Part shown: positions 1 to 64,000 of the stretch, in pieces | Layout of the letters: the number at the start of each line of letters is the position of its first letter | How positions within the stretch are numbered: position 1 is the first letter of the stretch | Assembly (NCBI GenBank): GCA_002269645.1 | Contig: NIVC01002967.1 | Span: 1 to 64,000, forward strand | DNA length: 64,000 nt | DNA from: Macrostomum lignano | Taxonomy: Eukaryota | Reading direction: 5' to 3' | Notes under the pieces: model-generated | The model's input: only the letters and a program-made list of their open reading frames with translations | What the model was told of the DNA's origin: nothing | Databases searched by the model: none | Translations under genes and position numbers: made by a program

Positions 1-1272
1 ATATACCTCCAAATATGACGTTGTACACGGTACTAGTTGCAGCATTGAAGCGTAACTCTAGTTTTACATTTCCTTCCTTATACAGTTGCACTCCCCGTCC
101 GACACCAGGTTCACTTCCAAGACTGAATGCAAAAATTGAGTAACCATTGGCGTAATCCAGCATATTAAATCCAATATCTCGTCCCTGTAGATAGATTCCA
201 AGCTGTTGTAGCAAAAAATTATACTCTGTCACACAATCATCTCCAAAGTTTGTCTGCAGCGGACGCGATGGTACCGAGTCTCCATTCACAAACACACCAA
301 TGCTGCTCACATTTGCATGCTCAAAGTTGAACGGATTTGTGTCCATGCTTCCATTGAATGCCTTGTTGCTTACGATTGCCATCAATAAAAGCCGTGGTAC
401 CCCACTAGGAAACAAATTTTCATGCGTATGGCTAGACGATCCTCGGGGTATAGTAAACGTACCAAGGCTTAGACTTCGGTGCGGATATAATGCATTGTGA
501 CTTTTAAGTCCATGAGCATGTGCACTGATAACACTCGGCGAGGGTTGAACAAACCGCAATCGTAGTTCTGCACGCAAAAACTTGATCTCATAGTCTTTTA
601 AAACCGCACCAGCTTCTAATGTTGACCGCTCAGGACAAATTTACTTTTTGCCGGTATGAGCTTGATCCGTAGTGGTGTCTTTGATAGTAGATACCGAGGC
701 TGACGAAACAAATCCAAGAATAACGGCCCCGATACAGTGCACCGCCTATTGTTAGCAATGAGCGCCTGCCTCTTTGTTCGTCCATCGTTTTCACTTGTTG
801 CATTCATTTTACCAGCTGTATCCTTGTAAAACCCCCACGGCAGTAAACCAGCCTTCTGAGCTGTATGTCCATATTCCAGTAATGTAAGAAGCATAGCCTT
901 GTATGGATACATAAAACTACCACCTTCAACTACAGTATCGCCAATAGTAAATTGAACGTCCTCAAACAATGTTCCAATAACCAAATTATTCAAACAAACA
1001 AAATTTTTCGTTGCATCTATAGGTTCACCTTCACTATCACTAACGCTGAAGCATACCGTGAGCACAGTTTCTTGTAGATCCAAATACAAATCGCCTGCAG
1101 GCACAACTTCAAATTCGATAGGTGATCCTTTTGTAATACCATGTTGCGGTTGAATGTTAGTATATCGATTATCCAAAACACTAAACTGAACAGGACTTTG
1201 ATCAAATAGCGACAATTCACTTTTAAGAGCAGCAATATCAGGTCCAAGCAAATGGTTCATGCTACTTTTCAA
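1..1272 (-). pseudogene. Polinton double-jelly-roll major capsid protein, frameshifted at ~620-640; C-terminus runs off the window
   Basis: KSELSLF...SPIEF...YPYKA..FYKDTAGKM in ORF 616-1272. After the TAG at 616-618 a shifted frame continues open to base 1 (SPSVISAHA...FNGSMDTNPFNFEH...RPLQTNF...GYSIFAFSL...LELRF), matching the C-terminal half of Maverick MCP. Confidence 0.9.
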
Positions 1273-1720
1273 ACAGACTAAAAAGTTTCTTGCTTGCAGT
1301 AGCAGTTCGACGTTTTCCTATACCACCGGTCTTCTTGCGTTTTCTTTTGTTCACGCGTCCCTTTCCACACTGTCTTGTTCGTCGTTTCTTTTGCCGTTTC
1401 TTCTTTCCTAAGCTTATAGCCACTCCACTGGTTCTTTTCCTTCGCTTTGGTCTCGAAACTGCAGTTGTATTAAACATCTCTTCGCTCGATTCTGTGTCCA
1501 AGTGACGCTTCCGACCCATACCAATTTTTGCTGTCGCACTTTTCAAATACTCCAGACCACGATCCAAGAAATCTTTCTTTGCGTTGCGTAGTACAGGATA
1601 CACCAATCTGTCCGCCAAATTTGACAAAAAACCGTAACCTTCGTAAACAGGAATGCCATATCCACCTCCACCTTCAGCAGATCTATTCGGACCAGAATAA
1701 AAAGCAAAAATAGGATCCAT
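1262..1720 (-). CDS. Basic core/membrane-active virion protein (pVII/pX-like)
   Basis: ATG at 1720 (MDPIF). GGGGYGIPVYEGYG-FLSNL amphipathic segment with an adenain-type cleavage motif, then a very K/R-rich tail. Located between integrase and MCP. Confidence 0.65.
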   Translation of the reverse strand: MDPIFAFYSGPNRSAEGGGGYGIPVYEGYGFLSNLADRLVYPVLRNAKKDFLDRGLEYLKSATAKIGMGRKRHLDTESSEEMFNTTAVSRPKRRKRTSGVAISLGKKKRQKKRRTRQCGKGRVNKRKRKKTGGIGKRRTATASKKLFSLFEK

Positions 1721-1761
1721 TTCAACAGTCTTCTCTTCGTCATGCAATCCCAATTCATGTG

Positions 1762-2922
1762 TTACTTATACACTTTAGAAAATAGTTTAGCAGTCTTTGC
1801 GTCAAGATCATTTTCGTTTAACCACTGACTTCTTGAGATTGGCATACCTTTCCATTTTACTAGATACAGACGACTTCCATTTTTCGCTCGATCAGTTTCA
1901 ATAACTTTTTCAATTTCATTAGGTGTTTCATCTGTCTCGTTTACCAACATTAGTTCCGCTTGGTTAAACCTTCCTTTCAGCACTTCAAATCCATCTTCAG
2001 GGTCCACTAATTCGTACATTGGCGGGTCTGTCAAGTGTACACGATGAATGCGATATTTTGAATTACTCCAAGTCGTAGTGTATCCTTTTTCAAATGTTCC
2101 TCGACGTCGTGTAATTCTAACCCAATCACCAACTTTAAATTTATTCTCATTCTTTTTAGTGTACGACTTCGCAAACATTTTGTCCCACAAAATTCCTTGT
2201 AAATGCGGGTCTGTCTCTACCCGTTTTGGTGTTTCTCCACTCAAGGATCGATGAGGACTAGAGTTGAAATTATCTTCCAATTGCGGTAAAATGTCAAACC
2301 ATCGAGGTAAATTTTTTGCTCGAAAGTATCGTAATAGACGTTCCTTTAACGAGCGGATAAATCGTTCAGCCATGCTTGCCTTGTAATTGCTTTGGCTAAC
2401 AAAAAATCGAACTCCTTCCTGTTTCAGCATTTGACGTGTAGCTCTTCCGAGAAACTCCATACCAGCATCACCTTGTAAATAAACAGGCTTAAAACCACTT
2501 CGAAAAATCTCTAGTAATACTTGACTAACTTCTGAAGGCTTCTTTGTACGCAATGGTCTTAGTCGTACAACTCTAGTAAAACAGTCGATAAGAACAAGTA
2601 TGTAACGATAACCTCGATTTTCCGTCTTGTATTGAGGTAAATCTGCCAAATCGATTTGAAACTGAAACTTTGCAACTGGTGGCACACTAATTTTTGGAGT
2701 TGGAAAGTTTCGTCGTGTTTTTCGAAATAAATGATGCTCATTTGTTGATCGCACCCAATTATCAACTTCGCGCTTTGCAACTTTGTTCGTAATCTGTGGA
2801 AACTTTTTACGTACTTCACGAACAAGTATAGTCTTGTTACCACTAAATGAAGTAGGCCTGTTCAAGTTAAAAAAAGCATCCGTCAAAAATTCTTCAATTT
2901 CCTTACGCACTCGCTTCATCAT
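1762..2922 (-). CDS. Polinton retroviral-like (rve) integrase with C-terminal chromodomain
   Basis: FQIDLADL, LIDCFTR, LQGDAGMEF, AERFIRSLK catalytic core; C-terminal IEKVI...YLVKWKGMPISRSQW chromodomain. Confidence 0.95.
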   Translation of the reverse strand: MMKRVRKEIEEFLTDAFFNLNRPTSFSGNKTILVREVRKKFPQITNKVAKREVDNWVRSTNEHHLFRKTRRNFPTPKISVPPVAKFQFQIDLADLPQYKTENRGYRYILVLIDCFTRVVRLRPLRTKKPSEVSQVLLEIFRSGFKPVYLQGDAGMEFLGRATRQMLKQEGVRFFVSQSNYKASMAERFIRSLKERLLRYFRAKNLPRWFDILPQLEDNFNSSPHRSLSGETPKRVETDPHLQGILWDKMFAKSYTKKNENKFKVGDWVRITRRRGTFEKGYTTTWSNSKYRIHRVHLTDPPMYELVDPEDGFEVLKGRFNQAELMLVNETDETPNEIEKVIETDRAKNGSRLYLVKWKGMPISRSQWLNENDLDAKTAKLFSKVYK

Positions 2923-3091
2923 CAGTTAGATTGATGCTAGTCGTTTGACAGTTGCAACAAAAGAACGAAGCCTCGATCGAATCTCCGTCAGTATCCTCGT
3001 TGTGCTCCTTTCCCAGAAACGGCACACATTCAGATTTTATGCAAAAAAACTCACAGAGACGAATCAAAAGTTTTTGGAAGATAGATGACAT
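2903..3091 (-). CDS. Small Cys-rich hypothetical protein (62 aa)
   Basis: True ATG at 3091, stop overlaps the integrase start, TATAAG motif 59 nt upstream. Confidence 0.4.
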   Translation of the reverse strand: MSSIFQKLLIRLCEFFCIKSECVPFLGKEHNEDTDGDSIEASFFCCNCQTTSINLTDDEASA

Positions 3092-3203
3092 GGTTTGTCT
3101 TATTAAACTATATATTTTTCATAAACAAAAAATTAACCTTTTTAAAAAGCTTATAGTGCTCGAATCAATTTTGTTAAAACGTAATCTGTAATTTTAAAAC
3201 AAC

Positions 3204-3893
3204 TTAATTCAGTGTTTGATAATTTTCAAACAGACTAAGATCCTCCTTTGCAACAGTTTTTGGAGCAGACATTAGCTCGTTTCGTACATGACGCCCGATT
3301 TGGTTTGCTGCGATTCCACGTTTTCGAAGAAAGTCTAAAAATGTTTTTAGTCCACTAGGCGGTTGAGTCTCGTGTCGCTTAAGCGGTCTGTCTCGAACAA
3401 CATATTCCATGAGATCTTGTATCTCGGCATCAGTCAAATTAGCCAGCATTGGTTCTGCATTCTTGTCCATGTCCGAAAATAGGTTTTGAGCGAGAGCTTC
3501 GAAACGTGGTAAAAAAACTTTAGGAATTTCCCTTGATTCGCTGGCATATGAACTTCTTACAGTAGTCCCTTTGCGAACAAGTGACAGATTGTCCTCGTCT
3601 CCAGTGCGATAGACTTTGCGCAATTTTAAAAGTTTGTCTTCCAATCTGCTTCGTTTCAATTGAGCTGTGTAATTTGGCTCCTTTTCCATTTCCTTGTCCA
3701 AGTTATCCATTTGGTCTCTCATTTCCACCATATTTTTTGCCAGAGCATCTTGCGGTGCGTCTAAAACTTCAGTTTTTCGAGGTGTCTCAGCAGTTGGTGA
3801 CGATCCTTGCTCTGCACCTTGACATGCAGATTGATACACAGATTCAGGTACTAGATACATTCGTTGAAAACTACTACTCTCGTTAGTTCGCAT
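3204..3893 (-). CDS. Polinton hypothetical protein (RMYLVPE N-terminal motif, coiled-coil)
   Basis: 229-aa ORF inside the virion module; the N-terminal M-x-LVP motif is typical of a conserved Maverick ORF. Confidence 0.6.
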   Translation of the reverse strand: MRTNESSSFQRMYLVPESVYQSACQGAEQGSSPTAETPRKTEVLDAPQDALAKNMVEMRDQMDNLDKEMEKEPNYTAQLKRSRLEDKLLKLRKVYRTGDEDNLSLVRKGTTVRSSYASESREIPKVFLPRFEALAQNLFSDMDKNAEPMLANLTDAEIQDLMEYVVRDRPLKRHETQPPSGLKTFLDFLRKRGIAANQIGRHVRNELMSAPKTVAKEDLSLFENYQTLN

Positions 3894-3968
3894 TATATTC
3901 CTACTACTTTCGTTGAATTGATCGTATTAAATTCGCTGCTCCCGCGGCGGTACCAACTACTCCAGACG

Positions 3969-4331
3969 TTATCCAAGCGCAGTGCTTATAGCAGGTAGAG
4001 CGGCAATAATTGGAGCCAAAAAAGGTAAAAATCCTCCGTGTTGGACAAGTATTTTCCTTTTTGCAGTAATTGGAGTCTTCTGTTCCAAAAGCTGGCGTAT
4101 ATATCTGCGATGCTTCTCAAGTCGTCTTTTGTTACAGTTACTAATTTTAATACGTCCACTAATAATATTAAACAGAAAGTCTACTAGACATCGTATCTCC
4201 GACTCTGAAAGTGTTTGTAAAAAACTTTTTCTCTGCTTTGGATGCTTTAGCCGATAAACAATTTGTAGTAAAAAAGCACACTGACACAATGAGCGAGCAT
4301 TTTGTTTTCCTTTTTCTGTTAGTTCGCTCAT
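3969..4331 (-). CDS. Conserved Polinton small basic protein with C-terminal QHGG-FLPFLAP
   Basis: Pattern CLVDFLFNIISGRIKI...KRKILVQHGGFLPFLAPII is characteristic of Maverick core-like proteins with an adenain cleavage site. Confidence 0.75.
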   Translation of the reverse strand: MSELTEKGKQNARSLCQCAFLLQIVYRLKHPKQRKSFLQTLSESEIRCLVDFLFNIISGRIKISNCNKRRLEKHRRYIRQLLEQKTPITAKRKILVQHGGFLPFLAPIIAALPAISTALG

Positions 4332-4387
4332 TCTTACAAAACAAATTCACAAAATTTTCTATTACACAATTAATCTTTGCTTATAAA

Positions 4388-5377
4388 TTAGTCCGACCTA
4401 TGTTTAAAATGCAGTACGACAACAACGTGTGCTCCCGGATCAAAATTAAACGGTTTTCCGCGCTGGTCCGATAGTCGAATCGAAATCTCGTGAATTTGTT
4501 GTCGATTTGTTTTCAAGTAGTAGGGTGTTTGCAATGCACTGCTATCGCGTATAAGTTCTCCGTTTTTCTTTTGTTGGAGTTCCACAACTCGAAGCAACGG
4601 TACTGATGTACTTCCCACTGCTTGATACTCGATTATATCTGTGTAACAGTACATGTAAACCGTTTTACTAGGCATCGGAGAAGGTAGCACAGCATCCAAG
4701 TAGGTTTTGTTAATGCGCCAAACACGATTTCTCAACCAATATTGGTGTACTTTGATGTACACTTCTCCTTCCGTTTTTCGAAGATAGTCTCCATGCGAAA
4801 CAAGTCGTATAGCTTCACCAGGCGATAGAACACAATAAAAAACATAATAGTTCTCAGGTACTAGCGCTAGAGTATTGTCGAGACTTTTTATCAAATCCAA
4901 GTATGAACCATCCGGTGGTTGTACACTACCAGCGGCAGGTTTTGATAATTTTTCCGAGACAAGTCCAGAAAGTTTCTTCCAAGAGTCAAATTTGAAAGCG
5001 TCCATAAATGTAACTGGTAGTTCTAATCCAATAGTTTTTTCGCCTGAATTTCGTAAAAGCCAGGCAAATTTTTCATCTGTACCAGACGGTTGCCAGGAAA
5101 CGTAAGCATCCAAGTCTGCCTCTGCCCAAACACGACCCCAATAGTTTTTCTTTAATCGTATTATTGAGTCAATGTCCGCAAAATATGGAACTTCAAATCG
5201 ACGCTCACGATGAGCATTTGGCGTCGTAATTGCTCCATGGCACAGTAATTCAACTAGTGCAACCTCGAAGAATCCGTTCAATAAATTTATTGGTTCAGTT
5301 AGTCGCACTCGAAATTCATTAGGCGAGTTGGTTTCGTAACTGATATCGTTTGACGGCAAAAAAACGTAAAAACTCAT
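4388..5377 (-). CDS. Minor capsid protein (penton)
   Basis: SFYVFLPSN...FRVRLTEPINL..FEVALVEL at the N-terminus; YCYTDIIEYQAVGSTSVPLLRVV...ISIRLSDQRG...VVLHF at the C-terminus. Confidence 0.9.
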   Translation of the reverse strand: MSFYVFLPSNDISYETNSPNEFRVRLTEPINLLNGFFEVALVELLCHGAITTPNAHRERRFEVPYFADIDSIIRLKKNYWGRVWAEADLDAYVSWQPSGTDEKFAWLLRNSGEKTIGLELPVTFMDAFKFDSWKKLSGLVSEKLSKPAAGSVQPPDGSYLDLIKSLDNTLALVPENYYVFYCVLSPGEAIRLVSHGDYLRKTEGEVYIKVHQYWLRNRVWRINKTYLDAVLPSPMPSKTVYMYCYTDIIEYQAVGSTSVPLLRVVELQQKKNGELIRDSSALQTPYYLKTNRQQIHEISIRLSDQRGKPFNFDPGAHVVVVLHFKHRSD

Positions 5378-5434
5378 TTTGAAATAAAACACAAACTAAT
5401 ATTGACAACAGTTTATAATTTGCTTATAATAATA

Positions 5435-6130
5435 TTACACAAACTTTGCATCACATTCACGAGTATAGACAACTTGTTCATCACCAGAAAATATTCCTGT
5501 TCTCAATCGTAAAAAATCTGGTGTCACTTGCCGCAGGTCAATGAATAAATATGAAAAAGGTTTGTTATTTGTTGCGTCTTCATACACATTCACTAGAAAC
5601 CTACTATTACGCGGATACATTTGTCGACCGAGATGTTCAACTGTGGTTCGATCGCGCACACTACGAGTTAGACAAATATAACTAGCTGATAAACTTCGCA
5701 TGCGTGCTTCTGGATCAGACTTGTTAAAAAGACCTTGACAAAGGTACAGACAAGTCAAAGGGATATGATGCGCATGCTTTGTAAACATACTAGTAAATTC
5801 TGGCAACTTAGCAATCTCGCTTTGCAAGTCGTCAACAACAACCAAATCGTGTGGTAAAAAACGATTAATCATCTGTGGTGTGAATTCGGGTACAAAAACA
5901 ATAGGGTCAAGACCGCTTTTTTGCCAGCATGTTCTAATTCGTTGTTGATCGTCTGGTTTCAAACTTGATCCATGGCACCAAACAAGACGGCACGGTTTTT
6001 TATCAAATAATTCTTTTCGTTCAGTCAACAAACGCAACGTCCATTCAGTTTTACCCGAGTTTGAAGGTCCAGCAATAATAAATGTAGAATCGTGAGCTAG
6101 TTGCATATTGTATGGCTGCTGCATTTTCAA
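5435..6130 (-). CDS. A32/FtsK-like DNA packaging ATPase
   Basis: Walker A IAGPSNSGKT, Walker B LVVVDD, HH motif and YLFIDL. Confidence 0.93.
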   Translation of the reverse strand: MKMQQPYNMQLAHDSTFIIAGPSNSGKTEWTLRLLTERKELFDKKPCRLVWCHGSSLKPDDQQRIRTCWQKSGLDPIVFVPEFTPQMINRFLPHDLVVVDDLQSEIAKLPEFTSMFTKHAHHIPLTCLYLCQGLFNKSDPEARMRSLSASYICLTRSVRDRTTVEHLGRQMYPRNSRFLVNVYEDATNNKPFSYLFIDLRQVTPDFLRLRTGIFSGDEQVVYTRECDAKFV

Positions 6131-6570
6131 GCACCAAAGCGTTGCTTAACTTGCATAACCTTGGTAACCAACTTCGCAGCTAGTTTTTCTTTCCAACCAG
6201 TAGACGGATCGTGGGCAATCTCTCGTGCACCAGATTCTAATAGCTTATCAGCTTTTAACCTCTCTTGCACGTCAGAATTTTTATCATAGGCCACGTCGTG
6301 AAGCATGCACAAATTGTCAAGCCGATTAATTCCTCGTTGTCCTTTTGCTAGCCTAGCTTGCAGTTGCGTACCTGGACCACAAAACTGATATCCGCCGGGT
6401 AAATGTGCTTCAAATGGTAAATGATTAATTAACCAATTTACGACACCATAACCTTGTTGCTTTTTATTAATCTTTCTAATAGATTTCTTCTTTTTACGAA
6501 TGCTCTTCTTTTTCTTTTTAAAACCTCGATCTTTCGCTGGAGACATTTTTACAACATATATTTTAGGCAT
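6127..6570 (-). CDS. Parvovirus VP1u-like phospholipase A2 (PLA2X)
   Basis: HLPGGYQFCGPG calcium loop and LDNLCMLHDVAY catalytic HD; basic N-terminus. Confidence 0.92.
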   Translation of the reverse strand: MPKIYVVKMSPAKDRGFKKKKKSIRKKKKSIRKINKKQQGYGVVNWLINHLPFEAHLPGGYQFCGPGTQLQARLAKGQRGINRLDNLCMLHDVAYDKNSDVQERLKADKLLESGAREIAHDPSTGWKEKLAAKLVTKVMQVKQRFGA

Positions 6571-6661
6571 AAATTTTTAAAATTGCTTATAGTATTTACA
6601 AAGCTCTCGCATAGTGCACCAATCACCAAAGAAAAAAATCAGTTTATTATTATTATTATAC

Positions 6662-7144
6662 TTATTGGCCAGTGCTGCCAAAGCCGCCAAAGCCGCGCCG
6701 CTTGGTCGGCGGCTCAATCATCCGAATCGAATTGTCTGCTTCAGTCACATAGACTGAAGCAAGCACGGCCTGCTCCAGAACCAGTTGTGCAATACTGAGC
6801 CCGGCATAGTACTCAAAGTCTTCCGGACTGTAATTAAACAAGACTATACAGATTTCACCAGTATAGTCGGGGTCGATTACGCCACCGCCAACAAATAAGC
6901 TGTGCAGAGCCATGCTGGAACGTCCCGCTATCCTGCCATAGGTACCAGGCGGTAAGCGAATTTTGAGTCCGGTTCGCACACTCCGGGACTCGTAGGCCGG
7001 AATGGTACCATCGACGCCAGCGCAAAGATCATACCCGATCGACCCGACAGTTTTTCGGGTCGGAATCGTTGCCGAATCGTATAGACGTTCAACTAAAAGC
7101 TTACGATCAGTTAGTTGTTGTTGCTGCTGCTGCTCGGGATTCAT
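6662..7144 (-). CDS. dut: Trimeric dUTPase
   Basis: All five motifs present: GSIGYDL, GRSS, GVIDPDYTGE, IAQLV, RGFGGFGSTG. Likely ATG at 7144 followed by poly-Q. Confidence 0.95.
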   Translation of the reverse strand: MNPEQQQQQQLTDRKLLVERLYDSATIPTRKTVGSIGYDLCAGVDGTIPAYESRSVRTGLKIRLPPGTYGRIAGRSSMALHSLFVGGGVIDPDYTGEICIVLFNYSPEDFEYYAGLSIAQLVLEQAVLASVYVTEADNSIRMIEPPTKRRGFGGFGSTGQ

Positions 7145-7436
7145 GTCGATTCTTGTAGCTGAAAGTTTAAAAAAAAGTTTTTTTTCTTGAAACATGAACG
7201 ATAGCACTACATTTACGTCTACTACAAACACAAGCTTAGTCTTGAGAATCTAACTATAAAAAATATACTTTTTCAAATAATTAAACACAAAAAAGTGCTA
7301 AAATTATAATTTAAACGAATGCCGGTATCATTTATTTATTGTAAATAATGATCAATGAAAAAATTAATGATGGGTTACAGTCTTCTATAGCATGCTATTA
7401 CTTTGTACAACAAAAGAGATCAGAGCATATTGTTAA

Positions 7437-7767
7437 TTAATTAGCCAAGTGCCAGTGTCCAAAGGGTAGCGAATTAATTGAACTTGTCCAGGATCGCTTC
7501 GTATCGAAGAAGCTTAGTGCAAGTTTTCTTTGTTGCATCAAAAAAAACTTTCTGTTTTCGAGAACGAATGGACTGTATGCGCGAAAACACAAGTTGTCGC
7601 TTGTGTAAGACTCTTAAATAGTCTTGATGCTTTAAACTGCTCTGTGCGGCTTTAGAAGCAGTACTGCTCCAGCTTTGCGACCGATTGAGACTGGAACTTT
7701 AAACGATTGCTGCTTAACCAGACCGGACCGGACTGGACCGGACCGGACTGGACCGGACTCCCCGCGC

Positions 7768-7799
<32 letters not shown>

Positions 7800-8545
7800 A
7801 CCACCACCACCGCCGCCACCACCACCACCACCACCGCCACCACCACCACCACTGCCGCCGCCCGCCCCACACCACCGTGGGACGTATTTGTTGACAGTGT
7901 GCTTGCATGGCTTTTGCGATAAACGCAGAGCATCAAGTCTAGCTGCTCGATTGCTCTATATTGCCAATTACTACCTCGAGATTGAAAATTGTCAATTTTT
8001 ATTAACAACTGATTAATAACGCGTGCGAACCAGTCATTGTAGGCCTCGGGAGATAACAGCATGTCACTGTTTGCAATCGTCTCATCAAATGATATTGTCG
8101 CAATGTTGGTATTAAAATAGACCGAAATGATCTCTTCGCTGCTCGAGCCATCGTTGTCGTCTGCTGCTGTTTTCGGTCGAAATAGTGTCACTTTCAAGTG
8201 AAAGCAGACTCTTATTAATAAACTGGGTGAGCCAATTTTTTCCAATATTTTAAATATTGGTTCTCTTAAAGACGCAATCAACTCGCCAGGAAGTAACTCG
8301 CCAGAGCTGTTGCCTTGTTGTTCAAGAGTGGGAGTAAATTCGACAAAATTTACCCGACCACGATGAGCTGACTCGCGCAAAGCGATGGACCACCCATCTG
8401 GTGGGTTTTCGATCAGGTTTTGCAGCGATCCGGTCAGTAATCGTTGCGGTGAAAAACAAGCACCATGCGAGTGAGCATGCAGCTCGGCTTGATTACTGAA
8501 CTTTTTTCTGCAGATTTGGCATTGTGCACGCGGCATTGTGTGCAC
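7437..8545 (-). pseudogene. Protein-primed PolB remnant: N-terminus (8545-~7900) and extreme C-terminus (~7700-7437), catalytic centre missing
   Basis: N-part: C2H2-like CQIC..H..H and KIDNFQSRGSNWQYRAIEQLDL (Maverick PolB N-terminal motif). C-part, translated by hand with one shift at the A-run near 7535: SLKHQDYLRVL...QSIRSRKQKV...RKLALSFFDTKR...SLPFGHWHL*. Confidence 0.8.
7721..7878. repeat. Compound microsatellite (GGACC/GGACT)n-(GCC)n-(ACC)n
   Basis: Directly visible; sits at the PolB deletion junction. Confidence 0.95.
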
Positions 8546-8759
8546 CTAGCTCGACAACGAGCGTATCGAGCATAATATTAATAGATGATCCGGTTTGTCA
8601 TTTGCGGCTGTAAGAAAAATGATGATTTGGTTAGTTATAGGTATAGCTGACACGTTTACTATTAGAGAAAACAATTGGTAAATAAATAAAAAAAGACAAA
8701 ATGTTTGTAAAAGAATGCATCGCAACTGCGATTTGACAGCAATTGTTTACTTGTTAAGT

Positions 8760-9317
8760 TTAGTTATTAACAGAGATTAAAAAATCCTTGACATGGTTAA
8801 GAATATTATTCAATTCATGAGTGTTTTGAACGCCCATAATAACAAACTTTTTCGAAAAAAATATGTTACAAAAAAGCCTTGGTTTTGATGCTGATCTAAC
8901 AGAAACTGCTTGTGGGAAATTTTCTGCATCGTATCCAACCAGATAATTCGAATAGTAGCCTGCATATCTTTTTAGACTAGAGAAACCGAATTTTGGCCAA
9001 AGATGACCAATAAAGCCGACATAGGTACTGCTCTGAATTTTTACTGAATCAAAATCTACACAATTAATAGTGTCGTTGATAAATCGTAAAACTGAGACTA
9101 TCTGAGAATTTGATTTACAGCCATATATAGTTAGTTTTCCTGCTGGATAAAGTTGGATTTTAGCATTTGAATAAATTGTCTTTAGCATTGTTGGTCGGCT
9201 TAGGAATAGTTTGCAAAACCGGTTTCTGGTCTGTAGCTTCTGTTTGGTCTGCTTTAAATCAAATTTTTCAAACGGGTGCAGCTTCAGACTCGCAGTAACT
9301 ATTAATAGGACAAGTCG
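8760..9317 (-). CDS. TATA-binding-protein-like protein (two TBP repeats), divergent
   Basis: Repeat 1: LIVTASLKL..FDLK...AKIQLYPAGKLTIYGCKS. Repeat 2: VKIQSSTYVG...YDAENFPQAVSVRSASKPRLFCNIFFSKKFVIMGVQN (cf. YEPELFPGLIYRM.KP.IVLLIFVSGKVVLTGAK). Frame is open to 9317, preceded by a polypyrimidine...TTTTAG acceptor. Confidence 0.75.
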   Translation of the reverse strand, partial: RLVLLIVTASLKLHPFEKFDLKQTKQKLQTRNRFCKLFLSRPTMLKTIYSNAKIQLYPAGKLTIYGCKSNSQIVSVLRFINDTINCVDFDSVKIQSSTYVGFIGHLWPKFGFSSLKRYAGYYSNYLVGYDAENFPQAVSVRSASKPRLFCNIFFSKKFVIMGVQNTHELNNILNHVKDFLISVNN

Positions 9318-9527
9318 CTAAAACGGAAAATAAATAATAAGAAAAGTTAAACATGACTATACTATCGTAAATTCTAATATTAAATTACAAAACCTGGTTA
9401 GCGTACAAGGAGTAGCAAAAAATGTTTTGAGCTTTTCCCTAAAAAATAATATTTCCCTAGCCAAAAATTTGATAAATATAGTGGAATAAGTTAGTTAAAA
9501 CTTGGATAAAATTAGTCAAAAATTTTG

Positions 9528-10726
9528 TTACTCATCATCAGAGCTGCTGTACGAGTCGTCCGATGAAGACACGCTAGCTGTAGTAGCGTCCGCAGCAGCA
9601 CGCTTTAAAAATGCTGTCTCCTTGGACGCTACCCTGGTTCCAGAGGCAGGTGTACTCACCAAGATCTTTGCTGGTGGAGCCTCCACCCAGTCTGTGCCAT
9701 CTGCACCAGCTTCGGCAGAATTGTTTTGCTGTTTTGCACCGCTGCGTTTTCGAACTTGCTTTTTAGGCGGCGGTTCAATAGAGGCTGGCGCTGCATTCGA
9801 TGTAGTCGACTTCTTCGATACGGTGGTGGTAGACCGACGCTTTGCAGGTGACTTGGCAGGTGTCACCTGGCTTGAATTCTGCAGGCTTTGTTCATTTGCT
9901 TCTTCTTGCTCACAGGTAGATGTTGGGGACGGACTCCTGCTTCTAATTGCTGACTTGGTCGCGGGTAGGTGTGCAAGCACTCCCTTGAACATGTCGAGGC
10001 GCTGCAACATGTTGTCGGAAGATTCTATGAGTGTCAGAGAGCGCACAGCGAATGTAATGCGCCAGACGAGGCAGCCTTTTGGACAATACAAGCTCGTTGC
10101 TTGCACTGTCATTTGGTAGGTACCGCTGACACCTTTGAAATCGGAAATGGACACCTCCTTCCCGTGTGGATGATCGTTGCTGATCCTGATTGTGGCACAA
10201 GGGTAAGCAGGCTTTATAGCCAGCCATTGTTGAGGCACAAACTCGAGGACGTCGTTAGCATGCTGATGAGCTGGTTTTGTTAGTCGTGCCAAGGGTCGAG
10301 CATCTTGAATCTCGTTCAACTTGACCGATAGACCTTTTTCGACTTGACTGCAAAACATTATATAAATTATGAATATAGTTTCCTAAAATTAATTGTATAA
10401 ATTTAATATGGTGCTCACCGGAGAGAGTGGAAGAGTTCCTTATCGCAGCTGTCTGGATGAAATTGGACACTTACTGCGTCGCGAGAGTCGTGTCTGCAAG
10501 ACGGATGATCGAGCTCTGGCCTTTCTGCGATTCCACGAAAAAGCTCCATTGGAGCCTTGGTTTGCAATATAATTGGGTACCATTTTGTACACTCGATTGA
10601 TGGTTTCCACGCAATAGATCGAAACTGGCAGGACGAACCAGTCGTGGTTGTAGACTGCTCTCCAACGTAAAAAATCGGACTCGAGTCGGAGCGTACAATT
10701 GACTCCGTCTTGATGCAAGCTGCCAT
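9528..10726 (-). CDS. Two-exon gene (intron 10348-10418), putative OB-fold ssDNA-binding protein with S/T/K-rich tail
   Basis: A 71-nt GTGAGC...TTTTGCAG AT-rich intron joins ORF 10415-10726 in frame to ORF 9528-10358 (ELFHSLR-QVEKGL). IILQTKAPMELF and TYQMTVQATSLY...WRITFAVRSLTL resemble viral OB-fold SSBs. Confidence 0.6.
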
Positions 10727-10804
10727 GTCTTACAAGCAATTGAATATAGTATTTCTTTTGCTGTAATGATTGAGCTCATGAAAAATTGACCATTTCGGGT
10801 CTTG

Positions 10805-10812
10805 TATTTATA
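10805..10812 (-). promoter_or_regulatory. Canonical TATA box (TATAAATA) upstream of the SSB-like gene
   Basis: About 80 nt upstream of the ATG at 10726. Confidence 0.5.
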
Positions 10813-11419
10813 GCAAGCTTTGCATGCTGTTTGTGAACTAGTAAACAAATTTAATTGTTGCGTGCTGATTAAGACATTGTTGCGTGCCAAAGGTGGCATA
10901 AGTTTCTAGGGTGGGTTGCATGATTAGGTCTAATTTTACGCAAATGTAGGTTGATATTTTATACAATAAAATTAATGAATCTTAGGCACACTAGTTATAA
11001 ATTTGCAAGAGTAACACGATGGCAAGCGTTTAATAAGAAGACTGCTGGTTGCTGCTTCATTAGATTGGTTTTGTTCTCAAGTAGAATGTAATTAAAATAT
11101 TTTGCGACTTGAAAAATTAGCAATCTTGGATTTTAGAGTAAAAATAAGCTGCACGCGGTGCTATGAAATTAATTTATTGAAAGTTTTGCTTGCATGTTGG
11201 AATTTTTTAGCTCGCACGGTGACAAGAGATTGCTTGAGTAACCTATATATAGAGTGTTACTTTTCAAACAGAAAAAGGTATAGTTGTAACTCAGCTTTTG
11301 CAGTCCTATATTGAGCAGAAGCTATATAGAGTTACACTATCATGCTGCGACGCGCAGCTTGTTGGGACTATAATGACTGCCGCTGCTATAACCGCATGCA
11401 GTCAGTGCAGTTGACACAC

Positions 11420-12125
11420 AAATGCTGTTTGGACTAAGCTAAATTACTGTGTTGAGACAGTTAAGCTGGACCACGGCTAAATCACTATTGATACGGTTAA
11501 TTGCTACTAGACCCATGGCTAAATCACTGTACGTTGAGACGGTTAAGCTGGACCACGACTAAATCGCTGTACATTGAGACGGTGGTTAAGCTGGACCATG
11601 GTTATAAAACTGGACGGGTGGTTAAGCTGGACGACTACAGCTAAAATTACTGTTGAGTCAGTTATGCTAGACCACAGCAGCCAAATCACAGTTGAGGTAA
11701 AGCTGACCATAGCTAATTCTCACTGTTGAGACGGGTGCTGCTGCTTGGCTCACAGCTAAATAACTGGACAGTTAAGCTAATCGGACTACAGCTAAATCCC
11801 TGTTGAGACAGTTGCCTGGACCACAGCTAAAATCACTGTTGAGGCAGTTAAGTCTGGACAACAGCTAAAATTACTGTTGAGACAGTTTAGCCTTGACTAT
11901 AGCTAAATCATCGTTGAGGTAGTTAAGCCTGGACTATAGCTAAATCACTGTTGATGCAGTTTTAAGCTAGACCACAGCTAAATCATACTGCTGAGGCAAA
12001 AAAGCCGGACCACGGCTAAAAACTGTTGAGGCAAAAGCTGGACCACAGCTAAATCATACTGTTGAGGCAAAAGCTGGACCACAGCTAAATCATACTGTTG
12101 AGGCAAAAGCCAGACCATGGCTAAA
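11420..12125. repeat. Degenerate ~37-42 bp minisatellite (gctggaccacagctaaatcactgttgag...)
   Basis: Many tandem, diverged units visible. Confidence 0.9.
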
Positions 12126-12374
12126 GAAACGTATGAAAAAAAATTATTTGCATGGATTAATAATTTTTGTTTAATGATGACTGTACAAGATATTGACTTT
12201 ATATTGAATTAAATAATTTCAATAAATGGCGAATAAAATTGAAAGAATTTTTTAGAATAATGAATTTATAGAGATTATATTATTGATTACAGACTTGTTT
12301 GATATATACTAAAAGAGCAATTACTTGGACACATTGCTGGCAAAATTTTATGAAGAGTTAGAAAAAATGTCTTT

Positions 12375-12926
12375 TTAAGATAGGTCCCAATATTCAAATA
12401 CTTGAGTTGTATTACAGGTCTTTGGTAATTCTACTTGGTAGAAGCCTGTGCTCATTTGAGAGACTTTTACAGACTTGATGTCCTTCTGTACAATAATTGG
12501 CGAGTTTAGCAGCGGTTGAACTTGGGTAGAAATAGCAATTGATGATGATGGTGTTTCAGTTGCTGTCGTTGGTTTGGTACTTGTAGGCTTACTGCAAGTT
12601 TGCTTTGTTGGGTCATTGTAGCTGGTTGGTGATGGTGGTGGTGGTGCATACTGCAGTTGGTCAGTTGGTCGTGGGTTCGATTGCTGCCTAATTGACTGAA
12701 TAACATCAGTTCTTGTGTAAATGCGATCTAGCTCAGTTGTCTGTCTCTCGACATGAATCGAGGTTACTCTGGCGAGAGATGTAGAATATGATGCTCTTGC
12801 AGCAGAATTGGATGTGGTGGTGTCGTGGCAAATGCGTTTGCACTGATCTGGAGGTGGCCGCGTGAAGAAAACATTCTTGAATGCTATAATAATGGATAAG
12901 ATGAGGGAAATTTGGTATAGGTGCAT
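12375..12926 (-). CDS. Hypothetical secreted/membrane-anchored S/T/P-rich (mucin-like) protein
   Basis: Hydrophobic N-terminus (YQISLILSIIIAF) and S/T/P-rich middle; 183 aa with ATG. Confidence 0.45.
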   Translation of the reverse strand: MHLYQISLILSIIIAFKNVFFTRPPPDQCKRICHDTTTSNSAARASYSTSLARVTSIHVERQTTELDRIYTRTDVIQSIRQQSNPRPTDQLQYAPPPPSPTSYNDPTKQTCSKPTSTKPTTATETPSSSIAISTQVQPLLNSPIIVQKDIKSVKVSQMSTGFYQVELPKTCNTTQVFEYWDLS

Positions 12927-12941
12927 GTATACAATGTATAT

Positions 12942-13165
12942 AGAAACTGAACTAGCAGAGAATCAGTCTAAACAGAAACCGAACTAGCAGACAATCAATC
13001 TAGAAATTCTGAACTAGCAGAGTATTAGTCTAAACAGAAACCGAACTAGCAGAAAATCAATCTAGAGACTGAACAAACAGAGGATCGGTCTAAACAGAAA
13101 CCGAACTAACAATCAATCTAGAAACTAAACTATAGCGAACAGTCAATCTAAAAAAGAAAACTGAA
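12942..13165. repeat. ~30 bp minisatellite (gaactagcaga.aatca.tcta) with alternating units
   Basis: About 7 tandem units. Confidence 0.85.
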
Positions 13166-14691
13166 CTAGAGTAGGTGATTATCTTACCTTGTTTAACATA
13201 GCGCTCGGCCAATTCCTGCTGACGTGATCGCTTCATTTCACTTAAGATGTAAGTATAGTTGAACAAGTAGTATAATGTAAACTTGGTTTAAGTTATTTAA
13301 TATTTTCTGTGTCAGTGTGTTCGTATATATATATAGTATAAAGAAGAAGCATGTTGACGCAGTTGTTGACATAGTATCTGTAAACCATCTGCTCAAGTTG
13401 GTGCAAAAATTCTATAGGCACTCAAGAATAGATCATTTACTATCTTTCTTCAAAAGGGTGATAATATTCACAAGTTTTCAATATTTCAAAAACACTTGAA
13501 ATGTGTGAATAGCTTTGGAGTAAATTTGTCTTGAATGGAATCCTTTGAAGTGTGTTTGTGTCACCATTGCTAGAATCGGTTACTTGTATTTTGGACAGGT
13601 GGATATGCAATTCGTCTGAATAATCACGTTGCGTAAAAGATATTTAGCGTGCACTTGGAATTTCAGACTGCGTGCACATGGAATTTCAGACTGCGTGCAC
13701 ATGAAATTTCGGACTCTGCCATTTTTTTGGGCCTGTACTTACTATGTATTTCGCCATAAGGAAATCGGCTTTGTGTCAAAAAAACGTATACTACTTGGCT
13801 CTATGCTTCAAGCTTTTGGCTCGCTTGATGAAGTGTTGGGGGCTACAATTAATTAATACCTCAGCAGCTCATCACTACAACTGCAGCTCATCCACCTCCG
13901 ACTGTGGCGAGGACGGCTAGCATGAACGGTCTTCAGCTGGTGCTACCGCCAGTCACGGGGGCTGCCTACATAGTAAAAATTGACAAATTTGAAATAGTCT
14001 TTACTCCAATTTAGGTAAATTAAGCTTTGAAATTCCGATTTATTAATTAGTTTGCTACATGAATCTTGATCTACCGTCGTTTTTTTCTCGCTAATTTTTA
14101 CTAACATTTTATTCCTAACCAGTAAAATTTATATAAGGCTGCGATTGTAAATTGAAATAATTGTAACGTTTTAAATAAACGAGGCGAAAGCCGGTGGTTC
14201 TTAATTATTATTGGTAATAAGATAAGTTTACAAGATAGATCGAAGAACTGCAACCGTTTGATTGCGGGTGATTTATGTTTATAGCTTTTTCATGGAACAC
14301 TCCGGAAGAAAGAATTTTCTAGAAAGAGTCACGCGGGAATTGAAGTTACTATATTTAGAATCATATTTTAGCGCGGAAATTTCTCGAATGAAATGTTTAC
14401 TGAATAGTCGGAAAGTTTGCAAAGGTTTAGTACAAGGTCACAACATAATTAAAATTAAATAAGGTTGTTAATGTGCGTGCTGAAGCACAAAAGTGTCTAC
14501 TGATTATTGGAATACAAAGTAGTGAACAATGGTTTTTTATTTTTAATAAATAAAATGTTTGTTGCAAAGTTACAGCTGCATTATTCACCAACTTATTATA
14601 GCATAAAATATGTAAAGCATGCCTATTTTCAAAGGAAAAAAATGAATTACTAAATTTGGTAAAGTGGCTCGCTTGGCAAGTACAACAAAAA

Positions 14692-15769
14692 AATCCGAAA
14701 GTCAACATGTGGTTTTTTCGACGCGTTTCGCACACCAAGGTTCATCGTCAGGTATATTGTTTGAAACGAAAGGTGTGAGTAAGCGAATTTATAAATTATT
14801 TGTCAATGAAACGTATGTAGCTGGTGAGTAAGATGCTTGCTTCACAGAGCCTACACTGTCTGCAACTCCTGGATCAACTTTGACCAAGAAATTAGATTCC
14901 TGACCAAAATGCTCCAACAAAACGGTTACCCTTCTGCCTTCATCCACCACAACATCCACAATTAATTTCTGAAAGAATGAATCACCTAAAAGTTTCCAAA
15001 CCTGACTACATTTACCTTAGTGAACCAACCCTCATTCTCCCTTTCTTTAGCCATCCTTCTCTCACCTTCAAAAACAGGATTTGCAAATTATTCCACAACT
15101 CTTTCAACAGCCCAATTCGCATTATTTTCCGCTCTTCCAAAGTTGCAGTTTTGTCGGTCGGTTAAATTCACGTGTACCCCGTGATCTGTGTGCAGGTGTT
15201 GTCTACTGTTTCAACTGCTCTGTTGATCAGAGCGTCTCCGATCTCCCTCCTACGTGGGGAAGACCAAAAGACACCTGCACACTAGAACTAGGGAGCACTG
15301 GCTCAAACCGTCGGCCATCCAAACCCACCTTTTGGAATGTAACAGTTGCTCTAATTGTACACCTGAAGAACGCTTTAAAATCATCGATCAATGCCCATCT
15401 GATCACAAGCTCAAGATCTTAGAAGCCTTGTAAATAAAAAACCAGTCGCCCACCCTTAATACGCAACTCCAACACAGTGTGCAGGCCATGTTTTCCGTGT
15501 ATTCTGAGTGAGAGAGCACTGACCTTGTTGTAACCAGTGCTCATTGAGTTATATTTTGTTTTCTGCCTATTGGCTTTCGCCCCGCCCTACGGACTATCAA
15601 CCTCCTACTACTCTGTACATACAAAATACTTACTCACCAGCTACATACGTTTCATTGACAAATAATTTATAAATTCGCTTACTCACACCTTTCGTTTCAA
15701 ACAATATACCTGACGATGCACCTTGGTGTGCGAAACGCGTCGAAAAAACCACATGTTGATTTTCGGATT
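14692..15769 (+). mobile_element. Penelope-like element fragment (RT thumb + start of GIY-YIG) flanked by ~140-bp inverted pLTR copies
   Basis: 14692-14832 is the reverse complement of 15629-15769. The interior encodes RAYTVCNSWINFDQEIRFLTKMLQQNGYP and GVVYCFNC (decayed). Confidence 0.85.
15700..15760 (+). ncRNA. Minimal hammerhead ribozyme in the Penelope pLTR (second, mutated copy on the minus strand at ~14705-14765)
   Basis: CUGACGA core (15710), stem II GCAC/GUGC, GAAA, palindromic ACGCGU stem III and a GUC cleavage triplet ending at 15741. Confidence 0.75.
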
Positions 15770-15989
15770 CCTTTTTAAATTAAATTTGAGTTTTGCTATT
15801 GAAGACACGACTAACGTGATAAAAAAGTTTTTAGTAATACGCACGTATGATTCCAGCTACACTATTATGAGCATCAACAGTCTAGTTTAAATATTTAGCT
15901 AATTTTTGTATGCAAAAATTAAATTTTCGAAACATTATTTCAGTTTTGATTCCTGATAAAAAACTGAAAGCTCTGCATGGAGCAATCCG

Positions 15990-16755
15990 AGAGCCAAGAA
16001 CTGATTCAGATAGACTCCAACTGGTCTGAGTCAGAGTCTGACTATTCACAGACAAGACACCAACTGGTCTGAGTCAGAGTCTGACTATTCACAGAAAAGA
16101 CACCATCTGGTCTGAGTCAGAGTCTGACTATTCACAGACAAGACACCATCTGGTCTGAGTCAGAGTCTGACTATTCACAGACAAGACACCATCTGGTCTG
16201 AGTCAGAGTCTGACTATTCACAGACAAGACACCAACTGGTCTGAGTCAGAGTCTGACTATTCACAGACAAGACACCATCTGGTCTGAGTCAGAGTCTGAC
16301 TATTCACAGACAAGACACCAACTGGTCTGAGTCAGAGTCCAACTGGTCTGAGTCAGAGTCTGACTATTCAGAGACAGAAGACTCCAACTGGTTTGAGTCA
16401 GATTCTGACTATCAGAGACAGAAGACTCCAACTGGTCTGAGTCAGAGTCTGACTATCAGAGACAGAAGACTCCAACTGGTCTGAGTCAGAGTCTGACTAT
16501 CAGAGACAGAAGACTCCAACTGGTCTGAGTCAGAGTCTGACTATCAGAGACAGAAGACTCCAACTGGTCTGAGTCAGAGTCTGACTATCAGAGACAGAAG
16601 ACTCCAACTGGTCTGAGTCAGAGTCTGACTATCAGAGACAGAAGACTCCAAATGTTCTGAGTCAGAGTCTGACTATTCAGAGACAGAAGACTCCAAATGT
16701 TCTGAGTCAGAGTCTGACTATTCAGAGCCAGAAGATTCCAACTGGTCTGAGTCCT
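15990..16755. repeat. 43/44-bp minisatellite with two sub-blocks
   Basis: Period 43 (16021/16064), then 44 (16441/16485); each unit has TGAGTCA and the AGTCAGA-G-TCTGACT palindrome. Confidence 0.95.
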
Positions 16756-17013
16756 GTGGTTTCTGAACATCACAATCGTGCCACAGACGTCAAATTTCCT
16801 GTGATGTGTTGTGCGAAGGGAGGTAAGGTTAATAGAAAGAATTGAACTGATAATTTAGTAGGCAAATTCACTGACTGGAAATCTAAATAACTAAGTTTTT
16901 ACGGTAGAAAATTACACTTACGTCTTCATTTCACTGCCGGAAGTCTCTTTAATCTTCTTATAGATCGGTGGACTTCGACAGACTGTCTCGGCTGTCCTCT
17001 TAATAGTACCACG

Positions 17014-17372
17014 TTAGTCAGTGGAAGCGGTTATCTCGTGCTCATTGTCCGTAGTGCTGTAGCTTGGATCAGCCTTCTTCACATAGCCGCCAGATATGCA
17101 GAAGATGACGCCCTCTTGACACACGGTCAAAAATGGCTTTAGATTCTTTCCAAACACGCTGACTCGAATTTCGCCCGTGTCATCACATAGGATGAAGGAG
17201 AACACTTGGGCTGGTCCTCTTTTGCCTTCGAAGTCCGTGATTTTGCTCAGCCTCATTACCAGACCAACGATAGCAGCGTGCATCAGGCCCGGAAGCAGAG
17301 CAGCGATACACACTTTGCTTTTTTGGCTTGTCAATCGCATGACTCTAATGCTTGTTTGTTGGAATGATATAG
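17014..17372 (-). CDS. RPA70 (RPA1) DBD-A-like OB-fold, apparently truncated after one domain
   Basis: KVCIAALLP...AIVGLVMRLSKI...QVFSFILCDDTGEIRVSVFG...ISGGYVKKADPSYST..NEHEIT parallels RPA1 KLFSLELVDESGEIRATAF...ANKQFTAVKNDYEMT. Acceptor ttttgtccag at ~17373. Confidence 0.8.
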
Positions 17373-17509
17373 CTGGACAAAATAATTATATCCTTAACTT
17401 GTCACAAATAAGTGTTTGATAATTTAAGCTGTTGTGGTTAAGAAAAAAATTCACCTAGTGCACTCAACTTTTATTACAAAGCATTCTCGGACAACCCTAA
17501 CCTACACAC

Positions 17510-17782
17510 CCAATTGGCACTCGTGATGAATCATGTCAATGGCATGATTTGGGACTAATTGGGGGGGTACAAAGCAAAGATCAATAGTCAGATATGGATG
17601 ACCAATCAGAGAAAAGAATGGTCAAAAATCTTTCTAATTCACCCACTTGTCGCGGATTGGCTGTTGATTTCGCAAAGCTTTTTGATTGGTAAACAGTTTA
17701 TTATCAACAAGCTTTGAGAAACTAAAAAAATCTTTTATGTACAGTGTGAAGGAGAATTGAGGGGGTTTAAAAATCAGCCAAT
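17510..17782. promoter_or_regulatory. Cluster of five CCAAT/ATTGG boxes upstream of the RPA-like gene
   Basis: Motifs at 17510, 17602, 17656, 17685 and 17778. Confidence 0.55.
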
Positions 17783-17815
17783 AGCTTACCTGGATTAAAT
17801 TAGAGTGAGTTTATT

Positions 17816-18042
17816 GTAGTGATCCGCTAGTTGATGTTAGGCGTCCCACTCTGTCAGCAGTCGCCCTTGCCTGGCCCGCGCCCTGGGTTGCTGTCTGCCG
17901 CTGGGCAGCGTCCCGTCCGGTCCCCTTTTGTCTGTCTGTTGCTGCTCCCTTCCTTCTTCTGCCCGTTTTGCCCTTCGTTTCTCAGCCCCCAGCTTCTCTG
18001 CTGTGGGCTGACCTCGTTCCGTCAGTCTTGGTTTCCCCTGTC
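17816..18042 (+). mobile_element. LINE 3' UTR-like fragment (diverged homologue of 25440-25670)
   Basis: Colinear similarity starting tgtagt.atccgcta and ending ttcccctgtca in both copies. Confidence 0.7.
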
Positions 18043-18425
18043 AAGAAGTTTAGCTGAGATTGAGGATGTTCTGGCGCTCGCCCAAACCGCCAGATCATCC
18101 GCATATTGACTAACATGTACCTTTCTATCAGCAGGCAGTGGAATATTGTTGACATATACCAGGAAGAGCAGCGGCGAGAAAACTCCCCCCTGTGGAACTC
18201 CAGCTGCCGGGGAGAAGCTCTCGCTAAGAGCCCCTCCAACCTGGACCTGCAGATCTCTATCGTCAAGATAGCTGGAAACTGACCTCGTTAGGCAATGGGG
18301 TAGACCACTTTCAAGGAGATCTAACCGTAGCGAGTCATGCCAGACTCCATCGAAGGCACCTTCAACGTCAAAGAAGACCCCAAGGGTGTACTGACTGAGT
18401 TGCAGCATCTTGAGGACGTCATCAG
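18043..18425 (-). pseudogene. Inverted duplicate of the LINE RT segment (left arm; continues at 23216-23320 after the Gypsy)
   Basis: Reverse complement of 24253-24740 with one mismatch seen. Confidence 0.9.
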
Positions 18426-21400
18426 TGTGGGGCAGTGTACATCTGCCTCCCTCTCCCTCTCCCTCGCTCAATTGGTCCGGCGCTATCACTGCCCCGTACA
18501 AGTACGTACAGCCAACCACTCACTTCAATAATTGATTTAGCTCATATTACGCAATTAGTCATAGCCAAATATAAGCCGGCCCTGCTAAGTGCAAGCGGCC
18601 CTTGAGTTATTCTTCATGCCTGCCTAGCACCATATCGCGGCATTGACTTTTCTACATTGGCGTCGCAAGCCATCGGACAAACAAGCGCCATGGCAAACTT
18701 CATTTCTCTGCCACCGCCCGAGCCGTTCAATCCATCCAGCGACTCTCAAAACTCAAGCAAGCAGTGGGCGGCCTGGTCAAGCAGATTCGATGACTTCATC
18801 GCAGCGTCTGGAATCTCAGAAGAAAAACAAAAGTGCAAGCTGCTCTCCTACACGGGGGGCAGAGAGCTAGCCGAGATCATCAGAGAAGTGCAGGCCAATC
18901 ACGAAGACACGAAAGAATCGCTGGAGAGGCTTCTGGCCGAACTGACCAACTATTTCAACGACCGAAAAAACCTGGTCTTCGCACGGTATCAGTTTCGGCA
19001 GTGCACACAACAGCTGGGAGAGACCATAGACAACTGGTACGCTCGGATGAAAGCATCCGCTGACACCTGCGACTTCGGAGAACTTCGAGATTCCATCATT
19101 CGTGATCAGTTGGTCGCCACCTGCCTCTCTGACGCACTTCGTCGCCGACTACTGCGAGAATCTGACATTTCGCTCAGCGACGCTCTCAAGTGTGCGAGAG
19201 CCCACGAAGCTTCAGAAGCGCAAGCAACCGCAATCGAGCAATCGAAGGACTCGACCGTCGCTGCTATCAGCCAGCAAGGCACCACGCAACGGCAACGGCA
19301 TCGGCAACAACAGCCAAACAGAAGAAGTCATTTGGACCGCCCACCACAATCAACAAGTCAATCCCTCACCTGCTACAGATGCGGCGAATCCGGCCACAGC
19401 AACTGTGAAGCTGCTAGAGGCAAAACTTGCAGCCACTGCGGAAAACCGAACCATTTGGCAAAGGCGTGCCGTCGGGGCAACGCAGGCGCGGCTCGATATT
19501 CAAAAGTGAACTCTGTTTCAACTGAAGAAGCCCAAATTCTCTACACCGACGAGAGCATTACTGAGGACGTCTTCACTCTGCCCGCTGACCGGGTGCAGTA
19601 CCCAGAAGATGTGACAGTGCGAGTCCTGGTTGGAGGTGAGCCTCTAGATATGATGGTAGACAGCGGGGCCAGCTGCAACATCATGAGCGATGAGACATTC
19701 AAGAAGCTCCACGGAGTGCAACTTCTCCATACCAACCGCGTCATCAAGGCGTACGGCGCATCTGCCCCGCTCAACATCAAAGGAATGTCGCATCTTGTAA
19801 TCACCGTGGGCAAGAACTGCTGCAAGACGCCGTTCTACGTGATGGAAGGGCGGGGTGCCACATTACTCGGGCGCCAGGCCGCCTTTGAACTCGGTTTGCT
19901 TGAAATTCGCCGGCCGAAGCAGCTCGCCGACGTCAGCGCTGTCGAAGCAAACCTTCCGAATGATCCACAACTGAGGACAGTCTTGCAGAAGCACAAGAAT
20001 GTCTTCACAGGGCTCGGCTGCGTCAAAGGCGTCGAGGTATCAGTGCGACTCCAAGAAGATGCCATCCCGGTCTGCCATCCACCAGCCCGAGTTCCGGTCC
20101 ACCTAAAGACAGCAGTGGAAAAAGAGCTGCAGGGCTTACTGGACTTGGACGTCATCGAGCCGGTAACCGGTCCCACACCGTGGGTGTCTCGCATGGTCGT
20201 TGTACCGAAGTCGTCCGGAGGCGTCAGAATATGCCAAGACCTTCGAGACCTCAACAAATTTGTGATCCTGGAAAAGCAAGCCATACCCACCTTGGACGAG
20301 GTCACAGAAGAGATGGCCGGAGCAACCCTATTCAGCGAGCTGGACATCTGCAAAGCATTCTACCAAATACCGGTGGATGAAGAAAGCCGACACCTGTTCA
20401 CATTCAGCACCCCCTTCGGATTGATGCGGCTAAAGCGACTGAGCATGGGGTTTACAAGTGCCTCTGAAATCTTGCAGCGGATCATGTCAGGAGTGCTCAG
20501 CGGCCTCCCCGGAGTCCGGTGGATCCATGATGACGTCATCATATATGCAGACAGTATGCAGCAGCACAATCAGCGCCTTGACGACTGCCTCACTAGGCTC
20601 TCAGAGTGTGGACTCACGGTCAACCCGGGAAAATGCAAGTTCGCCAAAAGTTCCATCAGCTTCCTCGGCGTTACATTATCGGCCAAGGGCATTTCGGCGC
20701 CAGCTGAGAAAATCCAAGCAGTCCAGGATTTTTGACCACCAACCAACGCATCCGAGACTCGGTCCTTCCTGGGACTGGCGAATTATTTGTCGAAGTTCAT
20801 CCCGAGCTTCGCCGACCTGACAGCCCCACTGCGCGAGCTAACCAAGAAGTGCAAGCGCTGGGAATGGACGACTCAGCATGCAGAGGCCTTCAACGCGTTG
20901 AAAAGCGCTATCAGCAAGCCAGAAACGCTGGCCTTCTTTGATTGCAATCGGTCCACAGAACTTGTCGTCGATGCTTCACCAATCGGACTGGGCGCAATTC
21001 TCAGCCAGAAGCAACCGAATGGCACCGTCAGGCCCGTCGCCTACGCCAGTCGAACTCTGACTCCAGTTGAGCAGCGCTACTCACAAATAGAGCGCGAGGC
21101 TTTGGCCGTAAAATTCGGCTGCCTTAAGTTCGACTTCTACTTGGCTGGCAATTCGAATTTTACCATCGTCACAGATCACAAGCCTCTGATCCCGCTTTTT
21201 AAGCCGGGTTCACGGCCGCCGCCGAGAATTCAGCGAATGGCGCTCCGCATCCAACATCTTCAGTTCAAGCTCGAATACCGGCCCGGCGCATCGAACCCGT
21301 CGGACCTTCTAAGCCGACAGCCGATGCCAACAGATCTGTCTCGTGCTATCGGTGAAACTCTGGACGCCGCCTACATCAACGCAGTGGTCAAAAGTGCTGT

Positions 21401-23210
21401 CCCCCGCGGTCTATCTCTAGAAGACTTCAAAACAGCTACCGGAAGCGACATGGACATCCAGGCTGCCATCACCGGCATCAAGACGCAGCATTGGAACCAG
21501 CACAGCAGTACACAGCGAACCTTCAAAGGAATCGAGCACGAGCTATCAGAAAGCGACGGAGTTCTACTCCGCGGTGACTTGATCGTCGTGCCTTCATCGC
21601 TGCGGCGGCAGGTCTTAGCACTGGCACACACTGGACATCTCAGCGCCGAGCGGACACTCCAGCGGCTGCAGACCAAGGTGTGGTGGCCAGGGGTTCGAGC
21701 CGACTGCGAGGCATTCGTTCAAGCTTGTCTGCCATGTCAGGCCACATCCCACGCTACCTACCATGCGCCGCTGAGGCCTACAAAAATCCCGGATGGGGCC
21801 TGGCTCCTGCTAGGAATGGACTTCTATGGGCCCATCCAAGGACAGATGCTTCTCGTCACGACGGACCTGTTTTCTAAATATCCTGAAATCAACTACGTCA
21901 GCTCAACATCAGCAGCAACAGTTATTCCTCACATACGACAGCTCTTCGCCCGCCACGGGGTCCCGCTGGAGCTGATCACAGACAACGGGCCGCCTTTCAG
22001 CTCGCACGAGTTCCGCGCTTTCCTGACCTCGTTCGGCGTCAAACACCGCCTCATCTGCCCGCTGCATCCTGAAGCCAACGGTGCGACCGAACGCGTCAAT
22101 CGCTCAGTGAACAAAGTTGTCAGAGCCGCTATCGCTGAAGGTCGCTGCTGGAAAGAGGCGCTGGATGAGTGGCTCCTCGCATTCCGGGTGACGCCGCACA
22201 GAGCCACAGGCAAAGCGCCGGCTGAACTTCTGATGGGTCGCAGAGTTAACGACGTCATTCCATCGGTCAGACCATCACGGCGAGCCAGCTGGTCTACCAG
22301 TGACATCAAGAACCGGCACAACCGCTACAACGACAACATGAAGGCCGGCTTCGACAAGACCAAGCGGGTTCGACAGCACAGCATCCGGCCGGGTGACCGA
22401 GTCCTTCGACGGCAGAACAAGTCCAAGCTGCACACCCCGTTCGAACTGGAACCCTGGGTGGTCGAGTCCGTCAAAGGCGACACATTCACTCTGCAACGGC
22501 AAGGACAGTCGTGCATGCGTCACCTGGTGCACATCCGGCCGGTTTCACAGCCGCTGCATCCGCCTGAAGCAGCGGCCGGCCAGCCGCCAGCCAGCGCGGG
22601 TCCCGCTGAAGCAGACGACGGCGAGTCAATCGCAATGCGCAGACACCCGAGAAGAGCGCGAGACGCAGTGATTAACTACAAACTGTGATTTAAAAGGAAC
22701 TGACTGTCTAATATCATTAACTGTCGCTGCTGCCAATCGTTTTTCTTTGCGAATTCGTAGTCAGTTCAATATTTTTGTTTTAATGTCCCCATTACGAATA
22801 TCTCTTTTTGTCTCAACGCGTCCCAAGACTAATATTCGCGCATTTTGTAATACTGTGTTTGCTGCATTTTTACTATCCACAGCCTTTTTTCGCTCGTACT
22901 TACTTCGGCATTGCAATTTTTCGAATTTCTCTTTTGTCGTTCAAGCAGAAACTGCGTTTCTTTTCCGTTTGGGGAGAAATGTGGGGCAGTGTACATCTGC
23001 CTCCCTCTCCCTCTCCCTCGCTCAATTGGTCCGGCGCTATCACTGCCCCGTACAAGTACGTACAGCCAACCACTCACTTCAATAATTGATTTAGCTCATA
23101 TTACGCAATTAGTCATAGCCAAATATAAGCCGGCCCTGCTAAGTGCAAGCGGCCCTTGAGTTATTCTTCATGCCTGCCTAGCACCATATCGCGGCATTGA
23201 CTTTTCTACA
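18426..23210 (+). mobile_element. Full-length Ty3/Gypsy LTR retrotransposon, recent
   Basis: Identical 231-bp TG...CA LTRs (18426-18656, 22980-23210), 5-bp TSD ATCAG, TGG-starting PBS at 18658, purine tract before the 3' LTR. Confidence 0.98.
18690..22688 (+). CDS. Gag-Pol (2 CCHC knuckles, PR, RT, RNase H, integrase) with one in-frame TGA at 20733-20735
   Basis: CYRCGESGH and CSHCGKPNH knuckles, VDSGAS, WIHDDVI, VDASPIGLG, GMDFYGP/ITDNGPPF/ANGATER; both ORFs are in the same frame. Confidence 0.95.
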
Positions 23211-23287
23211 ATCAGTAATCCTAACTATGTTATCGAAGGTGCAATCATCTTGTCTATATGCACATTGATCTGGACTAATGATATTGC

Positions 23288-24285
23288 GGTTAGGGTTAGG
23301 GTTAGGTTAATAGAGGCAAATTGGACGGTAGCTGTCCACCTGACCTTTTGGTTTGTCAGGTTTAGGACTAGCAATCAGCTAGCAATCAGCGCCCCCCGTT
23401 GGGGAGCCAAAAAATGCAGTACAAGTTGTTTTAATAAACTACATGTAGCGTCTCTTTACATTTTACCTCAGCAGTCCCTTGTAAGCCTTGACATGTCAGC
23501 AATTTCCCCCACAAGCCTTAACATATCAACTTCCCCCCTTGACATCTCAGCGATGCCCCTAAAAGCCTTGAAATCTTAAAAAATCTGTCTACTTTCTAAC
23601 CCTAGCCTAACCCTAACCCTAACCCTAACCCTAACCCTAACCTAGATCTTGTGCAATGGTTAGGGTTAGGGTGCAATGGATCCCGTCGCCCTGTTCCGGT
23701 CTGGGTTGAGACCCCAGTACCCGAGGACGCTGTGGCGGGGGGCCAGTGCCTCCTCCCCCTCCTCCTCCTCCTTCCCCCAGCCTCCCTGGTGGTGCCCTGG
23801 ATCTCCCGCGGACCTGGGCCCCAGTCGCTTCAATTAGCAAGTACCCAACCTCACCTTACCTTACCCTAACCCTAATCCCTAACCCAGACAGATTAAGATA
23901 CCAGGGGACCAGAGGCGGAAGGAGATTGGGTGAGAGTTAGCATTAGGATTAGGGATTAAGGTTAGGATTAGGGATTAGGGTGGGGTTAGGATTAGGGTTA
24001 GGTTTAGGGTTAGGGTTAGGGTTAGGTTTAGGGTTAGGGCTAGGGTTAGAAGGTTGACAGATTTTTTAAGATTGCAAGGCTTATGGGGCATTGCTAAGAT
24101 GTCAAGGGGGTTGATATGCTAAGGCTTGTGGGGGGATTTTCTGACATGTCAAGGCTTACAAGGTATAATGCAAAGAGACGCTTACATGTAGTTTATTAAA
24201 AAATCTTGTACTGCATTTTTTTGGCTCCCCAACGGGGGGCGCTGATTGCTAGTTTGCCTCTATTAACCTAACCCTAACCCTAACC
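23288..24285. repeat. ~1-kb imperfect palindromic element with (TTAGGG)n/(CCCTAA)n blocks in both orientations
   Basis: 23370-23643 is a diverged reverse complement of 23990-24250; telomere-like tracts at 23288, 23598, 23656, 23860, 23940-24048 and 24265. Confidence 0.85.
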
Positions 24286-25670
24286 GCAATATCATTAGTC
24301 CAGATCAATGTGCATATAGACAAGATGATTGCACCTTCGATAACATAGTTAGGATTACTGATGACGTCCTCAAGATGCTGCAACTCAGTCAGTACACCCT
24401 TGGGGTCTTCTTTGACGTTGAAGGTGCCTTCGATGGAGTCTGGCATGACTCGCTACGGTTAGATCTCCTTGAAAGTGGTCTACCCCATTGCCTAACGAGG
24501 TCAGTTTCCAGCTATCTTGACGATAGAGATCTGCAGGTCCAGGTTGGAGGGGCTCTTAGCGAGAGCTTCTCCCCGGCAGCTGGAGTTCCACAGGGGGGAG
24601 TTTTCTCGCCGCTGCTCTTCCTGGTATATGTCAACAATATTCCACTGCCTGCTGATAGAAAGGTACATGTTAGTCAATATGCGGATGATCTGGCGGTTTG
24701 GGCGAGCGCCAGGACATCCTCAATCTCAGCTAAACTTCTTAACGCCTACTTCAAGAAAGCTCAGGTCTGGCTTGACGAAGTTGGGATTATTATCAACCCC
24801 AATAAGAGCACAGCGATTTTGTTCGTTAAGCCTCTGGGCAACCAACGTACTGGGCCTGACAAGCCCCCCCCTGTTACTTGGAAATCAGTCCATCCCTTAC
24901 CATGACTCCGTCTCCTTCTTAGGTATTATCCTCGAAAAACAGCTCACCTTTAAGCCACACCTGGCCAAAATCGTGCATGCTGCTCAAAATAAATTGTTCG
25001 CGCTTCAAAGCTTAGCCAAAGACTGGAATTTCTCAGCTAGGGCTCAGACTAATCTATAGATTGTACATAGAGAGTTGTATGGTCTATGGTGCTCCAGTGC
25101 TGATATATCTCACGGATGTACAGCTCAATAAGCTTCAGCTGATGCAGAACAAGGCACTCAGGGTGTCCCTTGATGCCCCAGCGCACACAATAATTAGCTA
25201 TTTGCACTACATCACTAAGATGCCTATGATCAAAGAGCGCATTTGGAGCCTAGCTAAGCGCTGGTATAATAAAGCTGATGCCACTGGAGTGCACAGTTTC
25301 GACCTAGACACTAGAAAATGGGATAGAAGGGGGTTCAGGGTGCCTGCAGTGGCCCGCCTGAAAAGTGTTTAAAGAATTGCTTTTTTTATTAGAGCTGAGC
25401 TTCTTACAGCCGCAACTTAATTTTTCTAGTCAATACAGCTGTAGTAATCCGCTATTTTAGTGTTAGGCGTCGCACTTTGTCAGCAGTTGCCCTTGCCCTC
25501 GCCCTCGCCCTGGGTTGCTGTCTGCCGCTGGTCAGCTTCGCGCCTCCTTCCTTTTGGCTGTCTGTTGCTGCTCCCGTCCCTCCTTCTGTCCGTTTTGCAC
25601 TTCGTTTCTCAGCCCTCAGCTTCTCTGCTGTGGGCTGTCTTTATTTCGTCAGTCTCAGTTTCCCCTGTCA
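24286..25670 (+). mobile_element. 5'-truncated Jockey/I-like LINE (RT C-terminal part and 3' UTR), frameshifted
   Basis: DQCAYRQ...FFDVEGAFDGVWH, GVPQGGVFSP, QYADD; the C-terminal domain ends at 25372. Confidence 0.92.
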
Positions 25671-26180
25671 TGTGAGCCAGTCACATGACAGGCCTCTCGT
25701 TCTTGGAGTCCTAAAGTGCAGTAAACAAGTTATTGCACTCGCTGGTCCTGTTTACTGGGAGAGTCACGTGCTTACGGCCCCCTTCCTTCTCTAAGGAGAG
25801 GAGTGATTCATGTTGCTAAAAATAGCAACTGAGTCACAGCCACGCGTACTCTGCCCGAAGACCCCAAGTGACGTCAGGTCTAAAAATAGAACGAGTCACG
25901 AGGTCTTGCGCGGATTGGGACCCTGCCCGGAGGCCCTGAGTGACGTTAGTTCTCAAAATAGAACGAGTCACGAGATCTTGTGCAATGGGCTAGAGGTGAA
26001 TCCCGCGCTATAAATAGGACCCCTCTCCCCCTTGTTTCCGTCAAGGAGTTCCTAGTTTTCAGCGTTTCCCAGTGTCTGTACTGAACGACCGTTCTTTAAG
26101 TGTTTGCATACACTGAGCTCTCTCCTATTGGTCTGACTGCGACCCTACTAAAGCCAACCCTAGCCTAAGAGAGACTAACA
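25671..26180 (+). mobile_element. LTR-like/promoter-like segment (possible solo LTR)
   Basis: TG...CA ends, internal duplicated enhancer-like unit (gtgacgt..tc.aaaatagaacgagtcacgag), TATAAATA at 26009; no TSD found. Confidence 0.35.
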
Positions 26181-27270
26181 CAGCCCTCCCTGTACCAACC
26201 AAGCCCGGCAGGTACTGCTAACGAGACGCCTTTACGTTGAGCTGCAAGTCTGCACGTCGTGTTGAGTTTGTTGACTTGTGTATTTCGTTCCGACGGGAAG
26301 CTCACCTCATCGAAGGCCGAGACCTGAAGGAACTGGTGGCAGCACTACCTACGCTACTAAGAGCTAAGAAGACTTCCCACGGAAGAAGAGGCCTGAGACT
26401 TAAGCTTGGCAGAAGCTTCGCCGAAGCCTGGAGGACTGTTCAGTAATGGCGGCTGGATGCCGGGGGCTCCAGTTCGAAAAATGGCTCCACTACCGGGGAA
26501 ACCTGGTAGAGGGTAAACATAACTGATCAGGATTCCGGGCTAAAGCTTTGCTTCTAGTGCGGATGATTGTGAGGATTGTTCTGCCTTCGGATTGGGTGGC
26601 CCCCGCACCCGGTTCGGTCTGGTGGTTCGATTCTCACCGGTGGGATCCTTGCTCTGTAGGTACGCCCTTGGAGTAGGGGGAACTTCGTTCGGATTGAAAC
26701 ACGGATCAGGATCGGGCCTGTACGCGCTATGGTCGGGTGCGGCTCGAACTTTAACATACTTTCATCTAGTTGGTCTCCGCTTAGGCGGGTCCGGGTTTCG
26801 ATTCGAATGTTGATGATCGCAGGGTAAAAGCACGATAGCAGATCTGGCTCGTCTTGGTGACGCCGTAGTGCTAATCCCTGTCAGACAGTGCTTGATGCCT
26901 CCACGAGGCGAGAGTCGGGCAACAGAGTGCCGGGGTACGTGTCTTTAGACAGAACTCTGTTCTGTCTCACCGCTTCATCTCCTGCTCTCATCTTCAATCT
27001 GGCTTCCTCAACCTTTCTTAGTCCACATCACTCCCTTCATCCTCTCTTTTCAGCTTCTTCCTCTCCGCTCTTTTTTCTTCCCTCATCCTTCAAACGTACC
27101 TCGGTGCTGCGGCTTAATTCCACTGTTTAATTCGGGGGGCCTGGGTTAGCAGCCCGGGTCTTCTGTGACATCCTATTGCTACGAATAAAAATAACGATAC
27201 AGACCTGTCGGCCTCTGCTGATGGGCAAAATAGGTGTCACTCCAGGGGGATAGGTCAGGCCAGTGGTGGG

Positions 27271-28680
27271 TATGCCTGCAGTGAGTGTGACGGCAAATTT
27301 AGTACTAGAGCGGGGCTTAGCAATCATCAAAGACAGACTCATCCTGACTACTACCATTCTATAAAATGCTCGGCCCTACCGGGCACCAAAAAAAGATGGT
27401 CTGATGAGGAATTATACATACTAGCTAGTTTTGAAGCCAAATTTGATATTAACTTCGTACCAGTAAACGACGCGGTTATGAGAGCGAAAATATTACCTGA
27501 GAGAACTCTAGACAGCATTAAGAGCGCTAAAAGAACCAAGACTTACAAATTACTTGTGGAAAAACTCAGAAACGAAGCCCGTAATAAAGTTAGCGAGAAT
27601 GATGAGATTCTAGAAGAAGTTCAGATAGCTGTCGCAACAGGAGTTAGAGGTAGTGTCGATGAGCTGAGGAAGGTTAGAAGGAAGCAATTTGAAAAAAGAC
27701 TAGAAAAGACTGAAAAAGACCTAGCGAGAAGTACAAAGTAACTAGTAAGACAGAAGCCAACCAAGAAAACAAAAAAAGCGAATACAACTCAGAAAACCAA
27801 CAAAAAAGAAGACCTAGCAACAGAGGCAGGGGGTGAGACCATAGACAGTGGCCGGGATACGAATCCTAAGGGTCCGGGTGCCATGCCCACTATCTTTGAG
27901 TCAGGTGAGGTCGATGGCTACTCAAATAAGTCGAATTTAACAAAAAATTCCGAAAATTCCAAAAAAGTCAATACAAAAACGACGATGTAACTGGCAGCTT
28001 GGCGTCTGGTCGGGATTTGGGTCTGGTGTCCGCCGGCCACCTGCCGGAGCTTGACTTGGTAGGTCATGAAGGTGGCCAGATTCAAGCTGTTAGTTCATCT
28101 AGTAAGAACGGAAATACCGATTTCGCTAAGCATGACATTCCAGAAGAAGTTAAAAACAAAATTTGGGGCTCAGACTCAGAAGAAAGTTTTGAAAACAATG
28201 GCATAGATCAGCAGACTACTATTCCTAAGAACAGCTGTTATTCCAAAGGTGTTAGTAGCGACAATAATGAACATATTATTGCCTGGCTTAGAAAAAATAA
28301 GTGCGTGGAACTTGGTGAGTATTGCAATGATATCTGCAAGCTCTTAGAAGAGGGGAAATGAAGCTACCTGTAACCTAATCGAGAAATTACTACCTACGGG
28401 TCCTGGAACCAAGAAACCTATTATGAAAAAACGAAAAATCAAAAAAGCCAAAAATAAGAAGGAAAAAAGGCGTAGAGCCTTTGCAGAAATGCATAGGATT
28501 TACGAAAAAATAAAAAGAGAGCAGCAGAATCGGTCTTCACAGGGGCTTGGAAAAATTGGGACGAGGAAGACGAAACTAACATTAGCGTTGAAGAATATAC
28601 TAGCTTGGCGAACGGCTTCCCACTTTTGTGCAGACGCACACGTGCCAAGCGGACAGCCCGAGAAATCGGCTGGCAAAGAA
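27271..28680 (+). mobile_element. R2-like (RLE) non-LTR element, 5' portion: C2H2 finger, Myb domain, RT-upstream region; decayed
   Basis: YACSECDGKFSTRAGLSNHQRQTHP, then KRWSDEELYILA...PERTLDSIKS..YK in one frame; RRRAFAEMHRIYEK at ~28470. The 5' boundary may lie near 26200-26450. Confidence 0.85.
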
Positions 28681-28689
28681 GAAGCCAAA

Positions 28690-31600
28690 AGGGGGGGGGG
28701 GGAAGAGCCCGCGGACTCAGAGTAACACCTGAGGTCCGTGGACGAAACCCTCTTCAACAGAGTGGTGGCCCATTAACCACGGTCCACACCTCTATAAACA
28801 ACAAAAAAGTGAGGCACCCTAGTGCCAACTCGGACGAGGAAGAGGAAGGAGAACTAGGAAAAGAATCGGAGAGATCGGTTAAGACAAGGATTGAGAAGGA
28901 CCTGTGCACCATTGAGAAGAATCCAGGACCTAGGAACGCAGATCAAAGAAGAGCAAGAAATAAGAGGAGAACACTAAGAAGAAAGAAAAGAAAAAAAAAC
29001 AAATAAAACAGAAAACCGAAGAAGCAGAATCGGAATGGAAAGAATCAAGGATAAAGATTGCAACCTGGAATGTACAGCGAGCCAACATCGGATCGGCAAG
29101 GTTTGGCGAAATCGTAAAGACAGCCTATAAATGGCAAATTACCTTAATCACGGAAACCCAAGAAACCAAAGTGGGAATCAGGGAGTATAGGACTAACAAA
29201 GGAACAAGCCACTTAATTCACTCCGGAAGAGTAGGAATCCTACTATCAGAACCAGCATGGCTATTGTGGTTAAAAGAAGGAAGGAAGATGCATCCACAAG
29301 AAAGAAGCCTGGCAATTGAATTAGGTGACTGCATACTAATCTCGGTATACCAACCAGTCAAAGGCGTCGAAGGCTACGACAAGACAACCTCAGAAATACG
29401 GAATGAACTCAAAAGACTCATGACAACGGTAGGACAAAAGAAAGCCATTTTCATCGGGGGCGACTTCAATGCATCAGTAGGAAGCAACAACACAAGAATG
29501 AACCCGAAATCTGGTACCCCGTTCAGCTGCATAGGAAAATGTAACATGCAAACGGCTAACGAACAAGGAATAGATTTAATGCTATGGATGGAAGAGTGGA
29601 ACCTGGTATGGACAAGCTCCTTTTTCAAGCAAAAGAAGGGGGCACTTGGAAACACCCAAAAACGAAGAGATGGTACGAACTGGACGGTTTCCTGGTAAGA
29701 AAAGACCAGAGGCACAAGACCGTGAGAAAAGTGTACACGGACCACAGCCCGAAGCTATCAGATCACCTACCGAAGGTAAGGTCCTTTGGATACACCCGAA
29801 CTTGACGAAACAAATCAAGATCATCAAGAAGAACAAGGCGACAGCGATAAAGAAGCAAAAGAGGAAGAGGATCGAATGGAAAAAACTCAGAGAAGTTGAA
29901 ATACGAGAAAGATTCGCAAAAGAAACGGCCCAGAAAACAAGAGAGAACCGATGGGAAACAATGGAGGCAAACCTAGTGAAGACAGCAGAGGCCGTATGCG
30001 GAATCAAGAAAAGACAAACAAACCCATGGCTTGCCGGGAAGGAAGGTGAACTAAGGGTACTTAACTTAGGCATCAAAGACGCACTGAAGGAGAGAAACGA
30101 AGCAAACCGCAGATGGCTAGAAACGCGAAGCGAAGAAGACAGAAGAAACCTGGAAACAAAGAAGCAAGAACTCCGTGAGAAAAGGAAGAAGAACGAGAAA
30201 CTTACGCAGTGGGAGGAGGACTGGTGGGACAGACTTGCTCAAAAGTGCAAAGAAAATTGCGAGAAAGGAAATATCGCAGGGATGTACGAAAACCTCAAAG
30301 AAATGGGTATAACGGAGATGGGAAACCAAAACCAAAGCAGGGGGAAAGATCTGTTCAGTGCAAGCGATTTCAAAGAACACCTCGAATTAGTGCAGAAAGA
30401 TCGTTTCGAGAACGACCCAACGACCATGATGACCAGGATTGACGCGCTTGAAAAGCCTCAAGTGACCGAAGAAGTGCGAAGGATAGCAAACACAGCCCTG
30501 ATCGAACCCATCACTAAGACAGAATTCGAGAGAGAGTTGAACAAGATGAAGAATGGAGCATCCGGAGAGGATGAAGTTAGACTAATCTACATCAAGGCGG
30601 CAAACGAAACCGTAAAAGAAGAATGTTTCACCGAGATTACGAGACTCTGGGAAGAACCAGCAAAGAAGTGGAGAGAGAGCCAAAAACTTGGTCTAATAAT
30701 CCCCCTGCATAAGAAGGGTGACAAAAAGAATCTGAACAATTACCGAGGAGTATGCCTACTTCCAATCACAAGCAGAATACTGGCGAGAATAATCGCAACC
30801 CGAATTAACAAGTCGGCGGAGGAAACCGAGTGCCTAGACGAAAATCAAGCAGGCTTCAGGCGTAACAGATCGACAATGGACGCCACCCAGATTATCCTGA
30901 GACTCCAAGAAGACGCAACACTGATGAGGGAAGCACGAGCAAACACGGAGAACGAGGAAAGTGAAGAAAACGACGAAAACAACGAGGAAATGATAAAGCT
31001 ATTAGACCTGAAAAAAAGCCTACCCAAGAGTGAATAAGCCAGCATTATGGAAACTGTTGGCACACCACGGGATGCCAGAGAAGATGATTGATAAACTTAA
31101 AGACCTGCACGAAAACACCGCCTACAAGATACACACCGAGGACGAGAACAGCCAGACATTCTTTCCCCAGAGAGGACTGTGAGAAGGATGTGCGACCTCG
31201 CCAGTGCTTTTCAATATCTACCACCAGGCGGTCATGCGAGCAGCCGAGACCGAAAGAAAAATCAAAGCAGCAAGCGAGGGTCTGGAAATAGGTATCGAAT
31301 GGACATACCTACCACGCAATGACCTGCCCCCACAGAGAAACTACCAGTTCACGGAAGAATCAATCACCACACGGATCACCTGCTCACTTTTCGCTGACGA
31401 CACCACAGTGATAGGCGAGAAGAAGGAGATCGAGGAAGGTACAAAGACGGTGAAGGAAGTCATGGGATAGTTGGAAGAGAGAACGAACGATGAGAAAGAA
31501 GAGACAGCAATTTTAGGAACAGAGGAAAGTAATAAGATCCGGATGTTGGGTGTATGTCAGCAACCAGTAAGACCAGAGACTGCAAAGAGCAACAAACGCA

Positions 31601-31860
31601 TGGGCTAAAGTCAAGAAAAGACTCAGGAGAACAAGATTGAGTAAACGAACCCAGGCGAGAGTGATAGAGGCATGTGTGGAAAGCACGATGACGTTCAACG
31701 CAGGGGCGAGACCGTTCAAGCAAGGCGAAGTAAATCAACTGCAAAGAACAATAGACAAATTCTACCGCTTTATCTGGAGCAGTAAAACCAAGGAACCTCT
31801 ACGTGAAATGGAAGAAAAGCAGGTGAACATGTGGGACGTAAGACGATCTCTTGGAATTAA
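28690..31860 (+). mobile_element. RTE-like APE-RT LINE, frameshifted, 3'-truncated, lying inside the R2-like element
   Basis: IATWNV, IGGDFNA, ELDGFL..LSDH APE motifs; LHKKGD..NYRGVCLL, QAGFR, DLKKAYP, GLREGCATSP and FADD RT motifs. Confidence 0.88.
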
Positions 31861-33830
31861 AGCTGCAGAGGACAGTATTATTAGTGTTCAGAGAGGCTTC
31901 AAACTAGGTTTAGATGGGCTTGGCGCGAATCATTTTTTAATCGAAAACCTTCTAGCGGAGGCCAGAGCTGGTAATTCACCTCTGTTCTTGGCCTTCCTAG
32001 ACCTAAAAAAGCTTTTGATTCGGTCAACCACCCTACTTAATTTAGAGCAGCAAGAAGAGTTGGTACTCCGGAACTATTAATTAACTATCTAGACAATCTA
32101 TATACAAACACTGACATTTTTGGGGCCACTACCAAGCTAGGTAGGGGTGTCAAACAAGGTGACCCTTTATCACCGATTCTATTTATTTTGTTATCGACGC
32201 AGTCCTAGGCTCACTCGACCCGCACATAGCCTTTCCAATTGCTCAAGAGAGAGTTAACTCCGCAGCCTTTGCGGACGATATGGCTATCTGCGCGTCGACT
32301 GAAGCCGGTCTTAAAAACCGTCTGAAAACTTTTGAAGAGGCCCTTGCTTCAACGGGGCTGGAGGTTAGCATCAACAAGAGTGCTACCATCTCGATCGTGA
32401 GGGACGGGAAGAATAAAAGATGGCTTAATAATCAAAATATTAAATTGAAAATTTACAATCAGGAACTACCTGGTATCGGCCTTCAAAATAGTTATTTGGG
32501 TATCGAACTTAATGCCAAAGGGCAAGTGCAATCGGGATTAAAAGCACTGAAAGACATGCTTGCTAAACTTAAAGAGGCCCCTCTTAGGCCTCAGCAACGT
32601 ATGTACTTTTCCTCTCTACCAATATTATTCCTAAGGTTAATTACATTCTTACTAACGGTAGAATACATAAAAAACTCTGCTAGAAGCGGATACCACGGTC
32701 AGAAAGTGGGTAATCAATGTGCTCAGACTTCCCAAAAATACTCCGTCTCCTATAATTCATGCAAGGGTTCGTGACAGAGGTCTGGGCATTAACTCTTTCA
32801 CTACTGATATACCTAATTTTAAGAACAGGAAATTGAACAACCTTATCAATTGTAGCGACTCTCTAATCAGCCAGATCGCGAATCAACCTAAGTTTGCGAA
32901 CAAATTCAAATTAGACAAATCTTCAATTGCTTTTAATGATATGGATGAAATTTATTTACATTGGAAGGAAAATCTGAACACCACAATTGATGGCAGAGAG
33001 AGGCCTTGCTGACGCCGCCGAGGTCCCTTTCGTCAATGATTGGGTTTCCGAGGGCACCAGCATCGTCTCCTCTGAAATTATATAAAGTGCCTTAAAATAA
33101 GATCTAACCTCTGGCCAACTAGGGCCCGTGCGTCCAGAGGCAGAAGCAGAGCGCCTAACTGTGACGCTGGGTGCCGTAGGATAGAGGGTTTAGTGCATAT
33201 TTTGCAAAGCTGCAATCGCACGTTTGATAAGAGAAATTTTAGGCACTACAAAATTGTTGATTACATCTTTGAAAAACTTGAGTCCAGAGCATACCAACCT
33301 ATTAAAGAGCAATTAATATCAACCAAGGAAGGTGGCCGCAGGCCGGACCTGATTTGGAGGACGGGCAATACCGCCTGGATCGGGGTTGTTTCCATAGTTG
33401 CTGATGCGGGACTGGGACTTGGGATTATGAATAAGGCAGCTAATAACAAGAGTAATTACTATAACAAGCCATGCATCAAAGAGTGGGCGCAGGACTACTA
33501 CAGTCTCAAATCGCTAGATAAGTCTGGATTTAAATGCGTAGGTCTGATTTGGAACTGGAGGGGATGCATGGAGAAAAAAACTTCGCAAATATTGACTAGT
33601 TTAGGATTTACTAAAGCCGAGCAGAAACTAATGTCCATTATGGCACTTTAAGGTAGCGTCTAAGCGGCAGAGGCATTCTATAGGAGGACAGGGCATCACG
33701 GCTGATCTTTAAGTTCTTTCCAAAGGTTCTATGTTGTTCTGGGTCTAAATAGTATTCTTAGGTATTTACTCTTCCAATTTATGGCCTATTTATTACATTT
33801 ATTGTAGCTAGTCTCCTATTTAATTATCAG
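31861..33830 (+). mobile_element. R2-like element, 3' portion: RT, CCHC finger, restriction-like endonuclease, 3' UTR; decayed
   Basis: QRGF, FLAFLDLKK, GVKQGDPLSP, AFADD, CDAGC..EGLVHILQSC, RPDLIW. Confidence 0.9.
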
Positions 33831-33869
33831 TTTAGAATGTTTAATTTAATCATTTTGTCACACTCTTCA

Positions 33870-35190
33870 CTGTTTGGCGTGGCTCGGCACTTTGCTCTTA
33901 TGACGGGTGGCTCCGCGCCTCCCAGACGTGGCCCGTATTCTTTGGAGTTCTGTACGGGTTTGCCGGTTTCAGGCCAGAAAACCGGGTGGACTGTTGCGGT
34001 TGATCTGGGTGGTGTGTGTCGGTCCCCCGGGTGGCAGCCGGGGGTGGGGTGTGGCGCGTGCTTGGTGTCTGTCCTCTTTCTTCCTTCTTCATTTTGCCTT
34101 CCTCTTTGCTTCTCTAATGTACTGTGTCATTTTTCCTAACCCATCTGCGACGGGCTCTGGGCCATCTTACTACTGTTTTTGCTTTTTCTCTGTTCTTTGG
34201 CTCGCACCTTTTGATTGTTGCATCTCTCTTCTTTGTTTTGCGCCTCCGTCGTCTGTGTTTCGGCTGTTATTTTCCTCCTTCCTCCTTCCCCTACGGTATA
34301 GCGCGCCATCCACCTGCCGTGTTCTCTCCTTTCTCTCCTTAGTTGCCTGTGCGCTTATTGCCTACTTCGTGCTGGTCCAACGTAGGGGCGGTGGCGGCGG
34401 CGGTCTGCGGCGTCGTCAGGCTCGCGCGAGACAGCGGCTTCCTAGCGCCAGGCTCCCGGTTATAGTCTGCTATCCGTCAGGCTCTGTAGGGACATTTTTT
34501 GTAGTTTGGTGACTTCCGCCTACTCATAGTAGCCCATCTAGCATTTTGCAATAGTTTTTTTATAGTTTTAATTTATCTTATAGTTTTACTAAGTAGTCCC
34601 ATGGAAGTTGACCGAGAAAACCCAAAGCGCTCTGCTGCTGATACCGAATCCCCTAACCTAGCTCCAAAAAGCCTAATGTCAGGGCCTCAATGAGCTCCCG
34701 GATTCCCACCAGCACTCACCAAAGAGCCTCAGAGTCTCAGCAAACATTTGCGAGCCTAAAGACGACTACGACTGCGTCAGAAACAGCATCAACGGTCGCC
34801 TCGGCCAAATCCAGGTTGTCCATAGCTGCAAACCATCCTCTGCCATCCGACGACTGCTCGACTCCAGGTGAGGTCTCCCCGGGGTCAGGCTCTGGCACTG
34901 GTACTAAAACGGTTCAAGTAGACATGACTGCTAAACAAGTAATCAATCTGGGTCACAACTTTGGCCAGCTCAGGTACTTACCTCAAGCCCTAGCTAAAAC
35001 TGAAAACGATCTCAAGAAAATCATCATGAATGAGATTCACCCTGTTGCGTTTCACCACCAAACCAACGGGCGCCCAGAAAAGCGTAAGGTAGTATGGTTT
35101 GGGCCGGGTATACCTATGGCAACGGCCTGCCATACGCTTCAGGTCACAGGACTCTTCAGGTCAGGTCACACGTTTTCTGTTTAATCTGCT
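33870..35190 (+). mobile_element. Jockey/I-like LINE 5' fragment (UTR + start of ORF1), truncated
   Basis: 5' UTR and MEVDRENPKRSAADTESP (ATG ~34601) resemble the LINE at 51430 onward (gcgccaggctccc..ttatag; MEVEANSKRSASRDTDSP). Confidence 0.65.
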
Positions 35191-36223
35191 TGTTGGTTGG
35201 TTACTTTTCTTATTTTTAGTTAAATGCTCTTTTTGTAGGCATTTTAAAAGCAATACATCTAAAGCATTCATTGAAAGCACTTACGCTTTCACAAGCTCGA
35301 AACTTATTTTCCTTTAAGTGAACAAAATGAGGGACATAAATACCCTGCTCACTTCTTGTCGGATGTAGATTACACGAAAGGCAACCATCAGCAATCAGCA
35401 ATGATACTACTCTAAGTACGACGGTAAGAACATACATTTTACCGCCTTGCTTTGATATTGCTTAAAGAAAGAATAGTTTGCCTTTCAAACAAAAAAGCTA
35501 TTATATTATTGAAATGTTTGAGGTAAAGTATTATCTTTTACTGCCTATTCGATGCACGACGTTTTGAGTTTTAGACAGTCTTTTTTGAGAAATATTTAAT
35601 TAACATAGCTGCTTTAAGAAGAAATCCTTGATTTATGATTACAACTGTCTAATTATGGACTTATCACGCAAAGTTGCCTTGACTTATCTAGGCAGGCAAA
35701 GTGATTATCTGTTTACTGCAAAGTCGTATCCAATGGCTTCACGAGCCTGCGGGTGTTACGCCGTTCTTTAGAAGTTAAGAGTCTAGAATAGTTTTTATGT
35801 TCTGTGCAACATGTTAAAACTCTTGTCTCTAAATATTGGCAACAGAATTGGAACGACGCAAATGTAATTAATGACTTGATTTACTATTATTCCACTATTC
35901 GACTATATATACACTTTCGTAGGGCTATTACTGTTACTCTTTTCTTTCTTCTTCTTTCTTTTCTTTTATATATATTAATTTTATAGATTTATATATATAG
36001 AAGAATATATATCTTCTTTTATATATTCTTTTAATTATTATAAATTGTGGGACTATATGTTCAAGGTAGTGCATGCAGTAAGATTTGCAACTGAAATATA
36101 ACATCCGTTACCTTATATGTATTAAGTCACATTTGTATATACAACGTTGAACATTTTAATGAATCTCTGTTTATACGCATCCTTTATGAAACTTACAGCG
36201 CAATGTCAACTTTTAATTTTTAC

Positions 36224-36570
36224 CTCGGCTACGTCGGAGAGAGAAGCTTCGTCGGAGAAAGAGGCTACGTCGGAAAGAGAGGCTACGTCGGAGAGAGAGG
36301 CTACGTCGGAGAGAGAGGCTACGGCGGAGAGAGAAGCTACGTCGGAGAGAGAGGCTACGTCGGAGAGAGATGCTAGGTCGGAGAGAGGTTACGTCGGAGA
36401 GAGGCTACGGCGGAGAGAGAGGCTACGGCGGAGAGAGAAACTACGGCGGAGGCTACGGTGGCGAAGGCAGCAACCGCCGCGGGGGCGATTTCGACTTGAA
36501 TACCGGCCGGTTGGCCACCATCTGGTGCTACCGGTGCCGGGGTGTCGGTAGGATGTGCCCGACTGGTGTA
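36224..36570 (+). repeat. 18-bp minisatellite (ggctacgtcggagagaga) running into a degenerate Gag zinc-knuckle remnant
   Basis: RGYGGE repeats followed by CYRCRGVGRMCP in ORF 36370-36675. Confidence 0.65.
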
Positions 36571-36605
36571 AAACGATTGAAACGAGTAAGCATAGCAATT
36601 GCCTT

Positions 36606-36766
36606 TGTAGTAGGGCATTATTTTAGGAACGGGACTAGTTGCGGGGAAATACGCTTTTTTGCCTACAATCAGTAGTTTTAACCCGGGGAAATAATTAGAG
36701 CAGGGGTAAATCGCTAGTTTTCGGGATCCTTTAGAACTACAGAGCAGTTGGGCTCTTGGAAAAGCA
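36606..36766 (+). repeat. 161-bp TGT-starting segment homologous to the Gypsy 3' LTR start at 51266-51426
   Basis: Colinear match from tgta.tagggc to gagcag.gggctctt.ggaaagca. Confidence 0.85.
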
Positions 36767-36769
36767 TCC

Positions 36770-39700
36770 TGCTTGCGCGTCTTGCGAATAACAAGGACTA
36801 ACAAGCCTGCCAGCGAAGATGTAAGCACAGTGTCCCAGGAGTCGGCGTCCAGGAGGGTGTACGCATCTCACTCACCTTTAGGGTAACCCATCCACCTGGC
36901 GTCGGCACACCGGGGCACGGAGGCGCGACAGCGGCAGCAGCACCCGTCGGGGATGGGCCTGGCAGAGGCGGGGCGGACTCCAATTCTGCTAGGTCGGGCC
37001 CCCGGACGAGCGTGGCGACCGGGCAACCAGGCAGCAGTGGGGCGGCCAGCGCCCGGCCCTGCTGCGCTTGGCAGTTCCCGCAACCAAGTCCAAGACCGTA
37101 GCGGCAACGTTGGTGCGGGGCGCGGTGGCGCAGCTCAACGGTCTAACATCCAAGGGCGCTCATATGCGTCAGCTGCGGGTCAGAATATTAATAATCAAAT
37201 TAGGAATAATAATAATGCTGCACCAGGCCGGCAGAATGTAGTGCCAGTCGTCTTTACCTTCGACGGCGACACCGGCGACGGTAGCTTCAGCCAAATTAGC
37301 TTCCTCAAATGGTTTGCTTCAAACTTCCAGGGCAACGCCCGAGCTACGCTGACCAGGCCAGTAAATTCTAAGAACGGCTACCTTGTCTTCCTAGCGACGC
37401 CCAGAGATCATCAGATCTTCCTCCGAGGGCCGCTGAGGGAGCCGAACATAAATGGTGTACCAGTTAACCGTAGACTGCCTAATGCCAGACTAACGTATAA
37501 CAGACCAGCTCACCGGCCACCTCCAGTCCAATCGGTGCACTCTGTAGTAGTCCGGGGAGTGCCGGTCGAGATTGAGATGCCGGCGTTCATTCAGCACCTG
37601 CGTGTAGTGTGAGCATCTTTTGCGTATTCTATTAGTTAGGTTTTGCATTATTGTTATTGAATTATTATTTTGCTTCAATTTAGTCACGCGGTCTAATGTA
37701 CTTTTTTTCTTGTTAGTTAAAATCTAAATTTGTAAACAGGTTAGAAGTCAGACGCTAATTCTGTGACTCAGCGGAGGGTTGAGTTTTTCTGCGAACCCAA
37801 GCTTTGCGCGGCCAGCCAATCAGAACTGGCCTGGACCCTGGCACGCGGCAAGTTCCAATTCTACCCGGCGCCGCGGGCACAGTGCAAATCAGCTTAGCGG
37901 GCGGCCGGCCAGACGACCACCACCCGGCTTGAGGGGGGGTTTGAGGGTTTGACTCTGACTATATATGAAAGTGTGTTTGGCAATCGGATCTTGCCTTCTT
38001 ACCCCGGTTCTTGGTTTTGTCCAAGGCCACTTGCCCGATTGTTTGGTTCGCGCTTTGAGGCGCTTGAGTTCATCACCCCGGTGCATATTTTTGTCCCCGC
38101 CCGACCGCTTCAGCCTTGTAGCGTAACGCCTACGCAAATTTGTCTGAAGTCGTCGCTATCAAGCGCGGTTAGATAGAGACTGTCGGATTTGACCAAGTAC
38201 GTGGCCTCGATCCTAAGGGCCTCAGTGTCACACTGAAGGGCAGACTGATAGAATTTAGTCAGTGCTCCGTTGAACGGTCAATTCGGCAGGGCTCTCGTTG
38301 AGTGTAGGTTCTGGTTTAGGCCTGGGGTTAGGAGTCTTCTCTGTGGTCGTGCTCGGTTCTTCTTCTTTTTCTTCTTCAGCTGAGATCCGCTTGCCAGTTG
38401 CGTTATTAATTTATTATCGCTAATCGTTGTATCGTTATTACTCGTTATCATCAGTGTCAATTTATCTGCGCCGTGAATCGTATTGAGAATCTTGTAACTT
38501 TACTGATCAAATTAAACCGTCAATAAGATTTAGCTATTCTCATTAGGATTATCACTCTCTCTCTAAATCTATTCGGTTCGTGTTCCCTCGTGTTCTTTCT
38601 TTTCTTGTACTGTACCTGCGGCTATTGGAGAAAGACTGGTAGGACTCGCCGACAGGCGATAGGCAATTAGGGTCAATCGCTTTAAAATCTCTGACGCTCC
38701 AAAAATAGGTTTGTCTAGGGTCTAAATAATTGCTTACCGTGCATGCTATTTATCTAATTGCTTTTTATCACATGCGGGAGGACGTGGGCTTAAAGATTGT
38801 CTCCGCGAGCCGCATCACGTCGCGAGCGCGCAACGAGCCGACTCACCAGTCCGCCTATTCCTACCAAATAAAGCCACTGCGGATGCTTGCCTGGCGACAG
38901 GTATCGTATCGCAGTTCACGAGGTATGCCTGCGAACCAAGCAAGACGGCTGCTCCGGCTAGGGCGCTCCAGTGCCATAAGTGCCAGCGTTTCGGCCACAG
39001 CGCGAATCGGTGTCGTGCTGCTCCGCGCTGCAACATCTGTGCGGCGGCGCACCGCTGGCAGGAGTGCCCGAATCCGGACGCGGCCAAATGTGCGAACTGC
39101 GGCGAGGCCCATCGAGCCAATTACAGGAACTGCCCTGTAGCTGCTGAAAAGCACAGAAAGGTGGCCCGGCGTGCTGCAGCCTACCAAGCCGGCGCCAGGG
39201 AAGCCGCGGCAGCAGTGCAAGCAGCAACTCTGCCACCAGTTTTCGCAGCAGCAGCGACTGAGCGAGCTGCACCAACAATAGCGACGGTGTCGGCAGCAGC
39301 AGCAGCAGCGCCACCCGCCCCCGCACCGCGACCAGCTCCGGTGACTGCGCCTAGACCATTCGAGACCGCTGCACGGGCGTCAACGGCAACGGGGGGCACC
39401 GACGACGACTCGTCCTGGCTAACCGGCCCCGGCCTCCCTAGTCGAAAGCGCCCTGTGCGCGACTCGGTTGACTCCGTGACCCAGACGCAGTTGCCAAGTG
39501 ATCCGCCGCCAAGTAATGACGTGCTGCCTAACATGCTCGCTGCCATGGAAGCAATGGTGAGTGGGCTCCTTCCCAAGCTAGTTCAAGCGCTCGTAGAGGT
39601 GCTTACGATCTTCTTGCCGAGCCAGGCCGAACGGCCGCCTGCTACTGAAGGCACCGGTCAAACGCTGCAGGATGTAGTAGGTAGGGTTCTGGCCCGGGCC

Positions 39701-42700
39701 CTTGCAGGAGGGTCGGAAGGTCACAAAGGTCTCGGTCAGCTGCTTGGCGCCCCCCGGCGACAGGTGGATGGCCAGACCTAGAATGAAATAAATTAATAAT
39801 GTTCGGTAATAACGGGCACGATAGCTCTAACCCCACTGCCTCAGGGCTCAAGATCGCCCACCTGAACTGCAGGGGGATAATACCGAAATTAAAAGAACTC
39901 AGGCTCTGGGTCTCAGACCAGAAATTAGATATTGCGTTGTTCTCTGAGACCATCCTGAAAAATACTCAAGTATGCACATTTCCGGGCTATGCTGCAGTGC
40001 GGTTTGACCTTCCAAGTACGAAGCGCGGACTCCTCCTCGTACACACCCCACGGGTTAAGGTAGCTGATGTCCAGCTCTAGTACGACAACATTAACCATGA
40101 GGTTCTTACCTGCACAGTCACCCCTCTTGACGGCGCTTGCCCTGCTTTCAAACTGGCCTTGATCTATCGGTCTCCATAGCCGGACAACCTTGATGTCGGT
40201 CTTTTGACTCGGCTGTCCTCGGCCAAATACTCTCTTGTTATGGGTGACCTCAACGCCAGGCACAATTTCTTGGGGGGCGAGAGTCGCAATAAAATGGCTG
40301 GCCAACAGCTTCATGACTGGCTCTGCGGCGACCCTGCAAATCGTGCCACCGTTCTAAACCAACCAGGTCAGTTCACCAGAAAAGCCCATCGACAAAGAAC
40401 GGTCTCCCGGAATGTGCTGGACCTAGGTCTGGCCTCCAGTGACCTTGTCCCCTACATCCAGGACTTCAAAGTGGGTGACGACCTGAATAGCGACCACCTT
40501 CCAATTATTCTTACCTTGGCAAGCAACTCCACAGACTGGCAAGGGCCAGAGAAGGCTCGAAATTTTGCTAAAGCCAACTGGGAGGAGTTCCAAAATAGCC
40601 TTATGGAAAAGATAATCGACGCATGGCCTCCAGACCTTAGAACCAGGCAGCAAATTGATGCGGAGGTCGACTTCATCACCGGCGCGATCCAGTAAACTAT
40701 TGAAGAAAACGTCCCGGTCAGAAATAGCCGTAGAGCCCTCCCCAGAGGATCATTGCTATGATCAAGGAGAGAAGAAAGCTCCGGCGTCTGTACCATAGCA
40801 CCAGGGACGACAACTTCAGGCTCCTCGCGAATAGGAAGGCGAAGGAAATAAAAAGCGCCATTCATTCGTTTGAGCAGGGCCAATTCACCCAATTGTGCGA
40901 GAAAATAGTTGAGAAAAGTCAGTGTCGGAATGTCAAGGACTTCAGGCAGAACACAAAAAAATTAATGGGGCGCAAAAAGGGCACCACTATTCCGTCCCTG
41001 AATAATGATGGCGCCACCCTCGCACACACAGACTCTGACAAGGCTGATATGCTTGCGAGAGCCTTAGATGCCAAAATGCGCCCGATCCCGTCTACGGATG
41101 ACGAGCTGAAGAAGAAGGTTGAGCAGACTATGAAGCTCCCACTCTTCAGACCTGTCCCACCCAGCGCGGAACAGCACATGGGCCACCCCCTGGAGGCTAC
41201 TATCTCTTTTACAGATACCTCTTGGAGCTCGACCATCTAAAGGTAGACAGCGCTCCGGGCCTGGACAAGGTGCCAAACTGCGTCCTGAAATATGGCCTGG
41301 AGCCCATTGCGGTTACTCGCATAACCAAGCTCTTTAATGACTGTTACCGGACAGGCATCTTCCCATCGAAATGGAAGAAAGCAGTGGTCACCATGATTCC
41401 CAAACCGGACAAACCGCCTGAATCCCCGGGTTCCTATCGGCCCATCAGCCTGACCTCCTGCCTTGGCAAGGTTTTCGAGAAGCTATTGGTGAGGAGGCTG
41501 ATGAAGCATCTTGAGGGCCAAGATATCCTCGGTGCGGATCAGTGCGCCTACAGGAAGGTTCCATTCGACGTATGACAACCTCGTCCGCCTCGTCCAGGAC
41601 ATCCAGGTGGGCAAAGCCAAACTCAAAAGATTGCTGGCCATTCTCCTTGACGTACAAGCGGCGTTCGACTCTGTGTGGTATGACTTCCTAAGGTTCAGGA
41701 TGCATGAAGTCGACACGCCGGACGCCCTCGTCCGGATCTGCTCTGACTACATAGCAGATAGGCTAATGCAGGTGAAGGTCAACGGGGCGCTCAGCCAGCC
41801 GTACGAGTTGCAGGCGGGCGTCCCGCAGGGCGGCATTCTGAGCCCCTTCCTCTACCTGCTCTTTATCAGCACCATGCCACGGCCGCAACATTCAAATCTT
41901 AAACGCAGCCAATTCGCCGACGATATGGCCATCTGGTCCTCGGCGGACTCTTTTGCAGGCCTCAAAACGCTCCTGCAACCCTACCTTGACCAGGTTTGAA
42001 ACTGGTGTGGGGGGCAGGGGATCAAGATCAATGCCGGCAAGAGTCAGGCGATTGCGTTCAACTATAAGCCAACCCGGCGGCTTGATCTGCGCCCCAAGTT
42101 GAACCTTGGTGGCACAAGCCTTGAATACAAAGATGAAGTCCGGTTCCTCGGTATGAACCTGGACTACAGGCTGACCCTGAATTCTCATATCGAAAGAGTT
42201 GTCAGCCATGGCCGGGCGCTTGCCTTGTCGATTAACCGCATTGCCAAGCTAACCCGGCTAAGCAGCAATACCCTAAAGATGCTATATAGGGCCTACGTGG
42301 AGAGCGTGCTGACATACGGCGCCCCCGTACTCAACATCATCGCCCCTAGCAACCTCAACAAGTTGCAAAAATCCAAAACCTAGCCCTTAGGATATGCTAC
42401 GGTGCCCCCAGTTACACGCAGGTGGCCTACCTTCATGAGATTGCGGCTGTCCCCATGCTGGCCGATAGGATCCGGGCCCTTCGCGTAGGATGGCTGTCCA
42501 AGGTGAAGGCCGCTGGGCACCACGACTTTCATATCGAGCCGGAGCTTCCTAGAGCGGCTTGAAATCGTCTTCCAGTGCTGAACCTCTTGTGGGACAGCCT
42601 AAAACGGAGGCATGCCAATAGGTTAGCGGCAGCAAATGCGGCGGCCCGCATTGCCAACAACCCGCCCTAAAGCTGACCCCTATGTAGGCTCCAAACTAGG

Positions 42701-43535
42701 TTGCGCATGCTAAGCCATCGGCTTTCCCCCCTCTCTGATGTCCAAGTCCTCTTCGTCTTTCCCCAATCTTCAATATTCAAAAAGCCACAAAAATGCTTGC
42801 TTTACTTCCTTGCCTTCTTCCCACTGTCTCCTTTTTGATAGCCGTGTGTCAGCGCAGATAAAACTTATACCCAAAACTTGCTGCTAAATATAAAAAATCG
42901 GACAAATGCTTGGCTGGTTTGGGAGGGACCTATAAACCAGCTGCCAATTGGGGGTTTGAACCTCTTACCTGTGATCACCTTTTTTAAATTTTGCCGCACC
43001 GCCGTATTGCTTTTCTTTTTATATTTAGTACTGCTGTTTTATTTCCATAATCCAAAATATACACGCGTGCTTCTCTACATCCGGGCCCAATGCGTTTCTT
43101 TTATCCGGCTTTTGCCACTTTTATACACCAAAAATAATAGCTTTTACTCGTCTTATGTCGTCTTATACCTACTAAATTATTTTCTCGAATGGCTGCTACT
43201 TGTAGTAGCGTCTTTTACATTTTTCAAATACCTTTTCTCTTTCATTCACAATCAATGCCAAACAGTTTTAACTCTTAGTATCTCAAATAATGTCTGCACT
43301 ATTCCCCTTACCGTACGGTCCAGAACTTTGTGAGGACCCCCCTCTCTATTAGAATTCCCTCTATTTTATAGTGCAAAATATTTTAATCCTCAAATTGTAA
43401 ACATCAATATATATCGAATTTTTAACTTCGTATACCAATACTCATAATTTTAAAACAATAATACATCGGCAGAGCCCGAGCTCGGGCTGAACCGAGGTGC
43501 CCCTTCTTAGCACCGTCGTTTAACAACAACAACAA
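36770..43535 (+). mobile_element. Near full-length Jockey/I-like LINE (ORF1 with three CCHC knuckles, ORF2 APE-RT), pseudogenised, (CAA)n tail
   Basis: ORF1 36953-39781 (CHKCQRFGH, CNIC, CANCGEAH); ORF2 39799-~42670 (HLNCRG, SET, GDLNA, SDH, QGGILSP, QFADD) with stops; tail at 43522-43535. Confidence 0.92.
37603..38772. mobile_element. Solo LTR (1170 bp) inserted in LINE ORF1
   Basis: TGT...ACA ends and 4-bp TSD TGCG; removing it restores HL-REDVGLK; internal CCAAT (37817) and TATA (37960). Confidence 0.85.
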
Positions 43536-45702
43536 GGAATTCGGTAAGAAAAAGGGCAATAAAGGGGAAACTAAATAGGAATTGCACAAGAGGAGTCTTG
43601 CCTCTGAATTACCGGGAGTCTTGCCCAAGCACAATTAATGGAAATATGAATTAAGGGGAATTAATGTAACCAACTGTTTTGTACGTTAAAACAAAACTTG
43701 TGTTACTAGAAATCTCATTGGTATCCTGACTCAATTCTTCAACTCTAAATACAGGAATTAGGGAAAGCAGGATCCTGGTGGCAGCGAAATCTACCAATAT
43801 ACCCCGAAAATCCAGTAAGTTCTAAAGTAGACAAAAGCAGTAAGCCTAGACTGCAGGTACCACGCTTGTCCAATTGGTGGCAGTGTAGAGGATTAGAATA
43901 CCCGAGAAGCGCATACATTGGAATGGAGAAAGGATTAGTGGATTAGTAAAGGATTAACGGATTAACTCTAAAACTAACACAAATTTACTAATCAGGTTCT
44001 AAATTAGATATTTAATGCACTTGGTCAGTTGGTCTAAGATAGTCTAATCTTAGATTAACGGATTAACGGATTAGGAACGGATTAACGCTCCTGAAAGGAA
44101 TTTTAACTTAGTTTCTTCACTAGAAGATTAGTAAGCTCTCAATTTAGACCAGAAGTAAGGCGGAAGTAATAAAACTAGAGTCACACTGCTGTTTTATTAA
44201 CTAAAGTCTTACCATAAGGCAAATTAGCAGCTAAATTTGGAGTCTTGCCAATTTACTGACAGAAATTATTAAACCAGAAGCGTTAATTCCAAAATCCAAC
44301 CTAAATTAAACTCATATGGAAGCTAATGATGGACACATTAAGATCCAAAAGTACACGCCTAATCAGGATATAGGCGTATGGATTCAGGCTTTTGAGCAGA
44401 GGTGTATCGCAGACGAGATACCCCCAGCTGAGTGGAAGAATGAGCTACTGTCTAACCTAGATGGGGTCAGTCAGCGTTCGCTATCGTGACAAGGCTAAAT
44501 TTAGACCCTAATCTTCCATACGCAGAATTTAAGGATAGACTGATTGAGCGATTCACGCATGTAGGTAGTGCTCAAGAAGCTAGGGAAGAGTTCCGTAGTA
44601 GGTTCCAGTGTAAAACCGAAAGCACTGATGACTACGCTGAAAAGCTGACAGAGCTAGCATGCAGGGCGTTTCCCCATCTAACTAACGATCAGAGACAGGA
44701 AGAGGTGGTGGAACAATTTATTAGAGGTGTTAGGGTCGCCCCAGAGACTAGAGAGAAGTTACTGCTAGCTCAGGCGAACTCGCTTCAAGAGACACGTCGA
44801 GTCTTGCGACGTATCGAAATGGCGTACGCCATGTCTCGCCGAGGTAGAGACCCGCAGCAGTGTAAGGCAACTGGAGGAGAAGAAGCTAAGAATAGCTTGA
44901 AGGAATTAGTCCGCAAACAGGGTGAGGCGCTAGAAAACCAGCAGAAGGTGCTTCGGGAGTTACTCCGACACTACCAGAGTGTTGAGCAAAAGGTAAAGCA
45001 GCAGCAGCCGTCAGGTCAGCCGCAGCAAGGCCAGAATCAGCAGAGGCGTACCCCAGTTAAGTGCAACCGGTGTGGCAAGCTAGGTCACATAGATAAGAAT
45101 TGCAGACAGCCATATCCTCAGAACCAGCTTAGGTACCCGGCTCAGCAGCAGATGCAGTATTAGCAGCCGCAGTATCAGCAGCCGATGTACCCACAGCAAG
45201 CAAATGCAGCCGCAGCCGCATTACCCTCAGCAGCAGAATTCGGGAAACGGAGTAGACGGAAGCGTCGGAGGCAGCGCTTTCCAGCAGTAGATCCCTCACA
45301 GTCTGTAGCCTCACAACCTGTAAATAGCAGCGATACTTTTTCTGTAAATAGTGAATTGAATTCTTCAGTGTATAACAGCCAAAATCAGCCAAACATTTAC
45401 TCTCAGCACTTTTCAAACGCACCACAACAGGAACCTTATTCTGGCAAGCAGCAGCTAAAACAACCAAAACTAATTGAACAAACTAAAAAGCAAAGTTACG
45501 ATTTGTACATCACTGGCAGCATTTTAAATAAGGAAATAGTTTATCTATTAGACACTGGCAGTAATAGAAATATCTTAGCACGCGAAACCTGGAAGCAGCT
45601 TTTCACTGGCAAGAATAGGCATCTAATTAAGCATTGGGACAATAGAATTGTTTCTTTTATGGAAGAGCCTATTCCAATTAACGGTTTCGTAGTTATTAAG
45701 GC

Positions 45703-45833
45703 TTTCGTAGTTTGTGTACGGATTCACAAACTAATGAATCCGAAAATCAACATTGTGTGAGTAACGACGCGTTTCGCACTCAGGATTTTCGGATTCATTT
45801 TCCTTTTACTAGCCAAGCGAGCTACACTACCCG
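45703..45833. mobile_element. 131-bp hairpin insertion in the Gypsy protease, Penelope-pLTR-related
   Basis: 5-bp duplication AAGGC (45698-45702/45834-45838); removal restores NGFVVIKA-TFGDFEEEV; contains tccgaaaatcaacat..cgacgcgtttcgcac as at 14695-14732. Confidence 0.75.
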
Positions 45834-48800
45834 AAGGCAACATTTGGCGATTTCGAAGAAGAAGTTGAGTTTCTACTATGTGACGCAGATGTAGACAATG
45901 TAATAGGTGTGGCGTTTGTCCAAAAATATTGTACTACTATCGACTTCGATGCAGGATTGCTAACCATGAAACAAGGAACTAGAATTCCGCTTCGATCAAC
46001 CAGAGCTAAGCCTCAGGTTAGGAGAATCTATGTCGCAGAAAAGACGACAGTTCCAGCCAATAGTTCAGGATTAGTCAAAGTCAGATTAGCAGCAGGTAGT
46101 GAAAATAATTTCGGAGTGCCATCAGTTGTTGAGCCACTCAGATCAGGATTAAAGACTAGAGCAGAGAAGGTAACGGTAGTGCCAAGTTTATTAACTCTAA
46201 GACAAGGGGAAGCTTATTTAGAAGTGATCAACACCAGTTCACAGGAAGCTAGAGTACCAGCATCAGCATTAGTAGGGATGGCTAAACCGCTTTTAACTAG
46301 CGAGCTTAACTATCTCAAGGAACAGCCAGAAGAAGAGCAGAATGGGAACATGCAGTCTTGCGGAAGCAGAGAAAAGATCAGTCAGGTACAGGACAAGTCA
46401 GAAGACTGGATTAGTGAGATTAACATAGGAACTGAACTGACTCAGGAACAGAGACAAAAGGTGATCGAGGTCGTCAAGGAACATTCAGCAGCTTTCTCGC
46501 AGCACGAGTTAGACTTAGGCAGAACGCATTTAGTCACTCACGAGATTATCTTGAAGGACAACAACCCAGTTCAGATACCAGCTAGGAAGATTCCACCTCA
46601 TTGGATCAAGGAGGTAGATAAGCAGTTAGATCTCATGTTGGCTAGAGGCATCATTAGGCCTAGTTACTCGCAGTACTCGACTCCATTAGTCATAGTACCT
46701 AAGAAAGACGGTTCGCTGAGATTAGTTAACGACTATCGAGCACTAAATAACAAATCGGAGTACTTTCCGTATTCAATAACTAATATCAATGAAACATTCT
46801 CATGTCTCCATGGAGCCAGTTAATTTTCTACGTTAGATCTATTTTCGGGATATTATCAGATAGCTCTTAGGGAAGAAGATAAGTGCAAGACTAGCTTTCC
46901 AACTTTACATCGAGGCTCGTTTGAGTACGAAGTATTACCAATGGGATTGCAAGGAGCTCCAGGAAATTTTCAAAGGTGCATGAACTTAGTTCTTAAGGAC
47001 ATTGCACAGAAGTTCACCATAGCTTACTTAAATGATGTAATAGTTTATAGTACAGATTTCGAAGCCCATCTAGAACACCTGAAAGAAGTGCTCAAGAGAC
47101 TAATCCAAACTAACATGAAACTAAAGGCTAAGAAATGTCACCTTTTCAAATCAGAGCTACAATATCTAGGACACGTCATAGGCAACACAGGAATTAAAAG
47201 AGATGCGTCGAAACTAGAAGCAATTAGGAACTGGCCGAAACCTAAATCTGTGACAGAGCTTCGAAGTTTTCTCGGACTCTGTAATTACTATAGAAAATTC
47301 GTTAGAGATTTTGCCGAGGTAGCAGCACCACTCTGTGAGTTGACCAAGAAGAACATCAAATGTATCCAGGACAAATGGACCAGGATTCATGATGAATGCT
47401 TCGAGCTGTTGAAGGAACGGATGTGTTCCGAAGAAGTGCTTGCTTACCCAGAGTTTAATACAGACCCCCAAGTTTATTTTGTGTTAGACACTGATGCATC
47501 AGATGTCAGAATTGGGGCGGTCTTGAATCAAGTTCAGAGCGACGGCATAGAAAGGCCGATCGCGTATTATAGTCGGAAGATGAGGCAGTCAGAAACTAGA
47601 TATCCGATTACGAGGAAGGAGCTTCTAGCGATTGTTGACTCGCTGAAGTACTTTAGATTTTACCTCGTAGGACTGATCACAATGCCCTAACCTGGTTGCT
47701 TCGCCAAACCGAACAGACAGGCATTTTAGGTCGTTGGATCGAAAGACTTTCCGAATTTGATTTTGAGATAGAACATAGAAGTGGCCCTAAACTTGTGAAT
47801 GCTGACGCTCTATCCAGGATCCCTGATCCTCAACCGGAAGAGATGTCCCCACATGCCAGGTCGCTAAGCTGTAGGGCAACTGTGAATACAGACCCAGTAT
47901 CAGCTTTTACTGTCAGCTCAGGCAATTCCGCGTTCGCTGAAACCTGTAGCTCGAGCAGTGGAGTTCCGTCATGCTGTTCGTCACAAGACACTGTCACGAA
48001 CCGACACAATACTCCGATCTTTAGTAGCAGTAGGCTAGACAATAGACAGGGACAGGAGCCTAAAACCGGAAATCCGCCTGCATCCAATGCCCTGCTCAGT
48101 GACTATCTCCGTAGCCAGTTCGCCGTGACCAATTGATCGCAGCACAGTTAGCCGATCCGGCGGTAGGCTTTGTTAGAAATTTAATTGAGAATGACTCGCC
48201 TAAACCGACATTTCAAGAACGACTAGAGTTAACCCACGACTGTAGGAACCTCATAGGTTACTACGAGTTGCTCAGAATTGAGGACGGTGTACTCAAGGTA
48301 GACTTATCTATGGGGCAGACTGATCCAAAGGTAGTGTTGCCCAAGTCTCTGGATAGTGAAGTCTTTCACCAATTCCATGATTCACCGTTAGCGGGACACC
48401 TAGGTCGAGATAAAACTTATCAGAGAATTAAAATTCGATTTTGGAGGCCAGGATTAGCAACAGCAGTTGAACGCTACGTAGCCAAATGTAAATCATGCCT
48501 AGAAAGTAAGACTAGACGAAGAATTAGGGCACCGATTCAGAACTATCCTGTAGTCGAACCGTTCGGTAGATTACACATAGATCTGATAGGACCTATTGGC
48601 CAAACTAGCAAATCAGGAAACAAATATGTACTTTCAGTCATAGACAGCACTAGCAAATTTCCATTCGCATTCGCAATTAGGAATCAGAAGGCTAAAACAG
48701 TTATAAAAATTCTACAAGAACGAGTTTTCGCTGATTTTGGGATTCCACAATGGATTCACACAGACCAGGGAACACAGTTCACTGGTAGGGCCTTTAAGAA

Positions 48801-50025
48801 ATTTTTAGACCTCTATGGCATTAGACACACTCGAACCACTAGTTATCATCCGCAGAGCAATGGCTTAGTAGAAAACCTTAATAAGCAGATTAAATCAATT
48901 CTCACCTGTTTACTGGAGAAGGAGCATTCCAACAGGGACGTTCTGTTGCCAGGTTGCATAACAGCTCTGAGAACCAGCACGCACACTGCCACAGGATTTA
49001 GTCCGCACTATTTAGTCTTTGGACGAGAGGCTAGAATGCCCTGTGACAATGAGCTGAACGAGCCGAAACAGTTTCAGGATTTGCCATCTTATGTCCAGGA
49101 ACACCAGCAGAATCTGCAGGAAGGCCAAGAACTAGCAAGAAAGAGATTAAAATTAGTGCAGCAAAACCGTGAGCAGGAGTACTATAATAAGCCTAAGCCG
49201 AAAATATTGCCTGTAGGAAGCTTAGTATTTATCAATAATCCAGTAATTGCTAACACAGAGGCTAACAAATTTCACAAAAACAAAGGGCAGTTTACGAAAT
49301 TGTAGAACAATTATCAGAAGTAGTCTTTAGGATTAGGCCAGTTACACAAAATAAGAAGGCAAGGAAGGAAGAACTTATTATGCATAGAGACAATTTAATG
49401 AAAGTACCGCAAGCAGATTATCAGGAAGAAGAAGCTAGTACTAAGCCAAAAGAACATAAGAAGCAGTACAATAAGGAACAGATAGCCAATAGTCAGCCGA
49501 ATGTGTACAATGACTCAGAAATTGAAGACGAGTACGAAGACGCAGTGCAGTTTATGCCAGTCCAACATCAAAATAATGAGCAGTTTATGCCAGTGCACCA
49601 TCAAAATAATGAGCAGTTTATGCCAGTGCAACATCAAAATAATGAGCAGTTTATGCCAGTGCAAAATCAAAATAATGTGCAGTTAGTGCTAAATCAACAA
49701 GTGCAGCATCAAAATAATATTCAAAATAATTTAGTAGGTGTACAAGGAGTTATGCCAGTACAATTAAATAACAATAATAATCTAGGGATTATTTTAGAAA
49801 CTGGGCCAGCGAGAGAGCGTCATGCTCCAGATAGATTAACAGTCAGGCCAAATCAGAAAAGTTATGTGCAGAGGATAGCGAAGTTGTTTAACCCATTTAA
49901 CCTCTTGCAGCCCAATTCTCAATAGCTATGGCCGATACCCCAATCCGCGTTTATCCGGAAAAACGATTTATGGCCAACGAAGAAGACAGGCAGAAAATGA
50001 GCCCCCAAGGATTAGGGCCATACAA

Positions 50026-50742
50026 TTGGCAGAACAAGGCGAATGCAAGAGGCGGAAATTAGAGCAGCCGGACAAGAGCGAAGGAAAGTTAATCGTGAAC
50101 GTAGAATTGGAAGAACTGGAAAGGGCGACTAGACGGAAGGAGGAAGAATTTAGGGACGAGATGGCGCAATTCATGGAAGAAATACGGCAACAGGAAGAAG
50201 GGGTGGAACCCATTGATGAGCAGGAAGAGGCGGCCGCGGAAGAACCAAATCACCAGCCGGAGCAGTGTCCATCCGAGCAATGCCAGGCAGGGCAAGGCCA
50301 GCCTGAGTCTACGCTCATCGATTACGCTACATTGCTCAGGGCAGATCTGGGTGATACGCCGGCTCCTGAAGAGACCAACGCCGAACGGCCGGATAGTCCC
50401 GGAACGCAGGCGCGGAAATTCCGCGAATGCCATCGCGCCTTGAAACGGGCTATCCTGGCTACAGGGAAAACAGGACGATTCGAGGCGCAGCTACCGGACG
50501 CGTGCGTCCAGTTCTTGGCCACGGCGACCCCAGAGGAAGCAGTCCGATGCTTCGAGATTGCCTGCTCATACTGTTTACAGTACGCCGAAGGGAGAGCGCG
50601 GGGACCGACCAATATGAGAGCGACTACTAAGCAGCTGGAGTTTTTCGCTAGACAATTCGACCCTACTCACCAGATGATCCTGATAAACGGATTACTGTAT
50701 CTATCTACTCAAAACACCCAAAATCTCCGGCCAATCAATTAG
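50026..50742 (+). CDS. Extra ORF between pol and PPT of the Gypsy element, unknown function
   Basis: 238 aa without stops; acidic N-half, helical C-half; not env-like. Confidence 0.5.
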   Translation: MAEQGECKRRKLEQPDKSEGKLIVNVELEELERATRRKEEEFRDEMAQFMEEIRQQEEGVEPIDEQEEAAAEEPNHQPEQCPSEQCQAGQGQPESTLIDYATLLRADLGDTPAPEETNAERPDSPGTQARKFRECHRALKRAILATGKTGRFEAQLPDACVQFLATATPEEAVRCFEIACSYCLQYAEGRARGPTNMRATTKQLEFFARQFDPTHQMILINGLLYLSTQNTQNLRPIN

Positions 50743-51429
50743 GTAAGATAGAGAACTTAGCCAACTAATGACTCTTTAAGCTCAATTACACATAATCGAT
50801 GACATCTTTTATTTTACCATCTTTTGGAGTAGAATCGGAGTAAACTTGCCAAATTATTTTACCGCTTTTTTGCACTGCATTTTCTTTTCTTTTCTTTGTT
50901 GTATACACTTGCCAATCATTTTTTGTCCTTTTAGTTCAATTTGCTATAAACTCAATTTATCATATTCAGCCATTTAATAGTGCAATTGTTCATGTTAACG
51001 GTGCATATCATAATTAACATGTTCAACATTTAATCCAGGTCGTAATAATACAGTTCTGCATGCCATTAATCAACCGCATATTTCAACTTTTAATCCCATT
51101 ACTTTTACGACTCGGCATACCAGTAACTTCCCACTTGATATACGTGTATTCTTATTACAGTAGCTTATATCGCTGATAAAGCAATATTACTTATTAAATT
51201 TCGTTAAATATATATAATATCAATGTACAAAAGGGGTTTTGCACATTTGTTTAGCGAGGGGGAGGTGTAATAGGGCAGTTTTTAGGAACGGGAATTAATG
51301 CGGGTTCAAATATGCTTTTTGCCTACTATCAGTAGTTTCAACCCGGGGAAATAATTAGAGCAGGGGTAAGTAGCTAAAATTGGGGTTCCTTTAGAACTAC
51401 AGAGCAGTCGGGCTCTTTGGAAAGCAAAA

Positions 51430-54400
51430 TGTGGGATGGCGACTTACCTGGCGTTGGCATCGGCTTCTGCGTCGGCTCTCTGCGGCGACTTCGGCGCGAC
51501 TTCGGCGGCTTCAGCGACTCCGGGCGTCGTCTTCGTCTGCGACTCGGCGGCTGCGGCTTCGGCGGCTTCGGCGGTCTGGTGCTCGGCGGGTGCGGCGGCG
51601 GTTCCTGCTTGTCTGCGGCGGCTGCGGCGTCGGCGGCGCGGCTGGGCGGCGGCGGCGGCGGCGCCAGGCACCTCGCGCAGGTCTGCAGCTCAGCGCCAGG
51701 CTCCCCCGAGTTATAGAATTTAGTGTGTAGTAATCACTTAGGGTCTTTTCTTGTATTTTGGTAGCTATCCACTACTATTAGTAGGCCTATTTGCTTTATA
51801 CTATTAATTCAGTTTTATTAGTTTTAAAATAATAGTTTTAATAGCCTACTGTTTCAAGGCTTTTTTTGTAATCTTTTAGTAATAGCAATTAATTTCAATG
51901 GAAGTAGAAGCCAACAGCAAAAGAAGCGCGTCAAGGGACACCGATTCACCTCCGGTCTGCAACAAAAAGGCTAACAACCGGTCTTCTTCCGGTCCAGACC
52001 AAAGGTCCTGACCTGTGGCCTCCAGTAATGCGACGACTTGTGTGCAAACAGTGACCGAAGAACCTCAGGTGGTCAACGTCGGTGAAAACCAGCCTGTAAT
52101 GAGTAGTGAATTAGCAGACACAGGGAAAACGACAAGAATGCAATTTAGTCTACCAAGTCCAGATCTCACTGATAACAAAACTAGCTATCCACTTAGCAAC
52201 TGCAAAATTAGATACTTAACCAAATTAACCATTTGGTTAATTAACCATTATTAATTATTAACCATTATTAACCATTAACAATTAACCAAAATCTCGCCTG
52301 TAGTATTTGAAATGCCTGTTGAGGCCAAAAATCCAATTAAATTTGAAAGTTTTTTAAAAGCCAACTTTCCGAACACTCGCATCGTGTCGGTAAAAGAGCT
52401 GTACCATAGCTCTGGATACTATGTATTCACTAACTCACCAAGCGACATGAACAGCTTACTAACATCTACATTAAAAGTCACTGAAATAAACGGGCACTCT
52501 GTCACTAGGCGCCTGCCGTCGAATAGGCCACTGCACCAAGGTGATGATCGGCTGCGAAAGCCTCTCAAGTCGCCGCAGGTCCGTTCCTTCATCGTCAAAG
52601 GCGTTCCTCTAGCCGTGGAAGCTGAGGAACTGCTTCAATACCTAGACGAGAACCAAGCACATCTACAATTTGATGGTGCGGCACGCATTATTTCTAAGGC
52701 CTCAGGCCAACCGACACAGCTAATTAGAATGTTCACGAAATCTAGGGCTACGTATGACACCTGCCTGGAGAACGGCATTAGGCTGGGGGCGCTAAAATTC
52801 CGGTGCGAAGAATCGCACAATCTTCCACCGGTTAAGGAGATCCAGTGCCAAAGGTGCCAAGGCCTCGGGCACACTGAAAGCAGGTGCAACGCCGGCTTCG
52901 TTTGCAACAAATGTGCCGGGGCGCACTATTCCGGTGACTGCCCGAAGGACACGGGTTTCAAGTGTGCGAATTGTGGAGGTGAACACCCGGCCTTCTCCTA
53001 CAAATGCCCAGCGGTACAGCACGCTAATGAGAGGGCAACTGAGAGAGAGCACCACAGGGTTCAAACTCTAAAATTAAAACTAGAACAGTCTAGAAAAGTA
53101 GAACATACCCAGACATTAGTTGAGACAGACTTTTGGCATGCCTGGCCCCACATCATATGCGGAGGCTGTCAATAAGGCGCCAACTCTAGGACCAATCGCG
53201 TATGAGAACAAAGCGTCCAAAGCCGCTGCCGCCACTGCCGCCGTCCAATCAGCAGTGCCGCCTACAGCTGTTGCTGCCGCTTCTGTCCAATCAGCATTGC
53301 CAACTGCTGCTGCTGCTGCCGCTGCCGCCCAACCAACAGCGCCGCTTGATACCTCAGCTTCCACGATCAATCCAAGCAAGGCTGATCCAACTAACTCTGA
53401 TAATGCCGCCACTTCTGCTGGAAACGGTGAGAGGGGCTTCACTCAGGGGGACGTGCTCGAGGTAGTTCTCGGGGCACTCAACCGGATCATGGATATCGAG
53501 CCGGGACGTCTGCTCACTGCCTGGGAAGCAAGCCAGCTTGCTATTCGGGTAGTGACGGAGGTCCTGACGACCTTCATGAATCCGGGAAGAGTGCCCGCTG
53601 TCAGGGCAGGTGAAGCCAAAGCCACTTCGGTGAGCGGAGGCAGATCTGAGCCCTGAAGTAAAATTTATTACTACGTTATGGCTTTCGATAACAAATCTCC
53701 CAATAGTGCTCTTAATATAGGACACCTGAACTGTAACAAACTAAGCAATAAAATGCATGAGATTATCATGTGGTTGCACAGTGATGATATTGACATTGGT
53801 CTATTCTCAGAAACTGATCTTAAAAACTATAACAAGTTTTACGTTCAAGGATATGCCATTATCAGGTATGACACTCCTGACTGTAGAAGGGGACTGGCTA
53901 TCGTCTACAAAAATACTCTAAAAATCTCAAATGCTTATAAATATTATGACAATTCTCACCATGAGCTTGTCAGCCTCGATGTCACTCCCAATAATAATCC
54001 ATGTAGCACCTTTAAGATCTCCCTTCTCTACAGAGCCCCCAACCCTGACAACATCAGCATTGCTTTGCTTGAGCAGCTGCTCTCTCAACCCAGATCCTTA
54101 ATTATTGGTGATCTCAACTGTAGACACGCTATGCTAGGTGGAGATAGTGTAGATAACTACCCGGGCAAACAGCTGTATGAATGGCTCGACAATCACCCGA
54201 ACCCCCTTTTATCCTTAATTCCTTTGGTGAATGCACCAGGATTTATAATAGAGGGGGCAACACGATTGGTAATGTCCTAGATCTAGGAATTTGTTCTCCT
54301 GACTTTATTAACTCTGTCAGTTATGTCCTTGTGGGCGACGACCTCGACAGTGACCACCTACCTATTATCATTAGGGTCTATATTGACCCCAGTTCCAAAG

Positions 54401-55772
54401 TTAAACCCAGGCCTCCTAAGAGTTTTTGGCATACTGATTGGGAGACATTTAAGTATACTCTTCAAGATAAGCTAGAAAACTGTAGCATGATTTGTTCCCG
54501 AATCTCTACACCCAAGGATCTAGACAACGCGGTTGACAAGCTTACGGAAAAAATACATGAAACAATTGAAGAGGTGGTCCCAGATAGAGACCGAGGGAAC
54601 AACTACCTCCAGACATCGAAGAAAAAATCAAGAACAGAAGAAAGCTTCGAAAACTTTTTAAAAAACCAGAATTGACGCTTTTAGAGTACAGGCAAATCAA
54701 GCTGCTAAAGAAATTAGAAATGCTATTAGAATGCATAGGTATAGAAAATTTGAGAATTTATGTCAGAAAATTGCTAAAACTAGCTATAGGAAAGAACCGC
54801 GTCAATTTTGGATTGACATCAAGAAAATGACCGGACAATCCATTAAACCAGTCTCTTTCCCTACCATTAGCTACAAAGGGGTGACTGCTGAAACTGAGCA
54901 AGAAACTGCAAATTTGTTTCAAAACTTCCTCGAGGACCAAATGCAGCCTCACCCGGACACCAATTCCTTTCTCTACAAAAAGGTCATTTCAAAGGAAAAT
55001 CATGAGAATTTCCGGCCCCATGACTGCACGGTCAGAGCTCTGACCTACCACAGAGATAGGGCTGACCTTGAAGATCTTGACAAGGAAGATATAGAATCTG
55101 ACATCCTCAACATCCTAGATATTGATGTCCTCATGGAAACTAGAAATCTGAGATCTGGAGGAGCCCCTGGCCCTGACCAGATCCCAAATATTGTCCTCAA
55201 ACGGGGGCTTAGTCCGGACTCTGTTAGATTCATCGCAAAAATTTTCAATTCAAGCTTTCTTCTGGGCTATTTTCCCAAGGCCTGGAAGCGGGCAACCATC
55301 AAAATGATTCCTAAACCTAAGAAATCAAGGCACGAAATCAACAACTACAGACCAATCAGCTTAACCTCCTGCTTGGGTAAACTTTATGAAAAGATTATTG
55401 CTAGGAATCTTAGAATTATCTTAGAAAACAAGGGTATTATAAATGAAGACCAATGTGCGTACAGACAAGATCACTGTACGTTTGACAACATTGTGCGACT
55501 CACAGACGATATACTAAAAATAAAGCAATGGAGACATGTGTCACTAGGAGTCTTCTTTGACGTCAAAGGTGCCTTCGACGGTGTCTGGCACAGCTACCTC
55601 AGGTATCGTTCCCTGGAGAGTGACCTGCCACACAACATGATCAGGACGTTGTCCAGCTACCTAGAAGATAGGGAAATCTCCATCCAGGCTGGGGGGGCGA
55701 TCAGCAAAGGGTTCAAGCCCGCTGCAGGCGTTCCTCAGGGTGGTGTCCTCTCACCGCTGCTCTTCATCATAA
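51430..55772 (+). mobile_element. Jockey/I-like LINE (5' UTR, ORF1, APE, RT to domain 4), 3'-truncated
   Basis: ORF1 with CQRCQGLGH/CNKCAGAH/CANCGGEH; APE HLNC, SET, GDLN, SDH; RT stops right after GVPQGGVLSPLLFII. Confidence 0.92.
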
Positions 55773-56900
55773 TGTCAGTACGATTCCTTGAAGTTGACCT
55801 TGAATATACAGAGGAGTGTAAGAAAGCTACAAGTAAATATTTACTGGCTCCTGAGAAACGAACAACTAGATTTGAGGATTAATCTAACATACAGAAGCAA
55901 TACCTCGAAGTCGAAAAGAAAAAGTTTGTCCAGTCAAAGTTGATGTTGACATTTTACAACAAGGAGAAATATGTTTTACATCACAGACTATTTGAGTTTT
56001 ATGAGAAGATGGGCATGCGAGTTAGGAGAGTTCATAGAATTATTTCATTCAAAGAATCAAACTGGTTGAGTAAATACATCGAATTTAATACCAGGCGGAG
56101 AATGGAAGCAAAAACTAAATTTGAGAAAGACCTGTGGAAACTACTAAACAACTCATTCTACGGTAAAACAATCGAAAATGTAAAGAATAGGTCGAACTTT
56201 CATCTTGTAGCTGAAGAAAAAACTGCAAGGCGTTATTTTTCTAAACCAAATTTCAAAGATTTCATTATGTTTAGTGAGGATGCGGTTGGTATCCAAATGT
56301 ACAAAAAGACAATTGCGTGTGACAAGCCAATTTATTTAGGAATGGCTATTCTGGATTATGCAAAAATGCTAATGTACGATTGCTATTACAATGTTATTGA
56401 GAAGAATTGGAACAGCTGTCAGTTGCACTATTCTGATTGTGATTCTCTGATATTCTCAGTGATTACTCAGGATGTTTATGAGGATCTTGAAAAAATTAAA
56501 GAACACTTAGACACATCGGATTATCCAACAGAGCATCCACTATACTCCGAGACGAACAAGAAAGTCATTGGAAAGTTGAAAGATACAATGAATGGCTCAA
56601 TAATTTCCGAAGCTGTATTCCTGCGGTCAAAGGAGTATGCTTTGACTACAGTTTCAGGGGAGCGTGTTAAGATCAAGGGAGTTGATAAAAGCAGTACAAA
56701 TATAAAGTTTGAAAATTTAAAAACATACTATTGACAGATTACAAAGATATTCAAAGAGGTAGAGTAAGCATGACTGTATCTGAAAAAAATAATATATATA
56801 TTCGTGATATTATGAAACAAACAAAGAGTCCTTTAGATGATAAAAGATATTATTTGGATCCTAGAAGATCCATCCCTCATCAGCCAATTCAATCGCATTG
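55773..56900 (+). pseudogene. Protein-primed PolB C-terminal half (Polinton type), decayed
   Basis: LEVDLEY, KYVLHHR, YIEFNTRRR, KLLNNSFYGK, KPIYLGMAILD, YSDCDS (variant of YxDTDS), FLRSKEY, KIKGV, and shifted SPLDDKRY. Confidence 0.93.
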
Positions 56901-57071
56901 ATAACATCTTCGTTTATTTTTTCACACAGTAAAACAGAACATTTCTAGTTTCTTGCTGTTTACCATCTATCCTACGCCTATATCTATCCTTATAATACTT
57001 ACAATAGTCATTGTGATTCTTAAAGAAATCTGTTATGTATTGTTGTTGGAATTCACGTTTCTCGCGCTGGG

Positions 57072-57800
57072 CTAGAGTCCTATAGTATCTACTCTCTGTT
57101 GCGGCAGTGTAATTTCTCTAACAAGCATAAATGTTTTTTCCTCAGTTTCTAAAAATTCATAATTCTCTTCAAAGAAGTGAGCAAACCAATTGCTATTCTG
57201 TATGAATTCCTTAGTGTTTTCAATAACATTTTGAGATAGATATATTTCACCCCCTGTTTGCTTGATAATTTCTACTAGGTGTTTCATCTCAGCAAACTTA
57301 TATTTATTCTTAAACTCCTCGGTTTTAAGATATGAATCTGCTTTATAAATGTGTTTCTCATGATCAATGATGTCGGTATCTGTTGTATATTTACATAAGT
57401 AATTAATATTTATAATTCGTCTTTTTTCTGCATCTCCAATATTTTGTCTAAAGTCAGGCTTGTTATTACATTCGACTATTAGGGTTGCGTGTAAAACAAC
57501 ATTACACTTGCTTGAATATAAAGTTCTAGCTTGAATAACTCCTCCACCAGTTAGTAATTTTATTGATGCATTGTTCAAGACACCACTTACTTCTTGACTG
57601 ATAACCAACCTCTTTTTATTAATTTGTGCTAGGGCTGGTTTTGGCCTGTCTATTCTTATTGGTGAATTCAAAACATCAGGACTCAGTGGTGCTGCATAAT
57701 CAGATCCTAGAGTTCTAAGAAGTAGGTTGTCCTCAACCCCTTGCCATTTCCACCGGCGCCATCAAACATTATAAAGTTTTCAACATTCTTACCCATTAGA
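57072..57800 (-). pseudogene. D5-like SF3 helicase fragment, frameshifted
   Basis: Walker A FDGAGGNGKG at ~57745-57775, then PALAQINKKRLVISQE...IKLLTGGGVIQARTLY...CNNKP...RRI. Confidence 0.85.
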
Positions 57801-58735
57801 GCTATATATATCTATCTTACTTTAAGTGTCGTTTTTTGCTAGGTGTGAATTTTTTTAGAAACCGCTTTCGGTTATCCTTTCCCACCCAACAGTCGGGCCC
57901 AGCTAACCCCCCTCTGTATATATAGACCCACTTTCACCCCCACCCCACTCCCTGCAAATTTCTTGGAAATACCACCACCCCACCTCCACCCCAATTTTGC
58001 AGAAACGTTTTTTCCAATTTTCAAACTTTTCGTTTTCTGTGATGGAGAATATTCATTTATATTAGTAAATCTGTCGTTTCCAGGGCAACTAAACCATCCT
58101 AGGCTAAAAGTGGTAATTATAGGATCTACTTTGTTTCTATTTCACTAATCATTTTACTACGTACCTGAAATACTTGGCCGAGTGCCAAGTCTATGGGTAG
58201 TAAAATGATTTTACTACGTATCTGAAATAAATACACACCCAGTGTACCCAATTCTTAGGTAGTAATTTCTTTTTGGCCTACAAACAATTTGAGACGCCGA
58301 AAAGGTCTCCACGTAATCAGCGCACAACTGTGTGCACACAAAAAGTACTTCAAGCGTGTCTTATAATGATCCATAAAGTAGCCGTGCTGCCGCTTTCATA
58401 TCATCCGTCCAAACATGGACCCCGATTGGGTCGCAACTAGGGAGGCCCCGCCGCCAAGAGTTATGCCCTTCGTTGCACAGTCGGCGCCGCTCCGAATCGG
58501 TTCGGTCACAGACGCAGTAGCGTGGCAACTTATGGCGCACAACAGGTCTTGGCAGCTTGTACAAGCAGGGTAGCGTTGCACCACAGAGGCGGTGTTTACA
58601 GCAAGTGCGCTGTGCAAACAGCGAAGTGCCACCTGGACGAGGTTTAGATGTAAGTGGCTTGTTAATTTCAAGAAATCCCAAATGCGTAAAAGCAAACATT
58701 ATTATGTAGGTCGTGATGCAAAAAATATAACTTAC

Positions 58736-60257
58736 CATTGGGTGTGGACATCACCGGAGTAGCTGGAAAGGCGTCCGCAGATTCTGATAGAGGCGGGGGC
58801 GCCGAGGCATTGGGCGCCGAGGCTTCCGCCGCCGAGGCATCGGGCGCCGAGGCTTCGGCCGCCGAGGCCACCGATCCCGACCCAGATGTGCTGGGCAGTG
58901 TCATCTGTAGCTCAGACGACACGGAAGCTAAGGCACCGTCAGCAGGGGCAGGAGCAGCGGTTTTGCGCGCGTTTGCGCGGAACGCCGACCGTATAGCACC
59001 CGTGATAGTCGCCCTTCGACGGTGCATTCTCTGGCGGGCTTTAAAGTTGTAGTGGGGAACAACCTTTTAGTTTAAATTCTCATTAGTTACTACAATCATA
59101 AAACAGCATACTCTTAAACTTAGCAACCTGTTTCACATCTTGAAGGCAAAAGTTTAATACGTACAATGCCGGGCCAATATAAAGGGTACGAATATCGGGA
59201 GTAAGGTATGGGTATTAAAAAGTTATTTCACTACACTCTGTAAAGTTAATACGTACGTAAAGTTGTAAATTTTATTGAGTAGGAAAATAGTTACTTCACA
59301 TACGTTCTCTGTATACTGCCTTCCGGTTTTAATACGTACTTGGAAATTGATACGTTGCAAATTCGGATAAATTAGCACGCAGTAAAAATTTAGCACTTCA
59401 TACGCGTTGCTAATTTAAGAACAAATTTAAGTGCATATTGTTTTCAAAATTCTTTTCCACTCACCATACTGTAGGCCAAATTTTTTCTTCAAGCTTTGGA
59501 ACTGTCGGTGTTGCGTCCAGTGCCACCTGCCCGCCCTGGTCGCAACAGGCGCCACATGCCGCTCGGTGTCAGGCCGGACTTGCTGTTCTGCCCGCTCCGC
59601 TTCGCCTTCGACAGCCTGCGAGTGGGGCTCCGGGTCGACGCTTTCCGGGAAAGCCAGAAAGGACGCCATGAATGATTCGGCCATAGACAATGCGGTGTCA
59701 TAGGCGACGGCGTCAGACTCCTTCAGGAATGTTTCAGTAGGAGTTGGGTATTTGCTAGAGATTGTAAATTATACGCACATCAATATAAAGAGACATTTTT
59801 GATCACTTACGACGGTCCGAAACCGGAGATCCGTCGGGAAGCATGGGCCAGGAGATATGCTCGTCTCGTGCCGGCCATGCTCTTGGCTGTAGCGGCACGA
59901 CTCAAGCGTGCAAGAGTTAATGCTGAGGACAAGCAGGAACTCGGTGGTGGTCCCCTTGCTGAACCCTTTCATACAGCCGAAGAGCATTCCGGTGTTGCGG
60001 CCAAGCCGTCTGTTGATGGCATTATTCTCGCCGACAAGGAAGGCAGTTAATTGCGCATGCAATGGAGCCTCGGCCTCGTTGCGCAGCATCAGAAGGACGG
60101 CCTTGGCCAAGGGCGCGAAATCAAACACGCGCGGACGCTGACTGCCGGTAGGCTGCGTTGGACTGCAATGGTCGCACGGGAGCAGCTCCAAATCTTGACA
60201 GCGTCGGGCCGTCGGGCCCTCCCCAAAGTATTGGAGCAGCTGGATGTTGCGACAGGT
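58736..60257 (-). pseudogene. Spliced gene fragment starting with a RecQ RQC (Zn-binding + winged helix)-like exon
   Basis: Exon 60257-59811: CRNIQLLQYFGE...C...CDHC...DFAPLAKAVL...LVGEN...FGCMKG. Further GT-AG exons at 59754-59465 and 59038-58736 splice in frame with each other; the first junction is out of frame. Confidence 0.7.
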
Positions 60258-60349
60258 CTGAGAAATTTGCAGATGAGTAGTAAAAATTATTCTACGTTGC
60301 AGAGTTTCACACAAATATTTTGCTACCTTCCGAATTTCATACACCTATT

Positions 60350-61265
60350 ACGTAGCAAAGTCTATGGGTAGTAAAATGATTTTACTACGTATCTGAAATA
60401 AATACACACCCAGTGTACCCAATTCTTAGGTAGTAATTTCTTTTTGGCCTACAAACAATTTGAGACGCCGGAAAGGTCTCCATCGTAATCAGCGCATTGA
60501 ATTTAGCTAGTGTGAATAATTTCCTATGGAAATAAGTTACCCACCCCGACTGCTTGGCGGCCAATGTGCAGTTGTGAAAAACTGACGCGGATTGCTAAGT
60601 CGAACTCAGATTTTGGCGAAGTCTGTGAATTCAAGAAAATTAAAATTACCCGGCGACTAGCTCAATCGACTGGATATCAGTCCAGCAGGCGCTACTTTGA
60701 CTGGCGCCGGTCAAAGTACTTCCCTGAGGTCTCAGGGACGAAATAAGATATTTTGCTACGCTTCAGAATTTCGTACACAAGTTACGCAGCAAAGTCTTTG
60801 GGTAGTAAAATGAATTTTACTACGTATCTAAAATGAATAGCCACGCAGCGTACCAAATTCTTAGGTACTAAATTCAATTTTGGCCTACGAACGATTTCAG
60901 ACGCCGAAAAGCTCTCTGCTGTAATCTACGCATTGAATTTAGCTACTGTGAAGTATTTCCTAGGGAAAAAAGTTACCCACCCCGAGTGCTTGGCGGCCAA
61001 TCCGCAGTTGTGAAAACTGATGCCGATTTTGGAAGTCGAGCTCAGATTTTGGCGAGGTCTGTGAATTCAAGAAAATTAAAATTAAGTGGCGACTAGTTCA
61101 ATCGACTGGACATCACTCCAGCAGGCGCTGCTTCGACTGGCTCCGTTCAAAGTACTTCCCTGAGGTCTCAGGGACGAAATAAGATATTTTGCTACGCTTC
61201 AGAATTTCGTACACAAGTTACGCAGCAAAGTCTTTGGGTAGTAAAATGTTTTACTACGTATCTAA
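60350..61265. repeat. ~435-bp tandem repeat (~2.1 copies) with a GTAGTAAAA/TTTTACTAC hairpin; dispersed partial copy at 58185-58325
   Basis: The hairpin recurs at 60367, 60801 and 61237, and at 58197. Confidence 0.9.
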
Positions 61266-61499
61266 AATTTAATACGCAATACCGTCGTTATATGAATTAT
61301 GGCTTTTTAAGTATTTCAACATCAGAATATTTGAAACTATAATTTTTCGATGCCGTTCTTCATTTTGCATCCATTAAACAGGGTGCTAAAAATTGTAGAG
61401 ATTATTTCTTTAAATGTTATGCGTTTAATTTGTAGTTGCGAGATTTTTCGCTTTGTTGAACCAATTCGTTAGTGCGTGACCTCTGTTGACTATTTCTCC

Positions 61500-62371
61500 T
61501 AAATATTTCACAATTTTGTGAATATTGATATTTGGGAATGTCAGCATATGTAAATTTAAATTCTATACACTCTAGGCATATTCAAATTACAATTTGTATG
61601 ATATTTGTGATATTGTATGATATATAGCACTTGAACCAACTGTCAGCAGTGGCTAAAACTTAGGAGTGCAAATATGTATATTTAATACATACAGTTGTAT
61701 TAAAGTTACAACTTTAATACAATATCTAGTAATATTCTACTAGATATTACCTATAAGTAGAAATAGGTAATATCTACCTATTAAAATAGGTAGAGCTTTA
61801 GCAAATTTGGCAACTCGGTTATATTTGAGGATATCAGTATATAAAAATTTAAATTACATACACTCTAAGCATATTAAAATTACATTTTGTATGATATTTG
61901 TGATATTGTATGACAAAATAGCACTTTAACCAACTGTCAGCAGTGGCTAAAATTTAGGAGTGCAAGTATATATATATGTATATATATATATATATTAAAG
62001 TAGGTAGAGCTTTACCAAATTTGGCAACTCGGTTATATTTGAGGATATCAGTATATAAAAATTTAAATTGCATACACTCTAAGCATATTAAAATTACATT
62101 TTGTATGATATTTGTGATTTTGTATGACAATATAGCACTTCAACCAACTGTCAGCAGTGGCTAAAATTTAGGAGTGCAAATATATATTAAAATAGGTAGA
62201 GCTTTAGCAAATTTGCCAACTCACTTATATTTGAGGATATCAGTATATGAAAATTTAAATTCCATACACTCTAAGCATATTAAAATTAGAATTTGTATGA
62301 TATTTGTGATTTTGTATGACAATATAGCACTTCAACCAACTGTCAGTAGTGGCTAAAATTTAGGAGTGCAA

Positions 62372-62402
<31 letters not shown>

Positions 62403-63800
62403 TAGGTAGAGCCTTAGGCTTAGCAAATTTGGCAACTCAGTTATATTTGAGGATATCAGTATATGAAAATTTAAATTCCATACACGTTAAGCATATTAAA
62501 ATTAGAATTTGTATGATATTTGTGATTTTGTATGACAAAATAGCACTTTAACCAACTGTCAGTAGTGGCTAAAATTTAGGAGTGCAAATTTTTATATATA
62601 TATTAAAATAGGTAGAGCCTTAGACTTAGCAAATTTGGCAACTCAGTTATATTTGAGAATATCAGTATATGAAAATTTAAATTCCATACACTCTAAGCAT
62701 ATTAAAATTAGAATTTGTATGATATTTGTGATATTGTATGACAATATAGCACTTCAACCAACTGTCAGTAGTGGCTAAAATTTAGGAGTGCAAATATATA
62801 TATATATATATTAAAATAGGTAGAGCTTTAGCAAATTTGGCAACTCGGTTATATTTGAGGATATCAGTATATGAAAATTTAAATTCCATACACTTTAAGC
62901 ATATTAAAATTAGAATTTGTATGATATTTGTGATATTGTATGACAAAATATCACTTTAACCAACTGTCAGCAGTGGCTAAAATTTAGGAGTGCAAGTATA
63001 TATATATGTATATATATATATTAAAGTAGGTAGAGCTTTACCAAATTTGGCAACTCGGTTATATTTGAGGATATCAGTATATAAAAATTTAAATTGCATA
63101 CACTCTAAGCATATTAAAATTACATTTTGTATGATATTTGTGATTTTGTATGACAATATAGCACTTCAACCAACTGTCAGCAGTGGCTAAAATGTAGGAG
63201 TGCAAATATATATATTAAAATATTAAAATAGGTAGAGCTTTAGCGAATTCGGCAACTGAGTTATATTTGACGACATCAGTATATGAAACTTTAAATTCCA
63301 TACACTCTAAGCATATTAAAATTAGAATTTGTATCATATTTCTGATATTGTATGACAATATAGCACTTTAACCAACTGACAGCAGTGGCTAAAATTTAAG
63401 AGTGCAAATATATATTAAAATAGGTAGAGCTTTAGCAAATTTGCCAACTCACTTATATTTGAGGATATCAGTATATGAAAATTTAAATTCGAGACACTCT
63501 AAGCATATTAAAATTACAATTTGTATGATATTTGTGATATTGTATGACAATATAGAACTTCAACCAACTGTCAGCAGTGGCTAAAATTTAGGAATATTTA
63601 GGAGTGCAAATATATATATATATATTAAAATACGTAGAGCTTTAGCAAATTTGCAACTCACTTATGTTTGAGGATATCAGTATATAAAAATTGAAATTCC
63701 AGACACTCTAACCATATTAAAATTACAACTTGATGAGCATATAGAAATACTAATTTGATATTGTATGAGATTGTGAAACTTTAACCATCTGCCATTGGTG
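61500..63800. repeat. AT-rich ~200-bp satellite with variable (TA)n
   Basis: Anchor ccaactgtcag.agtggctaaa recurs about 10 times at spacings of roughly 190-220 bp (first interval longer). Confidence 0.97.
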
Positions 63801-64000
63801 CCCAAAATTCAAGAGTCGCAATATATATTTATTAATTTAATAAGCCTATCAGAAGGCCGAATGTATATTCGAAATGAGTTTTCAAATGTAGATTGATTGC
63901 AATATTTAATTATTTTACATTCCTTGCCGCACATAACTTTCTCTTAACTATTGCAGAATGCAGTTGATTGCTTCAGATTTTGCTACCTAAAAATTTGGTA

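Follow-up and report, generated by a model that had tools for sequence, protein, structure and literature searches.

In the sections of the literature available to us, late promoters of beta- and gammaherpesviruses combine a TATT box with a viral TBP-like protein (EBV BcRF1, KSHV/MHV68 ORF24, and HCMV UL87), and BcRF1 binds TATA and TATT alike in vitro (PMC4893493). Baculovirus late genes carry (A/G/T)TAAG, which is read by a viral RNA polymerase and within which transcription starts (PMC9786725). Virophages as well as polinton-like viruses (PLVs) have promoter motifs in common with their helper viruses, such as the mavirus-CroV late motif and the PgVV-PgV early motif AAAATTGA (10.1101/2022.07.28.501842, in part). 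For Polintons/Mavericks, the accessible portions of two main texts (PMC8502044 and 10.1101/697771) do not contain the word "promoter", and "TBP" appears there only as a figure-legend label for MELD viruses. The literature searched, mostly outside subscription journals, yielded no account of a Polinton promoter or of a TBP-box pair.

The stretch of DNA analyzed here (the window, 64 kb of Macrostomum lignano) contains a Polinton/Maverick element, marked by an rve integrase with a chromodomain and a terminal inverted repeat with AG..CT ends (Table 1). With the Polintons (adintoviruses) described in the available parts of Starrett et al. (PMC8502044, 10.1101/697771) it appears to share an integrase, a pPolB, a packaging ATPase, genes for capsid proteins and a protease, a PLA2-like gene, and a terminal inverted repeat. 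The MCP frame has a stop at 616 in this copy and spans 440–442 amino acids in sister copies. The polymerase domain of pPolB is missing downstream in this copy, which has a spliced-leader acceptor at 8608-8609, and full DNA_pol_B_2 ORFs are present in the sister families F2 and F4. Among the proteases, only that of family G1 matches Peptidase_C5; the F-clade protease has no Pfam match and is labeled by homology and gene order. Scans of viral contigs with the ATPase and with ATPase, MCP, and TBP alignments returned no relatives.

Table 1. Coordinates of promoter-like motifs and genes of the element in the window.
Feature	Position	Strand	Remark
TATAAGG	77..82	-	MCP Tyr-Lys-Glu codons; absent from earlier note
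MCP	from 1260, window edge 1	-	assigned by Polinton-type gene order; no Pfam match
Basic core-like gene	1262-1720	-	
TATAAGC box	1412..1418	-	within core-like ORF; 152 nt 5' of MCP ATG 1260
rve + chromodomain integrase	1762..2922	-	rve 4.5e-8
TATAAGT box	1764..1770	-	in final two codons of integrase (Tyr-Lys-stop); 44 nt 5' of core-like ATG 1720
TATAAGC box	3149..3155	-	58 nt 5' of 62-aa ORF (3091)
pX/mu core-protein-like gene	3969..4331	-	PF05829 4.7e-5, just under cut-off
TATAAGC	3984..3990	-	within pX-like ORF; 91 nt 5' of ATG 3893; absent from earlier note
TATAAGC box	4379..4385	-	48 nt 5' of pX/mu-like gene ATG 4331
Penton / minor capsid protein candidate	4388..5377	-	assigned by position and by Polinton-type gene order; no Pfam match
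TATAAGC box	5422..5428	-	45 nt 5' of penton ATG 5377
Packaging ATPase	5435..6124	-	Walker A motif seen; no Pfam match over cut-off
PLA2-like gene, parvovirus-type domain	6127..6570	-	PF08398 3.4e-9
TATAAGC box	6585..6591	-	39 nt 5' of PLA2-like second in-frame ATG 6546
dUTPase	6662..7195	-	spliced-leader acceptor 7159-7160; downstream AATAAA 6643-6648
pPolB, N-terminal part	7652..8608	-	matches N-terminus of sister-family 903-1159-aa pPolB ORFs
TBP-like gene	8760..9317	-	185-codon open frame right after pyrimidine-rich AG acceptor 9318-9319
Spliced first gene, replication block	9528..10726	-	exons 10726-10419, 10347-9528; intron 10348-10418
Canonical TATAAATA	10805..10812	-	78 nt 5' of ATG 10726; candidate host-TBP promoter, replication block
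Terminal inverted repeat	13692..13797	-	106 nt, 96% to sister copy's far end; AGTAGT end near 13795

An earlier note on this DNA had reported a TATAAG motif ahead of five virion genes and a more distant copy ahead of MCP. All six hexamers are present on the minus strand (1413-1418, 1765-1770, 3150-3155, 4380-4385, 5423-5428, and 6586-6591), which is the sense strand of the Polinton genes. The reported distances of 45, 59, 49, 46, and 40 nt are coordinate differences, corresponding to gaps of 44, 58, 48, 45, and 39 nt between hexamer end and ATG; the distant copy lies 152 nt from the MCP start. One correction concerns the ATG at 3091, which opens a 62-aa ORF overlapping the start of the integrase and corresponds to no known virion gene; the integrase follows this boxed small ORF. 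The PLA2 stop adjoins the ATPase start, and the ATPase has no box of its own in five of the six families compared below; the box at 6585..6591 probably drives both genes.

The comparison set consisted of six related F-clade families from the same genome, representing five independent lineages whose ATPases are 58–67% identical. F4 is 95% identical to F3 and was excluded where independence mattered, and F7, F8, and loci L051-L052, L088-L095, and L100-L106, being incomplete, rearranged, or redundant, were not counted. TATAAG is exact at 32 of 36 orthologous sites and carries a one-base variant at the other four. The box is exact in all six families ahead of the penton gene (37–48 nt from the ATG), the pX/mu-like gene (37–82 nt), and MCP (118–159 nt, with no ATG between box and gene in any family). 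It is exact in five families ahead of the small ORF (35–58 nt; TATATGCA in the sixth) and the core-like gene (40–45 nt; TATTAGCA in the sixth), and in four families ahead of PLA2 (TATATGCA in two). The full consensus is (C/G/T)TATAAGC(A/T). Behind the box, independent families agree at only 1–15 of 30 nt in ungapped comparison. The MCP site inside the core ORF uses fixed synonymous codons in 6/6 families, for which codon use gives about 0.017 per lineage. Two further sites behave differently. The TATAAGC at 3984..3990 is specific to this family, one of the six, and is probably incidental. TATAAGG at 77..82 is found in four of the six, 128 nt 5' of the protease ATG in sister copies, and is probably a coding by-product; G occupies position +7 in none of 27 true boxes. 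The TATAAG observation is confirmed, and the box is a conserved, position-fixed, strand-specific, and promoter-like element of the virion block that is unlike the host TATA box. Conservation at six sites between lineages with ~60% protein identity shows that expression of the virion genes is under selection.

The earlier note had made enrichment over background a test of its proposal. The motif is not enriched in the whole window (26 seen, 36.0 expected); enrichment does hold in positions 1-7300 and in the virion modules of the families. Positions 1-7300 contain eight sense and one antisense TATAAG against a shuffle mean of 1.92, with at least eight in 1 of 500 shuffles, and five shuffled 100-nt upstream regions shared some common hexamer in 58 of 3000 trials. 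Despite these modest single-copy statistics, the observation is firm because the box is conserved across families. The enrichment test across family copies gave 28 sense and no antisense full boxes in 44.2 kb of virion modules (0.2–0.4 expected per element), and the replication blocks contain one copy in 45.9 kb.

The TBP-like frame has its first ATG only at 9188, and in sister families the acceptor lies directly 5' of the conserved TBP N-terminus. The protein matches Pfam TBP at 2.2e-7 in two stretches, as in a two-repeat saddle, and its AlphaFold2 model (pLDDT 90.9) matches TBP in Foldseek (E 6.5e-10), so that by prediction the protein is TBP-folded. A search for protein homologues with this sequence found none (36 candidates, 0 scored). 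Compared with cellular TBP (PF00352; PDB 1ytb, 1cdw, and 7egb), it shares the saddle fold (TM 0.75), the four intercalating aromatics (F/Y, Y, F, and F at yeast F99, F116, F190, and F207 in all six families), and the acidic stirrup of the second repeat (D-x-E in all six). It is about 20% identical to cellular TBP and lies on a long branch apart from the host TBP. The canonical base-reading residues L114, L205, N69, and N159 are not retained in the F-clade TBPs: on the DNA face, L114 is replaced by Gln and L205 by Asn in 6/6 families, N159 is Ser or Thr, and no Asn is conserved at N69. The yeast TBP-L114F form attributed to Arndt et al. 1994 reportedly favours TATAAG.

Different boxes accompany different TBPs in other Polinton lineages. 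Four G-clade families of the same genome have another TBP and another box, YTTAAGAA, at 5–7 copies per element with none antisense (0.2–0.5 expected) and 0–1 F-type boxes. The metagenome locus L121 has nine copies of TATAAACA (0.6 expected), and locus L110 has YTTAWGCA ahead of five ORFs. Within one host, different lineages keep different non-canonical boxes at 4–7 separate sites each. The boxes of G5 and G6 are canonical or near-canonical (CTATAAATA in G6), and TATATAAG is present ahead of some genes; the TBP candidate of G6 is weak, with a profile E of 0.17 and no match in Pfam. De novo motif searches in G5 and the short loci L108, L111-L114, L118, and L119 gave nothing usable. The G families had been considered as TBP-less controls and were dropped when a TBP was found in them, and no clearly TBP-less Polinton was found among the elements compared. 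The occurrence of lineage-specific boxes in lineages with a divergent TBP gene lends comparative support to the cognate-TBP idea of the earlier note. It is the strongest of the new observations in favour of a reader that the element itself encodes, as opposed to the host TBP.

The first gene of the replication block was called SSB-like and assigned a canonical box. The box TATAAATA is real, and the SSB identity is a weak lead (Atlas feature matches of 0.81–0.85 to DUF2738/Pox_I3 clusters). Transcript evidence comes from 4 of 24 runs, all in the form of contigs, which give no starts, strand, or levels. The CT..AC intron joint of this gene appears in contigs of two of the four, and the lack of leader ends at the virion genes and the TBP acceptor carries no weight. 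Spliced-leader trans-splicing occurs in the replication block, as in the host. Canonical TATA boxes lie 75–92 nt ahead of the ATG of host histone genes and are present at 14 of 20 histone loci, none of which has TATAAGC; the host genome encodes a canonical TBP as well as a TRF-like paralogue. The proposed two-phase programme holds insofar as a canonical TATA stands at the start of the replication block in most families, but the split is not clean because TATAAG lies upstream of one Met codon of the dUTPase in three of six families. Nor is it universal, since in G1, G2, and G9 a box also lies 68–74 nt upstream of the TBP gene.

We propose that (C/G/T)TATAAGC(A/T) is a non-canonical TATA element of the virion-module promoters in this Polinton lineage. 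The boxed transcription units would be PLA2 with ATPase, penton, pX with its neighbour, the small ORF with integrase, core, and MCP with protease. The replication block (SSB-like gene, TBP, dNK, pPolB, and dUTPase) would be expressed first from a canonical host-TBP TATA box, and its transcript resolved by cis-splicing and spliced-leader trans-splicing. The divergent TBP made from it would then turn on the boxed genes as the main reader of the box, bringing in host TFIIB and Pol II for a start about 25–30 nt downstream. To the observed conservation, strand and position bias, difference from the host TATA, predicted TBP fold, and lineage-specific boxes, this reading adds binding, start site, timing, and TFIIB recruitment, which we infer. 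We consider it likely that the box is a late promoter for a cognate viral TBP, comparable to the TATT box of herpesviruses. The specificity of the TBP may need partners, because EBV BcRF1 does not discriminate TATA from TATT in vitro in the available part of PMC4893493. More broadly, every Polinton lineage may have its own TBP and its own box. Whether animal Polintons in general have private, co-evolving TBP-promoter pairs is in our judgment evenly poised. In such a case, the small TBP of each lineage would read its own box (TATAAGC, YTTAAGAA, TATAAACA, or YTTAWGCA) through a retuned DNA face, the late programmes of co-resident families would be insulated so that neither the host TBP nor other TBPs trigger them, and, in this clade, the host spliced leader would supply the TBP start.

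The best surviving alternative, which we consider unlikely, is that the box is a weak TATA variant for the host TBP or TRF2, selected for low output until the template is amplified, with the viral TBP having some other role, for example as a decoy or in early-gene control. The TATA-like sequence and spacing, the two host factors, and the canonical boxes of G6 and of some other genes are consistent with it. The host reading does not predict that lineages within one host would maintain distinct boxes, that A at position -1, which would give a canonical TATATAAG-like box, occurs at only 1 of 27 sites, or that the histone promoters lack TATAAGC.

A second alternative, for which the chances seem slim, takes up the likeness to the baculovirus late motif: the box would be a (D)TAAG-type start, or a helper-virus promoter that a co-infecting large DNA virus would read with its RNA polymerase. 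TAAG is common to positions 3–6 of the F, G, and part of the M1 boxes, leaders are AT-rich and about 45 nt long, resembling the short AT-rich leaders of baculoviruses, and virophages and PLVs borrow helper promoters (10.1101/2022.07.28.501842, in part). The baculovirus comparison is not supported, however. The gap between box and ATG is at least 35 nt at all 32 exact sites. A start within TAAG would leave 14 upstream ATGs in 660 nt of leader, compared with 14 in 1960 nt before unboxed genes; all 14 fall at offsets 0–29, with none in 800 positions beyond (F4 and PLA2 excluded), a 30-nt cut-off that was picked after the F data had been seen. A held-out test in other clades, at 10/824 against 3/602 (p=0.26), did not confirm this pattern, and one variant site in F2, read by eye, has an out-of-frame ATG at 45 nt. 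No clear initiator motif was seen. One contig breaks off at 1744, which is 20 nt behind a box, but this was rejected as a transcription start because a tandem duplication in a genomic copy begins exactly there. TAAG, the invariant core of the baculovirus motif, is broken by TATATGCA or TATTAGCA at 4 of 36 orthologous sites and is absent from the L121 box; the element encodes its own TBP, and no viral RNA polymerase genes (lef-8, lef-9, p47, or lef-4) were found in the scanned ORFs of the element. Judged by its spacing, the box is more likely a TATA-type element with a putative start about 25–30 nt downstream.

A further alternative, for which the chances seem equally slim, is that the genes form an operon-like array in which the box ends the transcript of the upstream gene, as a signal for polyadenylation or termination at the 3' end. 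Of 21 boxes examined at penton, pX, small ORF, and core, 20 overlap or flank the upstream stop codon (-16 to +10 nt), so their position alone fits such a signal too; AATAAA is scarce between virion genes, and the host trans-splices. On the other hand, the MCP box lies 124–169 nt within the core ORF in all six families, the PLA2 box follows the canonical AATAAA of dUTPase by about 50 nt, and the last gene in F2, F3, F5, and F6 is followed by AATAAA instead of a box. A host-read signal would also be expected to look alike across lineages in one host. Finally, chance occurrence in AT-rich spacers or a Tyr-Lys or Ile-Ser codon by-product has a negligible prospect and is already refuted for the six main sites: the missing enrichment over the entire window, the seemingly incidental sites at 77-82 and, probably, 3985-3990, and a Tyr-Lys codon choice that alone gives p ~0.29 per lineage are set against 36 of 36 sites kept when variants are counted, the exclusively sense orientation of the 28 full boxes, and scrambled flanks.

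For the preferred reading, a cognate viral TBP at a late box, the candidate switch for virion production and capsid-gene control of Polintons in animals is one small protein and a box of 7–8 nt. If private TBP-promoter pairs prove general, these "transposons" retain a regulated early-to-late virion cycle, and their TBPs amount to a library, provided by nature, of TBPs with altered specificity. A number of such natural pairs would offer a way to test TBP base reading and, possibly, orthogonal core promoters; if the pairs are cognate, the F-clade, G-clade, L121, and host TBPs would show a diagonal preference over TATAAGCA, CTTAAGAA, TATAAACA, and TATAAAAG.

Among known systems, as far as the available parts of the cited sources describe them, virophages and PLVs are similar in placing a single short motif ahead of several genes of a Polinton-related genome. 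Their motifs are those of the helper, whereas the present element encodes a candidate reader of its own and makes use of the splicing and trans-splicing of its host. The herpesvirus late promoters are the closer parallel. In both, a non-canonical TATA variant lies ahead of structural genes and the virus encodes a protein with the TBP fold, here by prediction; the present element would also share the use of host Pol II and the canonical TATA boxes on earlier genes. The herpesvirus factor works in a six-protein complex, whereas the predicted reader here is a two-repeat TBP of 185 aa that stands alone; the scanned ORFs of the element gave no Pfam match to TFIIB or the herpesvirus partner proteins. 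The box is also TATAAGC rather than TATT and differs by lineage (TATAAGC, YTTAAGAA, and TATAAACA). If our reading is correct, the viral-TBP late-promoter strategy extends beyond herpesviruses to another virus group unrelated to them, the second with this strategy, and takes a minimal form there with a single protein.

Sense-only boxes at fixed positions precede the virion units of the Macrostomum lignano Polinton/Maverick element; they are conserved and differ from the host TATA box. All six TATAAG positions proposed in the earlier note were confirmed in the window copy, and two further sense copies were found. The hexamer shows no enrichment across the whole 64 kb (26 seen, 36.0 expected), while 1–7300 holds 8 sense and 1 antisense copies against 1.92 expected, 8 being reached in 1 of 500 shuffles; some hexamer was common to five shuffled upstream regions in 58 of 3000 trials. 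The single copy is therefore suggestive and not decisive.

Features of the window, with the distance from hexamer end to ATG and the number of families F1–F6 with exact TATAAG at each site
Feature	Position	Gap (nt)	Exact TATAAG
Polinton/Maverick end (minus strand)	1 to ~13,797		
Extra sense TATAAG	77-82		
MCP box	1413-1418	152	6/6
Core box	1765-1770	44	5/6
Small-ORF box	3150-3155	58	5/6
Extra sense TATAAG	3985-3990		
pX box	4380-4385	48	6/6
Penton box	5423-5428	45	6/6
PLA2 box	6586-6591	39	4/6
dUTPase AG acceptor	7159		
pPolB ORF, polymerase domain absent	7652-8536		
GGN-repeat tract at pPolB ORF end	7712-7868		
pPolB AG acceptor	8608		
Pyrimidine-rich AG directly before TBP-like frame	9318-9319		
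GT-AG intron	10348-10418		
ATG with TATAAATA 78 nt upstream	10726		
Degenerate tandem repeats inside element, ~30-35 nt units	11400-12100		
183-aa ORF, no Pfam hit	12375-12926		
Second GT-AG intron	12884-13187		
Degenerate tandem repeats outside element, ~38 nt units	16000-16760		
Flank: RPA-like OB-fold fragment, RT fragment, Gypsy-like gag-pol ORF	17014-17340, 18022-20735		

From the element end, the genes run from the terminal inverted repeat through a spliced SSB-like gene, the TBP-like gene, the pPolB N-terminal part, dUTPase, a PLA2-like gene, packaging ATPase, penton, a pX/mu-like gene, an unknown ORF, a 62-aa ORF, rve-chromo integrase and a basic core-like gene to MCP; the penton, core and MCP labels were assigned from the order of the genes and from homology among copies, without a Pfam hit. 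Among 150 scored of 374 candidates in the same genome, 24 were full-length 100% ATPase matches, several families matched at 60–67% and others at 30–39%; Polinton copy counts are inflated, since host single-copy genes are also present ~3 times in the assembly. The window copy lacks the dNK gene found in sister families, and the TBP-to-ATPase distance is ~3 kb in most copies of F1 (the family of the window), ~6 kb in a few and ~7.7 kb in F2. F1 looks like an amplified non-autonomous derivative retaining all late boxes. Polinton copies adjoin or interrupt ankyrin-repeat sequence at two loci (L031, 32-1750; L073, ~2300-2760). At locus L107 (G000:C877), a core+MCP cassette is tandemly duplicated from the equivalent of window 1744, with the junction in contigs of two runs; a contig break at 1744 was rejected as a start site because it is this genomic junction.

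Six related families, F1–F6, were compared (F3 and F4 are 95% alike; other pairs 58–67% in the ATPase). Exact TATAAG occurs at 32 of 36 boxed positions, and the other four have TATATGCA (three) or TATTAGCA (one) in the same place, while the sequence 3' of the box is scrambled, with 1–15 of 30 nt identical between independent families. Virion modules, 44.2 kb in all, hold 28 copies of the box and none antisense (0.2–0.4 expected per element), against a single copy in the 45.9 kb of replication blocks; the box is real, and chance is a negligible explanation. In all six families the MCP box lies within the core ORF, where a third-position T, ATA and AGC are fixed while surrounding residues have changed (probability ~0.017 per lineage from codon use), and no ATG intervenes before the MCP start. 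Among genes coupled to a boxed gene, the ATPase and the unknown ORF each have their own box in 1/6 families and the integrase in 0/6. TATAAGG lies 128–134 nt upstream of the protease in 4/6 families, within Tyr-Lys-Glu codons, and is probably incidental. In F2 (L033, 8465-8641) the spacer before PLA2 is duplicated and has four TATAAG copies, two of them TATATAAG-like or TATAAGT variants.

A weak TATA read by the host TBP is a rather unlikely identity for the box. Canonical TATA lies 75–92 nt before the ATG in 14 of 20 host histone loci; TATAAGA also occurs in one, and TATAAGC in none of the 20. Across 27 sites excluding F4, position −1 is A in 1, +7 is C in 23, and +8 and +9 are each A in 21, so the box is (C/G/T)TATAAGC(A/T) and not a fragment of canonical TATATAAG.

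Baculovirus late transcripts start inside TAAG (PMC9786725), the motif to which the earlier note likened the box. At all 32 exact F sites the box-to-ATG gap is at least 35 nt, and upstream ATGs behind the box, counted without F4 and PLA2, occupy 14 of 660 positions at offsets 0–29 and 0 of 800 beyond this post hoc cut-off (p=1.4e-5; p=0.0074 without MCP). In the F families this geometry fits a start ~25–30 nt 3' of the box and disfavours one within TAAG; a helper-virus TAAG is improbable. In F2, one variant site is followed by an ATG at 45 nt. In held-out clades, 27 of 29 gaps are at least 29 nt, and upstream ATGs (10/824 vs 3/602) do not differ significantly. We also doubt strongly that the box is a 3'-end signal: for penton, pX, small ORF and core, 20 of 21 boxes do lie −16 to +10 nt from the upstream stop, but the MCP box is buried 124–169 nt within the core ORF, and that of PLA2 follows dUTPase's own AATAAA.

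Each Polinton lineage has its own strand-specific box. In the G families, a distant clade in the same genome, YTTAAGAA occurs 7, 7, 6 and 5 times in G1, G2, G4 and G9, with no antisense copy (0.2–0.5 expected), and G6 has CTATAAATA five times; F-boxes occur 0–1 times in G1, G2, G4 and G9, and G-boxes 0–1 times in F1–F6. The metagenome locus L121, which contains a TATAAAC box, has TATAAACA nine times (0.6 expected), and L110 has YTTAWGCA 30–46 nt upstream of five ORFs. Since two clades facing one host TBP have each kept a non-canonical box of their own at numerous individual sites, an element-encoded factor is the simplest cause, and the divergent TBP is the obvious candidate. With four or five lineages and motifs found post hoc, this is an argument and not statistical proof of co-evolution. 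Pfam TBP is present in G families (G6 has a weak candidate only) and in 3/3 metagenome-locus ORFs tested; no clear TBP-less Polinton was found among the G families and metagenome loci examined as controls. In G-clade copies (L058-L065, L081-L086), canonical TATATAAG precedes a PC4-like gene and a YTTAAGAA box lies 68–74 nt upstream of the TBP gene, which may thus be under positive feedback.

The element TBP is conserved and has an altered DNA face. Its frame has 185 codons; starting at the first ATG would remove the first strand, and a splice acceptor precedes the equivalent conserved N-terminus in sister families. The structure model (pLDDT 90.9) matches TBP (E 6.5e-10, TM 0.75). Compared with yeast chain 1ngm_A (numbering by an inferred offset of 60), F-clade proteins retain the aromatics at F99, F116, F190 and F207 and the D-x-E stirrup in 6/6, and carry L114 to Gln, L205 to Asn and N159 to Ser/Thr. 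Yeast TBP-L114F reportedly prefers TATAAG. Two pairings may serve as a lead only: TA at box positions 1–2 is found where the L205 position is Asn (F, L121), and GC at positions 6–7 where the L114 position is Gln (F, L110). The host TBP has canonical residues and is far from the element TBP on the tree; the host also has a TRF2-like paralogue (L128, G000:C350). In F4, F5 and F7 (L039, L048, L056, L087) the TBP open frame is extended to 353–473 codons, and in F5 it runs into the dNK gene as a single frame.

The two-phase programme of the earlier note is supported in part: canonical TATA heads the replication block in F1, F3, F5, F6 and F7, whereas TATAAG upstream of one dUTPase Met codon in 3/6 families blurs the early/late split. 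The first intron is supported by contigs of 2 of 4 likely RNA runs; the second, also in run contigs, marks a transcript near the TIR with the 183-aa ORF. In one run, an identical foreign 22–23-nt leader ending in ATG is joined to the dUTPase and pPolB acceptors, which is the pattern of spliced-leader trans-splicing. The terminal AUG of flatworm spliced leaders is able to initiate translation (PMC9851317), and the same AUG would start the TBP frame, which has no upstream ATG, in phase.

We consider it likely that the virion genes are driven by a late promoter read by the viral TBP. Host TBP would fire the replication block; the viral TBP, once made, would bind the box and recruit host TFIIB and Pol II, yielding nested virion transcripts. 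No description of a Polinton late promoter was found in the literature searched, and in the available main texts of the adintovirus papers TBP is confined to figure legends and the word 'promoter' is absent. The proposed arrangement has a parallel in beta- and gammaherpesviruses, where a TATT box is served by a viral TBP-like protein (PMC4893493), although the Polinton box is not part of that system; the M. lignano case adds a single host in which two distinct boxes coexist with two distinct TBPs.

Follow-up and report, generated by a model that had tools for sequence, protein, structure and literature searches.

A TBP-like exon without a start codon in Macrostomum lignano Polintons: a predicted SSB-TBP fusion and candidate late-gene TBP

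How does a Polinton, which has no RNA polymerase of its own, separate the expression of its early genes from that of its virion genes? The question is raised by a TATA-binding-protein (TBP)-like coding exon at 8760..9317 (-) of the window, by which we mean the whole analysed stretch of 64,000 nucleotides of M. lignano contig NIVC01002967.1. The exon comprises 185 codons and a stop, without a start codon before codon 44. An earlier note had described it as an open reading frame of about 185 amino acids with both TBP repeats, and the length and the two repeats hold; what does not hold is the tacit picture of an ordinary ATG-started gene, as 8763-9317 (-) is a stop-to-stop frame of 185 codons whose first Met, codon 44, would give only 142 aa. 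In our best explanation, to which we give slightly more than an even chance, this exon is spliced to the SSB-like gene upstream of it, generating a predicted 517-aa fusion that serves the element as its own late-gene TBP.

The family assignment rests on several searches. Pfam TBP (PF00352) matched the frame in two stretches (E 2.2e-7, 31 bits versus a cut-off of 22.9), and in a PDB sequence search all seven matches up to E 1 were TBP or TBP-containing chains. The AlphaFold model, for which the input alignment contained host TBP and TRF2 rows, reached a pLDDT of 95.6, and the Foldseek matches listed above E 1e-6 were TBP chains, the best with E 5e-10 and a TM of ~0.73. The two-repeat saddle fold of PF00352 is present by profile, model and structure search, as the earlier note had expected. 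Among viral structures, the matches were TBP-like proteins of large DNA viruses; TBPs of Nucleocytoviricota and mirusviruses share the fold (best E 7e-10), but with an identity of at most 16%. ESM Atlas neighbours were mostly viral TBP clusters (0.95-0.96), and a single-protein search of a large database, with 36 candidates of lengths 101-324, returned no match at E 0.001. Most TBP-bearing Nucleocytoviricota and mirusviruses encode their own RNA polymerase, whereas no RNA polymerase gene was seen in these Polinton elements of 15-20 kb.

The TBP-like gene is real and Polinton-borne. It sits in a single-strand gene array, co-oriented between a remnant of the protein-primed polymerase gene PolB (7437..8536, (-); 7652-8536 in its narrower bounds) and the upstream gene (9528-10726), which agrees with the placement given in the earlier note. 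In the direction of transcription PolB is followed by a dUTPase (6662..7195, (-); PF00692, E 1.5e-29), a PLA2-like virion gene (6127..6570, (-); PF08398, E 3.4e-9), a putative packaging ATPase with a Walker A motif in its sequence (5435..6124, (-)), a putative minor capsid (penton) gene kept in all lineage-A elements (4388..5377, (-)), a retroviral-type integrase with chromodomain (1762..2922, (-); Pfam rve and Chromo) and a putative major capsid gene (2..1260, (-)), which consists of two frames in the window copy and of one 459-aa frame in copy G000:C424. Pfam searches for jelly-roll capsid proteins and packaging ATPase gave no matches, and the ATPase, minor capsid and major capsid labels are putative ones, assigned from gene order and motifs. 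The right terminal inverted repeat (TIR) lies at 13699..13795 (~100 bp, start approximate), the left end falling outside the window. Relative to copy G000:C84, about 3.2 kb of PolB are absent; the deletion point, common to the amplified subfamily, is occupied by a GGC/CCG low-complexity run with short repeats (7700-7900). Protein priming is indicated by a PF03175 match in the PolB frame of a sister family, a part that is deleted in the window's subfamily. The stretch from the likely early promoter to the right TIR holds a tandem-repeat block (11400-12200) and a 183-aa ORF with a hydrophobic N-terminus (12375-12926, (-); no Pfam match). Outside the Polinton, the window contains a Gypsy-like LTR retrotransposon (18690-22688, (+); with gag-pol and integrase motifs, as judged by eye) as well as fragments of LINE reverse transcriptase (18022-18408, 24375-25372, 29288-31037).

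Six other copies align to the window over 7.9-13.8 kb at 97-99.8% identity and diverge past ~13,795, and copy C424 of the same family is bounded by terminal inverted repeats. Among 83 matches obtained by searching the genome itself with the TBP-like protein, 22 show no difference over 185 residues and four reach 99% identity; the number of insertion events may be smaller than that of matches, since host genes themselves appear in three copies. For instance, the host TBP and TRF2 cores, both intronless, are each present three times (L041:4713-5369 (-), L042:4345-5535 (-)). Sister Polinton families bounded by TIRs, in which the TBP-like protein is 40-46% identical, keep the gene at the same position in the order SSB-like, TBP-like, dNK, PolB, dUTPase, PLA2, ATPase, capsid-type, integrase; the window's subfamily and copy C84 both lack the dNK gene. 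In one family (L069:3-1346 (-), G000:C297, C362) the TBP-like frame continues in frame into the deoxynucleoside kinase, forming an open frame of 469-473 aa with Pfam matches to both TBP and dNK. The elements resemble published Polintons, Mavericks and adintoviruses, for which passages of PMC8502044 describe pPolB, integrase, ATPase, PLA2-like and capsid-type genes as well as AG...CT terminal repeats and a 6-bp target duplication. Such a duplication was clear in three of the eight elements shown, the window's own family not being among those three.

TBP-like genes were found in all four Polinton lineages (A, B, C and D) examined in this genome, the window belonging to lineage A. A Pfam search of the genome, in which 150 of 330 candidates were scored, showed host TBP, host TRF2 and many more TBP-like copies, the latter being lineages B and C, Polintons in which the TBP has its own ATG. 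Lineage D, a fourth ATPase lineage, gave no Pfam match at E 0.01, and its TBP fold was identified from local profiles (E ~1e-9) and from a model with a pLDDT of 87.7, built on an alignment without host rows, for which the top Foldseek matches were TBP. A search for TBP was negative in C3589, a TIR-bounded copy resembling lineage A, and in C1666, a fragment at a contig end. Lineage-D elements are ~10 kb long, with long TIRs and without a PolB-sized ORF, and retain integrase-like, capsid-like, ATPase and TBP-like genes (L132-L133 in G000:C175, L134-L135 in C384, L136-L137 in C10). In lineage B, a DEDD-exonuclease-like gene overlaps the start of the TBP gene, and the first gene (L054:6988-7752 (-), G000:C84) is by eye PC4/Sub1-like.

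A host paralogue as the source of the gene, which the earlier note had held against its own claim, is ruled out by the TIR-bounded elements with their differing flanks and by phylogeny. In a quick IQ-TREE analysis (78 rows, midpoint root, lineage D and most RPxM matches left out), lineage A and four outside relatives formed one clade (SH-aLRT 96), nested in a clade of divergent TBP-like proteins with a repeat-1 RPxM motif (SH-aLRT 98); the TBPs of lineages B and C formed a separate clade (SH-aLRT 97), and host TBP and TRF2 grouped with cellular proteins. The tree carries long branches, so that artificial grouping is possible, and given these and the midpoint root we claim no donor for the Polinton TBPs. 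The RPxM set comprises 38 of 137 representative matches by motif, and 171 proteins at E 1e-8, mostly on short contigs. No related loci were found in viral contigs searched with two alignments, and one metagenome locus considered as a relative was rejected as a spurious bacterial match. One outside protein (P0039) consists of a TBP part followed by a tail that by eye resembles a decayed kinase.

How, then, is a frame without a start codon translated? Its first 43 codons form the first strand, helix and second strand of the model, and comparison among copies points to coding-type constraint on them. Codon positions 1/2/3 show identities of 0.46/0.57/0.34; for amino acids the value is 0.38 versus 0.40 in the rest of the frame, whereas the other two frames over the same codons reach only 0.16-0.18 and contain stops. 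In addition, pN is smaller than pS in 15 of 15 pairs, and dN/dS is 0.24 versus 0.12 in the remainder for the single pair unsaturated in both parts. Directly before Arg1 lies a predicted phase-0 splice acceptor, a polypyrimidine tract followed by TAG (9318..9336, (-)). Forty nucleotides at this acceptor are identical in all 20 fetched identical copies, a pyrimidine tract with YAG precedes the same Arg in phase 0 in all six family representatives, and a strict acceptor rule holds in 11 of the 11 copies aligned from residue 1 versus ~0.1% of element positions. Two outside proteins have a Gln before the same Arg position, as CAG would encode. The frame would need splicing for its translation, a point that the earlier note had overlooked.

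A matching donor is found within the upstream gene. This SSB-like gene consists of exon 1 with the ATG (10419..10726, (-)), intron 1 (10348..10418, (-); 71 nt, GT-AG, phase 2) and exon 2 (9528..10347, (-)), which encodes a domain followed by a basic, low-complexity tail. It had no Pfam, PDB or PHROG match; ESM Atlas matches led to giant-virus DUF2738/DUF5871 clusters (0.92-0.93), of which DUF2738 is an SSB family. The SSB label, which would imply an OB-fold domain as in T7 gp2.5-like and giant-virus SSBs, is a lead only. A GTRAGY splice donor over a Val-Ser codon pair (9654..9659, (-)) occurs in phase 0, 42-50 codons before the SSB stop, in 13 of 13 copies from all six families, with donor-to-acceptor distances of 259-619 nt across families. 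It falls within an invariant P-x-K-x-L-V-S island of an otherwise unconserved tail. Against a background of 26 GTRAGY among 93 other Val-Ser pairs, the codon choice has a p of ~0.0005-0.002. The exon side of the donor is non-consensus, which fits a partly used site. Conservation of both acceptor and donor contrasts with synonymous sites that are close to saturated. Likewise, in lineage D a phase-0 donor in the upstream ORF lies 181 nt before a phase-0 acceptor preceding the TBP fold, while this ORF has no detectable homology to the lineage-A SSB-like gene (probability 0.8%). Use of the donor would remove a predicted alternative intron 2 (9318..9659, (-); 342 nt) together with the last 43 codons and the stop of the SSB-like frame, and join 9660 to 9317, giving a predicted fusion with exons of 332 + 185 = 517 codons. 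Splicing into the TBP exon from the intron-1 donor or from a donor at the SSB stop, both phase 2, was rejected as out of frame. An in-frame ATG 33 nt upstream of the TBP frame occurs in one family (C209/C1680) and is absent in the other five.

Contigs from four runs bear on these predictions. None of the runs is recorded as RNA; from the skipping of intron 1, the joint of which is present in three of the four runs and in three studies, we infer that X4, X6 and X8 are RNA, X1 having shown none. On this evidence the element is both transcribed and subject to splicing. Among the contig pieces listed from the four runs there was no junction at 9317/9318, cis or leader, whereas the intron 1 joint was there, and contigs of X1, X4, X6 and X8 run unspliced through the TBP acceptor. 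A coverage gap of X6 and X8 at ~9375-9504 is bridged by no contig and is not counted as evidence. A fused SSB-TBP protein was absent among the 137 representative matches, whose gene calls mostly ignore introns.

Our first reading had the TBP frame start from the host spliced leader, since in flatworms this leader carries a terminal AUG from which translation can begin; after the donor scan we demoted the leader AUG as sole start. What survives of that reading is an alternative that keeps the late-TBP role but makes a stand-alone 186-aa TBP the main product, its start AUG supplied in trans by the leader and the upstream donor little used. In one X8 contig, 23 nt of the host spliced leader are joined at 8608/8609, an acceptor (8608..8609, (-)) 71 nt before the PolB ATG that stands at a loose end of this one contig, and the leader sequence agrees with the published one. 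The leader motif occurs 58 times in G000, and three of eight inspected matches are SL RNA genes with the AUG followed by a GTAAG donor. These true SL RNA genes stand in arrays with ~11.3 kb spacing; the other five (L061-L064, L083), in which the GT donor is missing, seem to be retroposed sequences that bear the leader, or the 5' ends of repeats. An AUG at the leader's end is described for flatworms in passages of PMC12582326 and PMC9851317, the latter reporting, with reference to Cheng 2006, that translation can begin there; moreover, cis and trans splicing widely use common acceptors (PMC12582326). Furthermore, the genomic ATG that stands at the PolB N-terminus in the window, C84 and C2285a gives way, at precisely this place, to a phase-0 CAG in copies C2529 and C102, a swap that would fit leader initiation at PolB, although the donor predicted for the TBP exon might be employed there instead. 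Lineages B and C, in which the TBP is a stand-alone protein with an ATG of its own, point in the same direction, and a phase-0 acceptor sets the leader AUG in frame; however, as this is true of any phase-0 acceptor, phase alone cannot favour a leader start. The alternative also leaves unexplained the phase-0 donor conserved in six of six families and in lineage D, and no leader was seen at the TBP acceptor among the contig pieces listed from the four runs. We consider it unlikely as the main route, whereas the fusion and a stand-alone product may both exist, since flatworm acceptors are common to cis and trans splicing. The leader found here is the AUG-ending one of flatworm trans-splicing, but while the passages of PMC8629364, PMC12582326 and PMC9851317 concern host gene targets, here it is joined to an acceptor of a virus-like element.

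Returning to the predicted SSB-TBP fusion, the next question is what its TBP domain might read. In the window a canonical TATAAA (10807..10812, (-)) lies ~80 nt before exon 1 of the SSB-like gene and is the likely early promoter; a canonical TATA-like box is found at this position in six of the six elements shown. A different motif precedes the virion-type genes: TATAAGCAA before the PLA2-like gene, followed by the ATPase (6583..6591, (-)), before the putative minor capsid gene (5420..5428, (-)) and before a PX-like gene (4377..4385, (-)), and TATAAGTAA before a basic core-like gene, followed by the putative major capsid gene (1762..1770, (-)). The pattern TATAAG(C/T)(A/T)A, initially picked by eye, occurs in seven lineage-A elements 33 times in sense and never in antisense orientation, with 1.67 expected, counts that are not independent since the positions are homologous. 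Across all 64 kb of the window the pattern does not reach significance (5 vs 2.66; reached by 9 of 100 shuffles). In an unbiased ranking TATAAGC comes first among 7-mers (27 vs 4.3). The genes that follow a lineage-A box, at a distance of 19-351 nt, are those for dUTPase, PLA2, penton, PX, integrase, core-like or capsid proteins; the SSB-like, TBP, dNK and PolB genes have no such box and follow the canonical TATA. This non-canonical variant is restricted to virion-type genes, from which gene type we derive the term 'late'. The ATPase and the putative major capsid gene begin 1-2 nt past the upstream stop (6124-6129, 1260-1264) and have no box of their own in the window's family, which suggests bicistronic messages with re-initiation.

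Each of the other lineages likewise has its own promoter-like box before virion-type genes. The lineage-B box CTTAAGAA was found 16 times in sense and once in antisense orientation in three elements and not at all in five lineage-A elements, one lineage-B element containing in addition three A-type boxes. The lineage-C box, taken by eye from listed sites, is of the type (C/T)(A/T)TAAGA. The lineage-D box TA(T/C)AAATA, which is near the canonical TATA, occurs nine times in sense and never in antisense orientation in each of two elements. In 7-mer rankings the B box came 4th and 5th and the C box 5th and 6th, while the D box was outside the top 8.

In a comparison of four lineages only, the residues of the protein may in part mirror these boxes. 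The earlier note had suspected substitutions at DNA-contact positions, and repeat 1 indeed has Arg-Pro at the first intercalating Phe and Tyr57 at the second, while the base-reading Asn positions are Leu4 and Ser96; of the canonical set of four Phe and two Asn, two Phe are kept, one is Tyr and one is lost. Repeat 2 retains Phe134, Pro135, Phe153 and the acidic Asp130/Glu132, which in sequence align with host Glu125/Glu127, Glu132 being invariant in 12 of 12 rows and present in 41 of 42. The C-terminal repeat of TBP reads the 5' half of the box, with Pro191 imposing T at its first base, according to passages of PMC1636458. The corresponding Pro is kept in lineage A (6/6), where the box begins with TATA but has a non-canonical 3' half and where repeat 1 is remodelled; lineages B and C have lost the Pro and accept C first, whereas lineage D has T first in spite of lacking the Pro. 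The register of the box relative to the TBP could differ from the one assumed here. TBP and TFIIB are a textbook pair. None of the 15 Pfam TFIIB matches in G000 shows the multicopy Polinton pattern, and together with the invariant acidic stirrup this makes host TFIIB the likely partner. The earlier proposal of a redirection of host Pol II with altered specificity gains indirect support from non-canonical boxes that change between lineages.

Alternatively, host TBP could be what reads the boxes, as weak variants of TATA, with the viral TBP acting as a decoy for TFIIB or other partners that damps host transcription or times viral genes by repression. The loss of one intercalating Phe and of both Asn next to an invariant acidic stirrup would suit such a decoy, as would the precedent of TRF2, which lost TATA binding along with a Phe (PMC10005294). 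Also, wild-type TBP binds TATAAG-type variants, to judge from the titles of PDB entries 1qn5 and 1qn3 (single G(-26) and C(-25) variants), and the lineage-D box is near canonical. Against this, three of the four Phe positions are still aromatic and Pro135 is kept, and a single host TBP would not predict lineage-specific boxes confined to virion-type genes next to an early unit with canonical TATA; we regard this explanation as quite unlikely. We give a decidedly smaller place to a role of the fold in replication or genome handling instead of transcription, either by bending terminal repeats or by ssDNA binding with the SSB-like part: the gene lies among SSB-like, dNK and PolB genes, is fused in frame to dNK in one family, and a divergent Giardia TBP prefers single-stranded DNA (PMC12209930), but the invariant TFIIB-side Glu and the lineage-specific boxes would be left unexplained, and in lineages B and C the TBP gene lies away from an SSB-like context. 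Finally, that the frame is translated from Met44 as a truncated protein of one and a half repeats, or is unused, is hardly probable, since in spite of contigs that span the acceptor unspliced, a Met44 invariant in six of six families and identical copies too young for selection to show, it conflicts with the coding constraint on codons 1-43, on which the first strand, helix and second strand of the model depend, and with an acceptor and donor kept despite near-saturated synonymous sites.

Taking the SSB-TBP fusion with a late-gene role as the preferred explanation, we propose the following model. Transcription would start at the canonical TATA box read by host factors, and intron 1, as seen in the contigs, is spliced out of the transcript. 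If intron 2 is kept, the SSB-like protein alone (375 aa) would be produced; if it is removed, the SSB-TBP fusion would result, and a host leader AUG at the same acceptor could yield a stand-alone 186-aa TBP form. The TBP domain would then bind the TATAAG(C/T)(A/T)A boxes of virion-type genes, preferring TATAAGCAA over TATAAAAG and mutated boxes, with the conserved repeat 2 reading the TATA half and leaving the non-canonical half to the altered repeat 1. Host TFIIB and Pol II would be brought in by the acidic stirrup that the protein has kept, and the SSB-like part may tie late transcription to replicating, partly single-stranded genomes.

Our model is reminiscent of the TBP mimics of beta- and gammaherpesviruses of the KSHV ORF24 type, where, as set out in passages of PMC12529657, a virus that is nuclear and encodes no RNA polymerase likewise carries a TBP fold, with late genes behind a non-canonical TATTWAA and early genes behind conventional promoters. 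ORF24, in contrast, is a large protein in a six-member complex; it has all four Phe but not the TFIIB-binding acids, and makes direct contact with Pol II (PMC12529657), whereas the Polinton TBP is a bare core or a predicted SSB fusion that has kept the acids and lost the first Phe. A comparison with the herpesvirus-type preinitiation complex found no Pol II-binding N-terminal domain, only a 185-aa core in an element of 15-20 kb; by analogy, the Polinton TBP most likely works like a herpesvirus TBP mimic without being a member of that system. With cellular TBP and TRF2 (host G000:C70, G000:C350) it shares the saddle fold (TM ~0.73), the repeat-2 Phe pair, the Pro and the acidic stirrup, but it matches host TBP at only 35 of 169 aligned residues, its repeat 1 has been remodelled around RPxM, and the gene is multicopy inside mobile elements and falls into a separate clade. 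As for Polintons themselves, the earlier note knew of no TBP as a standard gene; a TBP label does already appear, for a related element, in the Fig. 5 legend of PMC8502044 (2021), and this legend and its preprint were the only literature record of TBP in a Polinton-like element that we found, in a search that covered mainly freely accessible papers. The passages of PMC8502044 contain no discussion of TBP function, splicing or late boxes, and its supplement no match for TBP, TATA or Macrostomum, whereas here TBP occurs in four lineages of one genome. What is probably new is that one genome contains four TBP/box pairs matched by lineage, and that the gene depends on splicing and probably encodes a fusion.

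Although currently speculative, and in our estimate holding less than an even chance, a wider hypothesis would be that animal Polintons possess a one-protein late switch, a TBP that co-evolved with a lineage-specific code (TATAAGC, CTTAAGA, YWTAAGA, TAYAAAT). Here, an alternatively spliced SSB-TBP fusion would couple virion-gene transcription to replicating ssDNA genomes, the leader AUG would give a second, stand-alone form, and the hundreds of metagenome RPxM proteins would belong to the same system. Polinton TBPs are likely undercounted, because gene callers miss or truncate the TBP gene. One flatworm genome with four lineages, each with a different TBP and box, offers a set for cross-specificity (protein A or B versus box A or B), in which the lineage TBPs would be natural altered-specificity TBPs. 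If true, the spliced SSB-TBP fusion would be a compact coupling of replication to late transcription, and the use of a leader-supplied AUG, if true, would represent a viral dependence on an RNA process specific to the host lineage.
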